Shown piece after piece: positions 1 through 64,000 of a DNA stretch of 64,000 nucleotides. This DNA comes from a virus. Its lineage: Duplodnaviria > Caudoviricetes. Under the pieces are notes generated by a model. That model searched no databases. It had not been told where the DNA came from and saw only the letters and a list, made by a program, of their open reading frames with translations. The stretch covers positions 51,910 to 115,909 of IMG/VR virus record IMGVR_UViG_3300033073_000160. The stretch is one strand, 5' to 3'. The position numbers were made by a program, and so were the translations under genes. Within the stretch, counting starts at the first letter, position 1. The number at the start of each line of letters is the position of its first letter.

Positions 1-62
1 GTTTGACGACTACATCAATACACTAGAAAAATATAAAACATTTGAACGCATTAAAGGCGATT

Positions 63-317
63 ATGACTGAAGAAAACAAACCCCTCAAAATTGAGTTTGC
101 ACCTGGGTGCTTTGATAATTTTGAAGGCACACAAGAAGAACTTGATGAGCTAATTGCCGAAATACAACGTATGTTCGAAAGCGGTGAGATTCAAGAGAAC
201 GCAACCGAACTTGATCTTGATGCGCTCATGGAAGAAGATCCAGAGTATGCAGAAAAAGTTATACAAGCTCTTCAAAGCGATGATATCACCGACGGTCCTA
301 AAAGAAACTTACAATGA
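63..317 (+). CDS. acidic hypothetical protein
   Basis: ORF track 42..317. ATG at 63 (MTEENK) overlaps the end of a truncated upstream ORF, so it is the likelier start. Confidence 0.7.
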   Translation: MTEENKPLKIEFAPGCFDNFEGTQEELDELIAEIQRMFESGEIQENATELDLDALMEEDPEYAEKVIQALQSDDITDGPKRNLQ

Positions 318-856
318 AAAAAATCTATTACAATTGGTCACAAATTGAAGGAGCAGTATTAGATATTGCTCGTCAATTACAGGCAGATAATTGGCGCCCA
401 GATTATATTGTGGGAATTACTAGAGGCGGGTTAATTCCCGCTAATCTTTTAAGCCAATACACTAATGTTAAGATGTATACCCTTAATGTTAGTCTTAGAG
501 ACGGTGACGGTGGAGAAAGCAACCTGTGGATGGCTGAGGATGCGTTCGGTTACATTGATAAAGAACGTCGAGAATACGAGCATATCCCTTACAGCATTAC
601 TAAGGTAAAGAATATTCTTATCATCGATGATATTAACGACGAAGGCAATACTATTGCGTGGATTAAGAAAGACTGGCAAACTAGTTGTTTACCTAATGAT
701 GAGAGGTGGGATCATGTTTGGGGCAATAATGTTCGTTTCGCCACACTTACTAATAATATAGCCAGTAAAGAAACTGTTGACTACTCTGTATGGGAAGTTA
801 ATAAAGCAGAAGAAGACTGCTGGCTAGTTTATCCTTGGGAGGATTTTTGGTTATGA
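314..856 (+). CDS. type I phosphoribosyltransferase (xanthine/guanine PRT-like)
   Basis: IVGITRGGLIPA motif, PRPP-binding loop ILIIDDINDEGNT, C-terminal WLVYPWE. Confidence 0.88.
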   Translation: MKKIYYNWSQIEGAVLDIARQLQADNWRPDYIVGITRGGLIPANLLSQYTNVKMYTLNVSLRDGDGGESNLWMAEDAFGYIDKERREYEHIPYSITKVKNILIIDDINDEGNTIAWIKKDWQTSCLPNDERWDHVWGNNVRFATLTNNIASKETVDYSVWEVNKAEEDCWLVYPWEDFWL

Positions 857-1005
857 CACGAGATGAAATTCAAGCTAAAATTAGTCAAGTTGACGTAGAC
901 TTAGAAAAATTAAAAGATGTTGAAAACTCCGATAAAAAAGGAGAGATGCTAAGACAGTATAGAGATTATCTACTAGAACAACTTAGCCAAGTAACAGATG
1001 AATGA
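853..1005 (+). CDS. 50-aa coiled-coil hypothetical protein (not in ORF track)
   Basis: Read by hand as MTRDEIQAKISQVDVDLEKLKDVENSDKKGEMLRQYRDYLLEQLSQVTDE*. ATGA overlap with the upstream gene; it fills the gap to the next gene. Confidence 0.7.
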   Translation: MTRDEIQAKISQVDVDLEKLKDVENSDKKGEMLRQYRDYLLEQLSQVTDE

Positions 1006-1366
1006 TTTAGAAAAGGCACTAGATGAAAAACGAGCACCATGGACTTCAATTGAATTCAGATCAAAAGACTTTTGGATCTTCAAAGATGCATATCCAGTTA
1101 CCCCAGGGCATTTGTTATTTGTGCCTACCCAAGAGCAAAGTCATAATCTCTGGGAATGCTACAAGGCAGCATACAAATGGGGATTCGAGGGTATCGAAGG
1201 AGAACGGTGGGACTCTTTTAACATCGGACAAAATGTTGGCGAGGCTGCTGGACAAACAGTAATGTATCCTCATGTGCATATGATTCCTAGACGCAAGGGC
1301 GACATGGAAGATCCTCGTGGTGGAGTTCGCCATGTTATTCCCGAAAAAGGTAATTATAAAAAATGA
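998..1366 (+). CDS. HIT-family nucleotide hydrolase
   Basis: DAYPVTPGHLLFVP, FNIGQNVGEAAGQTVMYPHVHMIPR (HIT motif with the first His replaced). Confidence 0.9.
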   Translation: MNDLEKALDEKRAPWTSIEFRSKDFWIFKDAYPVTPGHLLFVPTQEQSHNLWECYKAAYKWGFEGIEGERWDSFNIGQNVGEAAGQTVMYPHVHMIPRRKGDMEDPRGGVRHVIPEKGNYKK

Positions 1367-1569
1367 CACCAAGTGATCACGAAGTTATTGTAGATTGGAA
1401 TAATCAACATAATGAATGGTGGAATGAAACATGTGCGACTATTGTTGAAGTGTTTGGTTTACCTGGAAATCGATTTGTCTATTCTCCGAGCGTAGACTTC
1501 ATGACATTTACCTTTAAATCTAAAAAAGATGCAGAGTTGTGTCGGATACTAATAAGTGAAAAACTATGA
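1363..1569 (+). CDS. hypothetical protein
   Basis: ATGA-coupled to both neighbours. Confidence 0.7.
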   Translation: MTPSDHEVIVDWNNQHNEWWNETCATIVEVFGLPGNRFVYSPSVDFMTFTFKSKKDAELCRILISEKL

Positions 1570-2132
1570 CAGTCTTATTTGAAAACGGTTGGGAAACTTT
1601 TGAAACATTTGATTTTAGTAGCATAATAACTTCTAACGACCAAGAGCTTGCAAAGGCAGATATTAAACAAGTAATCGCCGAGGGCAAATATTTTACTAAT
1701 AGCCCCCGATATCAAACTAACATTAATATCTTTAATTACCCCGGTGAACATTGGCTAAAATTTAGACAAAGTTTTATCATGAGCTGCTTTATGTATTTGA
1801 AAGCAGAAGTAAAAATCGAGCAAATACAATCGTGGAGTTTTATGACTTCGAACAAGATTGTTGAAAATAGAGATGATCTATGGCACACTCATCAATATGG
1901 TAATGAGCGCACCTTATCGGGCATTTACTACTTGCACATACCCAATGATGTTAATGATAAAGCAATGTGTGGAACTGAGTTTGCACTAAATGGAACTAAG
2001 TCGCCAGAAAGATATATTGCACCTGTTTTAGATTATACTTGGTTAATTTACCCTGGTAAGACTTGGCACAGACCAATGCCGCCGCAGTCAAGTCAGGATC
2101 GTTTTGTAATTGCGGCAGATATGGTATTTTAA
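1566..2132 (+). CDS. putative 2OG-Fe(II) oxygenase
   Basis: WHTH, LSGIYYL and IYPGKTWHRP...RFVIA motifs fit a double-stranded beta-helix oxygenase. Confidence 0.7.
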   Translation: MTVLFENGWETFETFDFSSIITSNDQELAKADIKQVIAEGKYFTNSPRYQTNINIFNYPGEHWLKFRQSFIMSCFMYLKAEVKIEQIQSWSFMTSNKIVENRDDLWHTHQYGNERTLSGIYYLHIPNDVNDKAMCGTEFALNGTKSPERYIAPVLDYTWLIYPGKTWHRPMPPQSSQDRFVIAADMVF

Positions 2133-2142
2133 GGAGAAAGAA

Positions 2143-2376
2143 ATGAAACTACATGAATCAATTGCTCACACTAAAGTTGAAGCTATCATTAAAGAAAGCG
2201 AAGGTTTTCGCTTACGTATGGAGAAATGGGAATCTATTAATCCTAAAGGATTATTTGCTGTCGATTTAATCCAGGAAAGCCTAGACGAAAAAGGTAACGT
2301 AGCTTACACTAGCACATATAATTTTAATATGACTAGAGATGAACTGCAACAACTAGCATACGCTTTAACAGCATGA
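2143..2376 (+). CDS. hypothetical protein
   Basis: AGGAG RBS before ATG 2143 (MKLHES). Confidence 0.7.
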   Translation: MKLHESIAHTKVEAIIKESEGFRLRMEKWESINPKGLFAVDLIQESLDEKGNVAYTSTYNFNMTRDELQQLAYALTA

Positions 2377-2591
2377 AATTACCAAATGCAGTCATTGAAG
2401 TATCAATAGTTGTATTTTTGTTCTGTGCAATGTTCGGAACAATGTATCTAGCAGGGTCTGGGCTAGGAAGAAAAGTTGTAATTAATTGCGACATTTCTGA
2501 GATTAGTCCAGATTTCACCAATGAAATGCGTGAAGCGTGTCGCCAAGCTCGGGCAAATAAGATTAATAAAGACTTGCAAAAACCTAAATAA
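2373..2591 (+). CDS. small membrane-anchored hypothetical protein
   Basis: N-terminal hydrophobic helix and a Cys pair (C...EISPDF...C). Confidence 0.65.
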   Translation: MKLPNAVIEVSIVVFLFCAMFGTMYLAGSGLGRKVVINCDISEISPDFTNEMREACRQARANKINKDLQKPK

Positions 2592-2602
2592 TAGTGTATA
2601 CT
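2574..2602 (+). promoter_or_regulatory. sigma70-type promoter upstream of folE
   Basis: TTGCAA-17 bp-TATACT. Confidence 0.6.
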
Positions 2603-2647
2603 TAATTGTGTATGGCAATCCACTGCCTTATCATCGGAGAAATATAA

Positions 2648-3352
2648 TTGGACACAAGTAAAAATCTATCGCAAGTAATCCGCGATAAAATGAAAAGAGA
2701 TAACAAACGCTTCTGGGCAGGCGACAATATCTCTGACTATCTCGACCAAGACGGTTACGATAAAGAACAACTAATTAACGAAGCAACTGTAGCATTTGAA
2801 AAGGTGCTAGATGCGTTGCTGATTGATCGTGAAAACGATCCCAACTCACACGGCACAGCAAGACGCCTTGCCAAGATGTATTTTAATGAAATTATGGCAG
2901 GTAGATATGATCCAGCACCAGACGCAACAGCATTTCCAAATGACTCGGAGGACCGTTACGAAGGTATGTTGGTTGTTCGTAGTGAGCTTCGCAGTATGTG
3001 TAGCCATCATCACCAACCCGTTGTTGGCGTTGCTTATATTGGCATTATTGCCGCTCAAAAACTTATCGGACTTAGCAAATACACAAGAATCGCACAGTGG
3101 TGTGCAAGACGGGGCACTCTCCAGGAGGAGCTTTGTAACGACATTGCTAGGGAAATCGAAAAAGCAACCGGCGCAAAAGACTTAGGTGTTTACATCCAAG
3201 CCACACACGGTTGCTGTGAGAATCGTGGTATTATGGCGCATAGTAGTTTAACACAAACTACAGTCTTAAAAGGTGCATTTAAAGACGATCCGGGAACAAA
3301 GAAAGAGTTCTTTGACAATATCAAAATGCAACAAGAATTTTCACCGAGGTAA
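2648..3352 (+). CDS. folE: GTP cyclohydrolase I
   Basis: SMCSHHHQP, GLSKYTRIAQWCARRGTLQE and HGCCENRG motifs. TTG start with GGAG RBS. Confidence 0.93.
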   Translation: MDTSKNLSQVIRDKMKRDNKRFWAGDNISDYLDQDGYDKEQLINEATVAFEKVLDALLIDRENDPNSHGTARRLAKMYFNEIMAGRYDPAPDATAFPNDSEDRYEGMLVVRSELRSMCSHHHQPVVGVAYIGIIAAQKLIGLSKYTRIAQWCARRGTLQEELCNDIAREIEKATGAKDLGVYIQATHGCCENRGIMAHSSLTQTTVLKGAFKDDPGTKKEFFDNIKMQQEFSPR

Positions 3353-3354
3353 TT

Positions 3355-3558
3355 ATGGCAACACGTAAAAAGAAAACTGAAGAAGCAACAGTTGTTAAGG
3401 GTAGTCACCTTACTGTAACAACTTACCCAGACGGTCGCACTGAACTCGAATGGGATGACGAAGCACTTATGCGAGATGTGCAAGAAGCAATCGCAAGTGT
3501 AGAACCAATTCAAGGAGAAACAAATGGCAAAGCTAGAAAAACTCGCAAAAGTAAATGA
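3355..3558 (+). CDS. hypothetical protein
   Basis: GAGG RBS and tight operon packing. Confidence 0.65.
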   Translation: MATRKKKTEEATVVKGSHLTVTTYPDGRTELEWDDEALMRDVQEAIASVEPIQGETNGKARKTRKSK

Positions 3559-3715
3559 ATCGATTACTATTAATCGTTACGACAACGGTTGGATGATCGA
3601 AATCGGTGGACGCGATAAGAAAGAAGACTGGAAAAATACAAAGACCATGTGTAATACAGAAGACGAACTTATTGCTGTAGTCAAAGAATGGAACAGTAAA
3701 GAACTCGACAACTAA
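3524..3715 (+). CDS. hypothetical protein
   Basis: AGGAG RBS and operon packing. Confidence 0.7.
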   Translation: MAKLEKLAKVNESITINRYDNGWMIEIGGRDKKEDWKNTKTMCNTEDELIAVVKEWNSKELDN

Positions 3716-3725
3716 GGAGAACACT

Positions 3726-4286
3726 ATGGCATGGCCCAACGGACCCGATGATAATCCAGGAACACAGGAAGAAACTGTTACTACTTGGACAGTAAGAACA
3801 TACTATAAAAAATCATGTGAACAGCATGAGTATTTTACCCACTCTGACTGGAACGGTCCACTTAAAGTTACGGACGGTTTCAGATCAGCATCTTTCTACA
3901 TTGATACTAATGATGGCAAGATTCCTAACTTTGAGTTTACAGAGGTTCCCGGTGGCAATGGTGCCAAGGATAGTGTAAACTTGTTTAGTTGCGAAGCTAA
4001 TAATATTGTTGGATCAGAGCTTATTGAAATGTGGGACGGCGGTTGTTGGGGTGGTTGGGAATTTCCGGAGGACATGCCTGAAGAAGAACAAGAGCGTCTA
4101 GACGAATTTATCAGTGAAAATGGCACATACGCCCTAGAAGATGAAGAAGGTTGGATGCTCGACGAAACAGAATGTTGGGTATGGGGTCCTTTGGAAATCA
4201 GCGATGCAGATGGTAACGTTGTTGCTATCATCGAAGCCGACGATGAAGGCAACGTTGCAATTAAACAGCCTAAAGACTATGAGTAA
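3726..4286 (+). CDS. acidic Trp-rich hypothetical protein (paralog A)
   Basis: AGGAG RBS. Aligns by eye with the next ORF. Confidence 0.75.
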   Translation: MAWPNGPDDNPGTQEETVTTWTVRTYYKKSCEQHEYFTHSDWNGPLKVTDGFRSASFYIDTNDGKIPNFEFTEVPGGNGAKDSVNLFSCEANNIVGSELIEMWDGGCWGGWEFPEDMPEEEQERLDEFISENGTYALEDEEGWMLDETECWVWGPLEISDADGNVVAIIEADDEGNVAIKQPKDYE

Positions 4287-4827
4287 AGTATACTTAATTA
4301 AACCCCTTGAAAAGAAAAGCATTTGCTGGCACATTGAAATGTTCCGCGAAAATGCGGACGGTAGCATTAGCTGGTTTAATATCGACGATCACTATCGTTG
4401 GGGGCAAGGATTCATAGAAGAAGATATGGATTGTAATTTGCCCTTAGAAGGTGATCAACAAGCTCATGCTCGAACAGACTGCGGGTGGGGTGCGGAGTTA
4501 GATGACCAACACGCTTGTTGGTTCGAGTTCAGTGATGACATTAGTGAGGAAGAACAAGAAGAAATCAAACGTTGCTACCTAGAGGGCGACGGTGATGAAG
4601 AGTGGGAACGCTCCGGTGCCGCTTGGTTGTTTGACGCAGAACACGACTGGCAAGTTGAAGACGATTACCTGATCATCGATGCGCCTTACAAAGTTAGTCT
4701 TTGTGAAGACGACGGAACAGTAGTTGAAGAAAATGTTAAACTACGCACAAGAGAACAACTAGCTGAAGATGTAAAAAAATGGCAGGCTGAAAATACTAAA
4801 TGGCCGTTTGAAGGAGAAGTTAAATGA
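4279..4827 (+). CDS. acidic Trp-rich hypothetical protein (paralog B)
   Basis: Likely start ATG 4279 (MSKVYL) inside track ORF 4141..4827. Confidence 0.75.
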   Translation: MSKVYLIKPLEKKSICWHIEMFRENADGSISWFNIDDHYRWGQGFIEEDMDCNLPLEGDQQAHARTDCGWGAELDDQHACWFEFSDDISEEEQEEIKRCYLEGDGDEEWERSGAAWLFDAEHDWQVEDDYLIIDAPYKVSLCEDDGTVVEENVKLRTREQLAEDVKKWQAENTKWPFEGEVK

Positions 4828-5039
4828 ACTCAGTAGACATGGCTAATAATTTAATCTTTAGAGCAAAGAACTTGCAAGAGTTTATTGTTACTACAGATGT
4901 TCCTGAAGACTTTAGATTCAATGGAACTATTCCGTTTGATATGGAAATTAAAGAAAATGTAATTTATGCAAAAGTGTTTGGAATTGATTTTGACGAAGCA
5001 GTTACTACACTTAACAATTGGCTGGAGACTTGCAAATGA
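4824..5039 (+). CDS. hypothetical protein
   Basis: AGGAG RBS and ATGA coupling. Confidence 0.7.
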   Translation: MNSVDMANNLIFRAKNLQEFIVTTDVPEDFRFNGTIPFDMEIKENVIYAKVFGIDFDEAVTTLNNWLETCK

Positions 5040-5203
5040 ATGACAAAGAACCTTTGTATAGTATTAAATGGACACAGTCTTATCCGGGGTATAGTCACCA
5101 AGAGGCGATTGATGCTTTAACTGAGTTACTAGTAGAATCATACCTTGAACAGGGTTGGTTCGATGAGGCAAATGCAGAAATAAAAAGGATCATGAAGTTA
5201 TGA
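5036..5203 (+). CDS. hypothetical protein
   Basis: ATGA-coupled start at 5036. Confidence 0.6.
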   Translation: MNDKEPLYSIKWTQSYPGYSHQEAIDALTELLVESYLEQGWFDEANAEIKRIMKL

Positions 5204-5541
5204 AATGGTTTGATAAATGGTTTTACAAACAGGCTAAAAAGGCTTGGGAAAATAAAGATCGCTACGAAATAGAAGAAGAATCAAAGCGAATTCTAAGCGC
5301 AACAGAAAAAAGGACTCTTAATATGGCAATCGGTGGACAAGCAATGGTAGAGCGCGGTCGCGCTGAAGGTGAAGATCGTGTTACATTCGAACTGACATCA
5401 GCAGTGGGCGGACGTATTCTTAACGTGCGCCGGTTTGATAATCGTAAAGACATGCACGATTCACAGACTTACGTTATTCCTAGCGGGGAAGATGTTGGGG
5501 AACGAGTAGCTAAGATTATTAATTTGGAACTGCTTAAATAA
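5200..5541 (+). CDS. hypothetical protein
   Basis: ATGA-coupled ORF. Confidence 0.7.
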   Translation: MKWFDKWFYKQAKKAWENKDRYEIEEESKRILSATEKRTLNMAIGGQAMVERGRAEGEDRVTFELTSAVGGRILNVRRFDNRKDMHDSQTYVIPSGEDVGERVAKIINLELLK

Positions 5542-5885
5542 TGACTCCACAAATTCCAGCAGAAGGCATCCTTAAACGCAACGATTGGGGCGATTCTAAA
5601 ATGTATCAAGTCGTCTGCGGATGCGGGCAACCCGATCACGATCATAATGTTTGGATAGAAGCAGATGATGGCAACATTAGTGTCACTATATATGTCACTG
5701 CTAAAAGCAAATGGTGGGAATTAAATCGGTTTAAACAACTGTGGAGTTTGCTCAGTAAGGGCTATATCAAATGTGAAACTGATGTTATAATGTCAGAGCA
5801 GCAGGCCATTAACTATGCGGAAACATTAAAGTCTGCGGTTAACGATAGTAAAGAATTTAGGAAAAAAAGAAATGTCAAAAATTAA
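5541..5885 (+). CDS. hypothetical protein with CxC...H-x-H possible metal site
   Basis: CGCGQPDHDH motif; TAATG coupling. Confidence 0.65.
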   Translation: MTPQIPAEGILKRNDWGDSKMYQVVCGCGQPDHDHNVWIEADDGNISVTIYVTAKSKWWELNRFKQLWSLLSKGYIKCETDVIMSEQQAINYAETLKSAVNDSKEFRKKRNVKN

Positions 5886-6726
5886 AATCGCAGAATTATT
5901 TTATTCAATCCAAGGTGAGGGGCGCTATATGGGTGTCCCTTCGGTGTTTCTGCGCACATTTGGCTGTAACTTTAAGTGTGCCGGCTTTGGTATGCCTAAA
6001 GGAGAGTTAAGTAATGAAATTGAACCTATTGCACAACGTATTGCAGAATTTAAAAGTTATGAAGAGCTTCCGCTTGTTAGCACAGGTTGTGATAGTTACG
6101 CTAGTTGGGATCCTCGTTTTAAAGATCTCAGCCCGATGCTTACAAGCGATGGCATTGCAGAACGTATCTGCGAAATCCTTCCGTTCAACGAGTGGCAAGA
6201 TGAGCACTTGGTAATCACAGGCGGTGAGCCATTACTTGGTTGGCAACGTGCTTATCCGGACTTGCTCAATCATCCTAAGATGAAGAACTTAAAAGAGATT
6301 ACGTTTGAAACTAATGGCACTCAAAAGCTAACTCCAGAATTTAAAGAATTTTTAATTGAGTGGCAAATGCCGCATGTAGATTTTACGCCCGAAGTTACGT
6401 TTAGCGTCAGTGCTAAACTAAGTTGTAGCGGAGAAGCAAGACACGAAGCAATTCGTCCAGACATTGTATGTGAATATGAGGAGGTTGGCTACACTTACCT
6501 TAAGTTTGTAGTAGCAACAGAAGAAGATGCAGAAGAAGCAATTGAAACAGCAGACATTTACAGAGCCGAAGGGTTTACAGGACCCGTTTATCTTATGCCA
6601 GTTGGTGGGGTGGAGTCTGTTTATACTCTTAATAATCGCAGGGTCGCTGAACTAGCAATGAAAAATGGCTTACGCTATTCAGATCGTTTGCAAGTTCCAT
6701 TATTTAAAAATGAGTGGGGAACATAA
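5872..6726 (+). CDS. queE: 7-carboxy-7-deazaguanine synthase (radical SAM)
   Basis: ELFYSIQGEG...PSVFLRTFGCNFKC...GCDS, VITGGEPLL, FETNGT, SVSAKL motifs; folE lies nearby. Confidence 0.88.
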   Translation: MSKIKIAELFYSIQGEGRYMGVPSVFLRTFGCNFKCAGFGMPKGELSNEIEPIAQRIAEFKSYEELPLVSTGCDSYASWDPRFKDLSPMLTSDGIAERICEILPFNEWQDEHLVITGGEPLLGWQRAYPDLLNHPKMKNLKEITFETNGTQKLTPEFKEFLIEWQMPHVDFTPEVTFSVSAKLSCSGEARHEAIRPDIVCEYEEVGYTYLKFVVATEEDAEEAIETADIYRAEGFTGPVYLMPVGGVESVYTLNNRRVAELAMKNGLRYSDRLQVPLFKNEWGT

Positions 6727-7181
6727 TGATCAAAAAACTTTTTAGAAAAATTACAGGACTCGAGGCACTAGATAATGCCAAAGAGGCAGCATTAGAAGAA
6801 GCAAGAGCAGCCGTTAAACTTGCGGCACAAGCGCAGGCTGAATTAGAAGCTGCCAAACTAGCAGAGGAGCAGGCAAAATTAAGCCCAAAAGAGCGTGCAA
6901 CTGCCCAAGGGATGCCTTATGTAGCTGTTTTAGATACGCACGTAAATAAGGATAACATCCGTAATGGCTTCTTTGAGCTTGACTGGAACGAGGAATTTAT
7001 TATACAATTAAAGGCAGCAGGGTATGGCTTTGACGGCGACCCTGAAGAAGAGATTGTAGATAGATGGTTTAGAGATTTGGCGGCTAATATGCTAGTTGAC
7101 GAAGGAATGGACCCGTCTAGGCATACAGCAGGTTTTATTAACGTTGTTCCATTATCAAAAAATAGATCAGAGGTTTCATGA
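6726..7181 (+). CDS. conserved phage hypothetical protein
   Basis: TAATG-coupled start at 6726; coiled coil followed by GFFELDWN. Confidence 0.7.
   Translation: MIKKLFRKITGLEALDNAKEAALEEARAAVKLAAQAQAELEAAKLAEEQAKLSPKERATAQGMPYVAVLDTHVNKDNIRNGFFELDWNEEFIIQLKAAGYGFDGDPEEEIVDRWFRDLAANMLVDEGMDPSRHTAGFINVVPLSKNRSEVS
6979..7008 (+). promoter_or_regulatory. possible gene-internal sigma70 promoter for rnh
   Basis: TTGACT-18 bp-TACAAT. Confidence 0.4.
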
Positions 7182-8197
7182 CATATATTCTAGTTGATAC
7201 AGCTAATACGTTCTTTCGTGCTAGACATGTAGTTCAAGGTGCTGCCGATATTAAACTTGGCATGGCGTTTCATATTACATTTAATAGCATTAAGAAAGCG
7301 TGGAACGACTTTGAAGGCAAACATGTTGTGTTCTGCCTCGAAGGTCGTTCGTGGCGTAAAGACTTTTATAAACCTTATAAAGCTAATCGTGCTGAAAGCC
7401 GTGCGGCTATGACTGTTAAAGAACAAGAAGAAGATAAATTGTTCTGGGAAGCATTTGATGAGTTTAAAAAGTTCATTAGTGAAAAAACTAATGTAACAGT
7501 CTTGCATCATCCGCAACTCGAAGCTGATGATTTGATTGCGGGCTTTATTCAAATGCATCCAAATTCACAGCATGTAATTGTTAGCACAGACAGCGACTTT
7601 CACCAATTACTAGCATCAAACGTAAAACAATATAACGGTGTTGCCGACGAGACTCATACTATTAACGGCATCTTTGATAAAAAGGGTAAGCTAGTTAAAG
7701 ATAAGAAAACAGGCGAACCAAAAGTTGTTCCAGATCCAGAATGGATTCTGTTTGAAAAGTGTATGCGAGGTGATAGTAGTGATAACGTGTTTAGTGCATA
7801 CCCCGGCGTTAGAACTAAAGGCACAAAAAATAAAGTTGGGCTCACTGAAGCGTTTGAAGATCGTAAAAGCAAAGGCTTCTCTTGGAACAATCTCATGCTT
7901 CAGCGTTGGACAGATCACAACGGCGAAGAGCATCGCGTTCTAGAAGACTACAATCGTAATGTCACTTTAGTAGACTTATCAGCACAACCTGCAGAAATTA
8001 AGCAAATTATTCGTGAAACTATAGATAGCGCAGCCGTTCCTAAAGATGTAACACAAGTAGGCATTCGTATGCTTAAATTCTGTAATACATGGGACATGAA
8101 AAAGATTGCTGATAACATTCAGCAATACGCAGAACCGTTCCAATCTAAATACCCAGAGACAGATGTTACATGGCGAAAACTTACACAGGAAATTTAA
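7178..8197 (+). CDS. rnh: T4-type RNase H / 5'-3' exonuclease (FEN superfamily)
   Basis: ILVD, SWRKDFYKPYKANR, LEADDLIA, VSTDSDFHQL and GDSSDNV motifs. Confidence 0.9.
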   Translation: MTYILVDTANTFFRARHVVQGAADIKLGMAFHITFNSIKKAWNDFEGKHVVFCLEGRSWRKDFYKPYKANRAESRAAMTVKEQEEDKLFWEAFDEFKKFISEKTNVTVLHHPQLEADDLIAGFIQMHPNSQHVIVSTDSDFHQLLASNVKQYNGVADETHTINGIFDKKGKLVKDKKTGEPKVVPDPEWILFEKCMRGDSSDNVFSAYPGVRTKGTKNKVGLTEAFEDRKSKGFSWNNLMLQRWTDHNGEEHRVLEDYNRNVTLVDLSAQPAEIKQIIRETIDSAAVPKDVTQVGIRMLKFCNTWDMKKIADNIQQYAEPFQSKYPETDVTWRKLTQEI

Positions 8198-8198
8198 A

Positions 8199-8681
8199 AT
8201 GACAGAGATTCACGCAAAACCAATTATTGATGGCAAGTTTTGGATAGTTGAACAAGACGGAACTAAGGTTGGATTACTACATAAAAAAGAAAACAATAAA
8301 TTTATGTTGAGTTCCACCGAAGGTGAGATTATGTTTAATAAAAAAGATGACTTAACTAAAAAGTTTGGTAAGGGATTCTTTTTAAAAAATACTAAAGTAA
8401 AAGTTAGTGCAACCGAAGAAGATAAAGAATGTCACGGCTTTCCTACAAGTTGCACACCTTATAATGCAATGTATGATGTTAGAAGACGGCTTCCTCTTTT
8501 TACAAAAAGTGATAAGTCGAAGAGTCTATACTGCGCAGGTTATTATGTAATTAAGTTTGATAAAGGTTGGGTTAAATCATTTTGCCCTAAGGCTATTACA
8601 ATTGAGCGCTATCCATTTAAAGGTCCGTTCACTAGCGAACTAGAAATGAAGGTAATGTTAGCAAATGCAAAATCAGATTAA
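8199..8681 (+). CDS. conserved phage hypothetical protein
   Basis: Likely start ATG 8199 (MTEIHAK) with AGGA RBS. Confidence 0.7.
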   Translation: MTEIHAKPIIDGKFWIVEQDGTKVGLLHKKENNKFMLSSTEGEIMFNKKDDLTKKFGKGFFLKNTKVKVSATEEDKECHGFPTSCTPYNAMYDVRRRLPLFTKSDKSKSLYCAGYYVIKFDKGWVKSFCPKAITIERYPFKGPFTSELEMKVMLANAKSD

Positions 8682-8910
8682 TTTAACACCCATACAGCAA
8701 TTCATACAGCAAGTTAGAAGTGCAGAACTAACTAATGCTAAACAAATTACAATGGATATGCAAAAGGCAAGATTATTAACTCTTGCCTTAACAGAGTGCA
8801 TTGATAAGATGAATAGAGACTGGGAAACATTATATCATGCACTTAAACAAAGTGCAAATCCTTCAGTTATTAGTGTTGAAATGGATGGTGGTGGTTTCGA
8901 GGACAAATAG
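8665..8910 (+). CDS. hypothetical protein
   Basis: Operon packing; ends in MDGGGF. Confidence 0.65.
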   Translation: MQNQINLTPIQQFIQQVRSAELTNAKQITMDMQKARLLTLALTECIDKMNRDWETLYHALKQSANPSVISVEMDGGGFEDK

Positions 8911-8912
8911 AG

Positions 8913-8919
8913 ATAAATA
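8913..8919 (+). promoter_or_regulatory. T4-like late promoter (ATAAATA)
   Basis: Intergenic ATAAATA matching the gp55-type TATAAATA core. Confidence 0.55.
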
Positions 8920-8945
8920 TATACGTATATTTCTGGACGTATATA

Positions 8946-9230
8946 ATGAGCAGACCGAAACCAAAAGTGTTATTAGAGAACATTAATAAAAAGACTTACA
9001 AAGCCGAACAGATTTTGGAAGCAGATGCCATTTGGGCGGTCTTCTACAAGGGCGAACCTTTTAACTTAAAGTCATTTAATAGTCTCACCAGCTATCCCGG
9101 TCCTAAGTATAAGAAAGTATCTTTTAGTAACCCGGGTCATGCACACAATCTTGCCAAGAAATTAAATCTAACATTTGGATCACAGGATTTCCAAGTAGTT
9201 AAATTAACCCAAGGTGAAATTATAAAATGA
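8946..9230 (+). CDS. conserved phage hypothetical protein (basic)
   Basis: MSRPKP...GPKYKKVSFSNPGHAHNLAKKLN. Confidence 0.75.
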   Translation: MSRPKPKVLLENINKKTYKAEQILEADAIWAVFYKGEPFNLKSFNSLTSYPGPKYKKVSFSNPGHAHNLAKKLNLTFGSQDFQVVKLTQGEIIK

Positions 9231-9637
9231 TAGCCCGAGATACATTGACTAAAATATTTTTAGCACAATGGGGTAAGGGCACAGATGATACTAACGTAAA
9301 GTTATACTCGCGGACTTGGTGGCAGTCAACGAGGGTAGGTAAACAAAATGCCTATCGATTAAGCGAAGCAGGATTTGAATTCTTAACTACAGAATTAGAT
9401 CTTAAATGCTACGAAATTCCATTTACAGAACAAATTGAATTGAGTCCTCAAACTATTGTGTTTTTGGAAAGATACGTAGACTGCCCATATTTTTTAACTA
9501 GCCAAAGTATCACAGTATTCTCCGAACGAAAGAGCTTTGAGCTAATGTTGTTTTCAGACGACATTCGCCGATTTGGGCTAGTTAAAGCGATGACTGAACG
9601 CCAAAAAGAAATGGATAAGCTAGCCCAAAACTCCTAA
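9227..9637 (+). CDS. hypothetical protein
   Basis: ATGA coupling; YRLSEAGFEFL resembles a winged-helix wing. Confidence 0.7.
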   Translation: MIARDTLTKIFLAQWGKGTDDTNVKLYSRTWWQSTRVGKQNAYRLSEAGFEFLTTELDLKCYEIPFTEQIELSPQTIVFLERYVDCPYFLTSQSITVFSERKSFELMLFSDDIRRFGLVKAMTERQKEMDKLAQNS

Positions 9638-9645
9638 AAAAGTTG

Positions 9646-9674
9646 TTGACTGCGGTAGCAAAGATGTGTATAAT
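9646..9674 (+). promoter_or_regulatory. strong sigma70-type early promoter
   Basis: TTGACT-17 bp-TATAAT with TG dinucleotides upstream of the -10. Confidence 0.8.
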
Positions 9675-9717
9675 AGACACATAGACAGCAATTTTTAACT
9701 TTTTACACGGAGTATAT

Positions 9718-10806
9718 ATGAGTGAAGTTATTTCCCGCACAGTAGGCCCTAAGGGCGCCAAAAAAAGTCTGCGCAAGGCTTTTAAAAATAAACGCCCGGT
9801 GTTCCTGTGGGGGCCTCCCGGTATTGGTAAATCGGACATTATCAAGCAGTTGGGTGCAGAGCTTGACGCTCATGTAATTGACGTTCGTTTGTCTCTTTGG
9901 GAACCTACCGATATTAAAGGTATCCCGTATTTTGATAGCAATACAGGCAAAATGGTTTGGGCTCCTCCGCTTGAACTTCCTGATGCCGAGCTTGCATCCA
10001 AACATAAGCAAATTATCCTGTTCATGGATGAAATGAACTCTGCGGCACCTAGTGTGCAGGCGGCGGCTTATCAGTTGGTGCTGAATCGTCGTGTTGGCAC
10101 ATACGAGCTTCCAGACAATGTTGTAATGGTTGCCGCTGGTAACCGCGAAACTGACAAGGGTGTTACTTATCGTATGCCTGCTCCGTTGGCTAACCGTTTC
10201 GTTCACTTGGAAATGACAGTGGATTGGGATGACTACTTTGAGTGGGCTACTGAGCAGAAGATTCATAAGGACGTAGTTGGTTTCCTTACTTTCTCTAAGA
10301 AAGATCTATATGACTTTGATCCGAAGTCAAGCTCACGTGCATTTGCTACTCCTCGCTCTTGGTCGTTTGTTAGCGAGTTGCTTATTGACGACGACACTGA
10401 CACAGACACTCTTACTGACTTAGTTTCTGGTGCAATCGGTGAAGGTCTTGCTGTTAAGTTTATGGCTCACCGCAAAATTGCATCCAAAATGCCTAACCCA
10501 GAAGATATTCTGAGCGGCAAAGTTAAGAAGATGGATTCAAAAGAAATCTCTGCAATGTATTCTTTGACTGTTAGTCTGTGCTACGAACTCAAGGATTCAA
10601 ACGATAAGAAGGCTAAGAACTGGAACGATCAAGTTAACAACTTCTTCGAGTTCATTATGAACAACTTTGAAACTGAGTTAGTTATTATGGGCACTAAATT
10701 GGCGTTGTCTAGCTACAAACTGCCGCTGGATCCAGACGAGATTGCTTGTTTTGATGACTTCCATGCAAAATATGGCAAGTATATTTCGGCTGCAACTGAA
10801 AAATAA
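9718..10806 (+). CDS. MoxR-like AAA+ ATPase
   Basis: Walker A GPPGIGKS, Walker B ILFMDE, AAGN sensor 1, PAPLANRF Arg finger, TPRSW sensor 2. Confidence 0.92.
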   Translation: MSEVISRTVGPKGAKKSLRKAFKNKRPVFLWGPPGIGKSDIIKQLGAELDAHVIDVRLSLWEPTDIKGIPYFDSNTGKMVWAPPLELPDAELASKHKQIILFMDEMNSAAPSVQAAAYQLVLNRRVGTYELPDNVVMVAAGNRETDKGVTYRMPAPLANRFVHLEMTVDWDDYFEWATEQKIHKDVVGFLTFSKKDLYDFDPKSSSRAFATPRSWSFVSELLIDDDTDTDTLTDLVSGAIGEGLAVKFMAHRKIASKMPNPEDILSGKVKKMDSKEISAMYSLTVSLCYELKDSNDKKAKNWNDQVNNFFEFIMNNFETELVIMGTKLALSSYKLPLDPDEIACFDDFHAKYGKYISAATEK

Positions 10807-10822
10807 ATTGGTATAGCACCAT

Positions 10823-10851
10823 TTGACACCGCCCTGGGGCGGTGTTATACT
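10823..10851 (+). promoter_or_regulatory. sigma70 promoter with GC-rich inverted repeat in its spacer
   Basis: TTGACA-17 bp-TATACT. ACACCGCC-ctgg-GGCGGTGT at 10826-10845. Confidence 0.7.
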
Positions 10852-10878
10852 ATATACTATAGCAAATAAGGAATACAA

Positions 10879-12081
10879 ATGGCACACGCAGATCCAATTA
10901 TTGATAAAATTATTGTAGCACGAGTCGGCTTGCTACTTCGCCATCCATTCTTTGGCAATATGGCTACTCGCCTTAAAATTGCAGATGGCAGTGACTGGAC
11001 TACTACTGCGGCTACAGATGGTCGCACCATCTACTTCAATCGAGACTTCTTTAGTCCGTTGACTACTAAACAAATCGAATTCGTTATTGCACACGAAATT
11101 ATGCATAATGTGTTTGATCACTTGTCGCGTCGTGAAAGCCGTGACCCTAAACTGTTTAACATTGCTGCCGACTATTGTGTTAACGGACAGTTGGTGCGTG
11201 ACCGCATTGGCGACTTGCCTCCTAAAGAGCTTAAAATCTTCCACGATACCAAATACTACGGTAAAAGTGCAGAAGAAATTTATGACGAGTTGTATGATCA
11301 ATACGATGACGAGCAGTTGCAAGCACTAGGTCGCTTGCTCGATGACCACGTTGATTGGGGTAACAGCAACGGTCAAGACGGCAATGGACAAAACGGTAAT
11401 AAGCCTTCTTATACCAAAGAAGAACTTAAACAGATCCGTGACGAAATTCGCGAAGCTACTATGCAGGCAGCGCAGGCTGCTGGTGCAGGTAATGTTCCTG
11501 CAAACATTGCTCGAATGATTAAAGAGTTGACCGAGCCTAAAATGAACTGGCGTGAAATCTTGCGTCAGCAAATCCAAAGCACTATTCGCAACGACTTTAC
11601 ATTCCAACGTCCTAACCGTAAAGGTTGGCATATGAGTGCAATTTTGCCTGGTATGAATTATGACGAGACAATTGATATTTGTGTATCAATTGATATGTCA
11701 GGATCTATTGGTGACGAGCAGGCTAAAGATTTCCTAAGCGAAATCAAAGGCATTATGCAAGAGTATAAGGATTTTAAAATTAAACTCTGGTGCTTTGATA
11801 CTAGTGTATACAACGAGGCAGACTACGACGGCTACTCAATGGACGAGTTCGACGAGTATGAACCTCAAGGCGGTGGTGGCACCGAGTTCGATGCAAACTG
11901 GGAATACATGAAAGAACGTGATATTCAACCTAAAAAGTTTATCATGTTTACTGATGGTTACCCATACGGTAGCTGGGGCGATGAGAACTACTGCGATACT
12001 GTATTCATCATTCACGGAAACAACACGATTGTTCCGCCATTCGGTGAGTATGCTTACTACGACAATTCCGATGCAACTTGA
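10879..12081 (+). CDS. HEXXH metallopeptidase-like + VWA domain protein (DUF2201-type), MoxR partner
   Basis: TAATDG, AHEIMH, NIAADY, MIDAS DMSGS, GGGTEF and FTDG motifs. Confidence 0.88.
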   Translation: MAHADPIIDKIIVARVGLLLRHPFFGNMATRLKIADGSDWTTTAATDGRTIYFNRDFFSPLTTKQIEFVIAHEIMHNVFDHLSRRESRDPKLFNIAADYCVNGQLVRDRIGDLPPKELKIFHDTKYYGKSAEEIYDELYDQYDDEQLQALGRLLDDHVDWGNSNGQDGNGQNGNKPSYTKEELKQIRDEIREATMQAAQAAGAGNVPANIARMIKELTEPKMNWREILRQQIQSTIRNDFTFQRPNRKGWHMSAILPGMNYDETIDICVSIDMSGSIGDEQAKDFLSEIKGIMQEYKDFKIKLWCFDTSVYNEADYDGYSMDEFDEYEPQGGGGTEFDANWEYMKERDIQPKKFIMFTDGYPYGSWGDENYCDTVFIIHGNNTIVPPFGEYAYYDNSDAT

Positions 12082-12619
12082 TTTAGATTCATTTAGCAGT
12101 GGTCAAGTAGAAAGTAAGTTGTGGGCGGCCGAGCATTTAGAACAATGCATTAAACAACATAATATCGGCCCTCTAGATATGTATATTCTAGGGGGCTGGT
12201 ATGCCCTACTACATTTTATATTACAAATTAGACAACAAGTTACAATTAATAGTTGTAGGAGTTTTGATTTAGATCCGAGTGCGTGTTCTATGGCAAATGT
12301 TATTAATAATACTTGGGAATCTAAAAACTGGGCATTTAGAAGTTTTCCTCAAGATATTGAAACAATAGATTATCCCTTGCACGTTAACTGTGTAATTAAT
12401 ACGAGCACAGAACATATTAAATCAAACGAATGGTTTGATCGTATTCCTAAAGGCACCCTGTGCTTGATTCAGTCAAATGACCTAGTGCATATTGATCACA
12501 TTAATACAGTTACTAGCACCTCAGAACTAAAACAGAAATATAATCTTTCAGAGTATTATGTTGAAGATAGCAAAGCTATGGGCACATACACAAGATATAT
12601 GATTATAGGTAAGAAATAA
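12071..12619 (+). CDS. SAM-dependent methyltransferase-like protein
   Basis: Likely start 12071 (MQLDLDSFSSGQ). ILGGWYALL, SFDLDP and INTSTEH fit a Rossmann MTase pattern. Confidence 0.6.
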   Translation: MQLDLDSFSSGQVESKLWAAEHLEQCIKQHNIGPLDMYILGGWYALLHFILQIRQQVTINSCRSFDLDPSACSMANVINNTWESKNWAFRSFPQDIETIDYPLHVNCVINTSTEHIKSNEWFDRIPKGTLCLIQSNDLVHIDHINTVTSTSELKQKYNLSEYYVEDSKAMGTYTRYMIIGKK

Positions 12620-12906
12620 TGGCGTTAAAAAACGGAAAACCTAATGCTCTAAATTATTTTAATCTACGAAGAGTAGAATTTAGCGCACCACATTTTCGGT
12701 ATACAACAATAGACAAGTATAGTCCAAATTTAGTAAGATCGTTAGACGAATGGATTAAGCACAATCTCAACGGTCGATATTATATAGGGCAATCGCTAAC
12801 GCTAGACCATACAAACACAATAGTGTATATAACCAAGATTGGATTTGAAACTGAGAAAGAACTCAGTTTCTTCAAGATTGCCTGTCCTGTTTTAGAAACA
12901 AGATAA
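12619..12906 (+). CDS. hypothetical protein
   Basis: TAATG coupling. Confidence 0.7.
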   Translation: MALKNGKPNALNYFNLRRVEFSAPHFRYTTIDKYSPNLVRSLDEWIKHNLNGRYYIGQSLTLDHTNTIVYITKIGFETEKELSFFKIACPVLETR

Positions 12907-12937
12907 ATTATACTATAGTTTTCGATAAGGAGAATCT

Positions 12938-13156
12938 ATGACTGAACAAGTAGAACAAACACAAGCTCAAGCACCAGCTACAGAAGGTGCTGATTTAAAC
13001 ATTAACGACCTAAACGCAATGAAGGTTATTATTGATATTGCTAGCTCACGCGGTGCATTTAAACCAAACGAAATGGTAGCAGTAGGTCAAACATACACAA
13101 AACTAACTACCTTCTTAGAAAGCGTATCTAAGCAAGCCGAGGGGGCAAAACAATAA
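12938..13156 (+). CDS. hypothetical protein
   Basis: AAGGAG RBS; ATAAATT late-like box at 12903. Confidence 0.75.
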   Translation: MTEQVEQTQAQAPATEGADLNINDLNAMKVIIDIASSRGAFKPNEMVAVGQTYTKLTTFLESVSKQAEGAKQ

Positions 13157-13794
13157 TGGCTCAAGAAACCAAACACGTAGGTCGGATTGTTAAGACCGGT
13201 AAAAAATGTATTGTAGTTTTTAGAACGCTTCCTGGCGATTCTGACCGTTGCTTAATTGTTCCAACTGAAAATTTACCAGATAGTTATCATGATTCGCTCA
13301 TGAATTTAGTCGAAAGTAATGCAGGACAATATGCATATGAGTTCGGCGAAGTAATGGCTAGAACACAATTTCCAGACGGTAGTATTATGTTAGCGGCACT
13401 ACATGTCCAACAACGTATGGCTAGTGTAGGAACTAGTGAAGTTGAAATGATTCCTAGTCCAGGTGCTTCGATTATTCTATCAGAATTGAATCAGTTAATT
13501 GCAGAACAACGCGGTGTAACAGTTGGCGACTTAGCTATTAAAGCCCCGACTCCTAATCCAAACGTTGAAGTAACCGAAATTGGTTCGGCGCACGATATTA
13601 GCCCTAAAGTAGGTGAAGACTTACATAAGACTGTGGAAGAGCGTAAAGCAGAAGCAGTTAAGGATGCAACTCCTTTGTCGCCAGAAGACCAGGCTAAAAA
13701 GTTTCGTAGTGATGCAGATCGCCTAAGTAAAGAAGCAGCCGAATTACGTAGACAAGCTGAGGCACTAGTTCCAACTAAGAAAAAGGTAGCGTGA
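13156..13794 (+). CDS. conserved phage hypothetical protein
   Basis: TAATG coupling; C-terminal coiled coil. Confidence 0.75.
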   Translation: MAQETKHVGRIVKTGKKCIVVFRTLPGDSDRCLIVPTENLPDSYHDSLMNLVESNAGQYAYEFGEVMARTQFPDGSIMLAALHVQQRMASVGTSEVEMIPSPGASIILSELNQLIAEQRGVTVGDLAIKAPTPNPNVEVTEIGSAHDISPKVGEDLHKTVEERKAEAVKDATPLSPEDQAKKFRSDADRLSKEAAELRRQAEALVPTKKKVA

Positions 13795-14111
13795 CACAGG
13801 CAGGCAAGTCGCTCCCAAAAGATGTAATAGCGCACTGGCCTGAAGTATTTGGAGAAGTAAAACTTAATGTTCTACCCTTACGGTATCTTCATGCGGTGCT
13901 ATTAAATTTTAAAGACGGAAAAACTTGGGAAATAAAAATCACACGACAAGTCAGAAATGGTGGGTGGGAAGCCTTTGAAAAATCTATTTCTGAGTTGGTA
14001 AAGAGCTATGAAGAAAAACTCGATAATGTAGACTTTAAATTAGACACTAATCGAGTTAAGAAAGACATAGAAAAAAATACTGAACGTTTTTTAAATCGAA
14101 AGCTAAAATAA
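13791..14111 (+). CDS. hypothetical protein
   Basis: GTGA coupling. Confidence 0.7.
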   Translation: MTQAGKSLPKDVIAHWPEVFGEVKLNVLPLRYLHAVLLNFKDGKTWEIKITRQVRNGGWEAFEKSISELVKSYEEKLDNVDFKLDTNRVKKDIEKNTERFLNRKLK

Positions 14112-14115
14112 ATAT

Positions 14116-14799
14116 ATGAATGTTAAACTCCTTTCATACAGTCAGCCCACTGCAACATTCGCAGAGGCCGGAATTGACGATGCACAAGAACTCATCGCCT
14201 ATTGCGCCAGAGTCTCAAACCCAAGTAATCAGCTCAACACAGACACAAGTGAAAAACTTATCAAGTATCTCATTAAACACGCACACTGGAGTCCACTCGA
14301 AATGGTTTCAGCTTGCCTGGAAATTGAGACGACACGAGATATTGCAAGGCAGATCCTACGACACAGAAGTTTTAGTTTCCAAGAGTTCAGTCAGCGTTAC
14401 GCTGACCCAACAAAGGATCTCAGCTTTGTATTGCGAGAAGCAAGACTCCAAGACACCAAAAATAGACAAAATAGTGTAGCGTTAGATCTCACATCTGACG
14501 AGGGCAGGCGCCTTGCTTGGCAATGGGAAAACATTCAACAGGGCGTTATTGATAAAGCCAAGGAAGCATATGAATGGGCTGTTAGTCATGGCATTGCTAA
14601 GGAGCAAGCCCGAGCAGTTCTACCTGAAGGCAATACAGTTAGTCGTTTATATATGAACGGAACACTACGTTCGTGGATTCACTTTATTGAATTGCGCAGC
14701 GGTAATGGAACACAGTTAGAGCATCAAGAAGTTGCTATTGCATGTGCTAAAGTTATTGCTGAAATATTTCCAATGACCACTGATCTCGTAGCCAAGTAA
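14116..14799 (+). CDS. thyX: flavin-dependent thymidylate synthase
   Basis: HWSPLE, RQILRHRSFSFQEFSQRY signature, KEQARAVLP, QLEH. Confidence 0.96.
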   Translation: MNVKLLSYSQPTATFAEAGIDDAQELIAYCARVSNPSNQLNTDTSEKLIKYLIKHAHWSPLEMVSACLEIETTRDIARQILRHRSFSFQEFSQRYADPTKDLSFVLREARLQDTKNRQNSVALDLTSDEGRRLAWQWENIQQGVIDKAKEAYEWAVSHGIAKEQARAVLPEGNTVSRLYMNGTLRSWIHFIELRSGNGTQLEHQEVAIACAKVIAEIFPMTTDLVAK

Positions 14800-15778
14800 A
14801 GTCATTTATCTTACTCAATGCCTCCTTATTGGAGGCATTCTTTTGGCCGTAGTCTCTGCCGGCGAGTGCGCCTTTTAAGGCGTTTTTATCAGTTGTCTCA
14901 CTACACCATACGGCAAGACGTTCTTCTGTTTCTGCACTATCTTGTCTATCAATGACCTTACTGGCTAGTTTAGCACACTCTCTAAATGCACCCTTCCAAG
15001 CTTCAAATGGTGACGAAGCAAATTCAGTAGTGTTGCTAACTTCGTCCATTATCCTTATATTATGACTTAGACTAGTAGTCACGTCAACACTAGCATCTCT
15101 GTTAAAAAATAAATGTTTAGGTAATAATTTTATGCCACCATATCCATACTCTAAACCGTTTAACGGATTACGGCTTTTCCATATATGAACTGCATCAAAA
15201 TGATCTAAACTAACTTCATACGTAAATTTAAAACTATCTAGTATAACTGCATCTGCATCTACTACCCACATAAAACTTGTAGCACAGGCAAGAGCAGCCT
15301 GTTTGTGGGCTTTAAAAATTCCATCAACCATATCTATACGATTAGCATGTGGAACTTTATTTTTTAATTTTTTCCAATTGTCGTCGGCGTATGTTTCACC
15401 GTAACTAATAAAGAAAACATCATAACACACTGGAGTCTTTAAATACCTAGATGCAACTAACGGCCTTGCTGTTTCAAAATCTAAAGAACGTTTAGTAGGA
15501 ACTAAAAATATTCTGTTCTGCTGTTGATCTTCAAGATAAAATATACTAGTTAAAAAACTAGGAACTATTTTTAAAAAATTAAAATCTAATGTTTGTATTG
15601 TTGGAATAATCCAACACATCTTTGTTCTAACTGTTTTTGAGTGGGTTTGAAATATAGTTAAAAAATCTACATGAGTAGGTTCAACAACTACTCTTTTAGA
15701 TAATGGAAATTTTTGTTTTGCACTTTCTAATGCACTATCTGGCCAATCTGTTTGATGGTAAAATATAATATCATACAT
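14753..15778 (-). CDS. GT-A fold glycosyltransferase-like protein (pair 2)
   Basis: WVVDADA DxD motif. Paralogous to 15778..16701. Confidence 0.7.
   Translation of the reverse strand: MYDIIFYHQTDWPDSALESAKQKFPLSKRVVVEPTHVDFLTIFQTHSKTVRTKMCWIIPTIQTLDFNFLKIVPSFLTSIFYLEDQQQNRIFLVPTKRSLDFETARPLVASRYLKTPVCYDVFFISYGETYADDNWKKLKNKVPHANRIDMVDGIFKAHKQAALACATSFMWVVDADAVILDSFKFTYEVSLDHFDAVHIWKSRNPLNGLEYGYGGIKLLPKHLFFNRDASVDVTTSLSHNIRIMDEVSNTTEFASSPFEAWKGAFRECAKLASKVIDRQDSAETEERLAVWCSETTDKNALKGALAGRDYGQKNASNKEALSKINDFTWLRDQWSLEIFQQ
14817..14844 (+). terminator. intrinsic terminator after thyX, embedded in the opposite-strand CDS
   Basis: AATGCCTCC-ttatt-GGAGGCATT followed by CTTTT. Confidence 0.7.
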
Positions 15779-16701
15779 TACTCTTTATCCAATACGTTAT
15801 TAGAAATCCTAGTTTGATCTGCGTGGACATGTCTAAAAAATCGACTTGCACTTTCGTCTAGTATTGATAGCGGAATATCTAATTGAGGACTAATTTTATC
15901 ACCTAAGTCTTTAATATGTTCTAGTAAGTTTTCTTCTGTAATCTTATCAACTACTAGCTCTTCCCATAAAGTTCCTAAGTATTCAAAATCTCGAACTTGA
16001 ACGTAGTCCCAGTCAGTGCAGTTTGTCATCCAACAACCTTGTCTAGCACCTAAAATTGCCCATAGACCGTTTTTAACATCTGCGCCTACATTCATCCAAA
16101 TTAATAAACGATGTAAATTTTTCCAATGCACCTGACGTTTAAAGTTAGTGTGTTTAACTCTAACGCCTCGATCTAAACTCATTTTAACGCCTTCGCGGAA
16201 TCCTGCTCTCCACGCTTGGTATGGGCTAGCGTTATTGTAAACGTCACTGAAACAACTGTTCATTTGAATGTATTCGGCGTCCCAGCAAAAATCAACTTGA
16301 GCGTTAGGATCATCTGCCGGAGCATTCTCGTGTGTTCTCATATTGAGCACATACTCTTTTGGCCACAATTTTAAACCGCCGTTTCCATACATCAGCCCGT
16401 TAATAACATTATGGCCACACCAACTAACTACACACTTGCTTAGATCTTTATTTGCTTCAAAGTCTAACTCTTGATTAAAGAATGCCTCGTGAACAATGTT
16501 ATCACCGTCTACTGTAACAAATCGGTCTGTTTCACTTAATTCAGCGCAGGCTTTGTGTGCAGCATCACTACCCTTGACACCATGCACACGTTTTGCCCAG
16601 GGCACCTTGTTTAATAAGTCAGCATAGTTTTTTTCAGCGTTCGGTTCATCGTAGCTGAGATAGATAATATCACAATCAATAATTTTAAATTTTTGACTCA
16701 T
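15778..16701 (-). CDS. GT-A fold glycosyltransferase-like protein (pair 2)
   Basis: LSYDEPNAEKN, VTVDGDN, NGLMYGNGGLKLW motifs. Confidence 0.72.
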   Translation of the reverse strand: MSQKFKIIDCDIIYLSYDEPNAEKNYADLLNKVPWAKRVHGVKGSDAAHKACAELSETDRFVTVDGDNIVHEAFFNQELDFEANKDLSKCVVSWCGHNVINGLMYGNGGLKLWPKEYVLNMRTHENAPADDPNAQVDFCWDAEYIQMNSCFSDVYNNASPYQAWRAGFREGVKMSLDRGVRVKHTNFKRQVHWKNLHRLLIWMNVGADVKNGLWAILGARQGCWMTNCTDWDYVQVRDFEYLGTLWEELVVDKITEENLLEHIKDLGDKISPQLDIPLSILDESASRFFRHVHADQTRISNNVLDKE

Positions 16702-17314
16702 TTAATGTTTTAATCCCGTAGGTGTCGAAGAAGTGTTTAGTTAGAATTGTTATGGCACCGCTTTTTCCTTCGATGTCATGCTCGTGCGGTATGAAATGTT
16801 TTGTGTTTTTAATTAATTCATCTAACTTAAACGATATAGTTCTAACATGAAAATTTTTATTTTTTTCTACGTATAGATAGAAGTCTAACGTAACATCAAG
16901 GTCTTGTTTAGATAACTTACGAACTACATCCGGACGCAATACAAATCCCCAATGTTTAGTATCAAGGTGGTTTTCAATGATTAGTGAAAAGTCAGCAGTG
17001 GCCGGGGGAACAATGGCTAGTGCATTAAAATTAATGTCTGTTCGAAGTTCCTCGTTCACGTTAATCATTATTAAATCATTTTTTTCTAAAATAATTTTAA
17101 AGTGATTAAAATTCTGCGTCCCTTCTAAAAACGGACGAACCTCGTGATATGGCATTTTGATAAATGTTTCTAAATCTGAACGAAGTTCGTTAGTCATGCA
17201 AATAATAGCACCAGTTGTTTTATCAAAATAAACAAAGTAGTCGTTGCTAAATGTTCCAACAGCATGTGCTTGTGCTAATTCATCTTCTGTTAGGTATTCA
17301 ATCTCTTCTGACAT
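16685..17314 (-). CDS. hypothetical protein in glycosyltransferase cluster
   Basis: Overlaps both neighbours; GGGG RBS. Confidence 0.7.
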   Translation of the reverse strand: MSEEIEYLTEDELAQAHAVGTFSNDYFVYFDKTTGAIICMTNELRSDLETFIKMPYHEVRPFLEGTQNFNHFKIILEKNDLIMINVNEELRTDINFNALAIVPPATADFSLIIENHLDTKHWGFVLRPDVVRKLSKQDLDVTLDFYLYVEKNKNFHVRTISFKLDELIKNTKHFIPHEHDIEGKSGAITILTKHFFDTYGIKTLNESKI

Positions 17315-18137
17315 TTTTACCCCCTAATGATGTAATAATAGCATTAGTTAGAAATGTATCAGTTACATAATGAAAGACGCCACGTTGTAACATATTAGAA
17401 ACCATTAACTGATTGTCTCCGTTAATATAGCAATCCAACACGTTAGTCCAAGTGCTCGGAATTGGGTCAATATTTTGAATATTAGACTTCATATGCACAA
17501 AATTAAAATCAACAGTTGGATGTATTACTTGTTCTTCTATACCTAATATTTTTACTGCAATAGCAGCACTAACATCCATGCTAACCCATTTTTGTTTATT
17601 CTTAGGTGCAATATCAAAATAGACACGTTCCCAGTTTGCAACTACAAACGCTAACACATTATAGAAATCTAAAGCAGGTTGATTCTTTTTAAAATAGTGT
17701 AGACCGAAGTAAACATTTGGCAGTTGATTTTCAGTAAACATCTTACGATTAACATGGTTTGTTACAACATTGCCTTTAAAATCTAACACATTACTTGCAA
17801 AAAATACATCATAGTTTGATAGCTGATCCCATAGACTATCAAACGATCTAAAAACTAACATGTCACTATCAAAAACTATTGTTTCGTCATAAGGAGTTAC
17901 ATGATATAATTTCCAACGATTTTCGACTTTCCATACACTATCGCTTGCTTGGTCGTCGCCGGGGATAGGGATAATTTTATCAAATACTTCTTTATACTCG
18001 TCTGGCACTGGATCATTAGTAACTAAGCTAACAAGGCAACTATCTTGGCTTTTGTGTAAACTAAGTGCAAGTGCATATGCTTGTCTTACATAATCAATAT
18101 CTTCACTATTTTGTGCTAATACCAAAAAGCCTTTCAT
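17298..18137 (-). CDS. nucleotide-diphospho-sugar transferase, GT8-like (pair 1)
   Basis: TPYDETIVFDSDML DxD motif; C-terminal HMK and FHY. Confidence 0.72.
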   Translation of the reverse strand: MKGFLVLAQNSEDIDYVRQAYALALSLHKSQDSCLVSLVTNDPVPDEYKEVFDKIIPIPGDDQASDSVWKVENRWKLYHVTPYDETIVFDSDMLVFRSFDSLWDQLSNYDVFFASNVLDFKGNVVTNHVNRKMFTENQLPNVYFGLHYFKKNQPALDFYNVLAFVVANWERVYFDIAPKNKQKWVSMDVSAAIAVKILGIEEQVIHPTVDFNFVHMKSNIQNIDPIPSTWTNVLDCYINGDNQLMVSNMLQRGVFHYVTDTFLTNAIITSLGGKNVRRD

Positions 18138-18994
18138 TATACTGCCCCATCGTCGATTATTCTAGCCATACTATATTTGTTCATTAAATGAACATCTAGT
18201 CCGTTAGTTTTTAATGCAGTATATTCGCCAGGAAAGTTTTCTTTTTCAACTAGCAACTTACATTTGTTATCTTTGATGTCTATAATAACATCCTTATCTA
18301 TAGCATAATATAGCTTTCCAGGCAACGGACTAACAAAGTCTCCGTTTGGATCTCCGCCGTTCATGATATGAATTGCTATGCTAAAAGAAAAATCATTCCT
18401 ATAGGTAATAGCATCAATGCTATATAACATTCTATAATAATTCCAATTTTCTTTAATGTGTTTAATTAATTCAAAGAATGATTCAGTTGCCTGACTTTTC
18501 TTAAAATAAAACACAGTTGCCCAGTAAAACGGAACACTATACTGATTAATATAATGGTAGGGAACACGCCATCTTGCTAGGTCGTATGCCTCTTTATATA
18601 TTGCAAAATCATATGTATTATCCCATATGTTTTTTAAACTCTCTGAACATACTATATAATCACTGTCTAATACTAGTGTTTCATCATAGGGACTTAGATC
18701 ATAGCAATCTGATCTAGAAAAGTTTTTCCATTTTAATATCTTACGAGTAACTGTTCCATCGTGGAATGAACGATTCTGCGCCTTGGTAAAATCATTGTTA
18801 GAACTAACATCAATAATTTTATCAAACACCTCTTCAGGGTTAATATCAGACTCGTATAGCCATGTCTTGCTATCAGTGACTAATGACACGGGAATTCCTA
18901 AATACTCTTTAACCCGTCGAGCAGCAAAGATTGCAATTTTTACGTAGTCAATCTCGCTATTATTTTGAGCAAAGATTAATGCGCCTTTACTCAT
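18137..18994 (-). CDS. nucleotide-diphospho-sugar transferase, GT8-like (pair 1)
   Basis: SPYDETLVLDSDY, RNDFSFSIA and HLMNK motifs. Confidence 0.72.
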   Translation of the reverse strand: MSKGALIFAQNNSEIDYVKIAIFAARRVKEYLGIPVSLVTDSKTWLYESDINPEEVFDKIIDVSSNNDFTKAQNRSFHDGTVTRKILKWKNFSRSDCYDLSPYDETLVLDSDYIVCSESLKNIWDNTYDFAIYKEAYDLARWRVPYHYINQYSVPFYWATVFYFKKSQATESFFELIKHIKENWNYYRMLYSIDAITYRNDFSFSIAIHIMNGGDPNGDFVSPLPGKLYYAIDKDVIIDIKDNKCKLLVEKENFPGEYTALKTNGLDVHLMNKYSMARIIDDGAV

Positions 18995-19340
18995 ACTTGA
19001 TTAAATCTTCTACTTTACGTTGTTTTTTTAGATCAGCATACTTTACATAATACTGATTTGCACTTTGATAATATTGATCAAGAATGTTATTATAAAAATC
19101 CTGCAGGTCTTTAATCTGCACAGGCATATTGTTATCGTCAATTAATACAGTATCTTCCGTATATCCAGAATCGATTAGCATTTTGACAAAGCACATTAAA
19201 TCTCTAGTAATTGTAAAACTTGCGCCGCTTTGATAGTATATTAATCCTTGCTGGAATTCTTCAAATGCTAACTTTCGTTGGCTAGTTAATGCAGCCATAA
19301 AATTGGCAGTTTGGAATGCTTTTTCTAATCGTTCATCCAT
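18987..19340 (-). CDS. hypothetical protein leading the glycosyltransferase cluster
   Basis: AGGA RBS; preceded by an ATAATTA box at 19367-19373. Confidence 0.75.
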   Translation of the reverse strand: MDERLEKAFQTANFMAALTSQRKLAFEEFQQGLIYYQSGASFTITRDLMCFVKMLIDSGYTEDTVLIDDNNMPVQIKDLQDFYNNILDQYYQSANQYYVKYADLKKQRKVEDLIKYE

Positions 19341-19392
19341 AGATAATCCTACTTGAGTTTATCAAGTAATTATCTATAATTTTAGGGGGAGA

Positions 19393-20301
19393 TTAGAATC
19401 CTGACTGCGATGCAGACGGAGCTGATACAGATACGTTTGATCCTGAAGGGCGGAACATTTGAACTGTGCTAGTTAATGTTCCGTCGACGTTTTCGTCGAT
19501 TGGTGGTCCTGGCGGTTCGCCTGGGCTTGGGTTATTTAAGTCACCTGCATCCTCATCTTCGAATACCATTTCAAGAATTACTTGTGCGCCGCCAGATGCT
19601 GTTCTAGCATAGATAAAATAATCGTTTTCAGCATACACACCAGAAGGTGCTTGTTTTCTAAAAATAAGCTGGTTGCTACCAGTTAATCCGTAATAGCCAA
19701 TAGAGCTAACGCTACCTGAACCTGTTACAGAAGCAGAGTTTGCGCCAATAGAAATAATTCCCATTTGGCTAAACATCAATGACCACGTTTGGTTTTTGTA
19801 TCCGCTATTACCACCTGAGCGATCTGCACTAATCTGGAAGTTTCCGCCTGCGTTAAAGAAATAACGGGCATGGTCTACGCTACTAAATGTAATTGTGCAA
19901 GTGTGTGTTAATGTTCCATTCCATGCACTTGTGCGCTGATACGGAGTAATAACGTTTTCTAAAGAACCTTGATTGCTAGCAACTGTTAGTCTATCAGCAG
20001 TAATAGTGTCAGCCATCGAATCGTATTGAGCACGAATTGCTTCGCTAACAACTAAACTAGTAGATGTGATTGTTAAATTGCTACTTTGGTCTGTTCCTAA
20101 CTGATGCTGTCTGGCTTTTAATAAATCAGTTCTTAAATTGTTCCATTGGCTAACAAGGATTGAATCGCCGACGTTAACTTGACTGCTTACTAAACTTTGC
20201 CCGTAGCCGTAGTCATTAGAGCCGGTGCCTAGCACTAGGCTAACTTTACCTTGTATTGAATTATAGTCAGCTGCCCTAACTCTTGAACCTACACCTGGCA
20301 T
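19393..20301 (-). CDS. virion structural protein (tail/fibre-associated)
   Basis: Ser/Gly/Thr-rich beta-type composition; lies in the fibre operon. Confidence 0.65.
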   Translation of the reverse strand: MPGVGSRVRAADYNSIQGKVSLVLGTGSNDYGYGQSLVSSQVNVGDSILVSQWNNLRTDLLKARQHQLGTDQSSNLTITSTSLVVSEAIRAQYDSMADTITADRLTVASNQGSLENVITPYQRTSAWNGTLTHTCTITFSSVDHARYFFNAGGNFQISADRSGGNSGYKNQTWSLMFSQMGIISIGANSASVTGSGSVSSIGYYGLTGSNQLIFRKQAPSGVYAENDYFIYARTASGGAQVILEMVFEDEDAGDLNNPSPGEPPGPPIDENVDGTLTSTVQMFRPSGSNVSVSAPSASQSGF

Positions 20302-20314
20302 AATACTTTCCTTA

Positions 20315-21778
20315 TTATAAAATTAATGCTTCAACAACTTTAACGCCTTCGTCATCGCTAGATTCCAACGCTACTGCAAACACTCCGCTCGCATGTGGAA
20401 CTGCCATCATAGCGCATCCATTGTCTGCTGCAATTAATTCATCACCCTTTTTAATGCGACCAATAACTTTAACCGGAACACGGCCTTTAAGTGCAACTGG
20501 TGTTCCGCCTACTAGTTCACTATTCATTAGATACGCAGGATTTGTAGATACTGCGCCAATAGCACGTTTGCCCCACTTACTAGCTGTGATTTCTTTTTCA
20601 CCACCAATCATTACAACAGTTCCTGGCTCGTATGTTGCATCTGCTAGATAATTTTCTGCCAAGTCAGCGTAACGTGCTGTAGAAGCTTCACCTTGGAACA
20701 AACTAGCAAATAAATTGCCACTGCTATCACGGGCTGCAATTGAGTTTTGAGTTGCCGCAGTTGATGCGCTTCTATATTGTCCGCCAACTTCTAATGTAGT
20801 TGCTTTTGATGCAACTCCAACGAAATCATTTGCATAAACTGCTCTAAATTTCAATACATCACTACCAACGTCAGTGCTTTCTGAGACGCCAGGTAATATA
20901 TCGTTACCAATAATCTTTAAAGGTGTGCGAGTAACACTAGATGATTTGGTTCTAAAAATAATTTTATTAGTGTCACCGACTACGTTTTCAATAACAGGAT
21001 CAGTAGAGTTTTCAATTGACACTCTTAATACGTTATTATTACCAACAGTATAACCTAAGTCGTTAAAACGAACTAGTGTATTAAATGTTGCAGAACCTGC
21101 GCGAACGTAGTCTGCTGCAAGATAACCGCCTAATCTATCTGAATCAGTTGCAGTTCCGTGAAATCTGTCGTCAGCATTAGCAGTTACGCCAGTTGGGCTT
21201 CCTACAAGGTTAATACCAGGCTTTAGTTGACCGGTAAATCCCTCAATAGCGTTAACTGATGATAATGTAAATGTGTCATTTGCAATAATAAACAAAGTTC
21301 TGTCGTCGACAATCGCTTCAATAATAGCATGTCCAACAGTATCTGTATCCAAAACGCTACGAGAAAGCATTTGTGTTGTGCCTTGGCCTGCAACACCTTG
21401 TGGACCTACTAGAATAAACTCAGCGCCGTTCCACGCATACAACTGATCGTTAGTAGTATCATACCAAAAATCGCCAGTTGTTAAACCTGTTGGAGCAGTT
21501 GGGGAGATTTCAGCACCGCCAGTTGTGCGGAATTTTGTGCCATCATAAAATTTTAACTTACGTGTTCCACTATCAAACCAGATCTGACCTTTAATTGGCT
21601 TAGAAGGCTGCGTAGCTGCGGCAAAGTTTTCTAGCAAAAATACTAGATTCTCGTTTTGCACTTCACCGTAACCGGCATAGTTTTTACCAATAAGTTTGAT
21701 ATCTAGCGTGTTATCGATCGTGCCGTCGGCGATTACCGTAACTTGCGATCCGTCATATTTGTTAATGGTATAGGCCAT
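20315..21778 (-). CDS. tail fibre protein with putative C-terminal intramolecular chaperone domain
   Basis: Shared N-terminal anchor domain; C-terminal YADLAENY...YEPGTVV...PVALKGRVPVKV. Confidence 0.75.
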   Translation of the reverse strand: MAYTINKYDGSQVTVIADGTIDNTLDIKLIGKNYAGYGEVQNENLVFLLENFAAATQPSKPIKGQIWFDSGTRKLKFYDGTKFRTTGGAEISPTAPTGLTTGDFWYDTTNDQLYAWNGAEFILVGPQGVAGQGTTQMLSRSVLDTDTVGHAIIEAIVDDRTLFIIANDTFTLSSVNAIEGFTGQLKPGINLVGSPTGVTANADDRFHGTATDSDRLGGYLAADYVRAGSATFNTLVRFNDLGYTVGNNNVLRVSIENSTDPVIENVVGDTNKIIFRTKSSSVTRTPLKIIGNDILPGVSESTDVGSDVLKFRAVYANDFVGVASKATTLEVGGQYRSASTAATQNSIAARDSSGNLFASLFQGEASTARYADLAENYLADATYEPGTVVMIGGEKEITASKWGKRAIGAVSTNPAYLMNSELVGGTPVALKGRVPVKVIGRIKKGDELIAADNGCAMMAVPHASGVFAVALESSDDEGVKVVEALIL

Positions 21779-21798
21779 TGTTTATTCCTCGTTCCTAG

Positions 21799-21805
21799 TA
21801 TTTAT
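21799..21805 (-). promoter_or_regulatory. late promoter (ATAAATA)
   Basis: Intergenic, upstream of 21778. Confidence 0.6.
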
Positions 21806-21812
21806 CGTTTGT

Positions 21813-23747
21813 TTATAATACAATCTCTGCTCCACTGGATTCCCAAGTCCAAGCGCCGCCGCTTACAACATAAGTTTTAACAGATCTAGTATACGTAATA
21901 GTTGCAGCGCCGGTGTTAACCGTGTTAATTACAAAGTCTTCGACTACAGGAACATCAGATCCCGGTAAAACTCCGTAAATTGTTGCTTCGCCCGAAGGAG
22001 TTGTTACTAACGTTCCTGTATCCGACTGCCCTAGCGCTGAGCTATAAGTTATGTCAAACCCTGGCGCAACATTTAGAGCAGGGAAACTTACCGTCTGCTT
22101 AGTGCATAACACCCTGCAACGAGCTCCATTTGGATATTCTAGCAATGCTGTTTCTGGACTAATAACTGGAAATACTGCTTCTAAAATTGTTGCAATTTGA
22201 GATTTTAGGGTAGATTCAACTGTGCTTAACCCTGTAATGTCGAGTTCATATCCAATAGAAGTAGTAGAAACTCTATCTAGCAAATACTGCAAATTAACTG
22301 CGTCTGTTGCTTGAACTGGGTCAGAAATGCCTCGTATAATACTAGATGATACGTTAACAACACCTGTCCCGTTAGGGCTAATAATAATATCACCGTTTGT
22401 ATTAGTAGAACTAATTGTATTATTTTCTAATTTTAAATTAACAACTTCTAATACATCTAAATTTCCAACTGTTCGTAAGCTACTATCTCTAACATATGAA
22501 CCTAGTCTAGTTGCAGATAACACAGAAATATTGTTAATTTTATATTCTTTATCAGTGTCTAAACTAATATGATCAGTAACTACCCAGTTACTATCAGCAA
22601 CATCAATTGCATCTTTATTCCATAAGATTGTATGGTCTGTTGTTCCCTTAAGAATGATGCCGCCGCCGTCGGCTGTTGAATCTGTAGGAGTATCAACTAC
22701 ACCTAATTCAATGTTTAAATCTTTAATTGAAGTATTTGTAGTTTCAATGCTAGTTGTTACACCTTTAACTGTTAAATTTCCTTCAATAATAACATTACTA
22801 TTAGCAGAATTTGCAGAAGTTCCAATATGTAGCATTGCTTCTGGTGCAGAATTAAATACCCCAACATACTCTGTAGTAGGTTTAATATGTATTGCCGACT
22901 TGATTACATTTCCGCTCTTAGCTTTTAAAACAATTTCTTGTCCAGATTGCAAGGGAGTAATATTAAACTCAGCATTAGTTACTCTAATTTCAGTCGAAGG
23001 GCCAGGGCCCAATGTTAAAGGCAGCGTATTATTAATTGTAACTGCGCCTTGGAATGTTGTAGACTCGTCTGTGACTGATACAAAATCTTCAGGAACTTTA
23101 ACTTGTCCTGCTTGATTTAATAATCCCCTTGCCTGACTAATAATGCCTTTAAATTCAACACCAGTTAATGAACTAGTGTTGAATCCTTTGTAAATTTTTC
23201 CAGGCTTTGCGCCAGTGATAGGAGTTGCAGGAGTAAACTCGTCTTTACTCCAGATACCAAGTAGAGCTTGGCCAACATACATCATAGCTAATGTATGGCT
23301 AATTTGATTTGTATCTAAGTGAGTTTCAATTGTTAGTCCTGTAAGACCTTGTTGATCGTTGAACTGCGGACCTGCTAGTGTTAATTGTGTGCCGTCGTAG
23401 AAGAATAACTGTTTTCTATAGCTGTCAATCCAGATATCACCCTGGACTAAATTGCTAGGAACTTTATTAGACACAATCGTCCCACCGGATACTCTAAATC
23501 CATTGCCGTCGTAGACTTTTAAACGTCCTTCTGTAGTGTCATACCAAATTTGTCCAGTAATTGGATTATTAGGTGCATTAGTGTTTGCAAATGATTCTAG
23601 CAGCTTGATAAAGTTTTCATTTAAAAACTCACCGTAACTACTAGAATTTTTACCTACTAGTGTTAAATCAGTTGACGTTTGATCGATTGTTCCGTCGACT
23701 ACTTCGGTTAAAACTGATCCATCTGTTTTATTAATAATATAGCTCAT
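21813..23747 (-). CDS. tail fibre / baseplate-attached protein
   Basis: Shared N-terminal domain (LTLVGKNSSSYGEFLNENFIKLLESFA); DPVQATDAVN fibre-type motif. Confidence 0.75.
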   Translation of the reverse strand: MSYIINKTDGSVLTEVVDGTIDQTSTDLTLVGKNSSSYGEFLNENFIKLLESFANTNAPNNPITGQIWYDTTEGRLKVYDGNGFRVSGGTIVSNKVPSNLVQGDIWIDSYRKQLFFYDGTQLTLAGPQFNDQQGLTGLTIETHLDTNQISHTLAMMYVGQALLGIWSKDEFTPATPITGAKPGKIYKGFNTSSLTGVEFKGIISQARGLLNQAGQVKVPEDFVSVTDESTTFQGAVTINNTLPLTLGPGPSTEIRVTNAEFNITPLQSGQEIVLKAKSGNVIKSAIHIKPTTEYVGVFNSAPEAMLHIGTSANSANSNVIIEGNLTVKGVTTSIETTNTSIKDLNIELGVVDTPTDSTADGGGIILKGTTDHTILWNKDAIDVADSNWVVTDHISLDTDKEYKINNISVLSATRLGSYVRDSSLRTVGNLDVLEVVNLKLENNTISSTNTNGDIIISPNGTGVVNVSSSIIRGISDPVQATDAVNLQYLLDRVSTTSIGYELDITGLSTVESTLKSQIATILEAVFPVISPETALLEYPNGARCRVLCTKQTVSFPALNVAPGFDITYSSALGQSDTGTLVTTPSGEATIYGVLPGSDVPVVEDFVINTVNTGAATITYTRSVKTYVVSGGAWTWESSGAEIVL

Positions 23748-25900
23748 TATAATGTTCCAGTATAGATAATATAGTTAATTGTTGTGTAAGGATTCATTAC
23801 ATTGAACGGTGTTCCTAAATCAGGAACTGTTAAGTTATCTGTTAAAATACCACCGCTAGTTGCAAGAGCTTGTGCAGAACCAGTTCCACCAGTAGCGCCC
23901 TGTGCAGGAATACCGTCATCTACCGGTGCTCCTGGAACATTGCGTGTTGCATAATATTGATTTCCAACTGAGCCGTCGCCCCGTGTTCCACGTAAATCGT
24001 GTTCGTGATCCGGAATATTGTTTATTGAAAGATTCTTTTCTTCTCCGCCGGACTTTGCGCCAATAATGTCAGCAGTTACATCTGTAACAACATCAGCAAT
24101 GCCGCCGCCGGCGTCAACTAAAATAGTGCTGTTATCTTTACTAGGAACAGTTCTACCGTTATCCATGTTATCTCGACCTAACGGGAATCTTCCACGTAAG
24201 TCAGGTAAAGCAAATGTGCTAGATCCAATTAATAAGTTAATGTCTTTGTATGCATATCCGATTACGCTAAACAAAGCAGGAAATTCCGAAATCCTAACTT
24301 CACTTCCGTCGCATAATAAGTATCCGCCCGGGGCAACTGTGCCTGCATATGGTAAAATTGCACCAGTTGGGACTGTTGCGGCAGAAGCAAATAAAGTTTG
24401 TTTAGATATCTTGCGTAAACCTAGGCTTGGACGCAACACTAAAAATTGATCTGTTTGGTATGCGCTAGCAACTTCTTCTCTAGCATCAATCATATCTTGA
24501 CCGATTACTGTTTGGAATGTCGCTGTGCCGTCGTTAGTTTGTCCGTTGAAGCTAATTTGATTACTTGTAACATCTCCAACTAGTTGGAATAATGTAGGAC
24601 TTGTTAACCTAGCAGCGGAACCCGAAATGTTACCCGCCAATGATCCGCTAAACGAACCGCTAAACGAACCAATAAACGTTTCAGCGTAAATGTTTCTAAA
24701 AGATCTTGTTTCTGAACCGATGTCGTATTTTAAATGTGCAGCAGCTGATCCAGGTAATATAACCGGAACGTCGGATCTAGGATTACCGTTAACATCTAAG
24801 AAATTAATTAAAGTCTGACCATGGGTAGTAATATTGCCGCCGAACGTTGAAACTGTGCCAACTGATAATCCGCCGTCAGTTTGAATACTAGTAGTTCCTG
24901 TTCCAGTAACAATTATACCGCTATCAGATCGAATATTTCCTGTAACATCTAAGCTTTCTGTTGGATTAGTTTTATTAATACCAACACTAGTTACATTTTC
25001 TGTAGAAGTTGCTCTTAAAACAGTTTGTAAATCTCCACTAGCTAATGTTAACTTAAAGTCAATAACACTATTACTGTTTTTAGATTGTAATACTGCGGAG
25101 TTAGTATCAGTTCCAATATTAAAACTTAAATCTCCACCAAAACTAATACCACTATTTGAACGAACATTTAATCCATAGTTAGTTGTGCTAACTTGATCTG
25201 ATCTTAAAAAGCTAGTAGACGGAATTGTTGAGCCTGCAACTACTAGGGCATCTGCTTTACTTGCAGTTCCCCACATTTTAATAGGACTAGTAGAGCTAGT
25301 CGCTCCAGTAGTATTGATATTAAATCCGTTACCGATTACATCAAATCCTGCAATGGCAGCTTTTGGAACAAAAGACGTATTGCTTAAGATTGCAATTCTG
25401 TCACCGTCTGCATAAAAACTAACAACACCGTGAGTATTATTACTTGTGTCTACAATAGATTCTACATCAGGACCAGTTTTTAATCCTCCGCTAAACTGCG
25501 GGCCAATTAAAACCCAGTTAGATCCGGAGAACATGTATAACTGTTGGTTATCTGTATCAACCCAAAGGTCGCCTTTAATACTGTTGCTAACCGCCGGAGC
25601 ACTAGTAGCTTTCTTTACGCTACCTGCTGCGGTCCAAGTTGTGCCGTCAAACACTTTAAGTTGATTAACACCAGCAGTATTATCAAACCATAGTTGTCCT
25701 TGAACAGGGTTGCTAGGTGCAGTTGACTTAGCAAAGTTTTCTAATAAGTGTAAAAAGTTTTCTGCAACAAATTGTGCATATCCTGCGTAATTCTTACCAA
25801 CAAATGTTAAACTTGTTTCACTGTTAAGTGTTTGGTCTTCAACTACAATAGTAGTCTTTTGCGGATTATTAGTTTCTGAATATCGAACTTGATATGACAT
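23747..25900 (-). CDS. short tail fibre-like protein with tail collar domain (gp12-like)
   Basis: VPTGAILPYAG...GYLLCDG...LFSVIG...LPDLRGRFPLG collar, HEH metal motif, MNPYTTINYII end. Confidence 0.82.
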   Translation of the reverse strand: MSYQVRYSETNNPQKTTIVVEDQTLNSETSLTFVGKNYAGYAQFVAENFLHLLENFAKSTAPSNPVQGQLWFDNTAGVNQLKVFDGTTWTAAGSVKKATSAPAVSNSIKGDLWVDTDNQQLYMFSGSNWVLIGPQFSGGLKTGPDVESIVDTSNNTHGVVSFYADGDRIAILSNTSFVPKAAIAGFDVIGNGFNINTTGATSSTSPIKMWGTASKADALVVAGSTIPSTSFLRSDQVSTTNYGLNVRSNSGISFGGDLSFNIGTDTNSAVLQSKNSNSVIDFKLTLASGDLQTVLRATSTENVTSVGINKTNPTESLDVTGNIRSDSGIIVTGTGTTSIQTDGGLSVGTVSTFGGNITTHGQTLINFLDVNGNPRSDVPVILPGSAAAHLKYDIGSETRSFRNIYAETFIGSFSGSFSGSLAGNISGSAARLTSPTLFQLVGDVTSNQISFNGQTNDGTATFQTVIGQDMIDAREEVASAYQTDQFLVLRPSLGLRKISKQTLFASAATVPTGAILPYAGTVAPGGYLLCDGSEVRISEFPALFSVIGYAYKDINLLIGSSTFALPDLRGRFPLGRDNMDNGRTVPSKDNSTILVDAGGGIADVVTDVTADIIGAKSGGEEKNLSINNIPDHEHDLRGTRGDGSVGNQYYATRNVPGAPVDDGIPAQGATGGTGSAQALATSGGILTDNLTVPDLGTPFNVMNPYTTINYIIYTGTL

Positions 25901-25903
25901 TTA

Positions 25904-26512
25904 TTATACTCCAGCTAGACCAGTTAAACTTTGAATACGCACAGTATAATCAATCTGAATTAGTCTGTTTAAAGATTTTTGAACAGGATGGAAGATAACG
26001 TGTGTTAATAACAAACTTTGATCTGTTGAGCTATACGATTTTAAACCTAACTCATCAAACACATACTCGCCCTGATTATCGTTAGTATTATCAAATGCGC
26101 TTTGACCGCCGGGTTCACCGTAGTCTAAAAGACACGTTACAAACACATCAGTATAGTTTGTGCCAGTAACGTGACGAGTTTCGATGTAATTTCTAGTAGG
26201 GTCGCTATTATTGCTCGAGCGATCGTCAACTACTTTTGTATAAGTTTGATTATACAAGCTGGCATTACTGCCTGAACTATTCGGAGTTAGATATGTAATA
26301 ATACCAGTTGGATCCACGGCTGTTCCGCCGTTACCAAACGCCATCTCGTATATGAAACCCTGACCGCTGTTTGCAATACTTTGCGCTAATGCTATACTAA
26401 TATTTTCATAGTGAATAGCATTGCGTTTGTTTATAAACACTTCTTTGGTTTCAGGGTTCCATATTTTAATATGTCCCTCAATGTTTAGCCCTGTTAAATC
26501 TTTACTTTGCAT
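25904..26512 (-). CDS. baseplate/virion structural protein
   Basis: FDELGL...LTHVIFHPVQKS; located between the wedge and fibre genes. Confidence 0.65.
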   Translation of the reverse strand: MQSKDLTGLNIEGHIKIWNPETKEVFINKRNAIHYENISIALAQSIANSGQGFIYEMAFGNGGTAVDPTGIITYLTPNSSGSNASLYNQTYTKVVDDRSSNNSDPTRNYIETRHVTGTNYTDVFVTCLLDYGEPGGQSAFDNTNDNQGEYVFDELGLKSYSSTDQSLLLTHVIFHPVQKSLNRLIQIDYTVRIQSLTGLAGV

Positions 26513-26533
26513 AGTAATCTCGCATTATTGTAT

Positions 26534-26540
26534 TATTTAT
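26534..26540 (-). promoter_or_regulatory. late promoter (ATAAATA)
   Basis: Intergenic, upstream of 26512. Confidence 0.6.
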
Positions 26541-26561
26541 CTACTCATATTATCTGGCAGT

Positions 26562-29500
26562 TTAACTAGTTCTAGTAGGGGTATACCAAATACCTTCTTC
26601 TGCTTTTAAGAACGAGTTAATATTATCGTTGCTAGCCGCTAACAATCGCTGATCTCGTAAATCAAACGTAGTTGTGCCTGTATCAAAATCAGTAGCAGTT
26701 GTATCTACAATCATTTCTGTTGGGAAATAAGTAATTCCAGACCATAAACGACCTGTTTTCTTTACAACAGTTACTTTTACACCTTCGTCAAGTGCGTTTG
26801 ATAGCTTAATACTGTTAGTAATTCCGTCCACTGTAAAGTCAGCATCGAAGCTAACATCGCCCTCTGGGCTTTCAGGATGGATGCTGACATTGTGAACTTT
26901 GTAATCGTGCTTCTTCAAACGTAGATTTCCAATGAAGAAATTCCATTTGTCAACATCCGCTGAGAACACAGCAGATGAAGTATGCTCTGTTACGCATCTG
27001 TATGCGTAGCTGCCAACTTGCACAATGGTTCCAACGCTGTATAGCACGCCGGATGCCCAGGTTAATGCGGTGTCATATCCGCCAACAAACACTTCAATTT
27101 CGTTTACAGATGTAGGAATAAAAGGAATTTCAATATCTAACGATCCAGTTGAAGCAACTTGCTCTATTTGAGTATCATCTCTATACGGAATAGTTTCGCT
27201 TGGTCCAATATCTTGAACATGGGCACCTGCTGGGTAAACTGGTGCTGCGCCTGTTCCAAGTGTTGCTCTACGTAAACGACTTAAAACATTACCATTCTTT
27301 GCAAAATATTCAATACGTTCGCCTCGAATTTCAACAACACCTGGATAATTTCTAGCAGGGTTAGGTTCTTCGAAGTTAGATGCATCTTCTACTTCAATCT
27401 CTGTATCATAGAAATTTAACGGGTTAACTAAGGCAGATTGTTTCTTTTTACTTAGACGTTTAAAGTGTGTTCTATTCAACATATCTTTGAATTGCATATA
27501 GCTAACAGATGCAGTTGCTATGTTTCTAGAATATGTGATAACATCTATCTTATCATCTAACAACAATGGTTGTTCAAATTTAATGCTTTGTCTATCAGCA
27601 TTTAACTTGTAATCAACACTAGGTGTTAACAGCGTTCCGTTTTTGCTTACCCATACACTTGAATCGTTAAGAACTGCGCGGCCAAGGACAACGTTTCCGC
27701 CAGTTAGCCCAACATAGTTATAATAATTAAACTCATCGGGAGTATAAACAAGCTCAGATTTGATTGTTAGTTGTGTTCGTTGAATGTCAAGAATGTCGTG
27801 CTTATACGCAGTAGTAATTTCAACAATAGAATCTACCGCAGGCGCTGTTACAAACTTAATAGTTGAAGGCGTAGCAGGCACAGTAATAATTTGTGTTGGA
27901 TTCTCTGGGTCAACATAGGTATATCCTGCAGAACCAGGAATAATTGAATACTCTTGTCCTGTAGTAATACAGATGATCAACGTCTTATTCTTGTATGTGT
28001 TGTAGACATTTCTGTTAATCTTGACACTTATTCCTGCTGGATCAATATTATAATCTACGTTTACTTTTAACAATACACCGTCAGCATAAACTGTAATGTC
28101 AGACATATCTGGTTCATACGGTTTTACTTTTGATTGGTCAACAAAATAAGTTAACTTATTCTTATTAATTGTATAGTAGCTTGTATTAGCAGGACGTAAA
28201 ATTGTTTGATCAACTCTAACAATTAAATTAGTTGCCAACGGTAGTGAATTACCAATCGGTGCTGATACTAACAGGTCAGTCGAACTACCAGTTGGGTGCA
28301 ATCTTTCTGTAGTTACTACAGAGAAATTATTATCAATTCCTTCTACGATAACATAGTTAATAACTTGTCCAACAGCGGGTGCTGTTCCAAATCTAATTCC
28401 AACACTATTAACGTTTTCGTATGTGCTATCGGTTCTAAATAGCTCATAAGGTTCTGGATTACCATTAATATATACCAACGAACTAATCGATTCTAACCAA
28501 GGAGACTTTGTAATAAACTCAGTTGTAGTCCCGTTGCCAACAAAGTAGTCAATGTCTAATACATTTGACCCGTTAAATCCAAAATTAAACAATGCAACAA
28601 CTTGACCGGCTGTAGGAACTTCTAAAAGTGTTACAGTTCTATCAGCGTAGTTAACAGTATAATCGTCAACGTTTGTTAAAACAACATTATCAACTTTTAC
28701 TAATACTGCTTCTGCACTATTAATATACTGGCTCATTGCAAATGTATCTAATGCTCCGTCAGCAACATGTGTATCTACGCGAACATTAGCAGCGCCGCTG
28801 CCTGGGCGATAAAAGACTTTAATAGCAACTGCATCTACTACTTGTCCTGGAACAACTTCTTCAACATCTGAGCTAGTTGTTGGGGTAACAAATCCATCAC
28901 CGTCTAATAAAATATCATCTGCTGCTAAACCTGTAGCAGTTTGATATCCAATAAAACCATTGGCATCATAACCTCCACTCAAAGCAGTATCATAGTCAAC
29001 TTCTTGAGGTTTGATAGAACCATCGCTTGTGCTCTTGCGGAAGAATAATTTGTTATATCCAAAAGTTAAATTGGTATCTGCAGGAATTTCAACTGTAATT
29101 GCGTTTGACAATGTTACTAAGTTGGTCACAACATCCACGGCGATTACTGTAGTATTTGTTGGAATTCCTGTTGTTGTGATTCTTGGCAAGTATGAACTTA
29201 CTAAATCGCCAACTGCTACTCCAACTGCGTTGCTAAGAGCAATCTTAGTAGTGCCTTTAACTTGTATACCCGTTGTAAAATTAGTGCCTGTGCCAACAAC
29301 TAACTCCGATGCATTTGGTATTGCAGCTAACAATGCGTTAGAGATTTCCATTATAGGAGTAATAGTCATTGGAATTAATGCTACAGACTGCGGGTCTCCC
29401 GTTAACTGTGCAGTCGAAGTAGTTCCTGCAACACCTTCTCTAGATGAAACACTTGCAGAAAAGTTAATGCCAGAACTAGATGCTTGAGGTATAATTGAAA

Positions 29501-32500
29501 CGTTGCCTGCGGTTACATCGTATGTAACTTTGATAGTAGTATCACCGTCTTCAAACAGGTCAATTTCTAATTCTTCAATAGTCTTAGACGGATTTGCAGT
29601 ATTCCAAGCCGCAATAATATCTAATCGCTGTGAAACGATTTTAATAACAATAGTAGCAGCACTTTGTCCAGCGTAAGTATCTTGAACAAGATAGTCTAAG
29701 AACGTCACTGGTCCAGAAGAAATTCCAGATACTAATATCTTTTGAATTTCTTTTACGCCTGGAATTGCCGCTACAACAGATACAATATAGGTGTCAGTTG
29801 CAACTCCTACACCGCTTACTCGCATACCAACAGCATTTGTAGTGAGACCTGCCGCAGTTAAAGTGTTTCCTGAGATTGTTCCTGTAATGCTTGCCGGAAC
29901 TTTATTTCCAGTAACTGAAGTTACTACAGTTCCATCTGGGATAACATCCGGCGACAACACTAAGCTGCCGACTTGAATGTTCTCAACTGAGCTAAATTCA
30001 ATAGTATTAGAACCGGCTGTAGTAACAGAAGCCGATGCTTGCGTAGTCGATATTGATGGTAGCACAACTGTGCTGTTAATACCGTCGCCAACAAATGTTT
30101 GCATTGTTGCGTTTGCATTTTTTTGCTGCGCAGTTCCAAAATTTGGATCATCAATTCTAACACCGTTGTGGTATACGTTGATAACTACTCCGTATTCTGG
30201 AATATATGGTAGGTCGAACGAATTAGAATTTAATCCTGCTCGAATGATGTAATCATCAAATGTTGGATCAATCTCATCCCAGCGATCTGTAAAGAACGGG
30301 AGACTATCCCAACCACTAGACACACTAAAATCTAATCCCGTAATGATAACCCCACCATAGTCGACTCCCGTCATCAACTGTGCTAAATCTTTACCTAGCT
30401 GGCCTGTTTGAGGATCATAATAGTATTGAATACGATCGGCCGCATTTAACAACGACCAGTCTTTAATATATGATATTTCAATTACTGCATCCTTAGGTGG
30501 AGCGGTATCAAATGTCAATGTTCCGTAGTAAGAAGTGTAACCACGTGATATTGACTTATTAATTGTCAACGTATAATCAGCTCTAATTGTATCAACACCA
30601 TTTACAGTCACTGAGCTCTTTCCGATTCGTAAATCAGGCGCCCACTTCAACACAAATTGTAATTTACTACCAGTGCCCACAAATGATGCGGTTTCTTCTA
30701 GTTCAGTAATAAAGAATGTCTTACTGATTCTATCAAACTTCATCTTAATTAAGTTAGATCTAACAACGCTGTTACCAATAATTGCAACTGCGGTAGCGGG
30801 TGTTCCGCCTTCTTCTAAGCCACCGTCAATCACAATCTTAGGAGCAGTTAAGTATCCAGATCCAGGTGTTAATAAGACTACACGGCTTACTTTTCCGTTA
30901 GTAATAAAGGCCCTAGCTGTTGCTGGAACTACAGATTGGTTATTTGAATTCTGATCAATAATTCTAACTACTGGCTCAGTTACATATCCGCTACCTTGGT
31001 CAACTAATTTTAAACTTGTAATTTCAAAGCCGACATTATCTAACCAATGTTTCCATGGATAGGTTAAGATTGCAGGATCGTTAGCCTGTATGTCTCCGTC
31101 AACGTTATATGTAAACATTGGAGAGTTTACGCCGTCGTTTGATACAGGTAACAAGTCAAAGTCAGTTACAGAAGCCTGAGATGTATCAACTTTAGTATAC
31201 TCACTTACATATTCTCTAATTTGAGTTCTGTATGGTTTAACTTCTGCAACATAAGCTTCAAAGTCTGCAAGATTGTCATTGTTATAAGTAACCTTTTGTT
31301 TTAGTTCACCAACGTTATGCTGAACTCTTACAAAACTAGTCTTAAACGCCCAGTCTAAATATGTCTGTTCTGCAAATGCATATCGTAAGCAAGTAAAGAA
31401 CAAATCTAGATATGTTTGTTTTAAAGTGTCAGTAAAGATCTTATTTTTTAATGTGTTAAGAATAATTCTTAATTCAATAACAGCAGTATTATCGAAAGCG
31501 TCGCCGTCAAACAACGCACCGTCATATCCCAATGTAGTATTTGTAAACTTATAAAGTTCACTACTTAACTGAATAGTTCCGTTTTCTGTTCCTACAACTT
31601 TATAAGATTGTGTCCAGTCAATCGATGTAGAATCTGCATATTTCTGTAACAATTCCCATCCACCGGTCCCATTAGTTCTAACCTTAACGAGCTGACCAAT
31701 TTTAACAGTTATCGAATTTAAGTCACTCAATGTGTTAACAGAATGATCTGCAAGCGTAAATTGATTAATACCGGCGGCATACCAGTCAACGTATGACCAA
31801 TATCTACGTGTATCGTATGCCTGGGATTGTGTGCGAGACCAAACTTTATAATACGGATCGTATGAGTAAATGCTCCAACGATTTAGTGCTTGACTATCGC
31901 TTCTAACAAGTGCAGAATAATTTCTAACTTCAAATTTAGTTGTGCTGTCGTAACCTTGACCAGCACTAATAATTTTTATTCCTGTTATCTGTCCTCTAGT
32001 ATTAATAATTGTTTGTATTTCTGCACCTCGGCCATTGCCTTTAATTTTAATATACGGTGCTGTTAAATACCCGTTGCCTGCATCGACAATATCAACTCCG
32101 ACGATCTCTCCGTCAGATGATACTACAGGATTAATGGTTGGAACTTTGACCGTGCTTACGCTTGCAAATCTTAATTCTGCATCGGTATCAAATGCAACGT
32201 CATACAACGCAGTAATTAAACTTGGAGCAGGATCAAATGAATTTAATGCAGAAATGTCTCTGCTTTCAACAATTTGATTTTCTAACAAACTAGAATTTGC
32301 ACGTTCAACAAACTGTTTTAACGCTTCAAAGCGATTAACAAACATACCTTGACGCGGACGGAATTCTGCACCGTAACGTAACTTAGGTGGTAAGTTAAGG
32401 TCGGGAACTACTTGATTGTTCTGATCTTTTCCGCAAAGACTGTCAAACCATTTTTCTTCAATTGCAGCAGGAAGATTACTGTTAACATCTTCGCTGACCA

Positions 32501-35500
32501 ATCTCCACTGACTATGAACGTTTTGATCTGTTTGATCAATTGTCCAATACTGGACTGCTAAAACAACATCTGCGTCTTGTAATAGAGGCTTAACGTTAAC
32601 TAGGCTAAACGAGTTTGCACTAGTTAACGCAAGATACTTGTATCCCTCTCCTTTCGGATTTGCAATTAAATTTGCTACGTTGTTAGCAGACATATTTCTA
32701 CCTTGAGCATTAGGAATAGTCTTCTTATTCTTTACCCAATAGTAATATGTGTTCTTAAATGATCTACTAATAGTATCATATCGCCTTTTAACACTATAGA
32801 CTGTATCTCCATATAGGCTTGTTCCACTGATGCCTAATGTTAATCCTGCATCAGTATCTGCTTGCTTGTCCCATGCACTTGGTAGTAAATTAGTTTCTAC
32901 CCATTCATAAACATCAATACTAGCTGTTTTAAATAAAGTGTTCCATGTTGTATTTTTATAAACAACATCGCCACCGTAGCTATCAATAAACTTTGCCCTG
33001 CGTAAATCCCACCATAGCATACCAACTTTGTCGCTAGTCCATGCCATGCCATCGTCAACTTTTACGTCATCTCCTGTTCCAATTGAATAAGTTGCAGGGT
33101 CGTAGAATGTTTTAAATTTAATTTCTTGCTCTGCAATTCCTGCAATTTTCCCTTGGATAGGATCAATTATATCAATATAAGTTACTAGATCGTTAGTTGC
33201 TTTATTATACAAGAACGCCTTCTTAATCTTACTAATATCTGGTTTAGCAGTTTCTACATATTTTGCAGACCATGATAATGCACCTCGGGTCTTTTCATAA
33301 TTGTAAACTACACCAGATCTTAAAGATAAATCTACTGCATATGGTGCGCTAACTAAAATGTTATTACGTCCTACTGCAAAACCAGTTCCGTATCCGTCTC
33401 CCATTCTAGGGCTGTCGTTAACTGACAAGGTTTCTGAATAAATCCATTTTGATGCGTAGCGGTCAAAAATATCAACTCGACCGCTGTCAACTGAATACTC
33501 AGTTAACACCATTGTGCCATTATCAAAAATAGTTGCGCCAGAATCAAATTCTGCAAGTTTGTAACTATCACCGTTAGCACTATAAACAACTAGTGTTTCG
33601 TAGTCGTTCATAAAGGCAATCTTTGATCCAAAGAATTCTGCGGTTTCAGGTTTATGACTCTCTACTGTTTGATATAGTGTATATCCGTTTGCGCCAAGCT
33701 CGTATACTAACACACGACCTTGGTCAAGTTTATCACCATCATACAGCGTTGCACCAACTGCAAGATAAGTTGCAGACGATGATAGTGCAAGACTATCACC
33801 AAATTGCTGTGAAGCTAGTGTAGACGTAATTGTCTGTGCTAGCTCGTAATTTCCATCAGTTAAGTTGTAGACAAACACTTTATTGTCTGCAGGGGCTGAA
33901 ATTGAAAGCGTAGTATTGTCAGGATTAACAACTATTGAATCTCCAAATCCTGCGCCTGCAGAAAGTGTAACATCATTAATAGCAGTATCGTATGAATACT
34001 CCCAGCGTGAAATTGTAAATGTTAATTCACCAAATGGTGTAGAATTAGGTGTTTCTGATATTCTTAGTGTAGAACTGTTAACAACTTGTGTTACAGTATG
34101 TGGACTAGTAAATCCAGTGCCAGTTACCGTCATACCTACTTCAATGTTGGCAGTGCTCGATACTTTTAAAGTTGTTCCCGAACTGCCAACTGGTTGATAT
34201 GTTGCAGTTGTTGTAATTGTGTTGTAATCAAGTTGATAAACACAGCCTGTTCCACTGTCATGCCCGGCGGCAGCTACAAACAACTTATTGTTACCAAAGA
34301 CAATATTAGATCCAAATAGTTGATTATTAACTATTGTTGGGCTTGTAATTGTAGCTACAAGATTTGCAATTGAAGAAGCATCTTTCTTATATAAAGACAC
34401 AACCCCGTGGCGAGTAGCACCTGTAGAAATTCCATCCTCAGTAGTTTCAATATACTTAATAGGTTTCCAGTAGGCTGTATTTGTAACAGGTATCTGTGTA
34501 TTTTCAAACAACGCAACATAATGTAATGTAGCTGATTCTACAATATCACCTGGCATGTAAGTATCATTAGTCTGATATTCACCTAACCAACGAGTTGATG
34601 CATTACTTGCTTGAGGAGATCCAAGTGCGATCCATTGCCCGTCTAGGGAGACTGCCACAGTCTCAGCAAAGTATCCCACTTCTTGATCAACTATATCTAC
34701 AGGCTGACAAATAAAAGGAGAAGTAATAGTTTGACGTTGTAGCCAGATTGAGGATCCAGAAGCTTTATCATAAGCAATTACTAAGTTGTTTGTTGTAGAA
34801 ACTACTGCATAACCCCCGTTACCACTTAATGCTAACTGACGGCCGTATCCTAAATCAGTCCCCGGGGTAGGGTTAACAAACTGTCGTGTAGCATACACCG
34901 GTGAATATTCCCACATGCACCATTTACCATTACCGTTATCATCAGTCCATAGTTTTTCACCTGCTTTAATTCTTGCTGGAAGTATTTCGGCAGCAGTATC
35001 AATTGATGTTGCACGTTGAGGTGTTAAGAAAAATAATTGAGCAGTTTCTTGATTTACAAACGGTGCATCAGGCGGTGTTGTTAGCGTAGCCTTAATAGTA
35101 AACGTGTTTAGACTGACAGAATTAACTTTATAAAAGCCCGAAAACTTATCAACTTGAACAATACTTACATATGTTCCAGGTGTTAATGTAACTTGTTGAT
35201 CTGTAGTAATTGTTAATGTGTTTGAAGAATACACAGCATTTACAATTTTATAAGACGTAGAAGTATATCTATAGATGTTCCACTCTCTGCCTTCAAATGC
35301 GCACCAGATATAATCACCGTCATTTAAAGGATTTGGATCTTGTGATAAAATTTCCTCAACATTATCTAATACTAATGATACTTCTTCTTCTCTAACATAT
35401 CCCGGTGTCCTTAGAAAAGGAGTGAAGTTTTCTGACAGTTTCCACGGTTGACTCTTGTATCCAAGAGGTTTTAAATAAAGATCGTTAGGCGTCTGTCTAA

Positions 35501-38500
35501 TAATAAAATCAAATTTATCTTCAGGTAACTGAGTTAACTCAAACCCTTGAGGATTGTTCTTAAACAATGCCTGATCCAAGACAAACTCAATGTCCTCAAA
35601 CGCTGCGCTAGCACCGTATTGGCCAACACGAACTGCCCATTCTTCAAAGAATTTTAAACTCTCTTGGCCTTCTGCACTTAGCACATCAAAGAGCTTATTC
35701 AAGCTGTTTTGAGTCCCTTTCTCAATGATCATTCCTTGATAGAACTTATACTCGCTAACATCGTCTTTAATAATGTTAGACAAGTATTGCCTTGGTTGAT
35801 AACCTGTCAAATGCTGAGCCATAGTCTGTTGGCCGACGTCAAAGTTACCACTATCTAGGCTGTAGAAATCTTCAAATTGTGCTGCCTTATAAGACCAGTT
35901 TGGTAGTAAAGCAGGTTCTGGTTTTTCTTTTAACTTTGTCCACTCCGAAGATATAAACTTGTCTGCACCGACTACTGGAGCATTTGCGCTATAGTAGAAT
36001 TCTTTATACTTAACAATGTCGCCTAGCGCATAATCAGTCCAAGTAGCCCAGTCTTGAATCTTTGCTTGGTCAAATATAAAACCGGCAACATCGAAACTAC
36101 CGTCCCACTGTGTGCTAACATAACTTGACGTTTTAATACGTTCTTGTCTATATCCACTTTCTGGATTATAAATTACATCGTTGAATAATGTTGTATTATC
36201 TAATAACAATACTTGTTCTTTCTGAACTAAGAAGAATGAAGCACCAAAGATACCAGAACCGTCTACAGGTGCATAACTTACATAGTTTCCTGAACGATAT
36301 GAATTTAAAAAGTTTGGTTCAAGTTTTGATCCGTCAACTTTGAAAATTTCGTAACCGTTAAATTGATTCAATATGTCGTCAACAACTGCGTATTCGGTCT
36401 TAATAACAATTTTATTTGCGGCTGGGCTCAACGATATTACTGAGCTTCCGACCGTGCTAAGACCGTCTAGCTTTGTATAATTTCTAAAGTGTGTTACACT
36501 ATTAATTTCTTCAAAGAATTCTGCGGGGGCAACATTTCTTGCAGCCTTGTAATAATCGCCGTTGTATCGAACAATGCTTCCGTAAGTTACAGGAGTGTCA
36601 GGTAACCAGTCGTCCCATTTGTCTTGACCACTTGACCAGTTCTGTGTTGTCCAGAATAAGAATTCTTTTGCGCTAGTTTCCCAGTTGGTAATCTGTGCAA
36701 GTGTAGAATTAAAGTCGTCAAATACAAAACCTTGATCCTTTAACACTTCGCCGTAACCAACTAAGAAGTCAACAACTTCTTGAATAGTTCTAAATTTTGT
36801 TCCGTATGGAACTACTATCGGAGACGAACGATCCCATAGTCTTCTTAGTATTGCATCACGTCCACCGATAATAGGAAGTTTAGCAAGACGTTGGAAGTTT
36901 GCTGTTTCAAATGTTGCCGTTGACACATGGCTAACTGTTACTCTATAAAACGAGTTGCTGTAGGAAACTACAGTTCCAGGAACATATCGCTGGCCAGATG
37001 CCCACACACTATAGCTCTCTGAGATTCCGCCCACATTAATTGTAAACCCAGACTGAATCCATGGATAGTATTCAAAGAAGGGTTTGCTCTTACTGTAGCC
37101 CTTAACTTCATAACCATCCTGAAGTTTAGTAATAATAACTCCGCTGTAGGTTAATTTTTTAACAGGGCTGCTAGAGTTTAAAACAATTTTGTAATTTTCT
37201 TGAGGAACAAATACACCGCCTACTGCTGTTGGATTTTTGCTATCTAATAATAAATTAAATTTTTCTTTACTAGTAAACCCGCCAATACGGTAACTTAGGT
37301 TAAAACGAATGTTGTTAAGATCATATACATATTGATCGTAAGATTTCAAGTTGTCACTTAAAATATAGTCAACAATGTAGTTGATAAGACCTGCGGTTTG
37401 AACTCGAGTATTGCTAGAGTAAATGTTTGGTAAAACTACATCTTCTGCTGTAATTCTTAGACCAGTATCTTTATAGACTAATTGTCCGGTTAAGTTTCTA
37501 ACAACCCTTGAACGGTCTAGCAGTTTACCGATAACGTCAGCAGGCTTTAATAATAGTGCAGTAATTAAAACACTAAACGGATAATAAGAACTTCTTCTCC
37601 ATGCTGCTTCAATAGGACTTACATCACCAAACACAAAGTCCCCTTCGGTTGATGTAGTAATAACACCGCTAGCCATGCTAGAGGTAATAGGGCTCACTAC
37701 ATTGCCGTCTGAGTCAACTGGGATGCAGTTTATCAAGAACGGTCTTGCAAACTTAGCATTTCGAATAATTGGTTTTCCAGGCTCGCGAATTACACCGTCT
37801 GATAAATCTTGCCACATAACTAGATTATCTTTAGTGTATGGAGCAGTTCCATATACGCTTGCCCACCACGTTGGTTCAATACTATAACCTAACATTTCCC
37901 AAGGGCACAAGTTAGGGCGATCAGTATCTAGCATCCAGCGATAAATTCCTCTCCAGTATCCCGGAACTTCTCTACCGTCCGGAGCTTGCTGGCCCCTATA
38001 ATTAAATGTCATGCTATTAGCTCTATCAAAGCTCAGAGGTTTAGAAAAATCTCTATCTATTAAGCTAGTCCACTTATAAAAATTTGGCGCAAGAATTTCA
38101 TTAAATTCTGTTAAAGAATAATCGTTGTCTCGGACATAACTTGGAATAACATCGTGAATGTCAAAGATTGTTGGATCGTATTCAACTTTAATAGTGTTAA
38201 AAATACGTTTTTCTAATTCTAAAATTAGATTATCTCGATAATCTCCATATGCTAGAATTTGACTTCCGTCGTGTCCTTGGATCATTTCTCGAGGAGTAAT
38301 TAAACTTGTATCTAGGTATTTCTTAGGTTCATACTTTGGCCAAATACCTAGCTTAGTTGGTGTTTGTGGAACAAAGCATCCGTCGGTGTTATCGTATTCG
38401 TAAATTGTAATAACATCATCATTTTCTAATGTTGCAATAACGTTAACAAATCCTTGATCACTAAATGTGTAATCAATACCGTATAACAATTGATTAATTG

Positions 38501-41288
38501 ATTCGCCCCTAGTCAAGTAAACGCCCACTGCTTTATTTGACAGGTAATTTACATCATATACTGCTGAAAGCGGATACGTCTTAATTCTATAATCAATAAC
38601 AGGGTATTCATTCTTAATAGCTGATCCATAAGGAATCATGTCGCTAAAATAGTAGGGCGATTTTTTTGGTTTGTCTTTGTTTAATGCTTGTAACACTAAG
38701 TCAACATGTTCTTTAGTGGTTGTCTCAACGCCAAGCGTTAACGCAACTGACATAAAGTTACGTTTAAACTGACCATACTCGTCTCTAGCTTTTTCAATTG
38801 CCCGAATAATGTTATTAGATGGACTTGCAACATGATACATTCCAATAGACATTGGGCCGCTATGTTGAACAAACTTTGTCCCGTATGGTGTTATATTCCC
38901 CATATCGCGAAGATTGTTACTTCCGGGGAATGCGCCAATAAATTTGTTTAACGTATTATCAACAATGCTATTAACGTGATCAATTACTTCACCTAATGTA
39001 AAATCTCCCATTACAGAATTTAATGGATTATTTTGTAAATTAATAGGAACTTCGTAGTAACCGTTGCTGTTAATTGCTTGTTTAGCAAACGCCTTAATTG
39101 TTAATACATCAGATGTTGTGATGTCAGATGCCAAAACAACTTTTTTATAAACTGCACCGCTAACAATAGACCATAATGCGTTGTCAAGTCTGACACCGTT
39201 AATATAGATCCTTACTTCTAAATCATTTAGATTAGATTGATTATCAAATATGTCAATGTCAAAATTATTAACTAGGCCTGAGTTTTTGTAAATTCGTAAT
39301 GCAGGCTGATAGCTAGCATCAACTAAACTAGTCTGCCATCCGTTTTCGTAAGTTACAGTATTGTTACCTGCTGCTTTAACAAAGAAACCTGTGCTAACTT
39401 TTTTCTGTAAGATCTTTTCAACTTCTTTATACTGGAACGTATCAGTTGCTGCGGTAAAATTAAAAACAATGTCGCCAATGTTGTTAATGTTTCTGTATGA
39501 AAGCGGAAATTTTAAATAAGTATCAGCAGTTCCACTACCTTGCTTATATTCAAAGATACTTGTTCCAACAAAAGTTGATCCGTCATATACAGTCTTATCA
39601 CTAAAGCTGATACCATTATCATCTACTACATCAAACAACGGGCTTTGATTTAAACTTGTTTTATTCTGAGCAACATTCCAGGTAGTCCCGTCATACCAAC
39701 GCATAGTTCCCTGTGCAGTATCCCCTTGACGAACTACTACGACTTGATTCAATACGGGTTCTGATTCAAGAACCAAATGTATTTGTCTGCTTCTAGTTTG
39801 TTTAATGCTGTCTTGAACGTCAATAAATTGAACACGATAAATTTTATTTTTAACTAGAGTATCATTATCTGCGGTAAACAAAACTTTGTGTCCGTTAACT
39901 AGCGGAATACCGTCCACATTATAGCCGATAGAGCCCTCAATTGTAGAAAATACATCAGTAGTAAACGTATCGATTAAATCTACATCTGTCCCTGCTTCTA
40001 AACCAAAATTAAATAATTTTAAATTTGCTGCAAATTCAATGATAGGCCTAACCGCTCTTGTTGTTTGATCAAGGCTTGGAATATTTCCGTTGTATTTTGC
40101 ACTAGCTTCAATAACATCTTTATGGAACCATTTGTTATATCTGCTCCATGGGTTTCTGTCACGACTTGCACGATTAATAACAATATAATCAACTTGACCA
40201 GAATATGCAGTTGCGTTACTAAATGGGAACTCATCAAACTTAGTATCATCAAATAAGATTGATATTTCTTCGGAATACGAAGTAACTAATTCTAACGATG
40301 CTTCTGGAATTAAAACAATCTTAGATCCAACTCCGTCAACGTAAAATTGTCCTGTAGCATATTCAGTAGGAAGAACGTTACCTCCAAACTGAATCTTCAT
40401 ACCGTTGCTTAACGCTGTTCCGTTAGGCAACGTGTATGTCTTTTTGCCAATTAATTCAGATTCAACATTGATTTCTGTATTATCTTTAATATCTAATACA
40501 TGAAAAACTCCACCAAGATCAATGTTGTTTTCGCTAACATAAAATAATACATCTGGACAATTTTCAGGAACTGTAAAAGTTACAGAACCTTTCTGCACAG
40601 CATGATTATCAACTGCTAATCCTGGACTATAGCGATTATCTGTTCCTGTAGATCTAACAGTTTTAATGCTAAATGGCTCGCCCGGAGTGTCAATATCAAA
40701 GTGATATGTTTGTCCTCTATACAAACGTAAAGTAGGGTTGCGGGTTAGTCCATTAGGAGTAAACAGATACTGCTTATCGTCAAGTTCAGATTCGATCGTA
40801 ACAGAGTATGTGCTTGAAATTGCACGTTGTTGACCGTATATTGTAATAACATCTGGACCATATGGTAGCCAATAATATTGTTGGAAATTTACAAACTTAT
40901 CCCAGTCAATATGAGGATCCCAAGAATAAAATTCTTGCTTATTCAATCGGCTGTGGTTCTTTACGTTTGCGCCGAACGTTTCTAGTTGATTAATATAATC
41001 TTGATAATCTTTAAAGAACTCAGTATTTCCTAACGTATCTTCAATAGTAATACTCGGCTCTAATTGATAGTTTGTTCTATTTGCCGTAGGCGCAGATACA
41101 AAAATGTCATTACCTGTTGTGGCTTTAGCGTTCTTTCTACCGATATAACCGTTAATCTTTTTAACTGTTCCGGGTTTAACTAATTGCTCAATTGTGGCCT
41201 GCAAGAACTTCTTGTTAGCATCGGACCTATAAAATCTAGGAAGAAAGTTAGAGATGCCGTCGTCGTTTGGATTGATATTATCAGCCAT
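26562..41288 (-). CDS. giant (4908 aa) baseplate wedge / structural protein (gp7-position)
   Basis: Uninterrupted 14.7-kb ORF directly after the gp6-like gene. Contains G-x-GY-x-x-x-P repeats, beta-propeller-like repeats and CBM-like modules. Confidence 0.8.
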   Translation of the reverse strand: MADNINPNDDGISNFLPRFYRSDANKKFLQATIEQLVKPGTVKKINGYIGRKNAKATTGNDIFVSAPTANRTNYQLEPSITIEDTLGNTEFFKDYQDYINQLETFGANVKNHSRLNKQEFYSWDPHIDWDKFVNFQQYYWLPYGPDVITIYGQQRAISSTYSVTIESELDDKQYLFTPNGLTRNPTLRLYRGQTYHFDIDTPGEPFSIKTVRSTGTDNRYSPGLAVDNHAVQKGSVTFTVPENCPDVLFYVSENNIDLGGVFHVLDIKDNTEINVESELIGKKTYTLPNGTALSNGMKIQFGGNVLPTEYATGQFYVDGVGSKIVLIPEASLELVTSYSEEISILFDDTKFDEFPFSNATAYSGQVDYIVINRASRDRNPWSRYNKWFHKDVIEASAKYNGNIPSLDQTTRAVRPIIEFAANLKLFNFGLEAGTDVDLIDTFTTDVFSTIEGSIGYNVDGIPLVNGHKVLFTADNDTLVKNKIYRVQFIDVQDSIKQTRSRQIHLVLESEPVLNQVVVVRQGDTAQGTMRWYDGTTWNVAQNKTSLNQSPLFDVVDDNGISFSDKTVYDGSTFVGTSIFEYKQGSGTADTYLKFPLSYRNINNIGDIVFNFTAATDTFQYKEVEKILQKKVSTGFFVKAAGNNTVTYENGWQTSLVDASYQPALRIYKNSGLVNNFDIDIFDNQSNLNDLEVRIYINGVRLDNALWSIVSGAVYKKVVLASDITTSDVLTIKAFAKQAINSNGYYEVPINLQNNPLNSVMGDFTLGEVIDHVNSIVDNTLNKFIGAFPGSNNLRDMGNITPYGTKFVQHSGPMSIGMYHVASPSNNIIRAIEKARDEYGQFKRNFMSVALTLGVETTTKEHVDLVLQALNKDKPKKSPYYFSDMIPYGSAIKNEYPVIDYRIKTYPLSAVYDVNYLSNKAVGVYLTRGESINQLLYGIDYTFSDQGFVNVIATLENDDVITIYEYDNTDGCFVPQTPTKLGIWPKYEPKKYLDTSLITPREMIQGHDGSQILAYGDYRDNLILELEKRIFNTIKVEYDPTIFDIHDVIPSYVRDNDYSLTEFNEILAPNFYKWTSLIDRDFSKPLSFDRANSMTFNYRGQQAPDGREVPGYWRGIYRWMLDTDRPNLCPWEMLGYSIEPTWWASVYGTAPYTKDNLVMWQDLSDGVIREPGKPIIRNAKFARPFLINCIPVDSDGNVVSPITSSMASGVITTSTEGDFVFGDVSPIEAAWRRSSYYPFSVLITALLLKPADVIGKLLDRSRVVRNLTGQLVYKDTGLRITAEDVVLPNIYSSNTRVQTAGLINYIVDYILSDNLKSYDQYVYDLNNIRFNLSYRIGGFTSKEKFNLLLDSKNPTAVGGVFVPQENYKIVLNSSSPVKKLTYSGVIITKLQDGYEVKGYSKSKPFFEYYPWIQSGFTINVGGISESYSVWASGQRYVPGTVVSYSNSFYRVTVSHVSTATFETANFQRLAKLPIIGGRDAILRRLWDRSSPIVVPYGTKFRTIQEVVDFLVGYGEVLKDQGFVFDDFNSTLAQITNWETSAKEFLFWTTQNWSSGQDKWDDWLPDTPVTYGSIVRYNGDYYKAARNVAPAEFFEEINSVTHFRNYTKLDGLSTVGSSVISLSPAANKIVIKTEYAVVDDILNQFNGYEIFKVDGSKLEPNFLNSYRSGNYVSYAPVDGSGIFGASFFLVQKEQVLLLDNTTLFNDVIYNPESGYRQERIKTSSYVSTQWDGSFDVAGFIFDQAKIQDWATWTDYALGDIVKYKEFYYSANAPVVGADKFISSEWTKLKEKPEPALLPNWSYKAAQFEDFYSLDSGNFDVGQQTMAQHLTGYQPRQYLSNIIKDDVSEYKFYQGMIIEKGTQNSLNKLFDVLSAEGQESLKFFEEWAVRVGQYGASAAFEDIEFVLDQALFKNNPQGFELTQLPEDKFDFIIRQTPNDLYLKPLGYKSQPWKLSENFTPFLRTPGYVREEEVSLVLDNVEEILSQDPNPLNDGDYIWCAFEGREWNIYRYTSTSYKIVNAVYSSNTLTITTDQQVTLTPGTYVSIVQVDKFSGFYKVNSVSLNTFTIKATLTTPPDAPFVNQETAQLFFLTPQRATSIDTAAEILPARIKAGEKLWTDDNGNGKWCMWEYSPVYATRQFVNPTPGTDLGYGRQLALSGNGGYAVVSTTNNLVIAYDKASGSSIWLQRQTITSPFICQPVDIVDQEVGYFAETVAVSLDGQWIALGSPQASNASTRWLGEYQTNDTYMPGDIVESATLHYVALFENTQIPVTNTAYWKPIKYIETTEDGISTGATRHGVVSLYKKDASSIANLVATITSPTIVNNQLFGSNIVFGNNKLFVAAAGHDSGTGCVYQLDYNTITTTATYQPVGSSGTTLKVSSTANIEVGMTVTGTGFTSPHTVTQVVNSSTLRISETPNSTPFGELTFTISRWEYSYDTAINDVTLSAGAGFGDSIVVNPDNTTLSISAPADNKVFVYNLTDGNYELAQTITSTLASQQFGDSLALSSSATYLAVGATLYDGDKLDQGRVLVYELGANGYTLYQTVESHKPETAEFFGSKIAFMNDYETLVVYSANGDSYKLAEFDSGATIFDNGTMVLTEYSVDSGRVDIFDRYASKWIYSETLSVNDSPRMGDGYGTGFAVGRNNILVSAPYAVDLSLRSGVVYNYEKTRGALSWSAKYVETAKPDISKIKKAFLYNKATNDLVTYIDIIDPIQGKIAGIAEQEIKFKTFYDPATYSIGTGDDVKVDDGMAWTSDKVGMLWWDLRRAKFIDSYGGDVVYKNTTWNTLFKTASIDVYEWVETNLLPSAWDKQADTDAGLTLGISGTSLYGDTVYSVKRRYDTISRSFKNTYYYWVKNKKTIPNAQGRNMSANNVANLIANPKGEGYKYLALTSANSFSLVNVKPLLQDADVVLAVQYWTIDQTDQNVHSQWRLVSEDVNSNLPAAIEEKWFDSLCGKDQNNQVVPDLNLPPKLRYGAEFRPRQGMFVNRFEALKQFVERANSSLLENQIVESRDISALNSFDPAPSLITALYDVAFDTDAELRFASVSTVKVPTINPVVSSDGEIVGVDIVDAGNGYLTAPYIKIKGNGRGAEIQTIINTRGQITGIKIISAGQGYDSTTKFEVRNYSALVRSDSQALNRWSIYSYDPYYKVWSRTQSQAYDTRRYWSYVDWYAAGINQFTLADHSVNTLSDLNSITVKIGQLVKVRTNGTGGWELLQKYADSTSIDWTQSYKVVGTENGTIQLSSELYKFTNTTLGYDGALFDGDAFDNTAVIELRIILNTLKNKIFTDTLKQTYLDLFFTCLRYAFAEQTYLDWAFKTSFVRVQHNVGELKQKVTYNNDNLADFEAYVAEVKPYRTQIREYVSEYTKVDTSQASVTDFDLLPVSNDGVNSPMFTYNVDGDIQANDPAILTYPWKHWLDNVGFEITSLKLVDQGSGYVTEPVVRIIDQNSNNQSVVPATARAFITNGKVSRVVLLTPGSGYLTAPKIVIDGGLEEGGTPATAVAIIGNSVVRSNLIKMKFDRISKTFFITELEETASFVGTGSKLQFVLKWAPDLRIGKSSVTVNGVDTIRADYTLTINKSISRGYTSYYGTLTFDTAPPKDAVIEISYIKDWSLLNAADRIQYYYDPQTGQLGKDLAQLMTGVDYGGVIITGLDFSVSSGWDSLPFFTDRWDEIDPTFDDYIIRAGLNSNSFDLPYIPEYGVVINVYHNGVRIDDPNFGTAQQKNANATMQTFVGDGINSTVVLPSISTTQASASVTTAGSNTIEFSSVENIQVGSLVLSPDVIPDGTVVTSVTGNKVPASITGTISGNTLTAAGLTTNAVGMRVSGVGVATDTYIVSVVAAIPGVKEIQKILVSGISSGPVTFLDYLVQDTYAGQSAATIVIKIVSQRLDIIAAWNTANPSKTIEELEIDLFEDGDTTIKVTYDVTAGNVSIIPQASSSGINFSASVSSREGVAGTTSTAQLTGDPQSVALIPMTITPIMEISNALLAAIPNASELVVGTGTNFTTGIQVKGTTKIALSNAVGVAVGDLVSSYLPRITTTGIPTNTTVIAVDVVTNLVTLSNAITVEIPADTNLTFGYNKLFFRKSTSDGSIKPQEVDYDTALSGGYDANGFIGYQTATGLAADDILLDGDGFVTPTTSSDVEEVVPGQVVDAVAIKVFYRPGSGAANVRVDTHVADGALDTFAMSQYINSAEAVLVKVDNVVLTNVDDYTVNYADRTVTLLEVPTAGQVVALFNFGFNGSNVLDIDYFVGNGTTTEFITKSPWLESISSLVYINGNPEPYELFRTDSTYENVNSVGIRFGTAPAVGQVINYVIVEGIDNNFSVVTTERLHPTGSSTDLLVSAPIGNSLPLATNLIVRVDQTILRPANTSYYTINKNKLTYFVDQSKVKPYEPDMSDITVYADGVLLKVNVDYNIDPAGISVKINRNVYNTYKNKTLIICITTGQEYSIIPGSAGYTYVDPENPTQIITVPATPSTIKFVTAPAVDSIVEITTAYKHDILDIQRTQLTIKSELVYTPDEFNYYNYVGLTGGNVVLGRAVLNDSSVWVSKNGTLLTPSVDYKLNADRQSIKFEQPLLLDDKIDVITYSRNIATASVSYMQFKDMLNRTHFKRLSKKKQSALVNPLNFYDTEIEVEDASNFEEPNPARNYPGVVEIRGERIEYFAKNGNVLSRLRRATLGTGAAPVYPAGAHVQDIGPSETIPYRDDTQIEQVASTGSLDIEIPFIPTSVNEIEVFVGGYDTALTWASGVLYSVGTIVQVGSYAYRCVTEHTSSAVFSADVDKWNFFIGNLRLKKHDYKVHNVSIHPESPEGDVSFDADFTVDGITNSIKLSNALDEGVKVTVVKKTGRLWSGITYFPTEMIVDTTATDFDTGTTTFDLRDQRLLAASNDNINSFLKAEEGIWYTPTRTS

Positions 41289-41299
41289 TGTTATCCCGT

Positions 41300-44200
41300 T
41301 TAATTACTTGTAATTGATTGTTGTCCTACTGCGTTGCTTGTAACAGTAGTTGAACTAATTGCTTTAATTGTGCTTGCAGTTATACCAGTTATAACTTCAA
41401 TATCGTCAACAGTAGCACCGTTGACAAATAACTCATTACTATTTGCCTTAATTTCAAATAAACTACCAAAGTTTAATCCGTTTGCTTTAGGAACGATTAC
41501 AAAATTTGTAATGTTCGGTGCAAGCTGATTCATAACATAAGTTGATAGTTCTGAGAAGTAGAATGTATCTCCAAAGTCCCAGTTTTCTAAAACAAAGAAT
41601 TGATTCATTGCTTGTAAAACTTGTGACTTAATATCGTTATCAGAAATAACCTGCGAAGAATTTTTCACAGCCTTAAAGGTTGCTTGTAAATCACTCGATG
41701 CACTTGCACCAAATAAAACTTTATATTTTACCGGATGGTAAATGATCTCATCGCTAATTGATTTAATAATATTCAAACTAGGTGCTAAGGTATTATACAA
41801 TGCATCGCTGCTTGGTGGTAAAGGCTCTGTGCTTCTAGCACCTGATAAGTATTGTCTAAATTGTGTATCGTAGGTCTTTGACAAAATAAACACATCAATG
41901 ATATTGCTTGATCCTGGGTCAATTCTTGACTCATAGTCAGCATTATGAATGTATTGAAATTTAAGTTTATCTCTTCCTAAGAATACTTTATAATCTAAAG
42001 AAACTGTTAACGTTGATGTTGTTTTATTTAATTTTTTAACAACTCCAGTATCTATAAAATAATAATACTGACCGTCAGTTTCATTAAGATAAGATCCTAA
42101 ATCATCTTGGCTTGATAAGATTTTTACAATGTCTGCATCGTTATTAATATAACGATAATCTTCTTGCCCTAATGCAACTTCGTATCGTTCTAATACAATA
42201 TACTTTGTTAAAGGATCGCCAACTAATGGACCAACAATATTAGTAAAACTGTCTGGATCATTAACAACACCATTATCATCGGGATCTGCAAATGTGACTA
42301 ATATTTTCTTATTGTCAACATATCCGTCGAGTCCCCTATACTCTGAAACAATATCCCAAAGTAAGTCATTAGTATACGCAGTAGTTGAAGATGGTAATGT
42401 ATTGATATTCAATACTTTAATATTGTCTTTGACAATCGCATTGGACTTGCTGTCATATATTTTATTTGTGCTATCAAAATAGAATCTAACTTGTTTATCG
42501 CTTTCAAAGATATACTGCTGTTCTCTACTTGTCACAGTATAAAACTCATTGTCTGTAGTAAATAATAACAACCAACTTGAGTCAAGTTGTTGATTTGACA
42601 CATCACCTTGCTTACCTAAGCTGAATGAATTCTTAGAATCTAAGTTAGATTCAAATATAATCTGCCACGTCTTTGTTGTAGTTTCATAACGTAATCCAAA
42701 CGGCTTATTAGCAAAAATAAGGTCGATCATTGTTGTGATTACTGAGCTGCTAATTACAGTTCTCCATTTAGGAATAATTTGAGATACAGTTGCCCTCGAT
42801 GGCATCACTGTGTTTAATTTAATAGGGCCAAAGCCTGTTGATAAAACACCAGTGCCGTTGGCAGTGCCGTCACCACTAACTGAAACTACTTCGGCCCATA
42901 TATAACTTGCCGATCCTAATGTAGTAGGAGTCCCTGCTACTAGAGCATTGTTGTTGTTAGTATCAAAATAATATCCTGTTGGTGCTAAAAACTTAACTAA
43001 AGAACCTGCTTCGATATATTTTAAATCAGTTGCAGTATATTGACCAACTTTATATGTTACAGTTGGTGCATCGGCGTCGCCGATATAACCAGTTGCCATT
43101 CCAGAGTCAGTAGTCTTATTATACCATGCAATACTTAGACTTGCAGTTGCTAACTTTAAAAATTTTGTATAGTAATAATTTCTTAAACTTGCTCGTTTTA
43201 AAATATCAAATATATTATTGTAGATAACACCTTCGATGTCTGTTTTAGTAACATAACTAAAACGGAATTTATCAGTAAATTGCTCTTGATATAACACACC
43301 GTCGTCAGCAAATAAATTTGTGCTAGAATATTTTCCAGTTGGGTCAACTAGATCAAAATAACGACTAATGCCAGAACTTGACCTGTTTACTGCTTTTATT
43401 TTTGCAACTTCTTGATTTGTAGACAGTGGACTAATATTGTAGTCTTCGCCAGTAATCATTCTATTTTGTGTATAATAGTTTTGAGGGGCGTTAGTCTTAA
43501 TGCTAGTATTAGATTCAGTTGCAGATGCGTTTGCAACTGAACTTGGTAAGGTTAATGTAATAGTAACTGTTTCAACTTGTCCTAGATGAGACGTATAAGG
43601 AATTGAAATAGTAATTCCCCTCATGTCTTTAGGATTAATTGTATAAGTTAGTGCATTACTTGTTCTATAATAGGCACGGAATGTTCCAAGTGGTAAATTA
43701 CCAAAAGTGCCATCACTGAACACTAGGCTTACTCGATCGCCTGCGCGAGTTACAACTCCGTAAATGTTACGAATACTTTTATTCAAACTATTATAGATAA
43801 TGTTGTTACCTTCAAAGCTAGGAACCTTTGTCCATAATTCTGACTCTAAGCCATTCTGACTTAGTCTGTATAACCATACATCATCGTTATTAATATTAGT
43901 TGCATCAATATCAACTGACTCGTTACTACTAGGTTGTGATATTGCAAACGATCCAGTATTAAGGGTTCCTTGACGGAAGTGCATAAAAAATCCAGAGCTT
44001 CCGGATGCATAACCTTTACCGTCATCTCTGTAGATGAAGGCTGGCTTGTTTCCAATCTTTGGGGGTTCTTCGTAGATAAACGATTCTCCTGCAAAGCTAG
44101 TGCTTACAATTTCAAACGTCATTGAACGTCCGTCTACAGTTTTAGTAAACGAATAAACAGGAATATCAGTATTCACTGAATCAATTCGGTATTGTTCGGT

Positions 44201-44749
44201 TGGTATTCCGTAAATTGTGGCGGCATCGTCAGGATTTCCAAATTGTCGAGTTGCCGGAATAGCAGCATTAACAATCCTAATAAATTGATCATACCAAGAC
44301 GAGTTTGCTGGGTCGTTCCAAATAATATTCTGGTTAGCTAAATTACGTCCGTTGCTGTCTAAAATAGTTTGGGTTGTTTGGATAGAACTAAACTTCAATA
44401 GACCGTTTGCAGGAATGTTTCGCTTTGCATTATAACTTAGCATACGTGCTAGGCGTAATACAGATTCCCTGCGTTCTGCTAATTCTAAGAAGTTCTCACG
44501 GGCATTTAAATCAACGCGGAAAGCTATGCTTTGGCCCAAGAATGCAATCATATCTATTAGGGCAAGGTATTCGCTAGACTCAATATAATCGTTGAAATCT
44601 TCAGGATAATTTTGACGCAGATAGTTGATCATAGTTCTGCGGAGATTCTCAAAGTCGTAACTTTGGAAGTCTGCATTACGGAAGGTTTGATAAATTTTCT
44701 TCCAATCTTCTGCTACAAGAAGTCTATTTTGTCTATCTGTTGCGCTCAT
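41300..44749 (-). CDS. gp6: baseplate wedge subunit (T4 gp6-like)
   Basis: DFQSYDFENLR, ENFLELAERRESVLRLARMLSYN, FSDGTFGNLP, QNRMITGEDY motifs. Confidence 0.85.
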   Translation of the reverse strand: MSATDRQNRLLVAEDWKKIYQTFRNADFQSYDFENLRRTMINYLRQNYPEDFNDYIESSEYLALIDMIAFLGQSIAFRVDLNARENFLELAERRESVLRLARMLSYNAKRNIPANGLLKFSSIQTTQTILDSNGRNLANQNIIWNDPANSSWYDQFIRIVNAAIPATRQFGNPDDAATIYGIPTEQYRIDSVNTDIPVYSFTKTVDGRSMTFEIVSTSFAGESFIYEEPPKIGNKPAFIYRDDGKGYASGSSGFFMHFRQGTLNTGSFAISQPSSNESVDIDATNINNDDVWLYRLSQNGLESELWTKVPSFEGNNIIYNSLNKSIRNIYGVVTRAGDRVSLVFSDGTFGNLPLGTFRAYYRTSNALTYTINPKDMRGITISIPYTSHLGQVETVTITLTLPSSVANASATESNTSIKTNAPQNYYTQNRMITGEDYNISPLSTNQEVAKIKAVNRSSSGISRYFDLVDPTGKYSSTNLFADDGVLYQEQFTDKFRFSYVTKTDIEGVIYNNIFDILKRASLRNYYYTKFLKLATASLSIAWYNKTTDSGMATGYIGDADAPTVTYKVGQYTATDLKYIEAGSLVKFLAPTGYYFDTNNNNALVAGTPTTLGSASYIWAEVVSVSGDGTANGTGVLSTGFGPIKLNTVMPSRATVSQIIPKWRTVISSSVITTMIDLIFANKPFGLRYETTTKTWQIIFESNLDSKNSFSLGKQGDVSNQQLDSSWLLLFTTDNEFYTVTSREQQYIFESDKQVRFYFDSTNKIYDSKSNAIVKDNIKVLNINTLPSSTTAYTNDLLWDIVSEYRGLDGYVDNKKILVTFADPDDNGVVNDPDSFTNIVGPLVGDPLTKYIVLERYEVALGQEDYRYINNDADIVKILSSQDDLGSYLNETDGQYYYFIDTGVVKKLNKTTSTLTVSLDYKVFLGRDKLKFQYIHNADYESRIDPGSSNIIDVFILSKTYDTQFRQYLSGARSTEPLPPSSDALYNTLAPSLNIIKSISDEIIYHPVKYKVLFGASASSDLQATFKAVKNSSQVISDNDIKSQVLQAMNQFFVLENWDFGDTFYFSELSTYVMNQLAPNITNFVIVPKANGLNFGSLFEIKANSNELFVNGATVDDIEVITGITASTIKAISSTTVTSNAVGQQSITSN

Positions 44750-44767
44750 GATTTATCCTATATCTTG

Positions 44768-44774
44768 TATTTAT
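44768..44774 (-). promoter_or_regulatory. late promoter (ATAAATA)
   Basis: Intergenic, upstream of gp6. Confidence 0.6.
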
Positions 44775-44796
44775 TGGTTAAAATTATCTACGCACA

Positions 44797-45240
44797 TTAT
44801 TGCGCAAGAAGACCATTGTTCTGATCAAACCTTAACTGCATAGTCTGCGAGACGTTGTAAGGTAGGTATGTTAAGTGGCATTGTATTTGAATTCCACTTT
44901 CATATTGTGTTACTGATATCTGATCTGCAACTACTCTAGGATCAGAATTCATGATGTTGTTTACATTTTGTGTGATTAAATTTTTAACTTGATCAGTTAA
45001 GGGTTCAAACAAAACGTCCCAAATAATAGTGCCAAATGACGGGTTCATCAAGCGCTCACCCTGGCGAATGTGAAAGTGATTTATAATATCTTGCTTGATT
45101 AATTCAAGATCAAATAAATGAAAATTTTCTGTTTCAGGATTGATTGTGCTAAAACCTTTATAAGTTTTAGGACCTAGTGCAGACTCCTGTCGTGGTGCTT
45201 TTAGCACAACTTTACTGTATAAATTAGCGTTTGAACTCAT
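44797..45240 (-). CDS. gp25: baseplate wedge subunit (gp25-like)
   Basis: IKQDIINHFHIRQGERLMNPSFGTIIWDVLFEP...DPRV. Confidence 0.88.
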   Translation of the reverse strand: MSSNANLYSKVVLKAPRQESALGPKTYKGFSTINPETENFHLFDLELIKQDIINHFHIRQGERLMNPSFGTIIWDVLFEPLTDQVKNLITQNVNNIMNSDPRVVADQISVTQYESGIQIQCHLTYLPYNVSQTMQLRFDQNNGLLAQ

Positions 45241-46688
45241 TATTCACCTGCCTCCTGTTGTTCTTCTTCTGTGGCAGGCGCAGGTGGCCTGTCAAAAGTA
45301 TCTTTTGGTGTTGTATATTCTTTGAATGCTTTAGGCTCTTCTAATTTAGGAGAAGCCGTTGCTGTTGTTTTAGATGCTAAATGACTCAATGGATCTAAAT
45401 TCTCATGGCCTGCCCATGGCTCGGTTTGCGGAATCCTATTAGCCTTAGGTGCGCTACTTGCTGCTGCTGCGCCAGGACCATTCATATGAATTGCTGCTGC
45501 GGTTTCTAAGTGATTACCGCCTGCTTTAATATTGCTAGTTCCGCCAACTGTTAGTTTGCCGTCAGCGCCTGCTTTAATTTCATAATTTGCGCCAGCAGTT
45601 GCTTTAAAATTAGTTGCTGCATTTAAATTAATATTTCCCCCTGCGGTTAAATTAATATCTCTATCAGCAGTAATATTAAAATCATTTTCAGTATGCATAC
45701 TAATACTGTCGGCGGCATAAATGTCAATTTTACCATTACTGGTTAGTTCAATCCATGCAGTGCCTCGACTATTTGTAATATAGATTAGATCTTCGCTGTT
45801 ATGCAAAAGAATCTGATGTCCAGTTCTTGTTCTAATTCTAATTAATTCATTATGAGGTATTGTTACTTCGGCGCCCGCAGGACCGTCGTCTTCCACTGAT
45901 ATGTATTCGGGAGGTCCTTCACCTGCTTTTGTCTTGCGTAAAAATTTATCATCGCCGTCATCCATTACAAATGTTGACCCGCCTAGGCGACTAACTGGCA
46001 TAGTTACTGACGACTCTTTTGTTCCAACTTTTCCTCTTGGTGCACCGTCTTGTTTGTCAAGAGGTCCAGGTGTGCTAATACCAAACACCATACTAGGAGT
46101 TTCTCTCCTAGAACTACTTGAAGTGATGCCTCGAATATCATCTTTAAGTAGTCCTTGATTCTCTAATACTGTTGCAAACGGATGAGCTGGTTTTGGAACT
46201 CTTGTCGTATCAGTGCCGGGCTCGGGGTTTAAGTTTTTATTAAATTCGCCAACAGGGACTCGTTCTTCTGTTCCGTCAATATTGAAGGTAGTTGCAGCAA
46301 GACCAGGCGTCATAAAATTCATATCGCCCATTGGGACTCCGCCTAACCAGTAACCGTCTTTAGAATTACCATTTATAAAAATAACAACAACTATAGATCC
46401 TACATCGGGCGGAACCATCCACATGCCGTATGATTTTTGTGTGCCGTTAAAATCAGGGTTCTCTGATAAAAATTCTTTGCTGGTAAAACCAAAGAACGGG
46501 CTTATCATCTTAACAGTTTGAACTTGGCTCTCGCTTGCGGTGTTTCCAGACGTTCTTAAAATTTCAACTTGTATCTTTCCGTTGTATGTATTGTCAAGGT
46601 GGCCTACTACCCTTGCTAACTGCGGGTATCCTGTAGTGTCCTGGTCTGGCCTGTCTTGCGACGGGCGTGATTCTTCATTGTCTGACAT
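45240..46688 (-). CDS. gp5: baseplate central spike (gp5-like, no lysozyme domain)
   Basis: OB-fold GMWMVPPDVGSIVVVIF, RTRTGHQI, and C-terminal beta-helix repeats. Confidence 0.8.
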   Translation of the reverse strand: MSDNEESRPSQDRPDQDTTGYPQLARVVGHLDNTYNGKIQVEILRTSGNTASESQVQTVKMISPFFGFTSKEFLSENPDFNGTQKSYGMWMVPPDVGSIVVVIFINGNSKDGYWLGGVPMGDMNFMTPGLAATTFNIDGTEERVPVGEFNKNLNPEPGTDTTRVPKPAHPFATVLENQGLLKDDIRGITSSSSRRETPSMVFGISTPGPLDKQDGAPRGKVGTKESSVTMPVSRLGGSTFVMDDGDDKFLRKTKAGEGPPEYISVEDDGPAGAEVTIPHNELIRIRTRTGHQILLHNSEDLIYITNSRGTAWIELTSNGKIDIYAADSISMHTENDFNITADRDINLTAGGNINLNAATNFKATAGANYEIKAGADGKLTVGGTSNIKAGGNHLETAAAIHMNGPGAAAASSAPKANRIPQTEPWAGHENLDPLSHLASKTTATASPKLEEPKAFKEYTTPKDTFDRPPAPATEEEQQEAGE

Positions 46689-46696
46689 GTGTGCCT

Positions 46697-55173: not shown

Positions 55174-56247
55174 ATGAAAGTATTAGACGTTATTAGCGAA
55201 GGAATAACCTCACGCTACATAGCAAAAGAAGTAGTAGATCAGATTGCTAAGAGCTGGTTAAAGGAAATTAAACTTTACAAGCAAGAATTCGGTGTGATTC
55301 CTAAATTAGATGAACTAATTGATTTTGCGCCCGCTGAAAAACTAACTAAAGAAAAAGCCATAGCCCGTGATCCCGAAATTCAACAAAAGGCCTATAAAGA
55401 AGCTATACGACTGTTCAAAGAGCAGGAACGTGCTAAAGGTTTACAATCAATCGATAAAAGTCTTTCAAAAGCTGGTTTAAAACTTGCAGAAATGGCTGGC
55501 TGGTTTGCTTGGTTCCTTAAATGGGGATCTAGACTTGCCATGGTATACGAACTTGGCGCTGCATGGAGAACTTACGAAGAACAACTCCAGTTAGCATTAG
55601 AAGATTTAAGCTCTGGAGCAATCGACGGCCCACAATTTAAAACACTTCACGATCGAATTTTAATTCAATTTTATACTGCCGCTGGCGCTACAATTGCCGT
55701 AGCCGGTATTGGCGGACTGGCTAGAGCAGGATTAAAAGGAGCAGAAATAGTAGCAGCTCTTAAAAACGGCCGCTTTATTAGAGATATTATTGCAGTTAAT
55801 CCTGCTGACAAGTTCTTTACAAATTTAACTAAATCAATTGCACCTGCTGGGGTTGTTGCATTAGCTGAACTATTAGATTCTGATTGGGGTAGACAGCAAA
55901 TGGTTTATTATCTTACAGCAGAAGGAATGGAAGAAGGCGGTGTTAAGCTAAGTCCAACTTGGTCCGGAACAATAATAGAAAAAGTATTAGCAAACACTGA
56001 ACACTTTAAGAAAAAAGCATTAGAAGCAGCTAGCAAAGGCGGGTCGGCAGACAAGATTCCTCCAAGTGTTCGTCCTAAAGAAAAACAACAGCCAAATGAT
56101 GCACAGCCTCCAGCCGCAAGCAATGCGCCGGCAGCTGGGTCGCAAGCTTCAGACGACCACGAAGAAGAGCCTCCAGTAAGCGGGGGCACTCCTACTCGTC
56201 CAAATCAAGGAGCACAAGCAGCTGGAACTAGCTCAGATTGGAAATAA
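55174..56247 (+). CDS. late hypothetical protein, possible internal virion/ejection protein
   Basis: Late promoter; N-terminal VISE motif; hydrophobic helices; Pro/Ala-rich tail. Confidence 0.6.
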   Translation: MKVLDVISEGITSRYIAKEVVDQIAKSWLKEIKLYKQEFGVIPKLDELIDFAPAEKLTKEKAIARDPEIQQKAYKEAIRLFKEQERAKGLQSIDKSLSKAGLKLAEMAGWFAWFLKWGSRLAMVYELGAAWRTYEEQLQLALEDLSSGAIDGPQFKTLHDRILIQFYTAAGATIAVAGIGGLARAGLKGAEIVAALKNGRFIRDIIAVNPADKFFTNLTKSIAPAGVVALAELLDSDWGRQQMVYYLTAEGMEEGGVKLSPTWSGTIIEKVLANTEHFKKKALEAASKGGSADKIPPSVRPKEKQQPNDAQPPAASNAPAAGSQASDDHEEEPPVSGGTPTRPNQGAQAAGTSSDWK

Positions 56248-56251
56248 TACT

Positions 56252-56587
56252 ATGCCAAGAAACGTAATTGTTAAATTTGATAAAGGTGAACCGCACACTT
56301 ATAAGAAAGTGCCGGATAGTGTTTCTATTGATGAAGTAAAAAAGAAAGCAGCTCAAGAGTTTCCAGATAGAAAAGTTGTTGGAGTTACTGAGCAACCTTA
56401 TATCCTTGCCCCAAATCCTGCTCCTGGAGGAAAAGAAAAGCCTTCAGTTGACATAGATAAGAGCTCAGATGCACCGGGAAAGTCTGAACCTCAGGACGAT
56501 CGAAAGGACTACAGAGCCGACTTTCCAAATCTGTATACGCCACCGGGATTTATTCGTAACAAGCGCGGCGATTTAATTTACTATTAA
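56252..56587 (+). CDS. hypothetical protein
   Basis: Follows 55174..56247 after a 4-nt gap. Confidence 0.65.
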   Translation: MPRNVIVKFDKGEPHTYKKVPDSVSIDEVKKKAAQEFPDRKVVGVTEQPYILAPNPAPGGKEKPSVDIDKSSDAPGKSEPQDDRKDYRADFPNLYTPPGFIRNKRGDLIYY

Positions 56588-56817
56588 ATCAGCGGCATAC
56601 GTGCTTCGATAGTAGTTTTAATATTATCGTTAATAATACTGTTAATCATAGCGCGGTCTTCATGAGAATATGTATGAAGCAAGTCTTCCATCTGGACTCC
56701 GCCGCGCATATACCAACTAATTTTAAACAGTTCGTGTTTAAATTCTTTTGATTCCGCTTCAAGCCTGATTAGATATTCTGAAATTTCTTCGTCAGACGAC
56801 TTAATCAGGCGTTGTCG
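56584..56817 (-). CDS. 77-codon -1-frame extension of gp26-like gene (gp51-position); not in ORF track
   Basis: Open frame RQRLIKSSDEEISEYLIRLEAESKEFKHELFKISWYMRGG...RMPLI* beginning at the slippery site 56817-56823. Confidence 0.7.
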   Translation of the reverse strand, partial: RQRLIKSSDEEISEYLIRLEAESKEFKHELFKISWYMRGGVQMEDLLHTYSHEDRAMINSIINDNIKTTIEARMPLI

Positions 56818-57632
56818 AAAAAACTTGCTTGATCCAATTCTACTCTTAAAAGATTTTCAGATTCACATTCTTCGCACTTAACTGGCATTGCAGGTGTTTT
56901 CCAAGTTTCATTATTGCGATCGATAACTTTCTTAATAGCATCAAACGTAGACTTATCTGCATTATCTAGCCATTCAATAATATAAACTCGTTCGCTTACT
57001 GAGCTACCAGGAATATCTATTGAATCAATACCTGCTGCAAAGATTTCGTTTCTTAACACACCTAACTGCTTATACAAATCTGCAATAACTTGCTGTCTTT
57101 CAAGTTCGTCTTCTATGGAACCAGATTGTTGCAATGTCTTTTGCATGGCATAATTCTTTAATGCAAAGTCGCTAACTTGTTTATAATTTAAAGGTTGTAA
57201 TTTGACTATTAGGTCGTTAACAACAACCTTACTTTCATATTCGCAACGACTAAAATGATCAATAATCTGTGCTAGTTCAATATCATACGAATTTTCATGT
57301 CCGCAATTTGGACAAGTATGAATAACACCCATGGTGTTACCAAACGTTGCAATACGGATTGCAGCTAATACTAAATCAGTATCTAAGTTTGATAATTGCC
57401 ATGCATCCTTAATAGACGGACAGCAACTTTCAATTACCTTAACAACACTATCTCCAGTGAGTAACGCATCTGGAGTCTTCATAATAATTTCATCCATGCC
57501 TGTCATGCCATAAACTGGCAAATTGCTCACATCACCTTGAATAACTCCGGGTGTGTTATAAACACCTTTTGAAGGTAAGCTGATGAAGATTTTTGGTTGT
57601 CTAAAATACTTCTGTAGCGGGTTTTGTGCCAT
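56805..57632 (-). CDS. gp26: baseplate hub assembly / tail assembly chaperone (gp26-like)
   Basis: LPSKG, MTGMDEI, LAAIRIAT, CPNC and CEEC zinc motifs, C-terminal ...SFF. Confidence 0.8.
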   Translation of the reverse strand: MAQNPLQKYFRQPKIFISLPSKGVYNTPGVIQGDVSNLPVYGMTGMDEIIMKTPDALLTGDSVVKVIESCCPSIKDAWQLSNLDTDLVLAAIRIATFGNTMGVIHTCPNCGHENSYDIELAQIIDHFSRCEYESKVVVNDLIVKLQPLNYKQVSDFALKNYAMQKTLQQSGSIEDELERQQVIADLYKQLGVLRNEIFAAGIDSIDIPGSSVSERVYIIEWLDNADKSTFDAIKKVIDRNNETWKTPAMPVKCEECESENLLRVELDQASFFDNA

Positions 57633-57645
57633 GGTCTAACTCCAG

Positions 57646-57670
57646 ATAAATATACTATAAGGTATTTATA
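57646..57670. promoter_or_regulatory. face-to-face late promoters
   Basis: ATAAATA on + (57646-57652) and TATAAATA on - (57663-57670). Confidence 0.65.
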
Positions 57671-57696
57671 TACGTATATTTTAGGATTTTTTTATT

Positions 57697-60111
57697 ATGG
57701 GCGATCCGATCACCAAAGCAGAGATGGAAGAGCTGTTGCGCAACCAAGCTCGCGAATTTGCAGGTTTGTTAAAAGGCAACAACTTTTCAGGATCTTCGTC
57801 TACACCCACTCCATCGCCATCGAGCAGTAGCAGCGGCAGCGGCATTGGCGGATTAATAGCTGATACAGCATCGGGCTCGATAAAGTTACTAGGTTCAACT
57901 GCTGAAGAAACTGTAAAAGCAGTTGCAGCATTAGGAACAGGATCTTATGGCGCTAGAGATGCGTTAACTAGTTTTACCAATGTTGTTAGTAAGGTAGCAC
58001 CCGACTTTGGCGGAATAATGGGAAAGATGGGCGGCGCTGTCCTCGATGCCAACGACAGATTAAGAGAAAGTGGTAAAGTTGGCGTTGATTTTGCAGGCGA
58101 TCTAGGAAGAGCAAATAAAGCAGTTGTAGACTCTGGTGCAAGTCAACAGCAGTTTGCAGACGAGATGCGTAAGAACGCAACGCAATATTCAGGCGCTGGC
58201 GTTACAATGAATAAAGCTATTGAGAACGTCTTAGGATTCTCAAGAGATCTACAAGAAACTCCGGCAATTGAAATGATGAAAAAAGCCGGCACTACTCAGA
58301 ACGAAGTTGCTGAGTTAGCGATGATCTCAATGAAAGAGCGTCGTGGTATTGACCTAAATGACAAAGAAGCTAGACAGCAAATGTTGGAAAACACTATTGC
58401 GTTGTCAGGCGAAATGAACGAAGTTGCTCGACTAACGGGAGTAAGCCGTCAGGAGCAAATGGCTAAACTAGCCAAAGACAAAGAAAACGTAATGGTTCAA
58501 GCTGAACTAATGGGCATGGATAAGGATGCTACTAACCGTTACGACATGCTAAAAACTAAACTAGGACCATTGGGCGATAGTGTTAGCAAACTTGCAGATG
58601 AAATTTTCACCGGAGGTATTAGAACCAAAGAAGGTGCCGACCGTATGGCAGCACTAGGACCTGCAGGTAAAGCATTTGAACAAGCGGTGTTAATGCAAAA
58701 GAATGCAACTACACAAGCACAAAAAGATGCTGCTGCGGCTGCAATGGAGAAAGCCAAAGCGGATATTGCAGCATACCAACAGACTGAACAATTCCGAAGT
58801 CAAATTAAGCTAGATAGAAGCTCAGTTGGCGATGAAGCTCGAAAGCAAATGGCCGAAAACAGAGAGCTAAAAGGTCGTATGACTGCTGAAGCAACAGCAA
58901 CTAGTGCAGCAAAAGCAGAAGGTAAGCCAGCCGCAACTCCTGAGGAAATTCAGCAGGCTCGCATTAATCAGGTAAGACAGGACACAGCTAGAGTTGGACC
59001 AGACGGTAAACCATTAGCGGGCTCTGCAATTAGTAGTGCAGTAAATCAATTTGATCAACGATTATTCCAAGAAAGTAAGGTAGCAGCTGACTTATTTCAT
59101 CAGTTAAACACCGAAGTTGGCGGATATATTCGAGATAGCAAGAAACTACAAGATCAATTAAATCCTAGAGTAAAGGTGGGCGGCGAAAATGTTAGACGTG
59201 AAGCTACTAAAGACGGCACAGCACTTGGGGCAATTGAAAACACAGTTAGAGATACAATCAGAGACGAGATTCAAAATCTTCCAGAACCTCAAACCGGGCA
59301 ATCTGCACCAGGAGTAAGCTCAACAAGAAGGAGTCGAACAACTCCTCAGTCAAACCAACAAGAAACTCCACAAACTGAAGAAGCACGCCCTGTTACTTCA
59401 ACTAGAAGGCGTCCCGCAGAAGCTAGGGCAGACGGCGGCCCTGTGGAACCAGGTGTGCCTTATTGGGTAGGTGAAGAAGGTCCTGAGCTAGTAAAATTTG
59501 ACACTAAGTCAACAGTAGTGCCAACTGATCAAGTTCCTACAGCTGGAAAAGAAAGTGCGATACCTTCAATACCAGATTTTGGCAGCATGTTTGCAGATAC
59601 TATGCCCGACCTAAGTGCATTAAAAGATAAAATGCCTGATATGTCTACTATGTTTGCAGACATGGTTCCTGATTTGAGCACATTAAAGGAAAAAATGCCC
59701 GACATGTCTACTATGTTCGGGGATATGGTTCCTGACACAGAACTTATTAAAAAATCATTACCCGACTTTGATTCACTAATGGGCGATATGTCTGCTAGCA
59801 TTGCCGACAGCTCAACCGCGGCAATAGATAATGTTAAGCTAGATGCAATTTCTAAAGTTGATGCAGCCAAAAAAGAAACTACATTTGATGAATTCGGATC
59901 AGAAGTAGAAAAGAAACCTGCACCTGAGCCTACTCCAACGCCACCGGCACCACTAGTTGCCGAAGGTGCTACTCTATCTGACATCAAAGAACAGTTAGTT
60001 GAGTTAAATACAGCAGTATTACAATTAATAGCACACTCTGCCCAAACTGCTGAAAATTCAGGTGCCGCAGTAAAAGCTACTAAAGATCTAAGCGGGAACC
60101 TATATACATAA
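57697..60111 (+). CDS. tape-measure-like protein
   Basis: Ala-rich helical body; RADGGPV...YWVGEEGPEL motif typical of tape-measure C-terminal regions; adjacent to the chaperone gene. Confidence 0.7.
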   Translation: MGDPITKAEMEELLRNQAREFAGLLKGNNFSGSSSTPTPSPSSSSSGSGIGGLIADTASGSIKLLGSTAEETVKAVAALGTGSYGARDALTSFTNVVSKVAPDFGGIMGKMGGAVLDANDRLRESGKVGVDFAGDLGRANKAVVDSGASQQQFADEMRKNATQYSGAGVTMNKAIENVLGFSRDLQETPAIEMMKKAGTTQNEVAELAMISMKERRGIDLNDKEARQQMLENTIALSGEMNEVARLTGVSRQEQMAKLAKDKENVMVQAELMGMDKDATNRYDMLKTKLGPLGDSVSKLADEIFTGGIRTKEGADRMAALGPAGKAFEQAVLMQKNATTQAQKDAAAAAMEKAKADIAAYQQTEQFRSQIKLDRSSVGDEARKQMAENRELKGRMTAEATATSAAKAEGKPAATPEEIQQARINQVRQDTARVGPDGKPLAGSAISSAVNQFDQRLFQESKVAADLFHQLNTEVGGYIRDSKKLQDQLNPRVKVGGENVRREATKDGTALGAIENTVRDTIRDEIQNLPEPQTGQSAPGVSSTRRSRTTPQSNQQETPQTEEARPVTSTRRRPAEARADGGPVEPGVPYWVGEEGPELVKFDTKSTVVPTDQVPTAGKESAIPSIPDFGSMFADTMPDLSALKDKMPDMSTMFADMVPDLSTLKEKMPDMSTMFGDMVPDTELIKKSLPDFDSLMGDMSASIADSSTAAIDNVKLDAISKVDAAKKETTFDEFGSEVEKKPAPEPTPTPPAPLVAEGATLSDIKEQLVELNTAVLQLIAHSAQTAENSGAAVKATKDLSGNLYT
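59569..59790 (+). repeat. 3.5 copies of a 63-nt (21-aa, 11+10) tandem repeat
   Basis: IPDFGSMFADT/MPDLSALKDK/MPDMSTMFADM/VPDLSTLKEK/MPDMSTMFGDM/VPDTELIKKS/LPDFDSLMGDM. Confidence 0.85.
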
Positions 60112-61838
60112 TGACTTGGAAAAAATACTTTTCACCAGTGCCGGTAGGCAGCAGAAGTAACCTCTCTCCTATGGGAAGTTCAGCAAATCCTGGACCAGCA
60201 CGAGCAAATTATTCCAGTTATTTGCCGGATGTTTACACAGGTAGCCCAAATAGATTAGAGCGTTACCAGCAATATGAAACTATGGACAGTGATCCAGAAG
60301 TTAATGCGGCGTTAGATATTCTTGCAGAATTCTGCACACAAAAACTTAAAGACGGTCAAAGCGCATTTAAAATAAATTGGCGTCACAAAGCTACTAACAG
60401 CGAAGTAAAAATTCTTAGCGAATACTTACAACACTGGAATAAGTTAAATCAATTTGACACACGTATTTTCCGTGTTGTCCGTAACACATTTAAGTTCGGT
60501 GATTGCTTCTTTATTCGCGATCCTGAAACACAAAAGTGGGTTTATATTGATGCAGGTAAAGTTACTAAAATTATTGTTAACGAAAGTGACGGTAAAAAAC
60601 CTGAACAGTATATTATTAAAGATTTAAATCCTAACTTTGAAAAATTAATCGTTACGCAAATTACAACGACTATTAAAACAACCACTCCTGCAGGCGGTGC
60701 CCAAGGCACAACTTATGTAAGTGGTGGTGCAGCAAATAGAGGCGCAAACGGAGCGTATCCTACTAGCACCGGCGGACGTTTTGGCATGATGGAAGGCGAA
60801 CATGCAATCGATGCTAAACACGTTATTCATTTGTCGTTATCAGAAGGATTAGATAACAATTATCCGTTTGGCAATAGTTTATTAGAAAACATTTTTAAAG
60901 TATACAAGCAGAAAGAATTGCTTGAAGACGCTATTCTAATCTATCGCATACAACGTGCTCCAGAACGCAGAGTATTCCATATTGACGTTGGTAATATGCC
61001 AAGTCACTTGGCTATGGCATTCGTTGAGCGTGTTAAAAACGAAATACATCAAAGACGTATCCCTAGCCAAACAGGCGGTGGACAAAACGTTATTGATAGT
61101 GCTTATAACCCGTTAAGTATTAACGAAGACTACTTTTTCCCTACAACCGCTGAAGGACGTGGATCCAAAGTTGAGACACTACCAGGCGGCACTAATTTAG
61201 GCGAAATTGATGACTTGAAATACTTTACTAACAAGCTATTCCGTGGCTTGCGTATTCCAAGTTCATACCTACCAACCGGCGCAGATGACTCTCAAAACAG
61301 TTATAATGATGGTCGTGTAGGCACTGCATATATTCAAGAACTACGTTTTAACAAGTATTGCGAACGCTTACAAAGTTTAATTCAGCAAGTTTTTGATCAG
61401 GAATTTAAACTTTATATGTATTCACGTGGTGTGAATATTGACTCAAACTTGTTTGAATTGGTGTTTAATCCGCCTTTAAACTTTGCAAGTTCACGCCAAG
61501 CATCATTAGATACAGAACGTATTAATACATTTAATACCATACAAGCAGTCCCTTTTATGTCAAAACGTTTTGCATTACGCAGATTCTTAGGTCTTACAGA
61601 CGAAGAAATTGCAGAAAATGAACGTATGTGGAGTGAAGAACAGGGCAAAGGACAACCTACGCATACTGATGCAGCTGGCGAATTACGATCTGCAGGCTTG
61701 AGTGCAGCCGGTATTGAAGGTGATATTGCTAATATTGAAGACATGACTGGCCCGGACGACTTAGCACCCGATGATGGCACAGGCGCAGCACCTGCCACTC
61801 CTGCACCAGCAGCCACTCCTGCACCACCCGCAGCATAA
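60111..61838 (+). CDS. gp20: portal vertex protein
   Basis: LEDAILIYRIQRAPERRVFHIDVGNMP, EDYFFP...GRGSKVETLPGG-x-NLGEIDDLKYF. Confidence 0.96.
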   Translation: MTWKKYFSPVPVGSRSNLSPMGSSANPGPARANYSSYLPDVYTGSPNRLERYQQYETMDSDPEVNAALDILAEFCTQKLKDGQSAFKINWRHKATNSEVKILSEYLQHWNKLNQFDTRIFRVVRNTFKFGDCFFIRDPETQKWVYIDAGKVTKIIVNESDGKKPEQYIIKDLNPNFEKLIVTQITTTIKTTTPAGGAQGTTYVSGGAANRGANGAYPTSTGGRFGMMEGEHAIDAKHVIHLSLSEGLDNNYPFGNSLLENIFKVYKQKELLEDAILIYRIQRAPERRVFHIDVGNMPSHLAMAFVERVKNEIHQRRIPSQTGGGQNVIDSAYNPLSINEDYFFPTTAEGRGSKVETLPGGTNLGEIDDLKYFTNKLFRGLRIPSSYLPTGADDSQNSYNDGRVGTAYIQELRFNKYCERLQSLIQQVFDQEFKLYMYSRGVNIDSNLFELVFNPPLNFASSRQASLDTERINTFNTIQAVPFMSKRFALRRFLGLTDEEIAENERMWSEEQGKGQPTHTDAAGELRSAGLSAAGIEGDIANIEDMTGPDDLAPDDGTGAAPATPAPAATPAPPAA

Positions 61839-61841
61839 ATA
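61835..61841 (+). promoter_or_regulatory. late promoter overlapping the portal stop codon
   Basis: ATAAATA 5 nt before ATG 61847. Confidence 0.55.
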
Positions 61842-61846
61842 TCATT

Positions 61847-62086
61847 ATGATATTAAGAGAATTGTTTTATATTGATCCCGACACGAAGCAATCGCCAGGC
61901 GAGCTTCGCTACGATGCTGACCGCGATTCTTCACAAATGTATCGTGACGACACACGTAAGACAAGACTTACTCTTAAACAGATTAACGAGTTGAGAAAAG
62001 CAAGTGAGGCGCACTTCTTAGAACAAGAATCTGAATTAGAATTTATTCATTCTATGTATTCAACACCGGCAGCGCCACCGGCTTAA
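61847..62086 (+). CDS. small head-module protein
   Basis: MILRE...TRKTRLTLKQINELRK; lies between portal and scaffold-like genes. Confidence 0.75.
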   Translation: MILRELFYIDPDTKQSPGELRYDADRDSSQMYRDDTRKTRLTLKQINELRKASEAHFLEQESELEFIHSMYSTPAAPPA

Positions 62087-62193
62087 TGAAAAATTTAACA
62101 AAAAACACCTATTTTACACCAATATCTACACCGTTTTTAAACAATAGTGTAAATATATTACAGCCTTGTAACCATTAAACACAGGAGAATCAC

Positions 62194-63030
62194 ATGACTG
62201 ATCGTAATAAATTCGAGCAGATGCTCGAGCTTCTAATTAACGAAGAAACCGAAAAAGCGAAAGAACTATTCCACGATATCGTTGTAGAAAAGTCTCGCGA
62301 AATTTATGAAAGCCTATTAGAATCAGACTTCGAAGAAGAAGAAGTTTCTGAAGAAGGCGAAGAAGAACAAATGCCAGTCGAGGCATTCGGCGACGACGAA
62401 GGCGGCGACGATGAACCAGCTGATGAACCAGCTGACGACGAAGGCGAGTCTGACGAACCAATGGACGGTGGCGAAGACGACATGAGCGACGATGAGCAAA
62501 CAGATCGCATTTTAGATCTAGAAGACGCTCTAGAAGAATTAAAAGCAGAATTTGAACAGCTAATGGCTGGTGAAGAAGGCGAGCCTGAAATGGGCGACGA
62601 GTTTGGTGGCGACGCTACTGACGACTTCATGAGCGATGTTGAAATGGACGAACCAGTTGACGAGTTCGCATTTGAAGAAGCTGAAGAAGAAGCTGAAATT
62701 GAAGAATCAATGATCCGCGAATACGTGGACAAAGTAGCTCTACCAAAGCACGGTGATAACGGACAAAATACTAAGTCAGTTGTTGCTGGTAAGAACGATA
62801 TGGGTGGCACAACTGCTAACATCGTTAAAGGTGGAGAAAGCACAACGGGTGGAACAACAGGTGGTTTATTAAAGCCAACAACAAGCAAGCAAGACGGCGG
62901 AAACGTTAACGTTCCTGGCGCCAAGAGTGCTACAAAGTTGAAGCCAGTTGCAAAAGGCCATGGCGCTGAAAAGAAAGGCACCGGTGATAACGGCGCTAAT
63001 ACAAAAAGCATAATTGGCTCAAGAAAGTAA
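62194..63030 (+). CDS. highly acidic prohead core/scaffold-like protein
   Basis: AGGAG RBS; D/E-rich; several (L/I)-x-E sites; head-module position. Confidence 0.7.
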   Translation: MTDRNKFEQMLELLINEETEKAKELFHDIVVEKSREIYESLLESDFEEEEVSEEGEEEQMPVEAFGDDEGGDDEPADEPADDEGESDEPMDGGEDDMSDDEQTDRILDLEDALEELKAEFEQLMAGEEGEPEMGDEFGGDATDDFMSDVEMDEPVDEFAFEEAEEEAEIEESMIREYVDKVALPKHGDNGQNTKSVVAGKNDMGGTTANIVKGGESTTGGTTGGLLKPTTSKQDGGNVNVPGAKSATKLKPVAKGHGAEKKGTGDNGANTKSIIGSRK

Positions 63031-63031
63031 G

Positions 63032-63661
63032 ATGAAAAATCATCTCCGAGAAAACCTTAGCTTCGATCAAGCGAAAATTGTTGTCGAATCTGATGACAAA
63101 GAAGGTAAGAACCTATACATGTCCGGGATTTGCATCCAGGGCGGTATTCGTAACGCTAACCAGCGTGTTTACCCTGTGAATGAGATTGGCAAGGCTGTCA
63201 AGACCTTAAACGATCAGATTCAAAACGGTTATAGTGTTCTTGGAGAAGTTGATCATCCTGACGATCTAAAAATAAACTTGGACCGTGTGTCGCATATGAT
63301 TGTTAATATGTGGATGGACGGTCCAAACGGTTATGGTAAATTGAAAATTTTACCTACACCAATGGGACAACTAATTCGCACTATGTTAGAAAGTGGTGTG
63401 AAGTTAGGCGTATCAAGTCGCGGATCCGGGAACGTCAAAGATGACGGTTCCGGTGAAGTATCAGATTTTGAGATCATCACTGTAGATATGGTGGCTCAAC
63501 CTAGTGCTCCGGGCGCATATCCAACACCAATTTATGAACACCTTATGAATAATAAGGGCGGCTTCAGAAGCTTACGCATAGCGGAAGAGGTGAGAAATGA
63601 CCCTATGGCACAAAAATATCTCAAAGAGAGTTTATTAGCAATAATAAACAAACTCCAATAA
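63032..63661 (+). CDS. gp21: prohead core protease
   Basis: RNANQRVYP, LGEVDHP, LGVSSRGSG, DMVAQPSAPGA motifs. ATG 63032 is the likely start. Confidence 0.95.
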   Translation: MKNHLRENLSFDQAKIVVESDDKEGKNLYMSGICIQGGIRNANQRVYPVNEIGKAVKTLNDQIQNGYSVLGEVDHPDDLKINLDRVSHMIVNMWMDGPNGYGKLKILPTPMGQLIRTMLESGVKLGVSSRGSGNVKDDGSGEVSDFEIITVDMVAQPSAPGAYPTPIYEHLMNNKGGFRSLRIAEEVRNDPMAQKYLKESLLAIINKLQ

Positions 63662-63674
63662 AGAGGAGAATCAC

Positions 63675-64000
63675 ATGTTGGATGCACTAAAAGGTTTATT
63701 TGAAAACAATGTGATTTCTAATGAGATCAAAGAGAGTATCGAAGCTGCGTTCGAAGCTAGAATCAACGAACAACGCGAACAAGTTACTCATCAATTACGT
63801 GAAGAGTTTGCACAAAAATACGAGCACGATAAAAACTTGATGATTGAAGCTGTTGACAGAATGTTAGCAACTGAATTAGCAAGCGAAATCGGTGAATTCG
63901 CAGAAGATCGTAAACAACTTGCAGAAATGAAAGTTAAGTATGCAAAGAAGATGTCACAAGACGCAGGCGTTATGAAGGAATTCGTAGTCCGTCAGTTGTC
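63675..64000 (+). CDS. gp22: prohead core scaffolding protein (gp22-like), truncated by the window end
   Basis: MLDALKGLFENNVIS...LREEFAQKYEHDK; coiled coil; follows gp21; AGGAG RBS. Confidence 0.8.
   Translation, partial: MLDALKGLFENNVISNEIKESIEAAFEARINEQREQVTHQLREEFAQKYEHDKNLMIEAVDRMLATELASEIGEFAEDRKQLAEMKVKYAKKMSQDAGVMKEFVVRQL

Follow-up and report, generated by a model that had tools for sequence, protein, structure and literature searches.

Leiman et al. (2010; PMC3004832) list two proteins of bacteriophage T4, gp26 (208 aa) and gp51 (249 aa), under the heading 'hub assembly chaperones'. Both match the Pfam family PF12322, with E-values of 9e-64 and 4e-52, respectively; gp26 consists of the PF12322 domain alone, and gp51 has, in addition, a C-terminal helical domain (PF28602, Gp51_C, in Pfam 38.1). 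The two proteins are specified by separate, divergently transcribed genes with no recoding, and gene 26 also yields an internal-start product, 26'. Nested proteins made by recoding are known from two further systems. In bacteriophage lambda, one tail-assembly gene yields both gpG and a C-terminally extended version of it, gpGT, the latter by a −1 slip a few codons short of the stop, and the tail assembly chaperone genes of long-tailed phages have kept this −1 frameshift (Levin et al. 1993; Xu et al. 2004; both cited in PMC5009743). In chaperones of this type the short part binds the tape measure and the extension binds the tube protein, and neither product is found in virions. In Escherichia coli dnaX (tau/gamma), a −1 slip at a heptamer with a downstream hairpin gives two nested products from one gene.

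The DNA analysed here, referred to as the window, is a stretch of 64,000 nt from the record IMGVR_UViG_3300033073_000160, which derives from an uncultured giant T4-related phage (Caudoviricetes) and represents an estimated 31% of a genome. It contains a gene of the gp26 and gp51 family, PF12322, with a putative −1 slip that would extend the protein at its C-terminus and a hairpin downstream of the slip site.

The hub-assembly gene and its −1 frame

The features of the locus are as follows.

56805..57632, minus strand: 0-frame open reading frame of 275 aa, a PF12322 (T4_baseplate) hub-assembly protein; the short product
56817..56823, minus strand: slippery heptamer T TTT TTC in X XXY YYZ phase
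56811..56816, minus strand: spacer GACAAC, 6 nt, separating the heptamer from the hairpin
56763..56810, minus strand: putative stimulatory hairpin, supported by folding energy and covariation
56584..56817, minus strand: −1-frame extension of 77 codons plus TAA; predicted helical C-terminal domain with an invariant W-x-M-R-G motif
56584..56709, minus strand: 41-codon ATG open reading frame (MRGG...), which is what gene callers report; a piece of the extension
57697..60111, plus strand: open reading frame of 804 aa, divergent from the hub gene, with a gp20-type portal gene following it

The 275-aa protein scores 57.3 bits against PF12322 (cut-off 24.5; E 2e-15), its residues 60–272 aligning with positions 42–218 of the 219 in the profile, and its PHROG match is PHROG 150, 'baseplate hub'. 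Two CxxC pairs, C107/C110 and C253/C256, are formed by cysteines that are invariant in the homologue alignment (alignment A3). An AlphaFold2 model of the protein has a pLDDT of 88.7. In a model of one natural fusion, described below, the extension is predicted to form four confident helices, and a search of BFVD with a natural-fusion homologue returned predicted structures of the gp26/gp51 type (E 2e-14). Sequence searches found no solved structure for either the hub protein or the extension, and Foldseek searches of the PDB gave no match at E <= 0.001 and no tail assembly chaperone. Comparison with all PDB representatives using VIA-align returned only generic helical-hairpin matches (Z <= 7.1 and Z <= 6.0 for the two models). 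A megablast search of the phage collection revealed no DNA nearly identical to the locus.

On the minus strand the 275-aa reading frame ends AGT TTT TTC GAC AAC GCC TGA. The first T of the heptamer is a third codon position, as correct X XXY YYZ phasing demands, and the 0-frame TGA (56807–56805) follows three codons past the heptamer. The −1 frame is shut by a stop at 56859–56857, 13 codons 5' of the slip site; from the re-read C at 56817 it is open for 77 codons, to a TAA at 56586–56584 whose end overlaps the stop of the convergent plus-strand open reading frame 56252..56587 by 4 nt. The long product is predicted to have 349 aa, comprising residues 1–272 of the hub protein and 77 extension residues, with a trans-frame junction ...LDQASFF/RQRLIK and the diagnostic tryptic peptide VELDQASFFR. 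Within the −1 frame, ATG first occurs at codon 37 (56709), the start of the MRGG motif. An earlier note, made from the sequence alone, had given the gene end, the heptamer, the bounding stops, the 77 codons, the ATG at codon 37 and products of 275 and ~349 aa; all of these details held.

The 804-aa neighbour had been described in that note as tape-measure-like, for which the only support is a weak PHROG match (42 residues aligned to PHROG 5062, tape measure, at E 7e-4). Searches for it with tblastn in the phage collection produced no match, and comparison with T4 gp29 produced nothing. Large genes at the same position specify virion proteins in RaK2, PA5oct and CBB; that the 804-aa product is a tape measure or another virion protein remains a possibility only.

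Conservation of the slip site, the coding signal and the hairpin

Every frameshift-type homologue examined carries a phased T TTT TT[C/T], over more than 100 distinct junctions and down to 24% identity; among these homologues are RaK2, 121Q, CBB, PA5oct, XacN1, Atu_ph07, Phosso, SCTP-2 and RsoM2USA. The heptamer is kept in 64/64 distinct junctions of a first set, in 66/66 of a second and in all 65 frameshift-type metagenome loci, a recurrence well beyond what would be expected by chance. The earlier note had set heptamer conservation beforehand as a check on its reading, and the check was passed. The residue before the heptamer and the 0-frame tail after it vary, the preceding codon being AGT, AAT, ACT, CAT, GAT, CGT, GCT or GTT (S/N/T/H/D/R/A/V) with a last base that is always T, and the 0-frame stop, of variable type, lies 1–15 codons 3' of the heptamer according to the homologue. 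The −1 frame is open for 71–82 codons in all homologues, and the +1 frame closes soon. In E. coli, U_UU.Y is the second-best class of A-site slip motif (PMC4066793).

A referee might object that the break in frame comes from an indel introduced at the homopolymer by sequencing or assembly, or that it marks a decayed pseudogene. In favour of this view, some sequencing chemistries err in homopolymers, and in-frame versions of the gene do exist. It is nevertheless all but excluded. More than 100 assemblies, made independently in many projects and including nine finished isolate genomes, have the break at the same base, which rules out the assembly indel that had been named at the outset as a possible refutation. 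Moreover, the in-frame versions lack any T6 run and are diverged in sequence, and purifying selection is evident in both frames.

In the homologue alignments, amino-acid conservation and codon periodicity change frame exactly at the heptamer, and third-position variability shifts there to the −1 frame. Conservation begins at the first −1 codon and follows the pattern R-x-[RS]-L-[IL]..EI..L.RL..FK.E..RISWYMRGG; in the stretch preceding MRGG, variability at the three positions of the −1-frame codons is 0.33/0.18/0.42. The possibility that coding conservation starts only at MRGG, which would have counted against a frameshift, is therefore not borne out, since conservation starts at the slip site. 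A large number of database entries for 41-aa 'hypothetical proteins' align with positions 37–77 of the extension profile and with no others. The MRGG open reading frame (56584..56709) is a fragment of the extension and not a gene in its own right.

These data bear on a second alternative, in which the extension is a separate protein of ~75 aa made by termination–reinitiation or translational coupling from an ATG or a non-canonical start. An ATG overlaps or adjoins the stop (ATGA) in Atu_ph07, Phosso, 121Q and a few others, and the Phosso and 121Q records are annotated in this way. However, ATG is missing from the relevant stretch in 52 of the 64 junctions, and 44 lack ATG, GTG and TTG alike in the −1 frame between the upstream stop and codon +15; the window has CTG ATT in this region. 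The conserved Arg codon at which conservation starts overlaps the heptamer and lies 5' of the 0-frame stop, and two genes would leave unexplained the invariant heptamer, the hairpin and the residue-colinear fusions. We regard this explanation as very unlikely.

Downstream of the 6-nt spacer, the hairpin is formed by a 5' arm, GCCUGAUUA, at 56810–56802, which contains the 0-frame TGA, and a 3' arm, UAAUCAGGC, at 56771–56763. In the window it folds with a dG of −19 kcal/mol (z −2.96). RNAalifold run on all 56 ungapped sequences gave no consensus structure; the sequence and register of the hairpin differ among lineages. After this null result we used per-sequence folding and a count of the named structure. 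In alignment A1, 73% of cells are paired, as against 63% in shuffles and 22–48% when the structure is slid, and the covariation score is 0.339 versus 0.189, with none of 500 shuffles attaining 0.339. Over 64 homologues, the MFE z-score averages −2.44, compared with −0.2 to −0.7 in control segments. We conclude that the site meets the heptamer, open-coding-frame and downstream-structure (5–9 nt) criteria of a programmed −1 frameshift; the recoding signal with its conservation and the switch in coding frame are shown.

A third alternative accepts the long protein and disputes how it is made. In transcriptional slippage, RNA polymerase would add one U at the T6 run, so that a fraction of the mRNA with U7 is translated into the same long protein. 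The site does contain a homopolymer, six Ts long in nearly all homologues, seven in XacN1 and nine in RsoM2USA, and insertion of one base gives exactly ...FFR..., colinear with the natural fusions. Against this, the run stays at six in more than 100 lineages without lengthening, and a covarying structure is found at a spacing of 5–7 nt, which is usual for stimulators of ribosomal slippage. Efficient slippage by bacterial polymerases usually takes runs of 8–9. The heptamer is, furthermore, always in X XXY YYZ phase, with the caveat that this phase could follow from conservation of the Phe-Phe and Arg codons by itself. We consider transcriptional slippage unlikely; that the slip is ribosomal is nonetheless an inference.

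Natural fusions, gene number and comparison with known systems

Among the top 150 profile matches, 22 are in-frame fusions of 319–351 aa with the junction LDxSxxF-R-x-K-L-I, and these are colinear, residue for residue, with the predicted 349-aa product. Their DNA has no T6 run and is diverged in sequence. The fused and frameshift states have interchanged on the tree at least 2–3 times. All seven fused loci for which flanking sequence is available, belonging to three independent clades, carry an adjacent short tandem paralogue, which is found at only 2 of 97 frameshift loci. T4 has two PF12322 genes, and the complete genomes of RaK2, Atu_ph07 and PA5oct have one each. The natural fusions and the link of gene number to frameshifting are shown, and one gene with slippage would thus stand in for two genes. 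A second PF12322 paralogue elsewhere in the phage studied here is possible and cannot be excluded, because the record covers only an estimated 31% of the genome.

The resemblance to T4 extends from domains to neighbourhood. The short product corresponds to gp26 in consisting of the PF12322 domain alone, the long product to gp51 in having a C-terminal helical domain as well, and in both phages baseplate and tail genes lie nearby. The gp51 junction, ..DVF-K-LL-VNPDEI.., resembles the trans-frame ..SFF-RQR-LI-KSSDEEI.. of the window. In T4, by contrast, the Phe-Phe equivalent to that of the heptamer is encoded by TTC TTT, which is not slippery, and the extension in the window exceeds the gp51 C-terminal domain by ~25 residues. 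The earlier note had guessed that a gp26/gp51 pair is made here by frameshifting. The guess fits the family assignments and the additional domain of gp51, and it fits too the presence of two genes in lineages without the frameshift.

That the extension is homologous to the gp51 C-terminal domain has support of middling strength and no more, and its status as the counterpart of that domain is inferred. With hhalign, a broad extension alignment matches the gp51 C-terminus with a probability of 63% (E 7e-5, 35 columns); narrow extension alignments, used in pairwise and profile comparisons, gave no match to T4 gp51, gp28 or gp26. In the Atlas neighbour cluster of the extension, PF28602 occurs in 55% of members (score 0.91, 167 shared features), and it is absent from the precomputed hits of 120 extension-like proteins, the best 120 of 1,152 matches.

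Like the lambda arrangement, the present one has been retained by phages whose sequences have diverged widely, and its products, like those of G/GT, are unlikely to be part of the virion. CBB_250, a homologue, is missing from the mass-spectrometry table of the CBB virion, in which its neighbour CBB_251 is represented by 29 peptides, and homologues carry no virion-protein flag in the RaK2 or PA5oct records. There the likeness ends. Pfam and PHROG reveal no sequence similarity of the window protein to the chaperone families. The gene is not placed between tube and tape-measure genes but is divergent from the weakly tape-measure-like open reading frame, so that the G/GT criterion of a co-oriented position directly 5' of the tape measure is not met in the window. 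By homology to T4, the protein would act on the baseplate hub. Unlike G/GT, the gene has a strong downstream hairpin, and in some lineages gene duplication replaces the frameshift. The analogy drawn in the earlier note held, then, for the logic of the extended product; sequence or reproducible fold similarity to chaperones was not found, and homology is not shown.

One candidate fold match was set aside. The HK97 chaperone 2ob9_B was matched by one model only (Z 5.8, rmsd 6.3 Å, 88 residues, rank 38) and was absent from the top 50 with the second; the match is weak and non-recurrent and has not been used.

The parallel with dnaX includes the existence of lineages that do without the frameshift. 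In dnaX, however, slippage leads to the shorter product, whereas here it would lead to the longer, and the protein family and process are unrelated.

Proposed mechanism and implications

We consider it very likely (probability about 0.85) that a conserved programmed −1 frameshift produces hub-assembly proteins of 275 and 349 aa. The earlier note's frameshift reading held on the strength of the heptamer, the coding signal, the hairpin and the fusions; there are no protein or ribosome data for the window or any homologue, so that the efficiency of the slip, and even its occurrence, are inferred. In the proposed mechanism, most ribosomes would stop at the TGA and release the 275-aa short form. 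The hairpin, which starts 6 nt 3' of the heptamer, would pause ribosomes on U UUU UUC, and some of them would slip by −1 with tRNA-Phe bound to UUU in the P site and to UUC in the A site. A slipped ribosome would read CGA (Arg) and then 76 more −1 codons, completing a 349-aa long form in which the domain of the short form is joined to the helical C-terminal domain. One gene may in this way yield two nested proteins in a fixed ratio. A need for both forms in hub assembly is inferred, and so is a tuned ratio of short to long form, which remains unproven because constitutive production of the long form is possible, as the fused lineages show.

The earlier note had expected standard annotation to miss the slip, and this held for all nine GenBank records examined: none annotates it, the extension being either omitted or called as an orphan open reading frame of 41–76 aa. 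Most of the 1,152 extension-like open reading frames found by the profile search are named 'hypothetical'. For RaK2, the predicted trans-frame junction is ...FFR/SQLLQLEATEIEK. No prior report of the slip was found in the open-access literature searched; subscription-only papers lay outside the search. To our knowledge, there is no earlier case of recoding in the PF12322 gene family, to which the present work adds a well-supported hairpin-stimulated −1 frameshift. The frameshift spans a widespread group of giant phages: jumbo phages of the RaK2-like or 'T4-core' kind, together with thousands of relatives from the environment.

A bolder reading, towards which the evidence tips the balance slightly, is that T4-type hub assembly depends on a single chaperone fold in two forms, one bare (gp26-like) and one with a C-terminal adaptor domain (gp51-like), and that lineages have switched repeatedly between a ratio-setting −1 frameshift and two paralogous genes. 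If this is true, the frameshift would be the baseplate-hub counterpart of lambda G/GT and would explain why T4, alone among long-tailed phages, seems to lack a recoded chaperone. The same protein pair would be made in three ways, by frameshifting, by tandem paralogues and by the divergent genes of T4. This provides an evolutionary handle on the roles of gp26 and gp51 and on why there are two of them, an old puzzle of T4, and cultured phages exist for testing alleles that make only the short or only the long form.

The probable slip site and its surroundings

Re-examination of the 3' end of the hub gene, whose protein scores 57.3 bits against Pfam PF12322 'T4_baseplate' (cut-off 24.5) and also hits PHROG 150 'baseplate hub', bears on the earlier note's proposal of a -1 frameshift yielding products of 275 and 349 aa. 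All of that note's coordinates and numbers held. The features are:

57632..56805, minus strand: hub ORF of 275 codons, 3' end AGT TTT TTC GAC AAC GCC TGA
56823-56817, minus strand: slippery heptamer T TTT TTC in X XXY YYZ phase
56817 to TAA at 56586-56584, minus strand: -1-frame extension, 77 codons open from the re-read C at 56817
56810-56802, minus strand: hairpin 5' arm GCCUGAUUA, starting 6 nt after the heptamer and containing the 0-frame stop
56771-56763, minus strand: hairpin 3' arm UAAUCAGGC, pairing with GCCUGAUUA
56584-56709, minus strand: 41-codon ORF from the methionine of the MRGG motif, a gene-caller piece of the trans-frame product

A stop closes the -1 frame 13 codons before the slip; within the window, the ATG at codon 37 is its only canonical start codon, and its TAA shares bases with the stop of the convergent ORF 56252..56587. 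The 77-aa extension has no match in Pfam or PHROGs.

The neighbourhood is a T4-type core with gp5-, gp25-, gp46/47-, portal- and prohead-protease-like genes, on a 116-kb contig of 31% estimated completeness. It also contains a single ORF of 4908 codons (26562-41288, minus strand) within the baseplate and fibre region, and a segE-type GIY-YIG homing endonuclease gene (54249-54674, plus strand; PF19835, E 1.5e-32) flanked by a gp46-like SbcC gene and a gap of about 500 bp without ORFs; this gene is possibly a mobile insertion into the conserved gp47/gp46 block. By tblastn, the GenBank relatives of the hub protein are RaK2-like giant myophages only: RaK2, K64-1, 121Q, PBECO4, GAP32, CBB, PA5oct, XacN1, Atu_ph07, Phosso, SCTP-2 and RsoM2USA.

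Conservation of the junction

Three sets were compared: 80 IMG/VR loci retrieved with the hub protein, nine GenBank phages, and 80 further IMG/VR and 80 metagenome loci retrieved with fused relatives. Wherever hub and extension lie in different frames the phased heptamer is present (64/64, 66/66 and 65/65 loci), down to 24% protein identity, with variants in XacN1 (T TTT TTT) and RsoM2USA (a T9 run). This recurrence, together with fused genes that have no T6 run, excludes assembly error as a general explanation of the frame break. The preceding codon specifies S, N, T, H, D, R, A or V, yet its third base is T in all. T4 gp26, which has no extension and is followed directly by gene 25, also ends in Phe-Phe, but with the codons TTC TTT, so that these residues alone do not impose the T run. 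The 0-frame stop falls 1 to 15 codons past the heptamer and may be TAA, TGA or TAG; the 0-frame tail is thus not conserved. The -1 frame stays open for a near-constant 71-82 codons, and the +1 frame is shut at once. Many homologues (L101, L104, L129 and most of L188-L264, the L numbers denoting homologous loci) carry overlapping tandem heptamers, A AAT TTT and T TTT TTC, which arise wherever Asn precedes Phe-Phe and the codon before Asn ends in A; in the window (GCA AGT TTT TTC) the first of the two is absent.

Already at its first codon the -1-frame protein is conserved, following the pattern R-x-[RS]-L-[IL]-x-x-x-x-x-E-I...L-x-R-L...F-K-x-E-x-x-R-I-S-W-Y-M-R-G-G. Scored position by position, variability peaks at 0-frame third positions upstream of the heptamer and at -1-frame third positions between the 0-frame stop and MRGG (0.33/0.18/0.42). 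In the -1 frame, the stretch between the upstream stop and codon +15 is free of ATG, GTG and TTG in 44 of the 64 distinct junctions and free of ATG in 52 of them; at the place of the ATG found in Atu_ph07 and Phosso, the window reads CTG ATT. Reinitiation of a separate small gene is untenable as a general explanation because most junctions have no start codon and conservation begins at the first -1 codon. Public protein sets hold 1,152 extension-like ORFs, many of them 41-aa 'hypothetical proteins'; we conclude that those starting at the MRGG methionine are gene-caller fragments of the trans-frame product.

The window hairpin has an energy of -19 kcal/mol (z -2.96), and its close clade shares the helix with compensatory changes (GCCUAAUU/AAUUAGGC, GCCUGAUCGAGU/AUUUGAUCGGGC, GCCUAACUAG/CUAGUUAGGC). 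On A1, an ungapped alignment of junction-region homologues, 73% of cells pair, against 63% in shuffles and 22-48% with slid partners, and the covariation score, 0.339 versus 0.189, was matched by 0 of 500 shuffles. Distant lineages (for example Atu_ph07, XacN1, PA5oct and the locus L037) have different hairpins at the same location. The segment +10..+85 averages z -2.44 over 64 junctions, 67% of which score under -2; in four control segments the mean lies between -0.2 and -0.7, and 5-14% score under -2. In Escherichia coli, U_UU.Y ranks second among slip-prone A-site motif classes (PMC4066793). Transcriptional slippage on the T6 run would yield the same long protein and cannot be excluded from sequence alone; the hairpin spacing and constant run length nevertheless favour the ribosome, and ribosomal slippage is the reading we prefer.

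No slippage join is annotated in nine GenBank records of relatives, a frameshift goes unmentioned in the papers on PA5oct, Atu_ph07 and CBB, and a full-text search of the open-access literature, closed-access papers being outside its scope, found no report of this one.

Natural fusions and the relation to gp51

An extension profile searched against 1.84 billion representative proteins gave 326 matches, most of them gene-caller fragments of 41 aa (from MRGG), 58-76 aa or 89-98 aa. Among the 150 best, 22 are in-frame fusions of 319-351 aa that belong to PF12322 and carry the extension C-terminally. At the junction they read ..L-D-x-S-x-x-F-R-x-K-L-I.., which lines up residue by residue with the predicted trans-frame ..L-D-Q-A-S-F-F-R-Q-R-L-I... 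Six IMG/VR and two metagenome loci back the fusion with DNA, and since the junction DNA has no T6 run (CAA TTT AGA or ACT TTC CGA, for example), these are not homopolymer errors. AlphaFold2 modelled one fusion with confidence over its whole length (pLDDT 89, pTM 0.83) and predicted four helices for the extension. In BFVD, some much longer phage proteins (for example J7KJQ2, 686 aa, and A0A514TUY8, 544 aa) match a gp26/gp51-type domain in predicted structure, and this fold may have additional fusion partners.

PF12322 covers T4 gp26 entirely and residues 1-201 of T4 gp51, so the two are paralogues; the 48 or so gp51 residues beyond the domain are named Gp51_C (PF28602) in newer Pfam. As a lead only, one of the extension's protein-atlas neighbours is a 44-aa cluster with PF28602 in 55% of members (score 0.91, 167 shared features). 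A gp51 C-terminal profile matched extension sequences weakly and in constant register, gp51 Y..imnMiP.ER.iaLslvEKd lining up with sY.ea..lS..ER.ii..iIkeNiE. With hhalign, a broad extension alignment reached 63% probability (E 7e-5, 35 columns) against this profile, and narrow alignments found nothing against the gp51 C-terminus. Homology of the extension to the gp51 C-terminal domain is judged likely, on moderate evidence; the architectural equivalence of the long product and gp51 does not depend on it.

Inferred assembly role and gene number

A review of the T4 tail (PMC3004832) counts both gp26 and gp51 among the hub assembly chaperones and reports no gp51 in the particle. The table of CBB virion proteins from mass spectrometry credits the large neighbour, CBB_251, with 29 peptides and has no entry for the hub homologue CBB_250, and the RaK2 and PA5oct records mark only the hub homologue's neighbour as a virion protein. 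Because the homologues thus look non-structural, the logic resembles, by analogy, that of lambda G/GT, to which the earlier note had likened the arrangement: an assembly factor in two nested forms through a -1 slip. Membership of the G/GT family is not shown, as comparison with G/GT-type chaperones gave no sequence match and no reproducible fold match. Moreover, the hub gene is divergent from its tape-measure-like neighbour rather than upstream of it, and that neighbour's identity is weakly supported.

Some PF12322 members lack both CxxC pairs (VPNTKL replaces the first, for example) and end in ..AGAPExWxAExxFMGSxF. They form the upstream short paralogue in L090, L093-L095 and L128 and the frameshifting gene itself in L239; zinc binding is therefore dispensable in this family.

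T4 encodes two members of the family. The complete RaK2, Atu_ph07 and PA5oct genomes have exactly one each, and no second was found in them even with a divergent-paralogue profile. All fused loci with flanking DNA (L090, L093-L095, L091/L092, L185) carry a short tandem paralogue without the extension. At frameshift loci a second short paralogue occurs in 2/74 from IMG/VR and in 0/23 of the metagenome loci with enough flank; L115 and L128, with an extra short paralogue directly upstream, may be transitional forms between having one gene and having two. A maximum-likelihood tree built from the N-terminal domain puts the fused genes at three separate positions: a deep clade, a group of 20 members that is sister to the clade of the window, and one nested within a frameshift clade with 97% SH-aLRT. 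This requires at least 2-3 changes of state. With only three independent events and T4, the association with gene number is suggestive and not statistical proof; it is most simply read as a need, in these phages, for both a short and a long form, obtained through slippage or through duplication.
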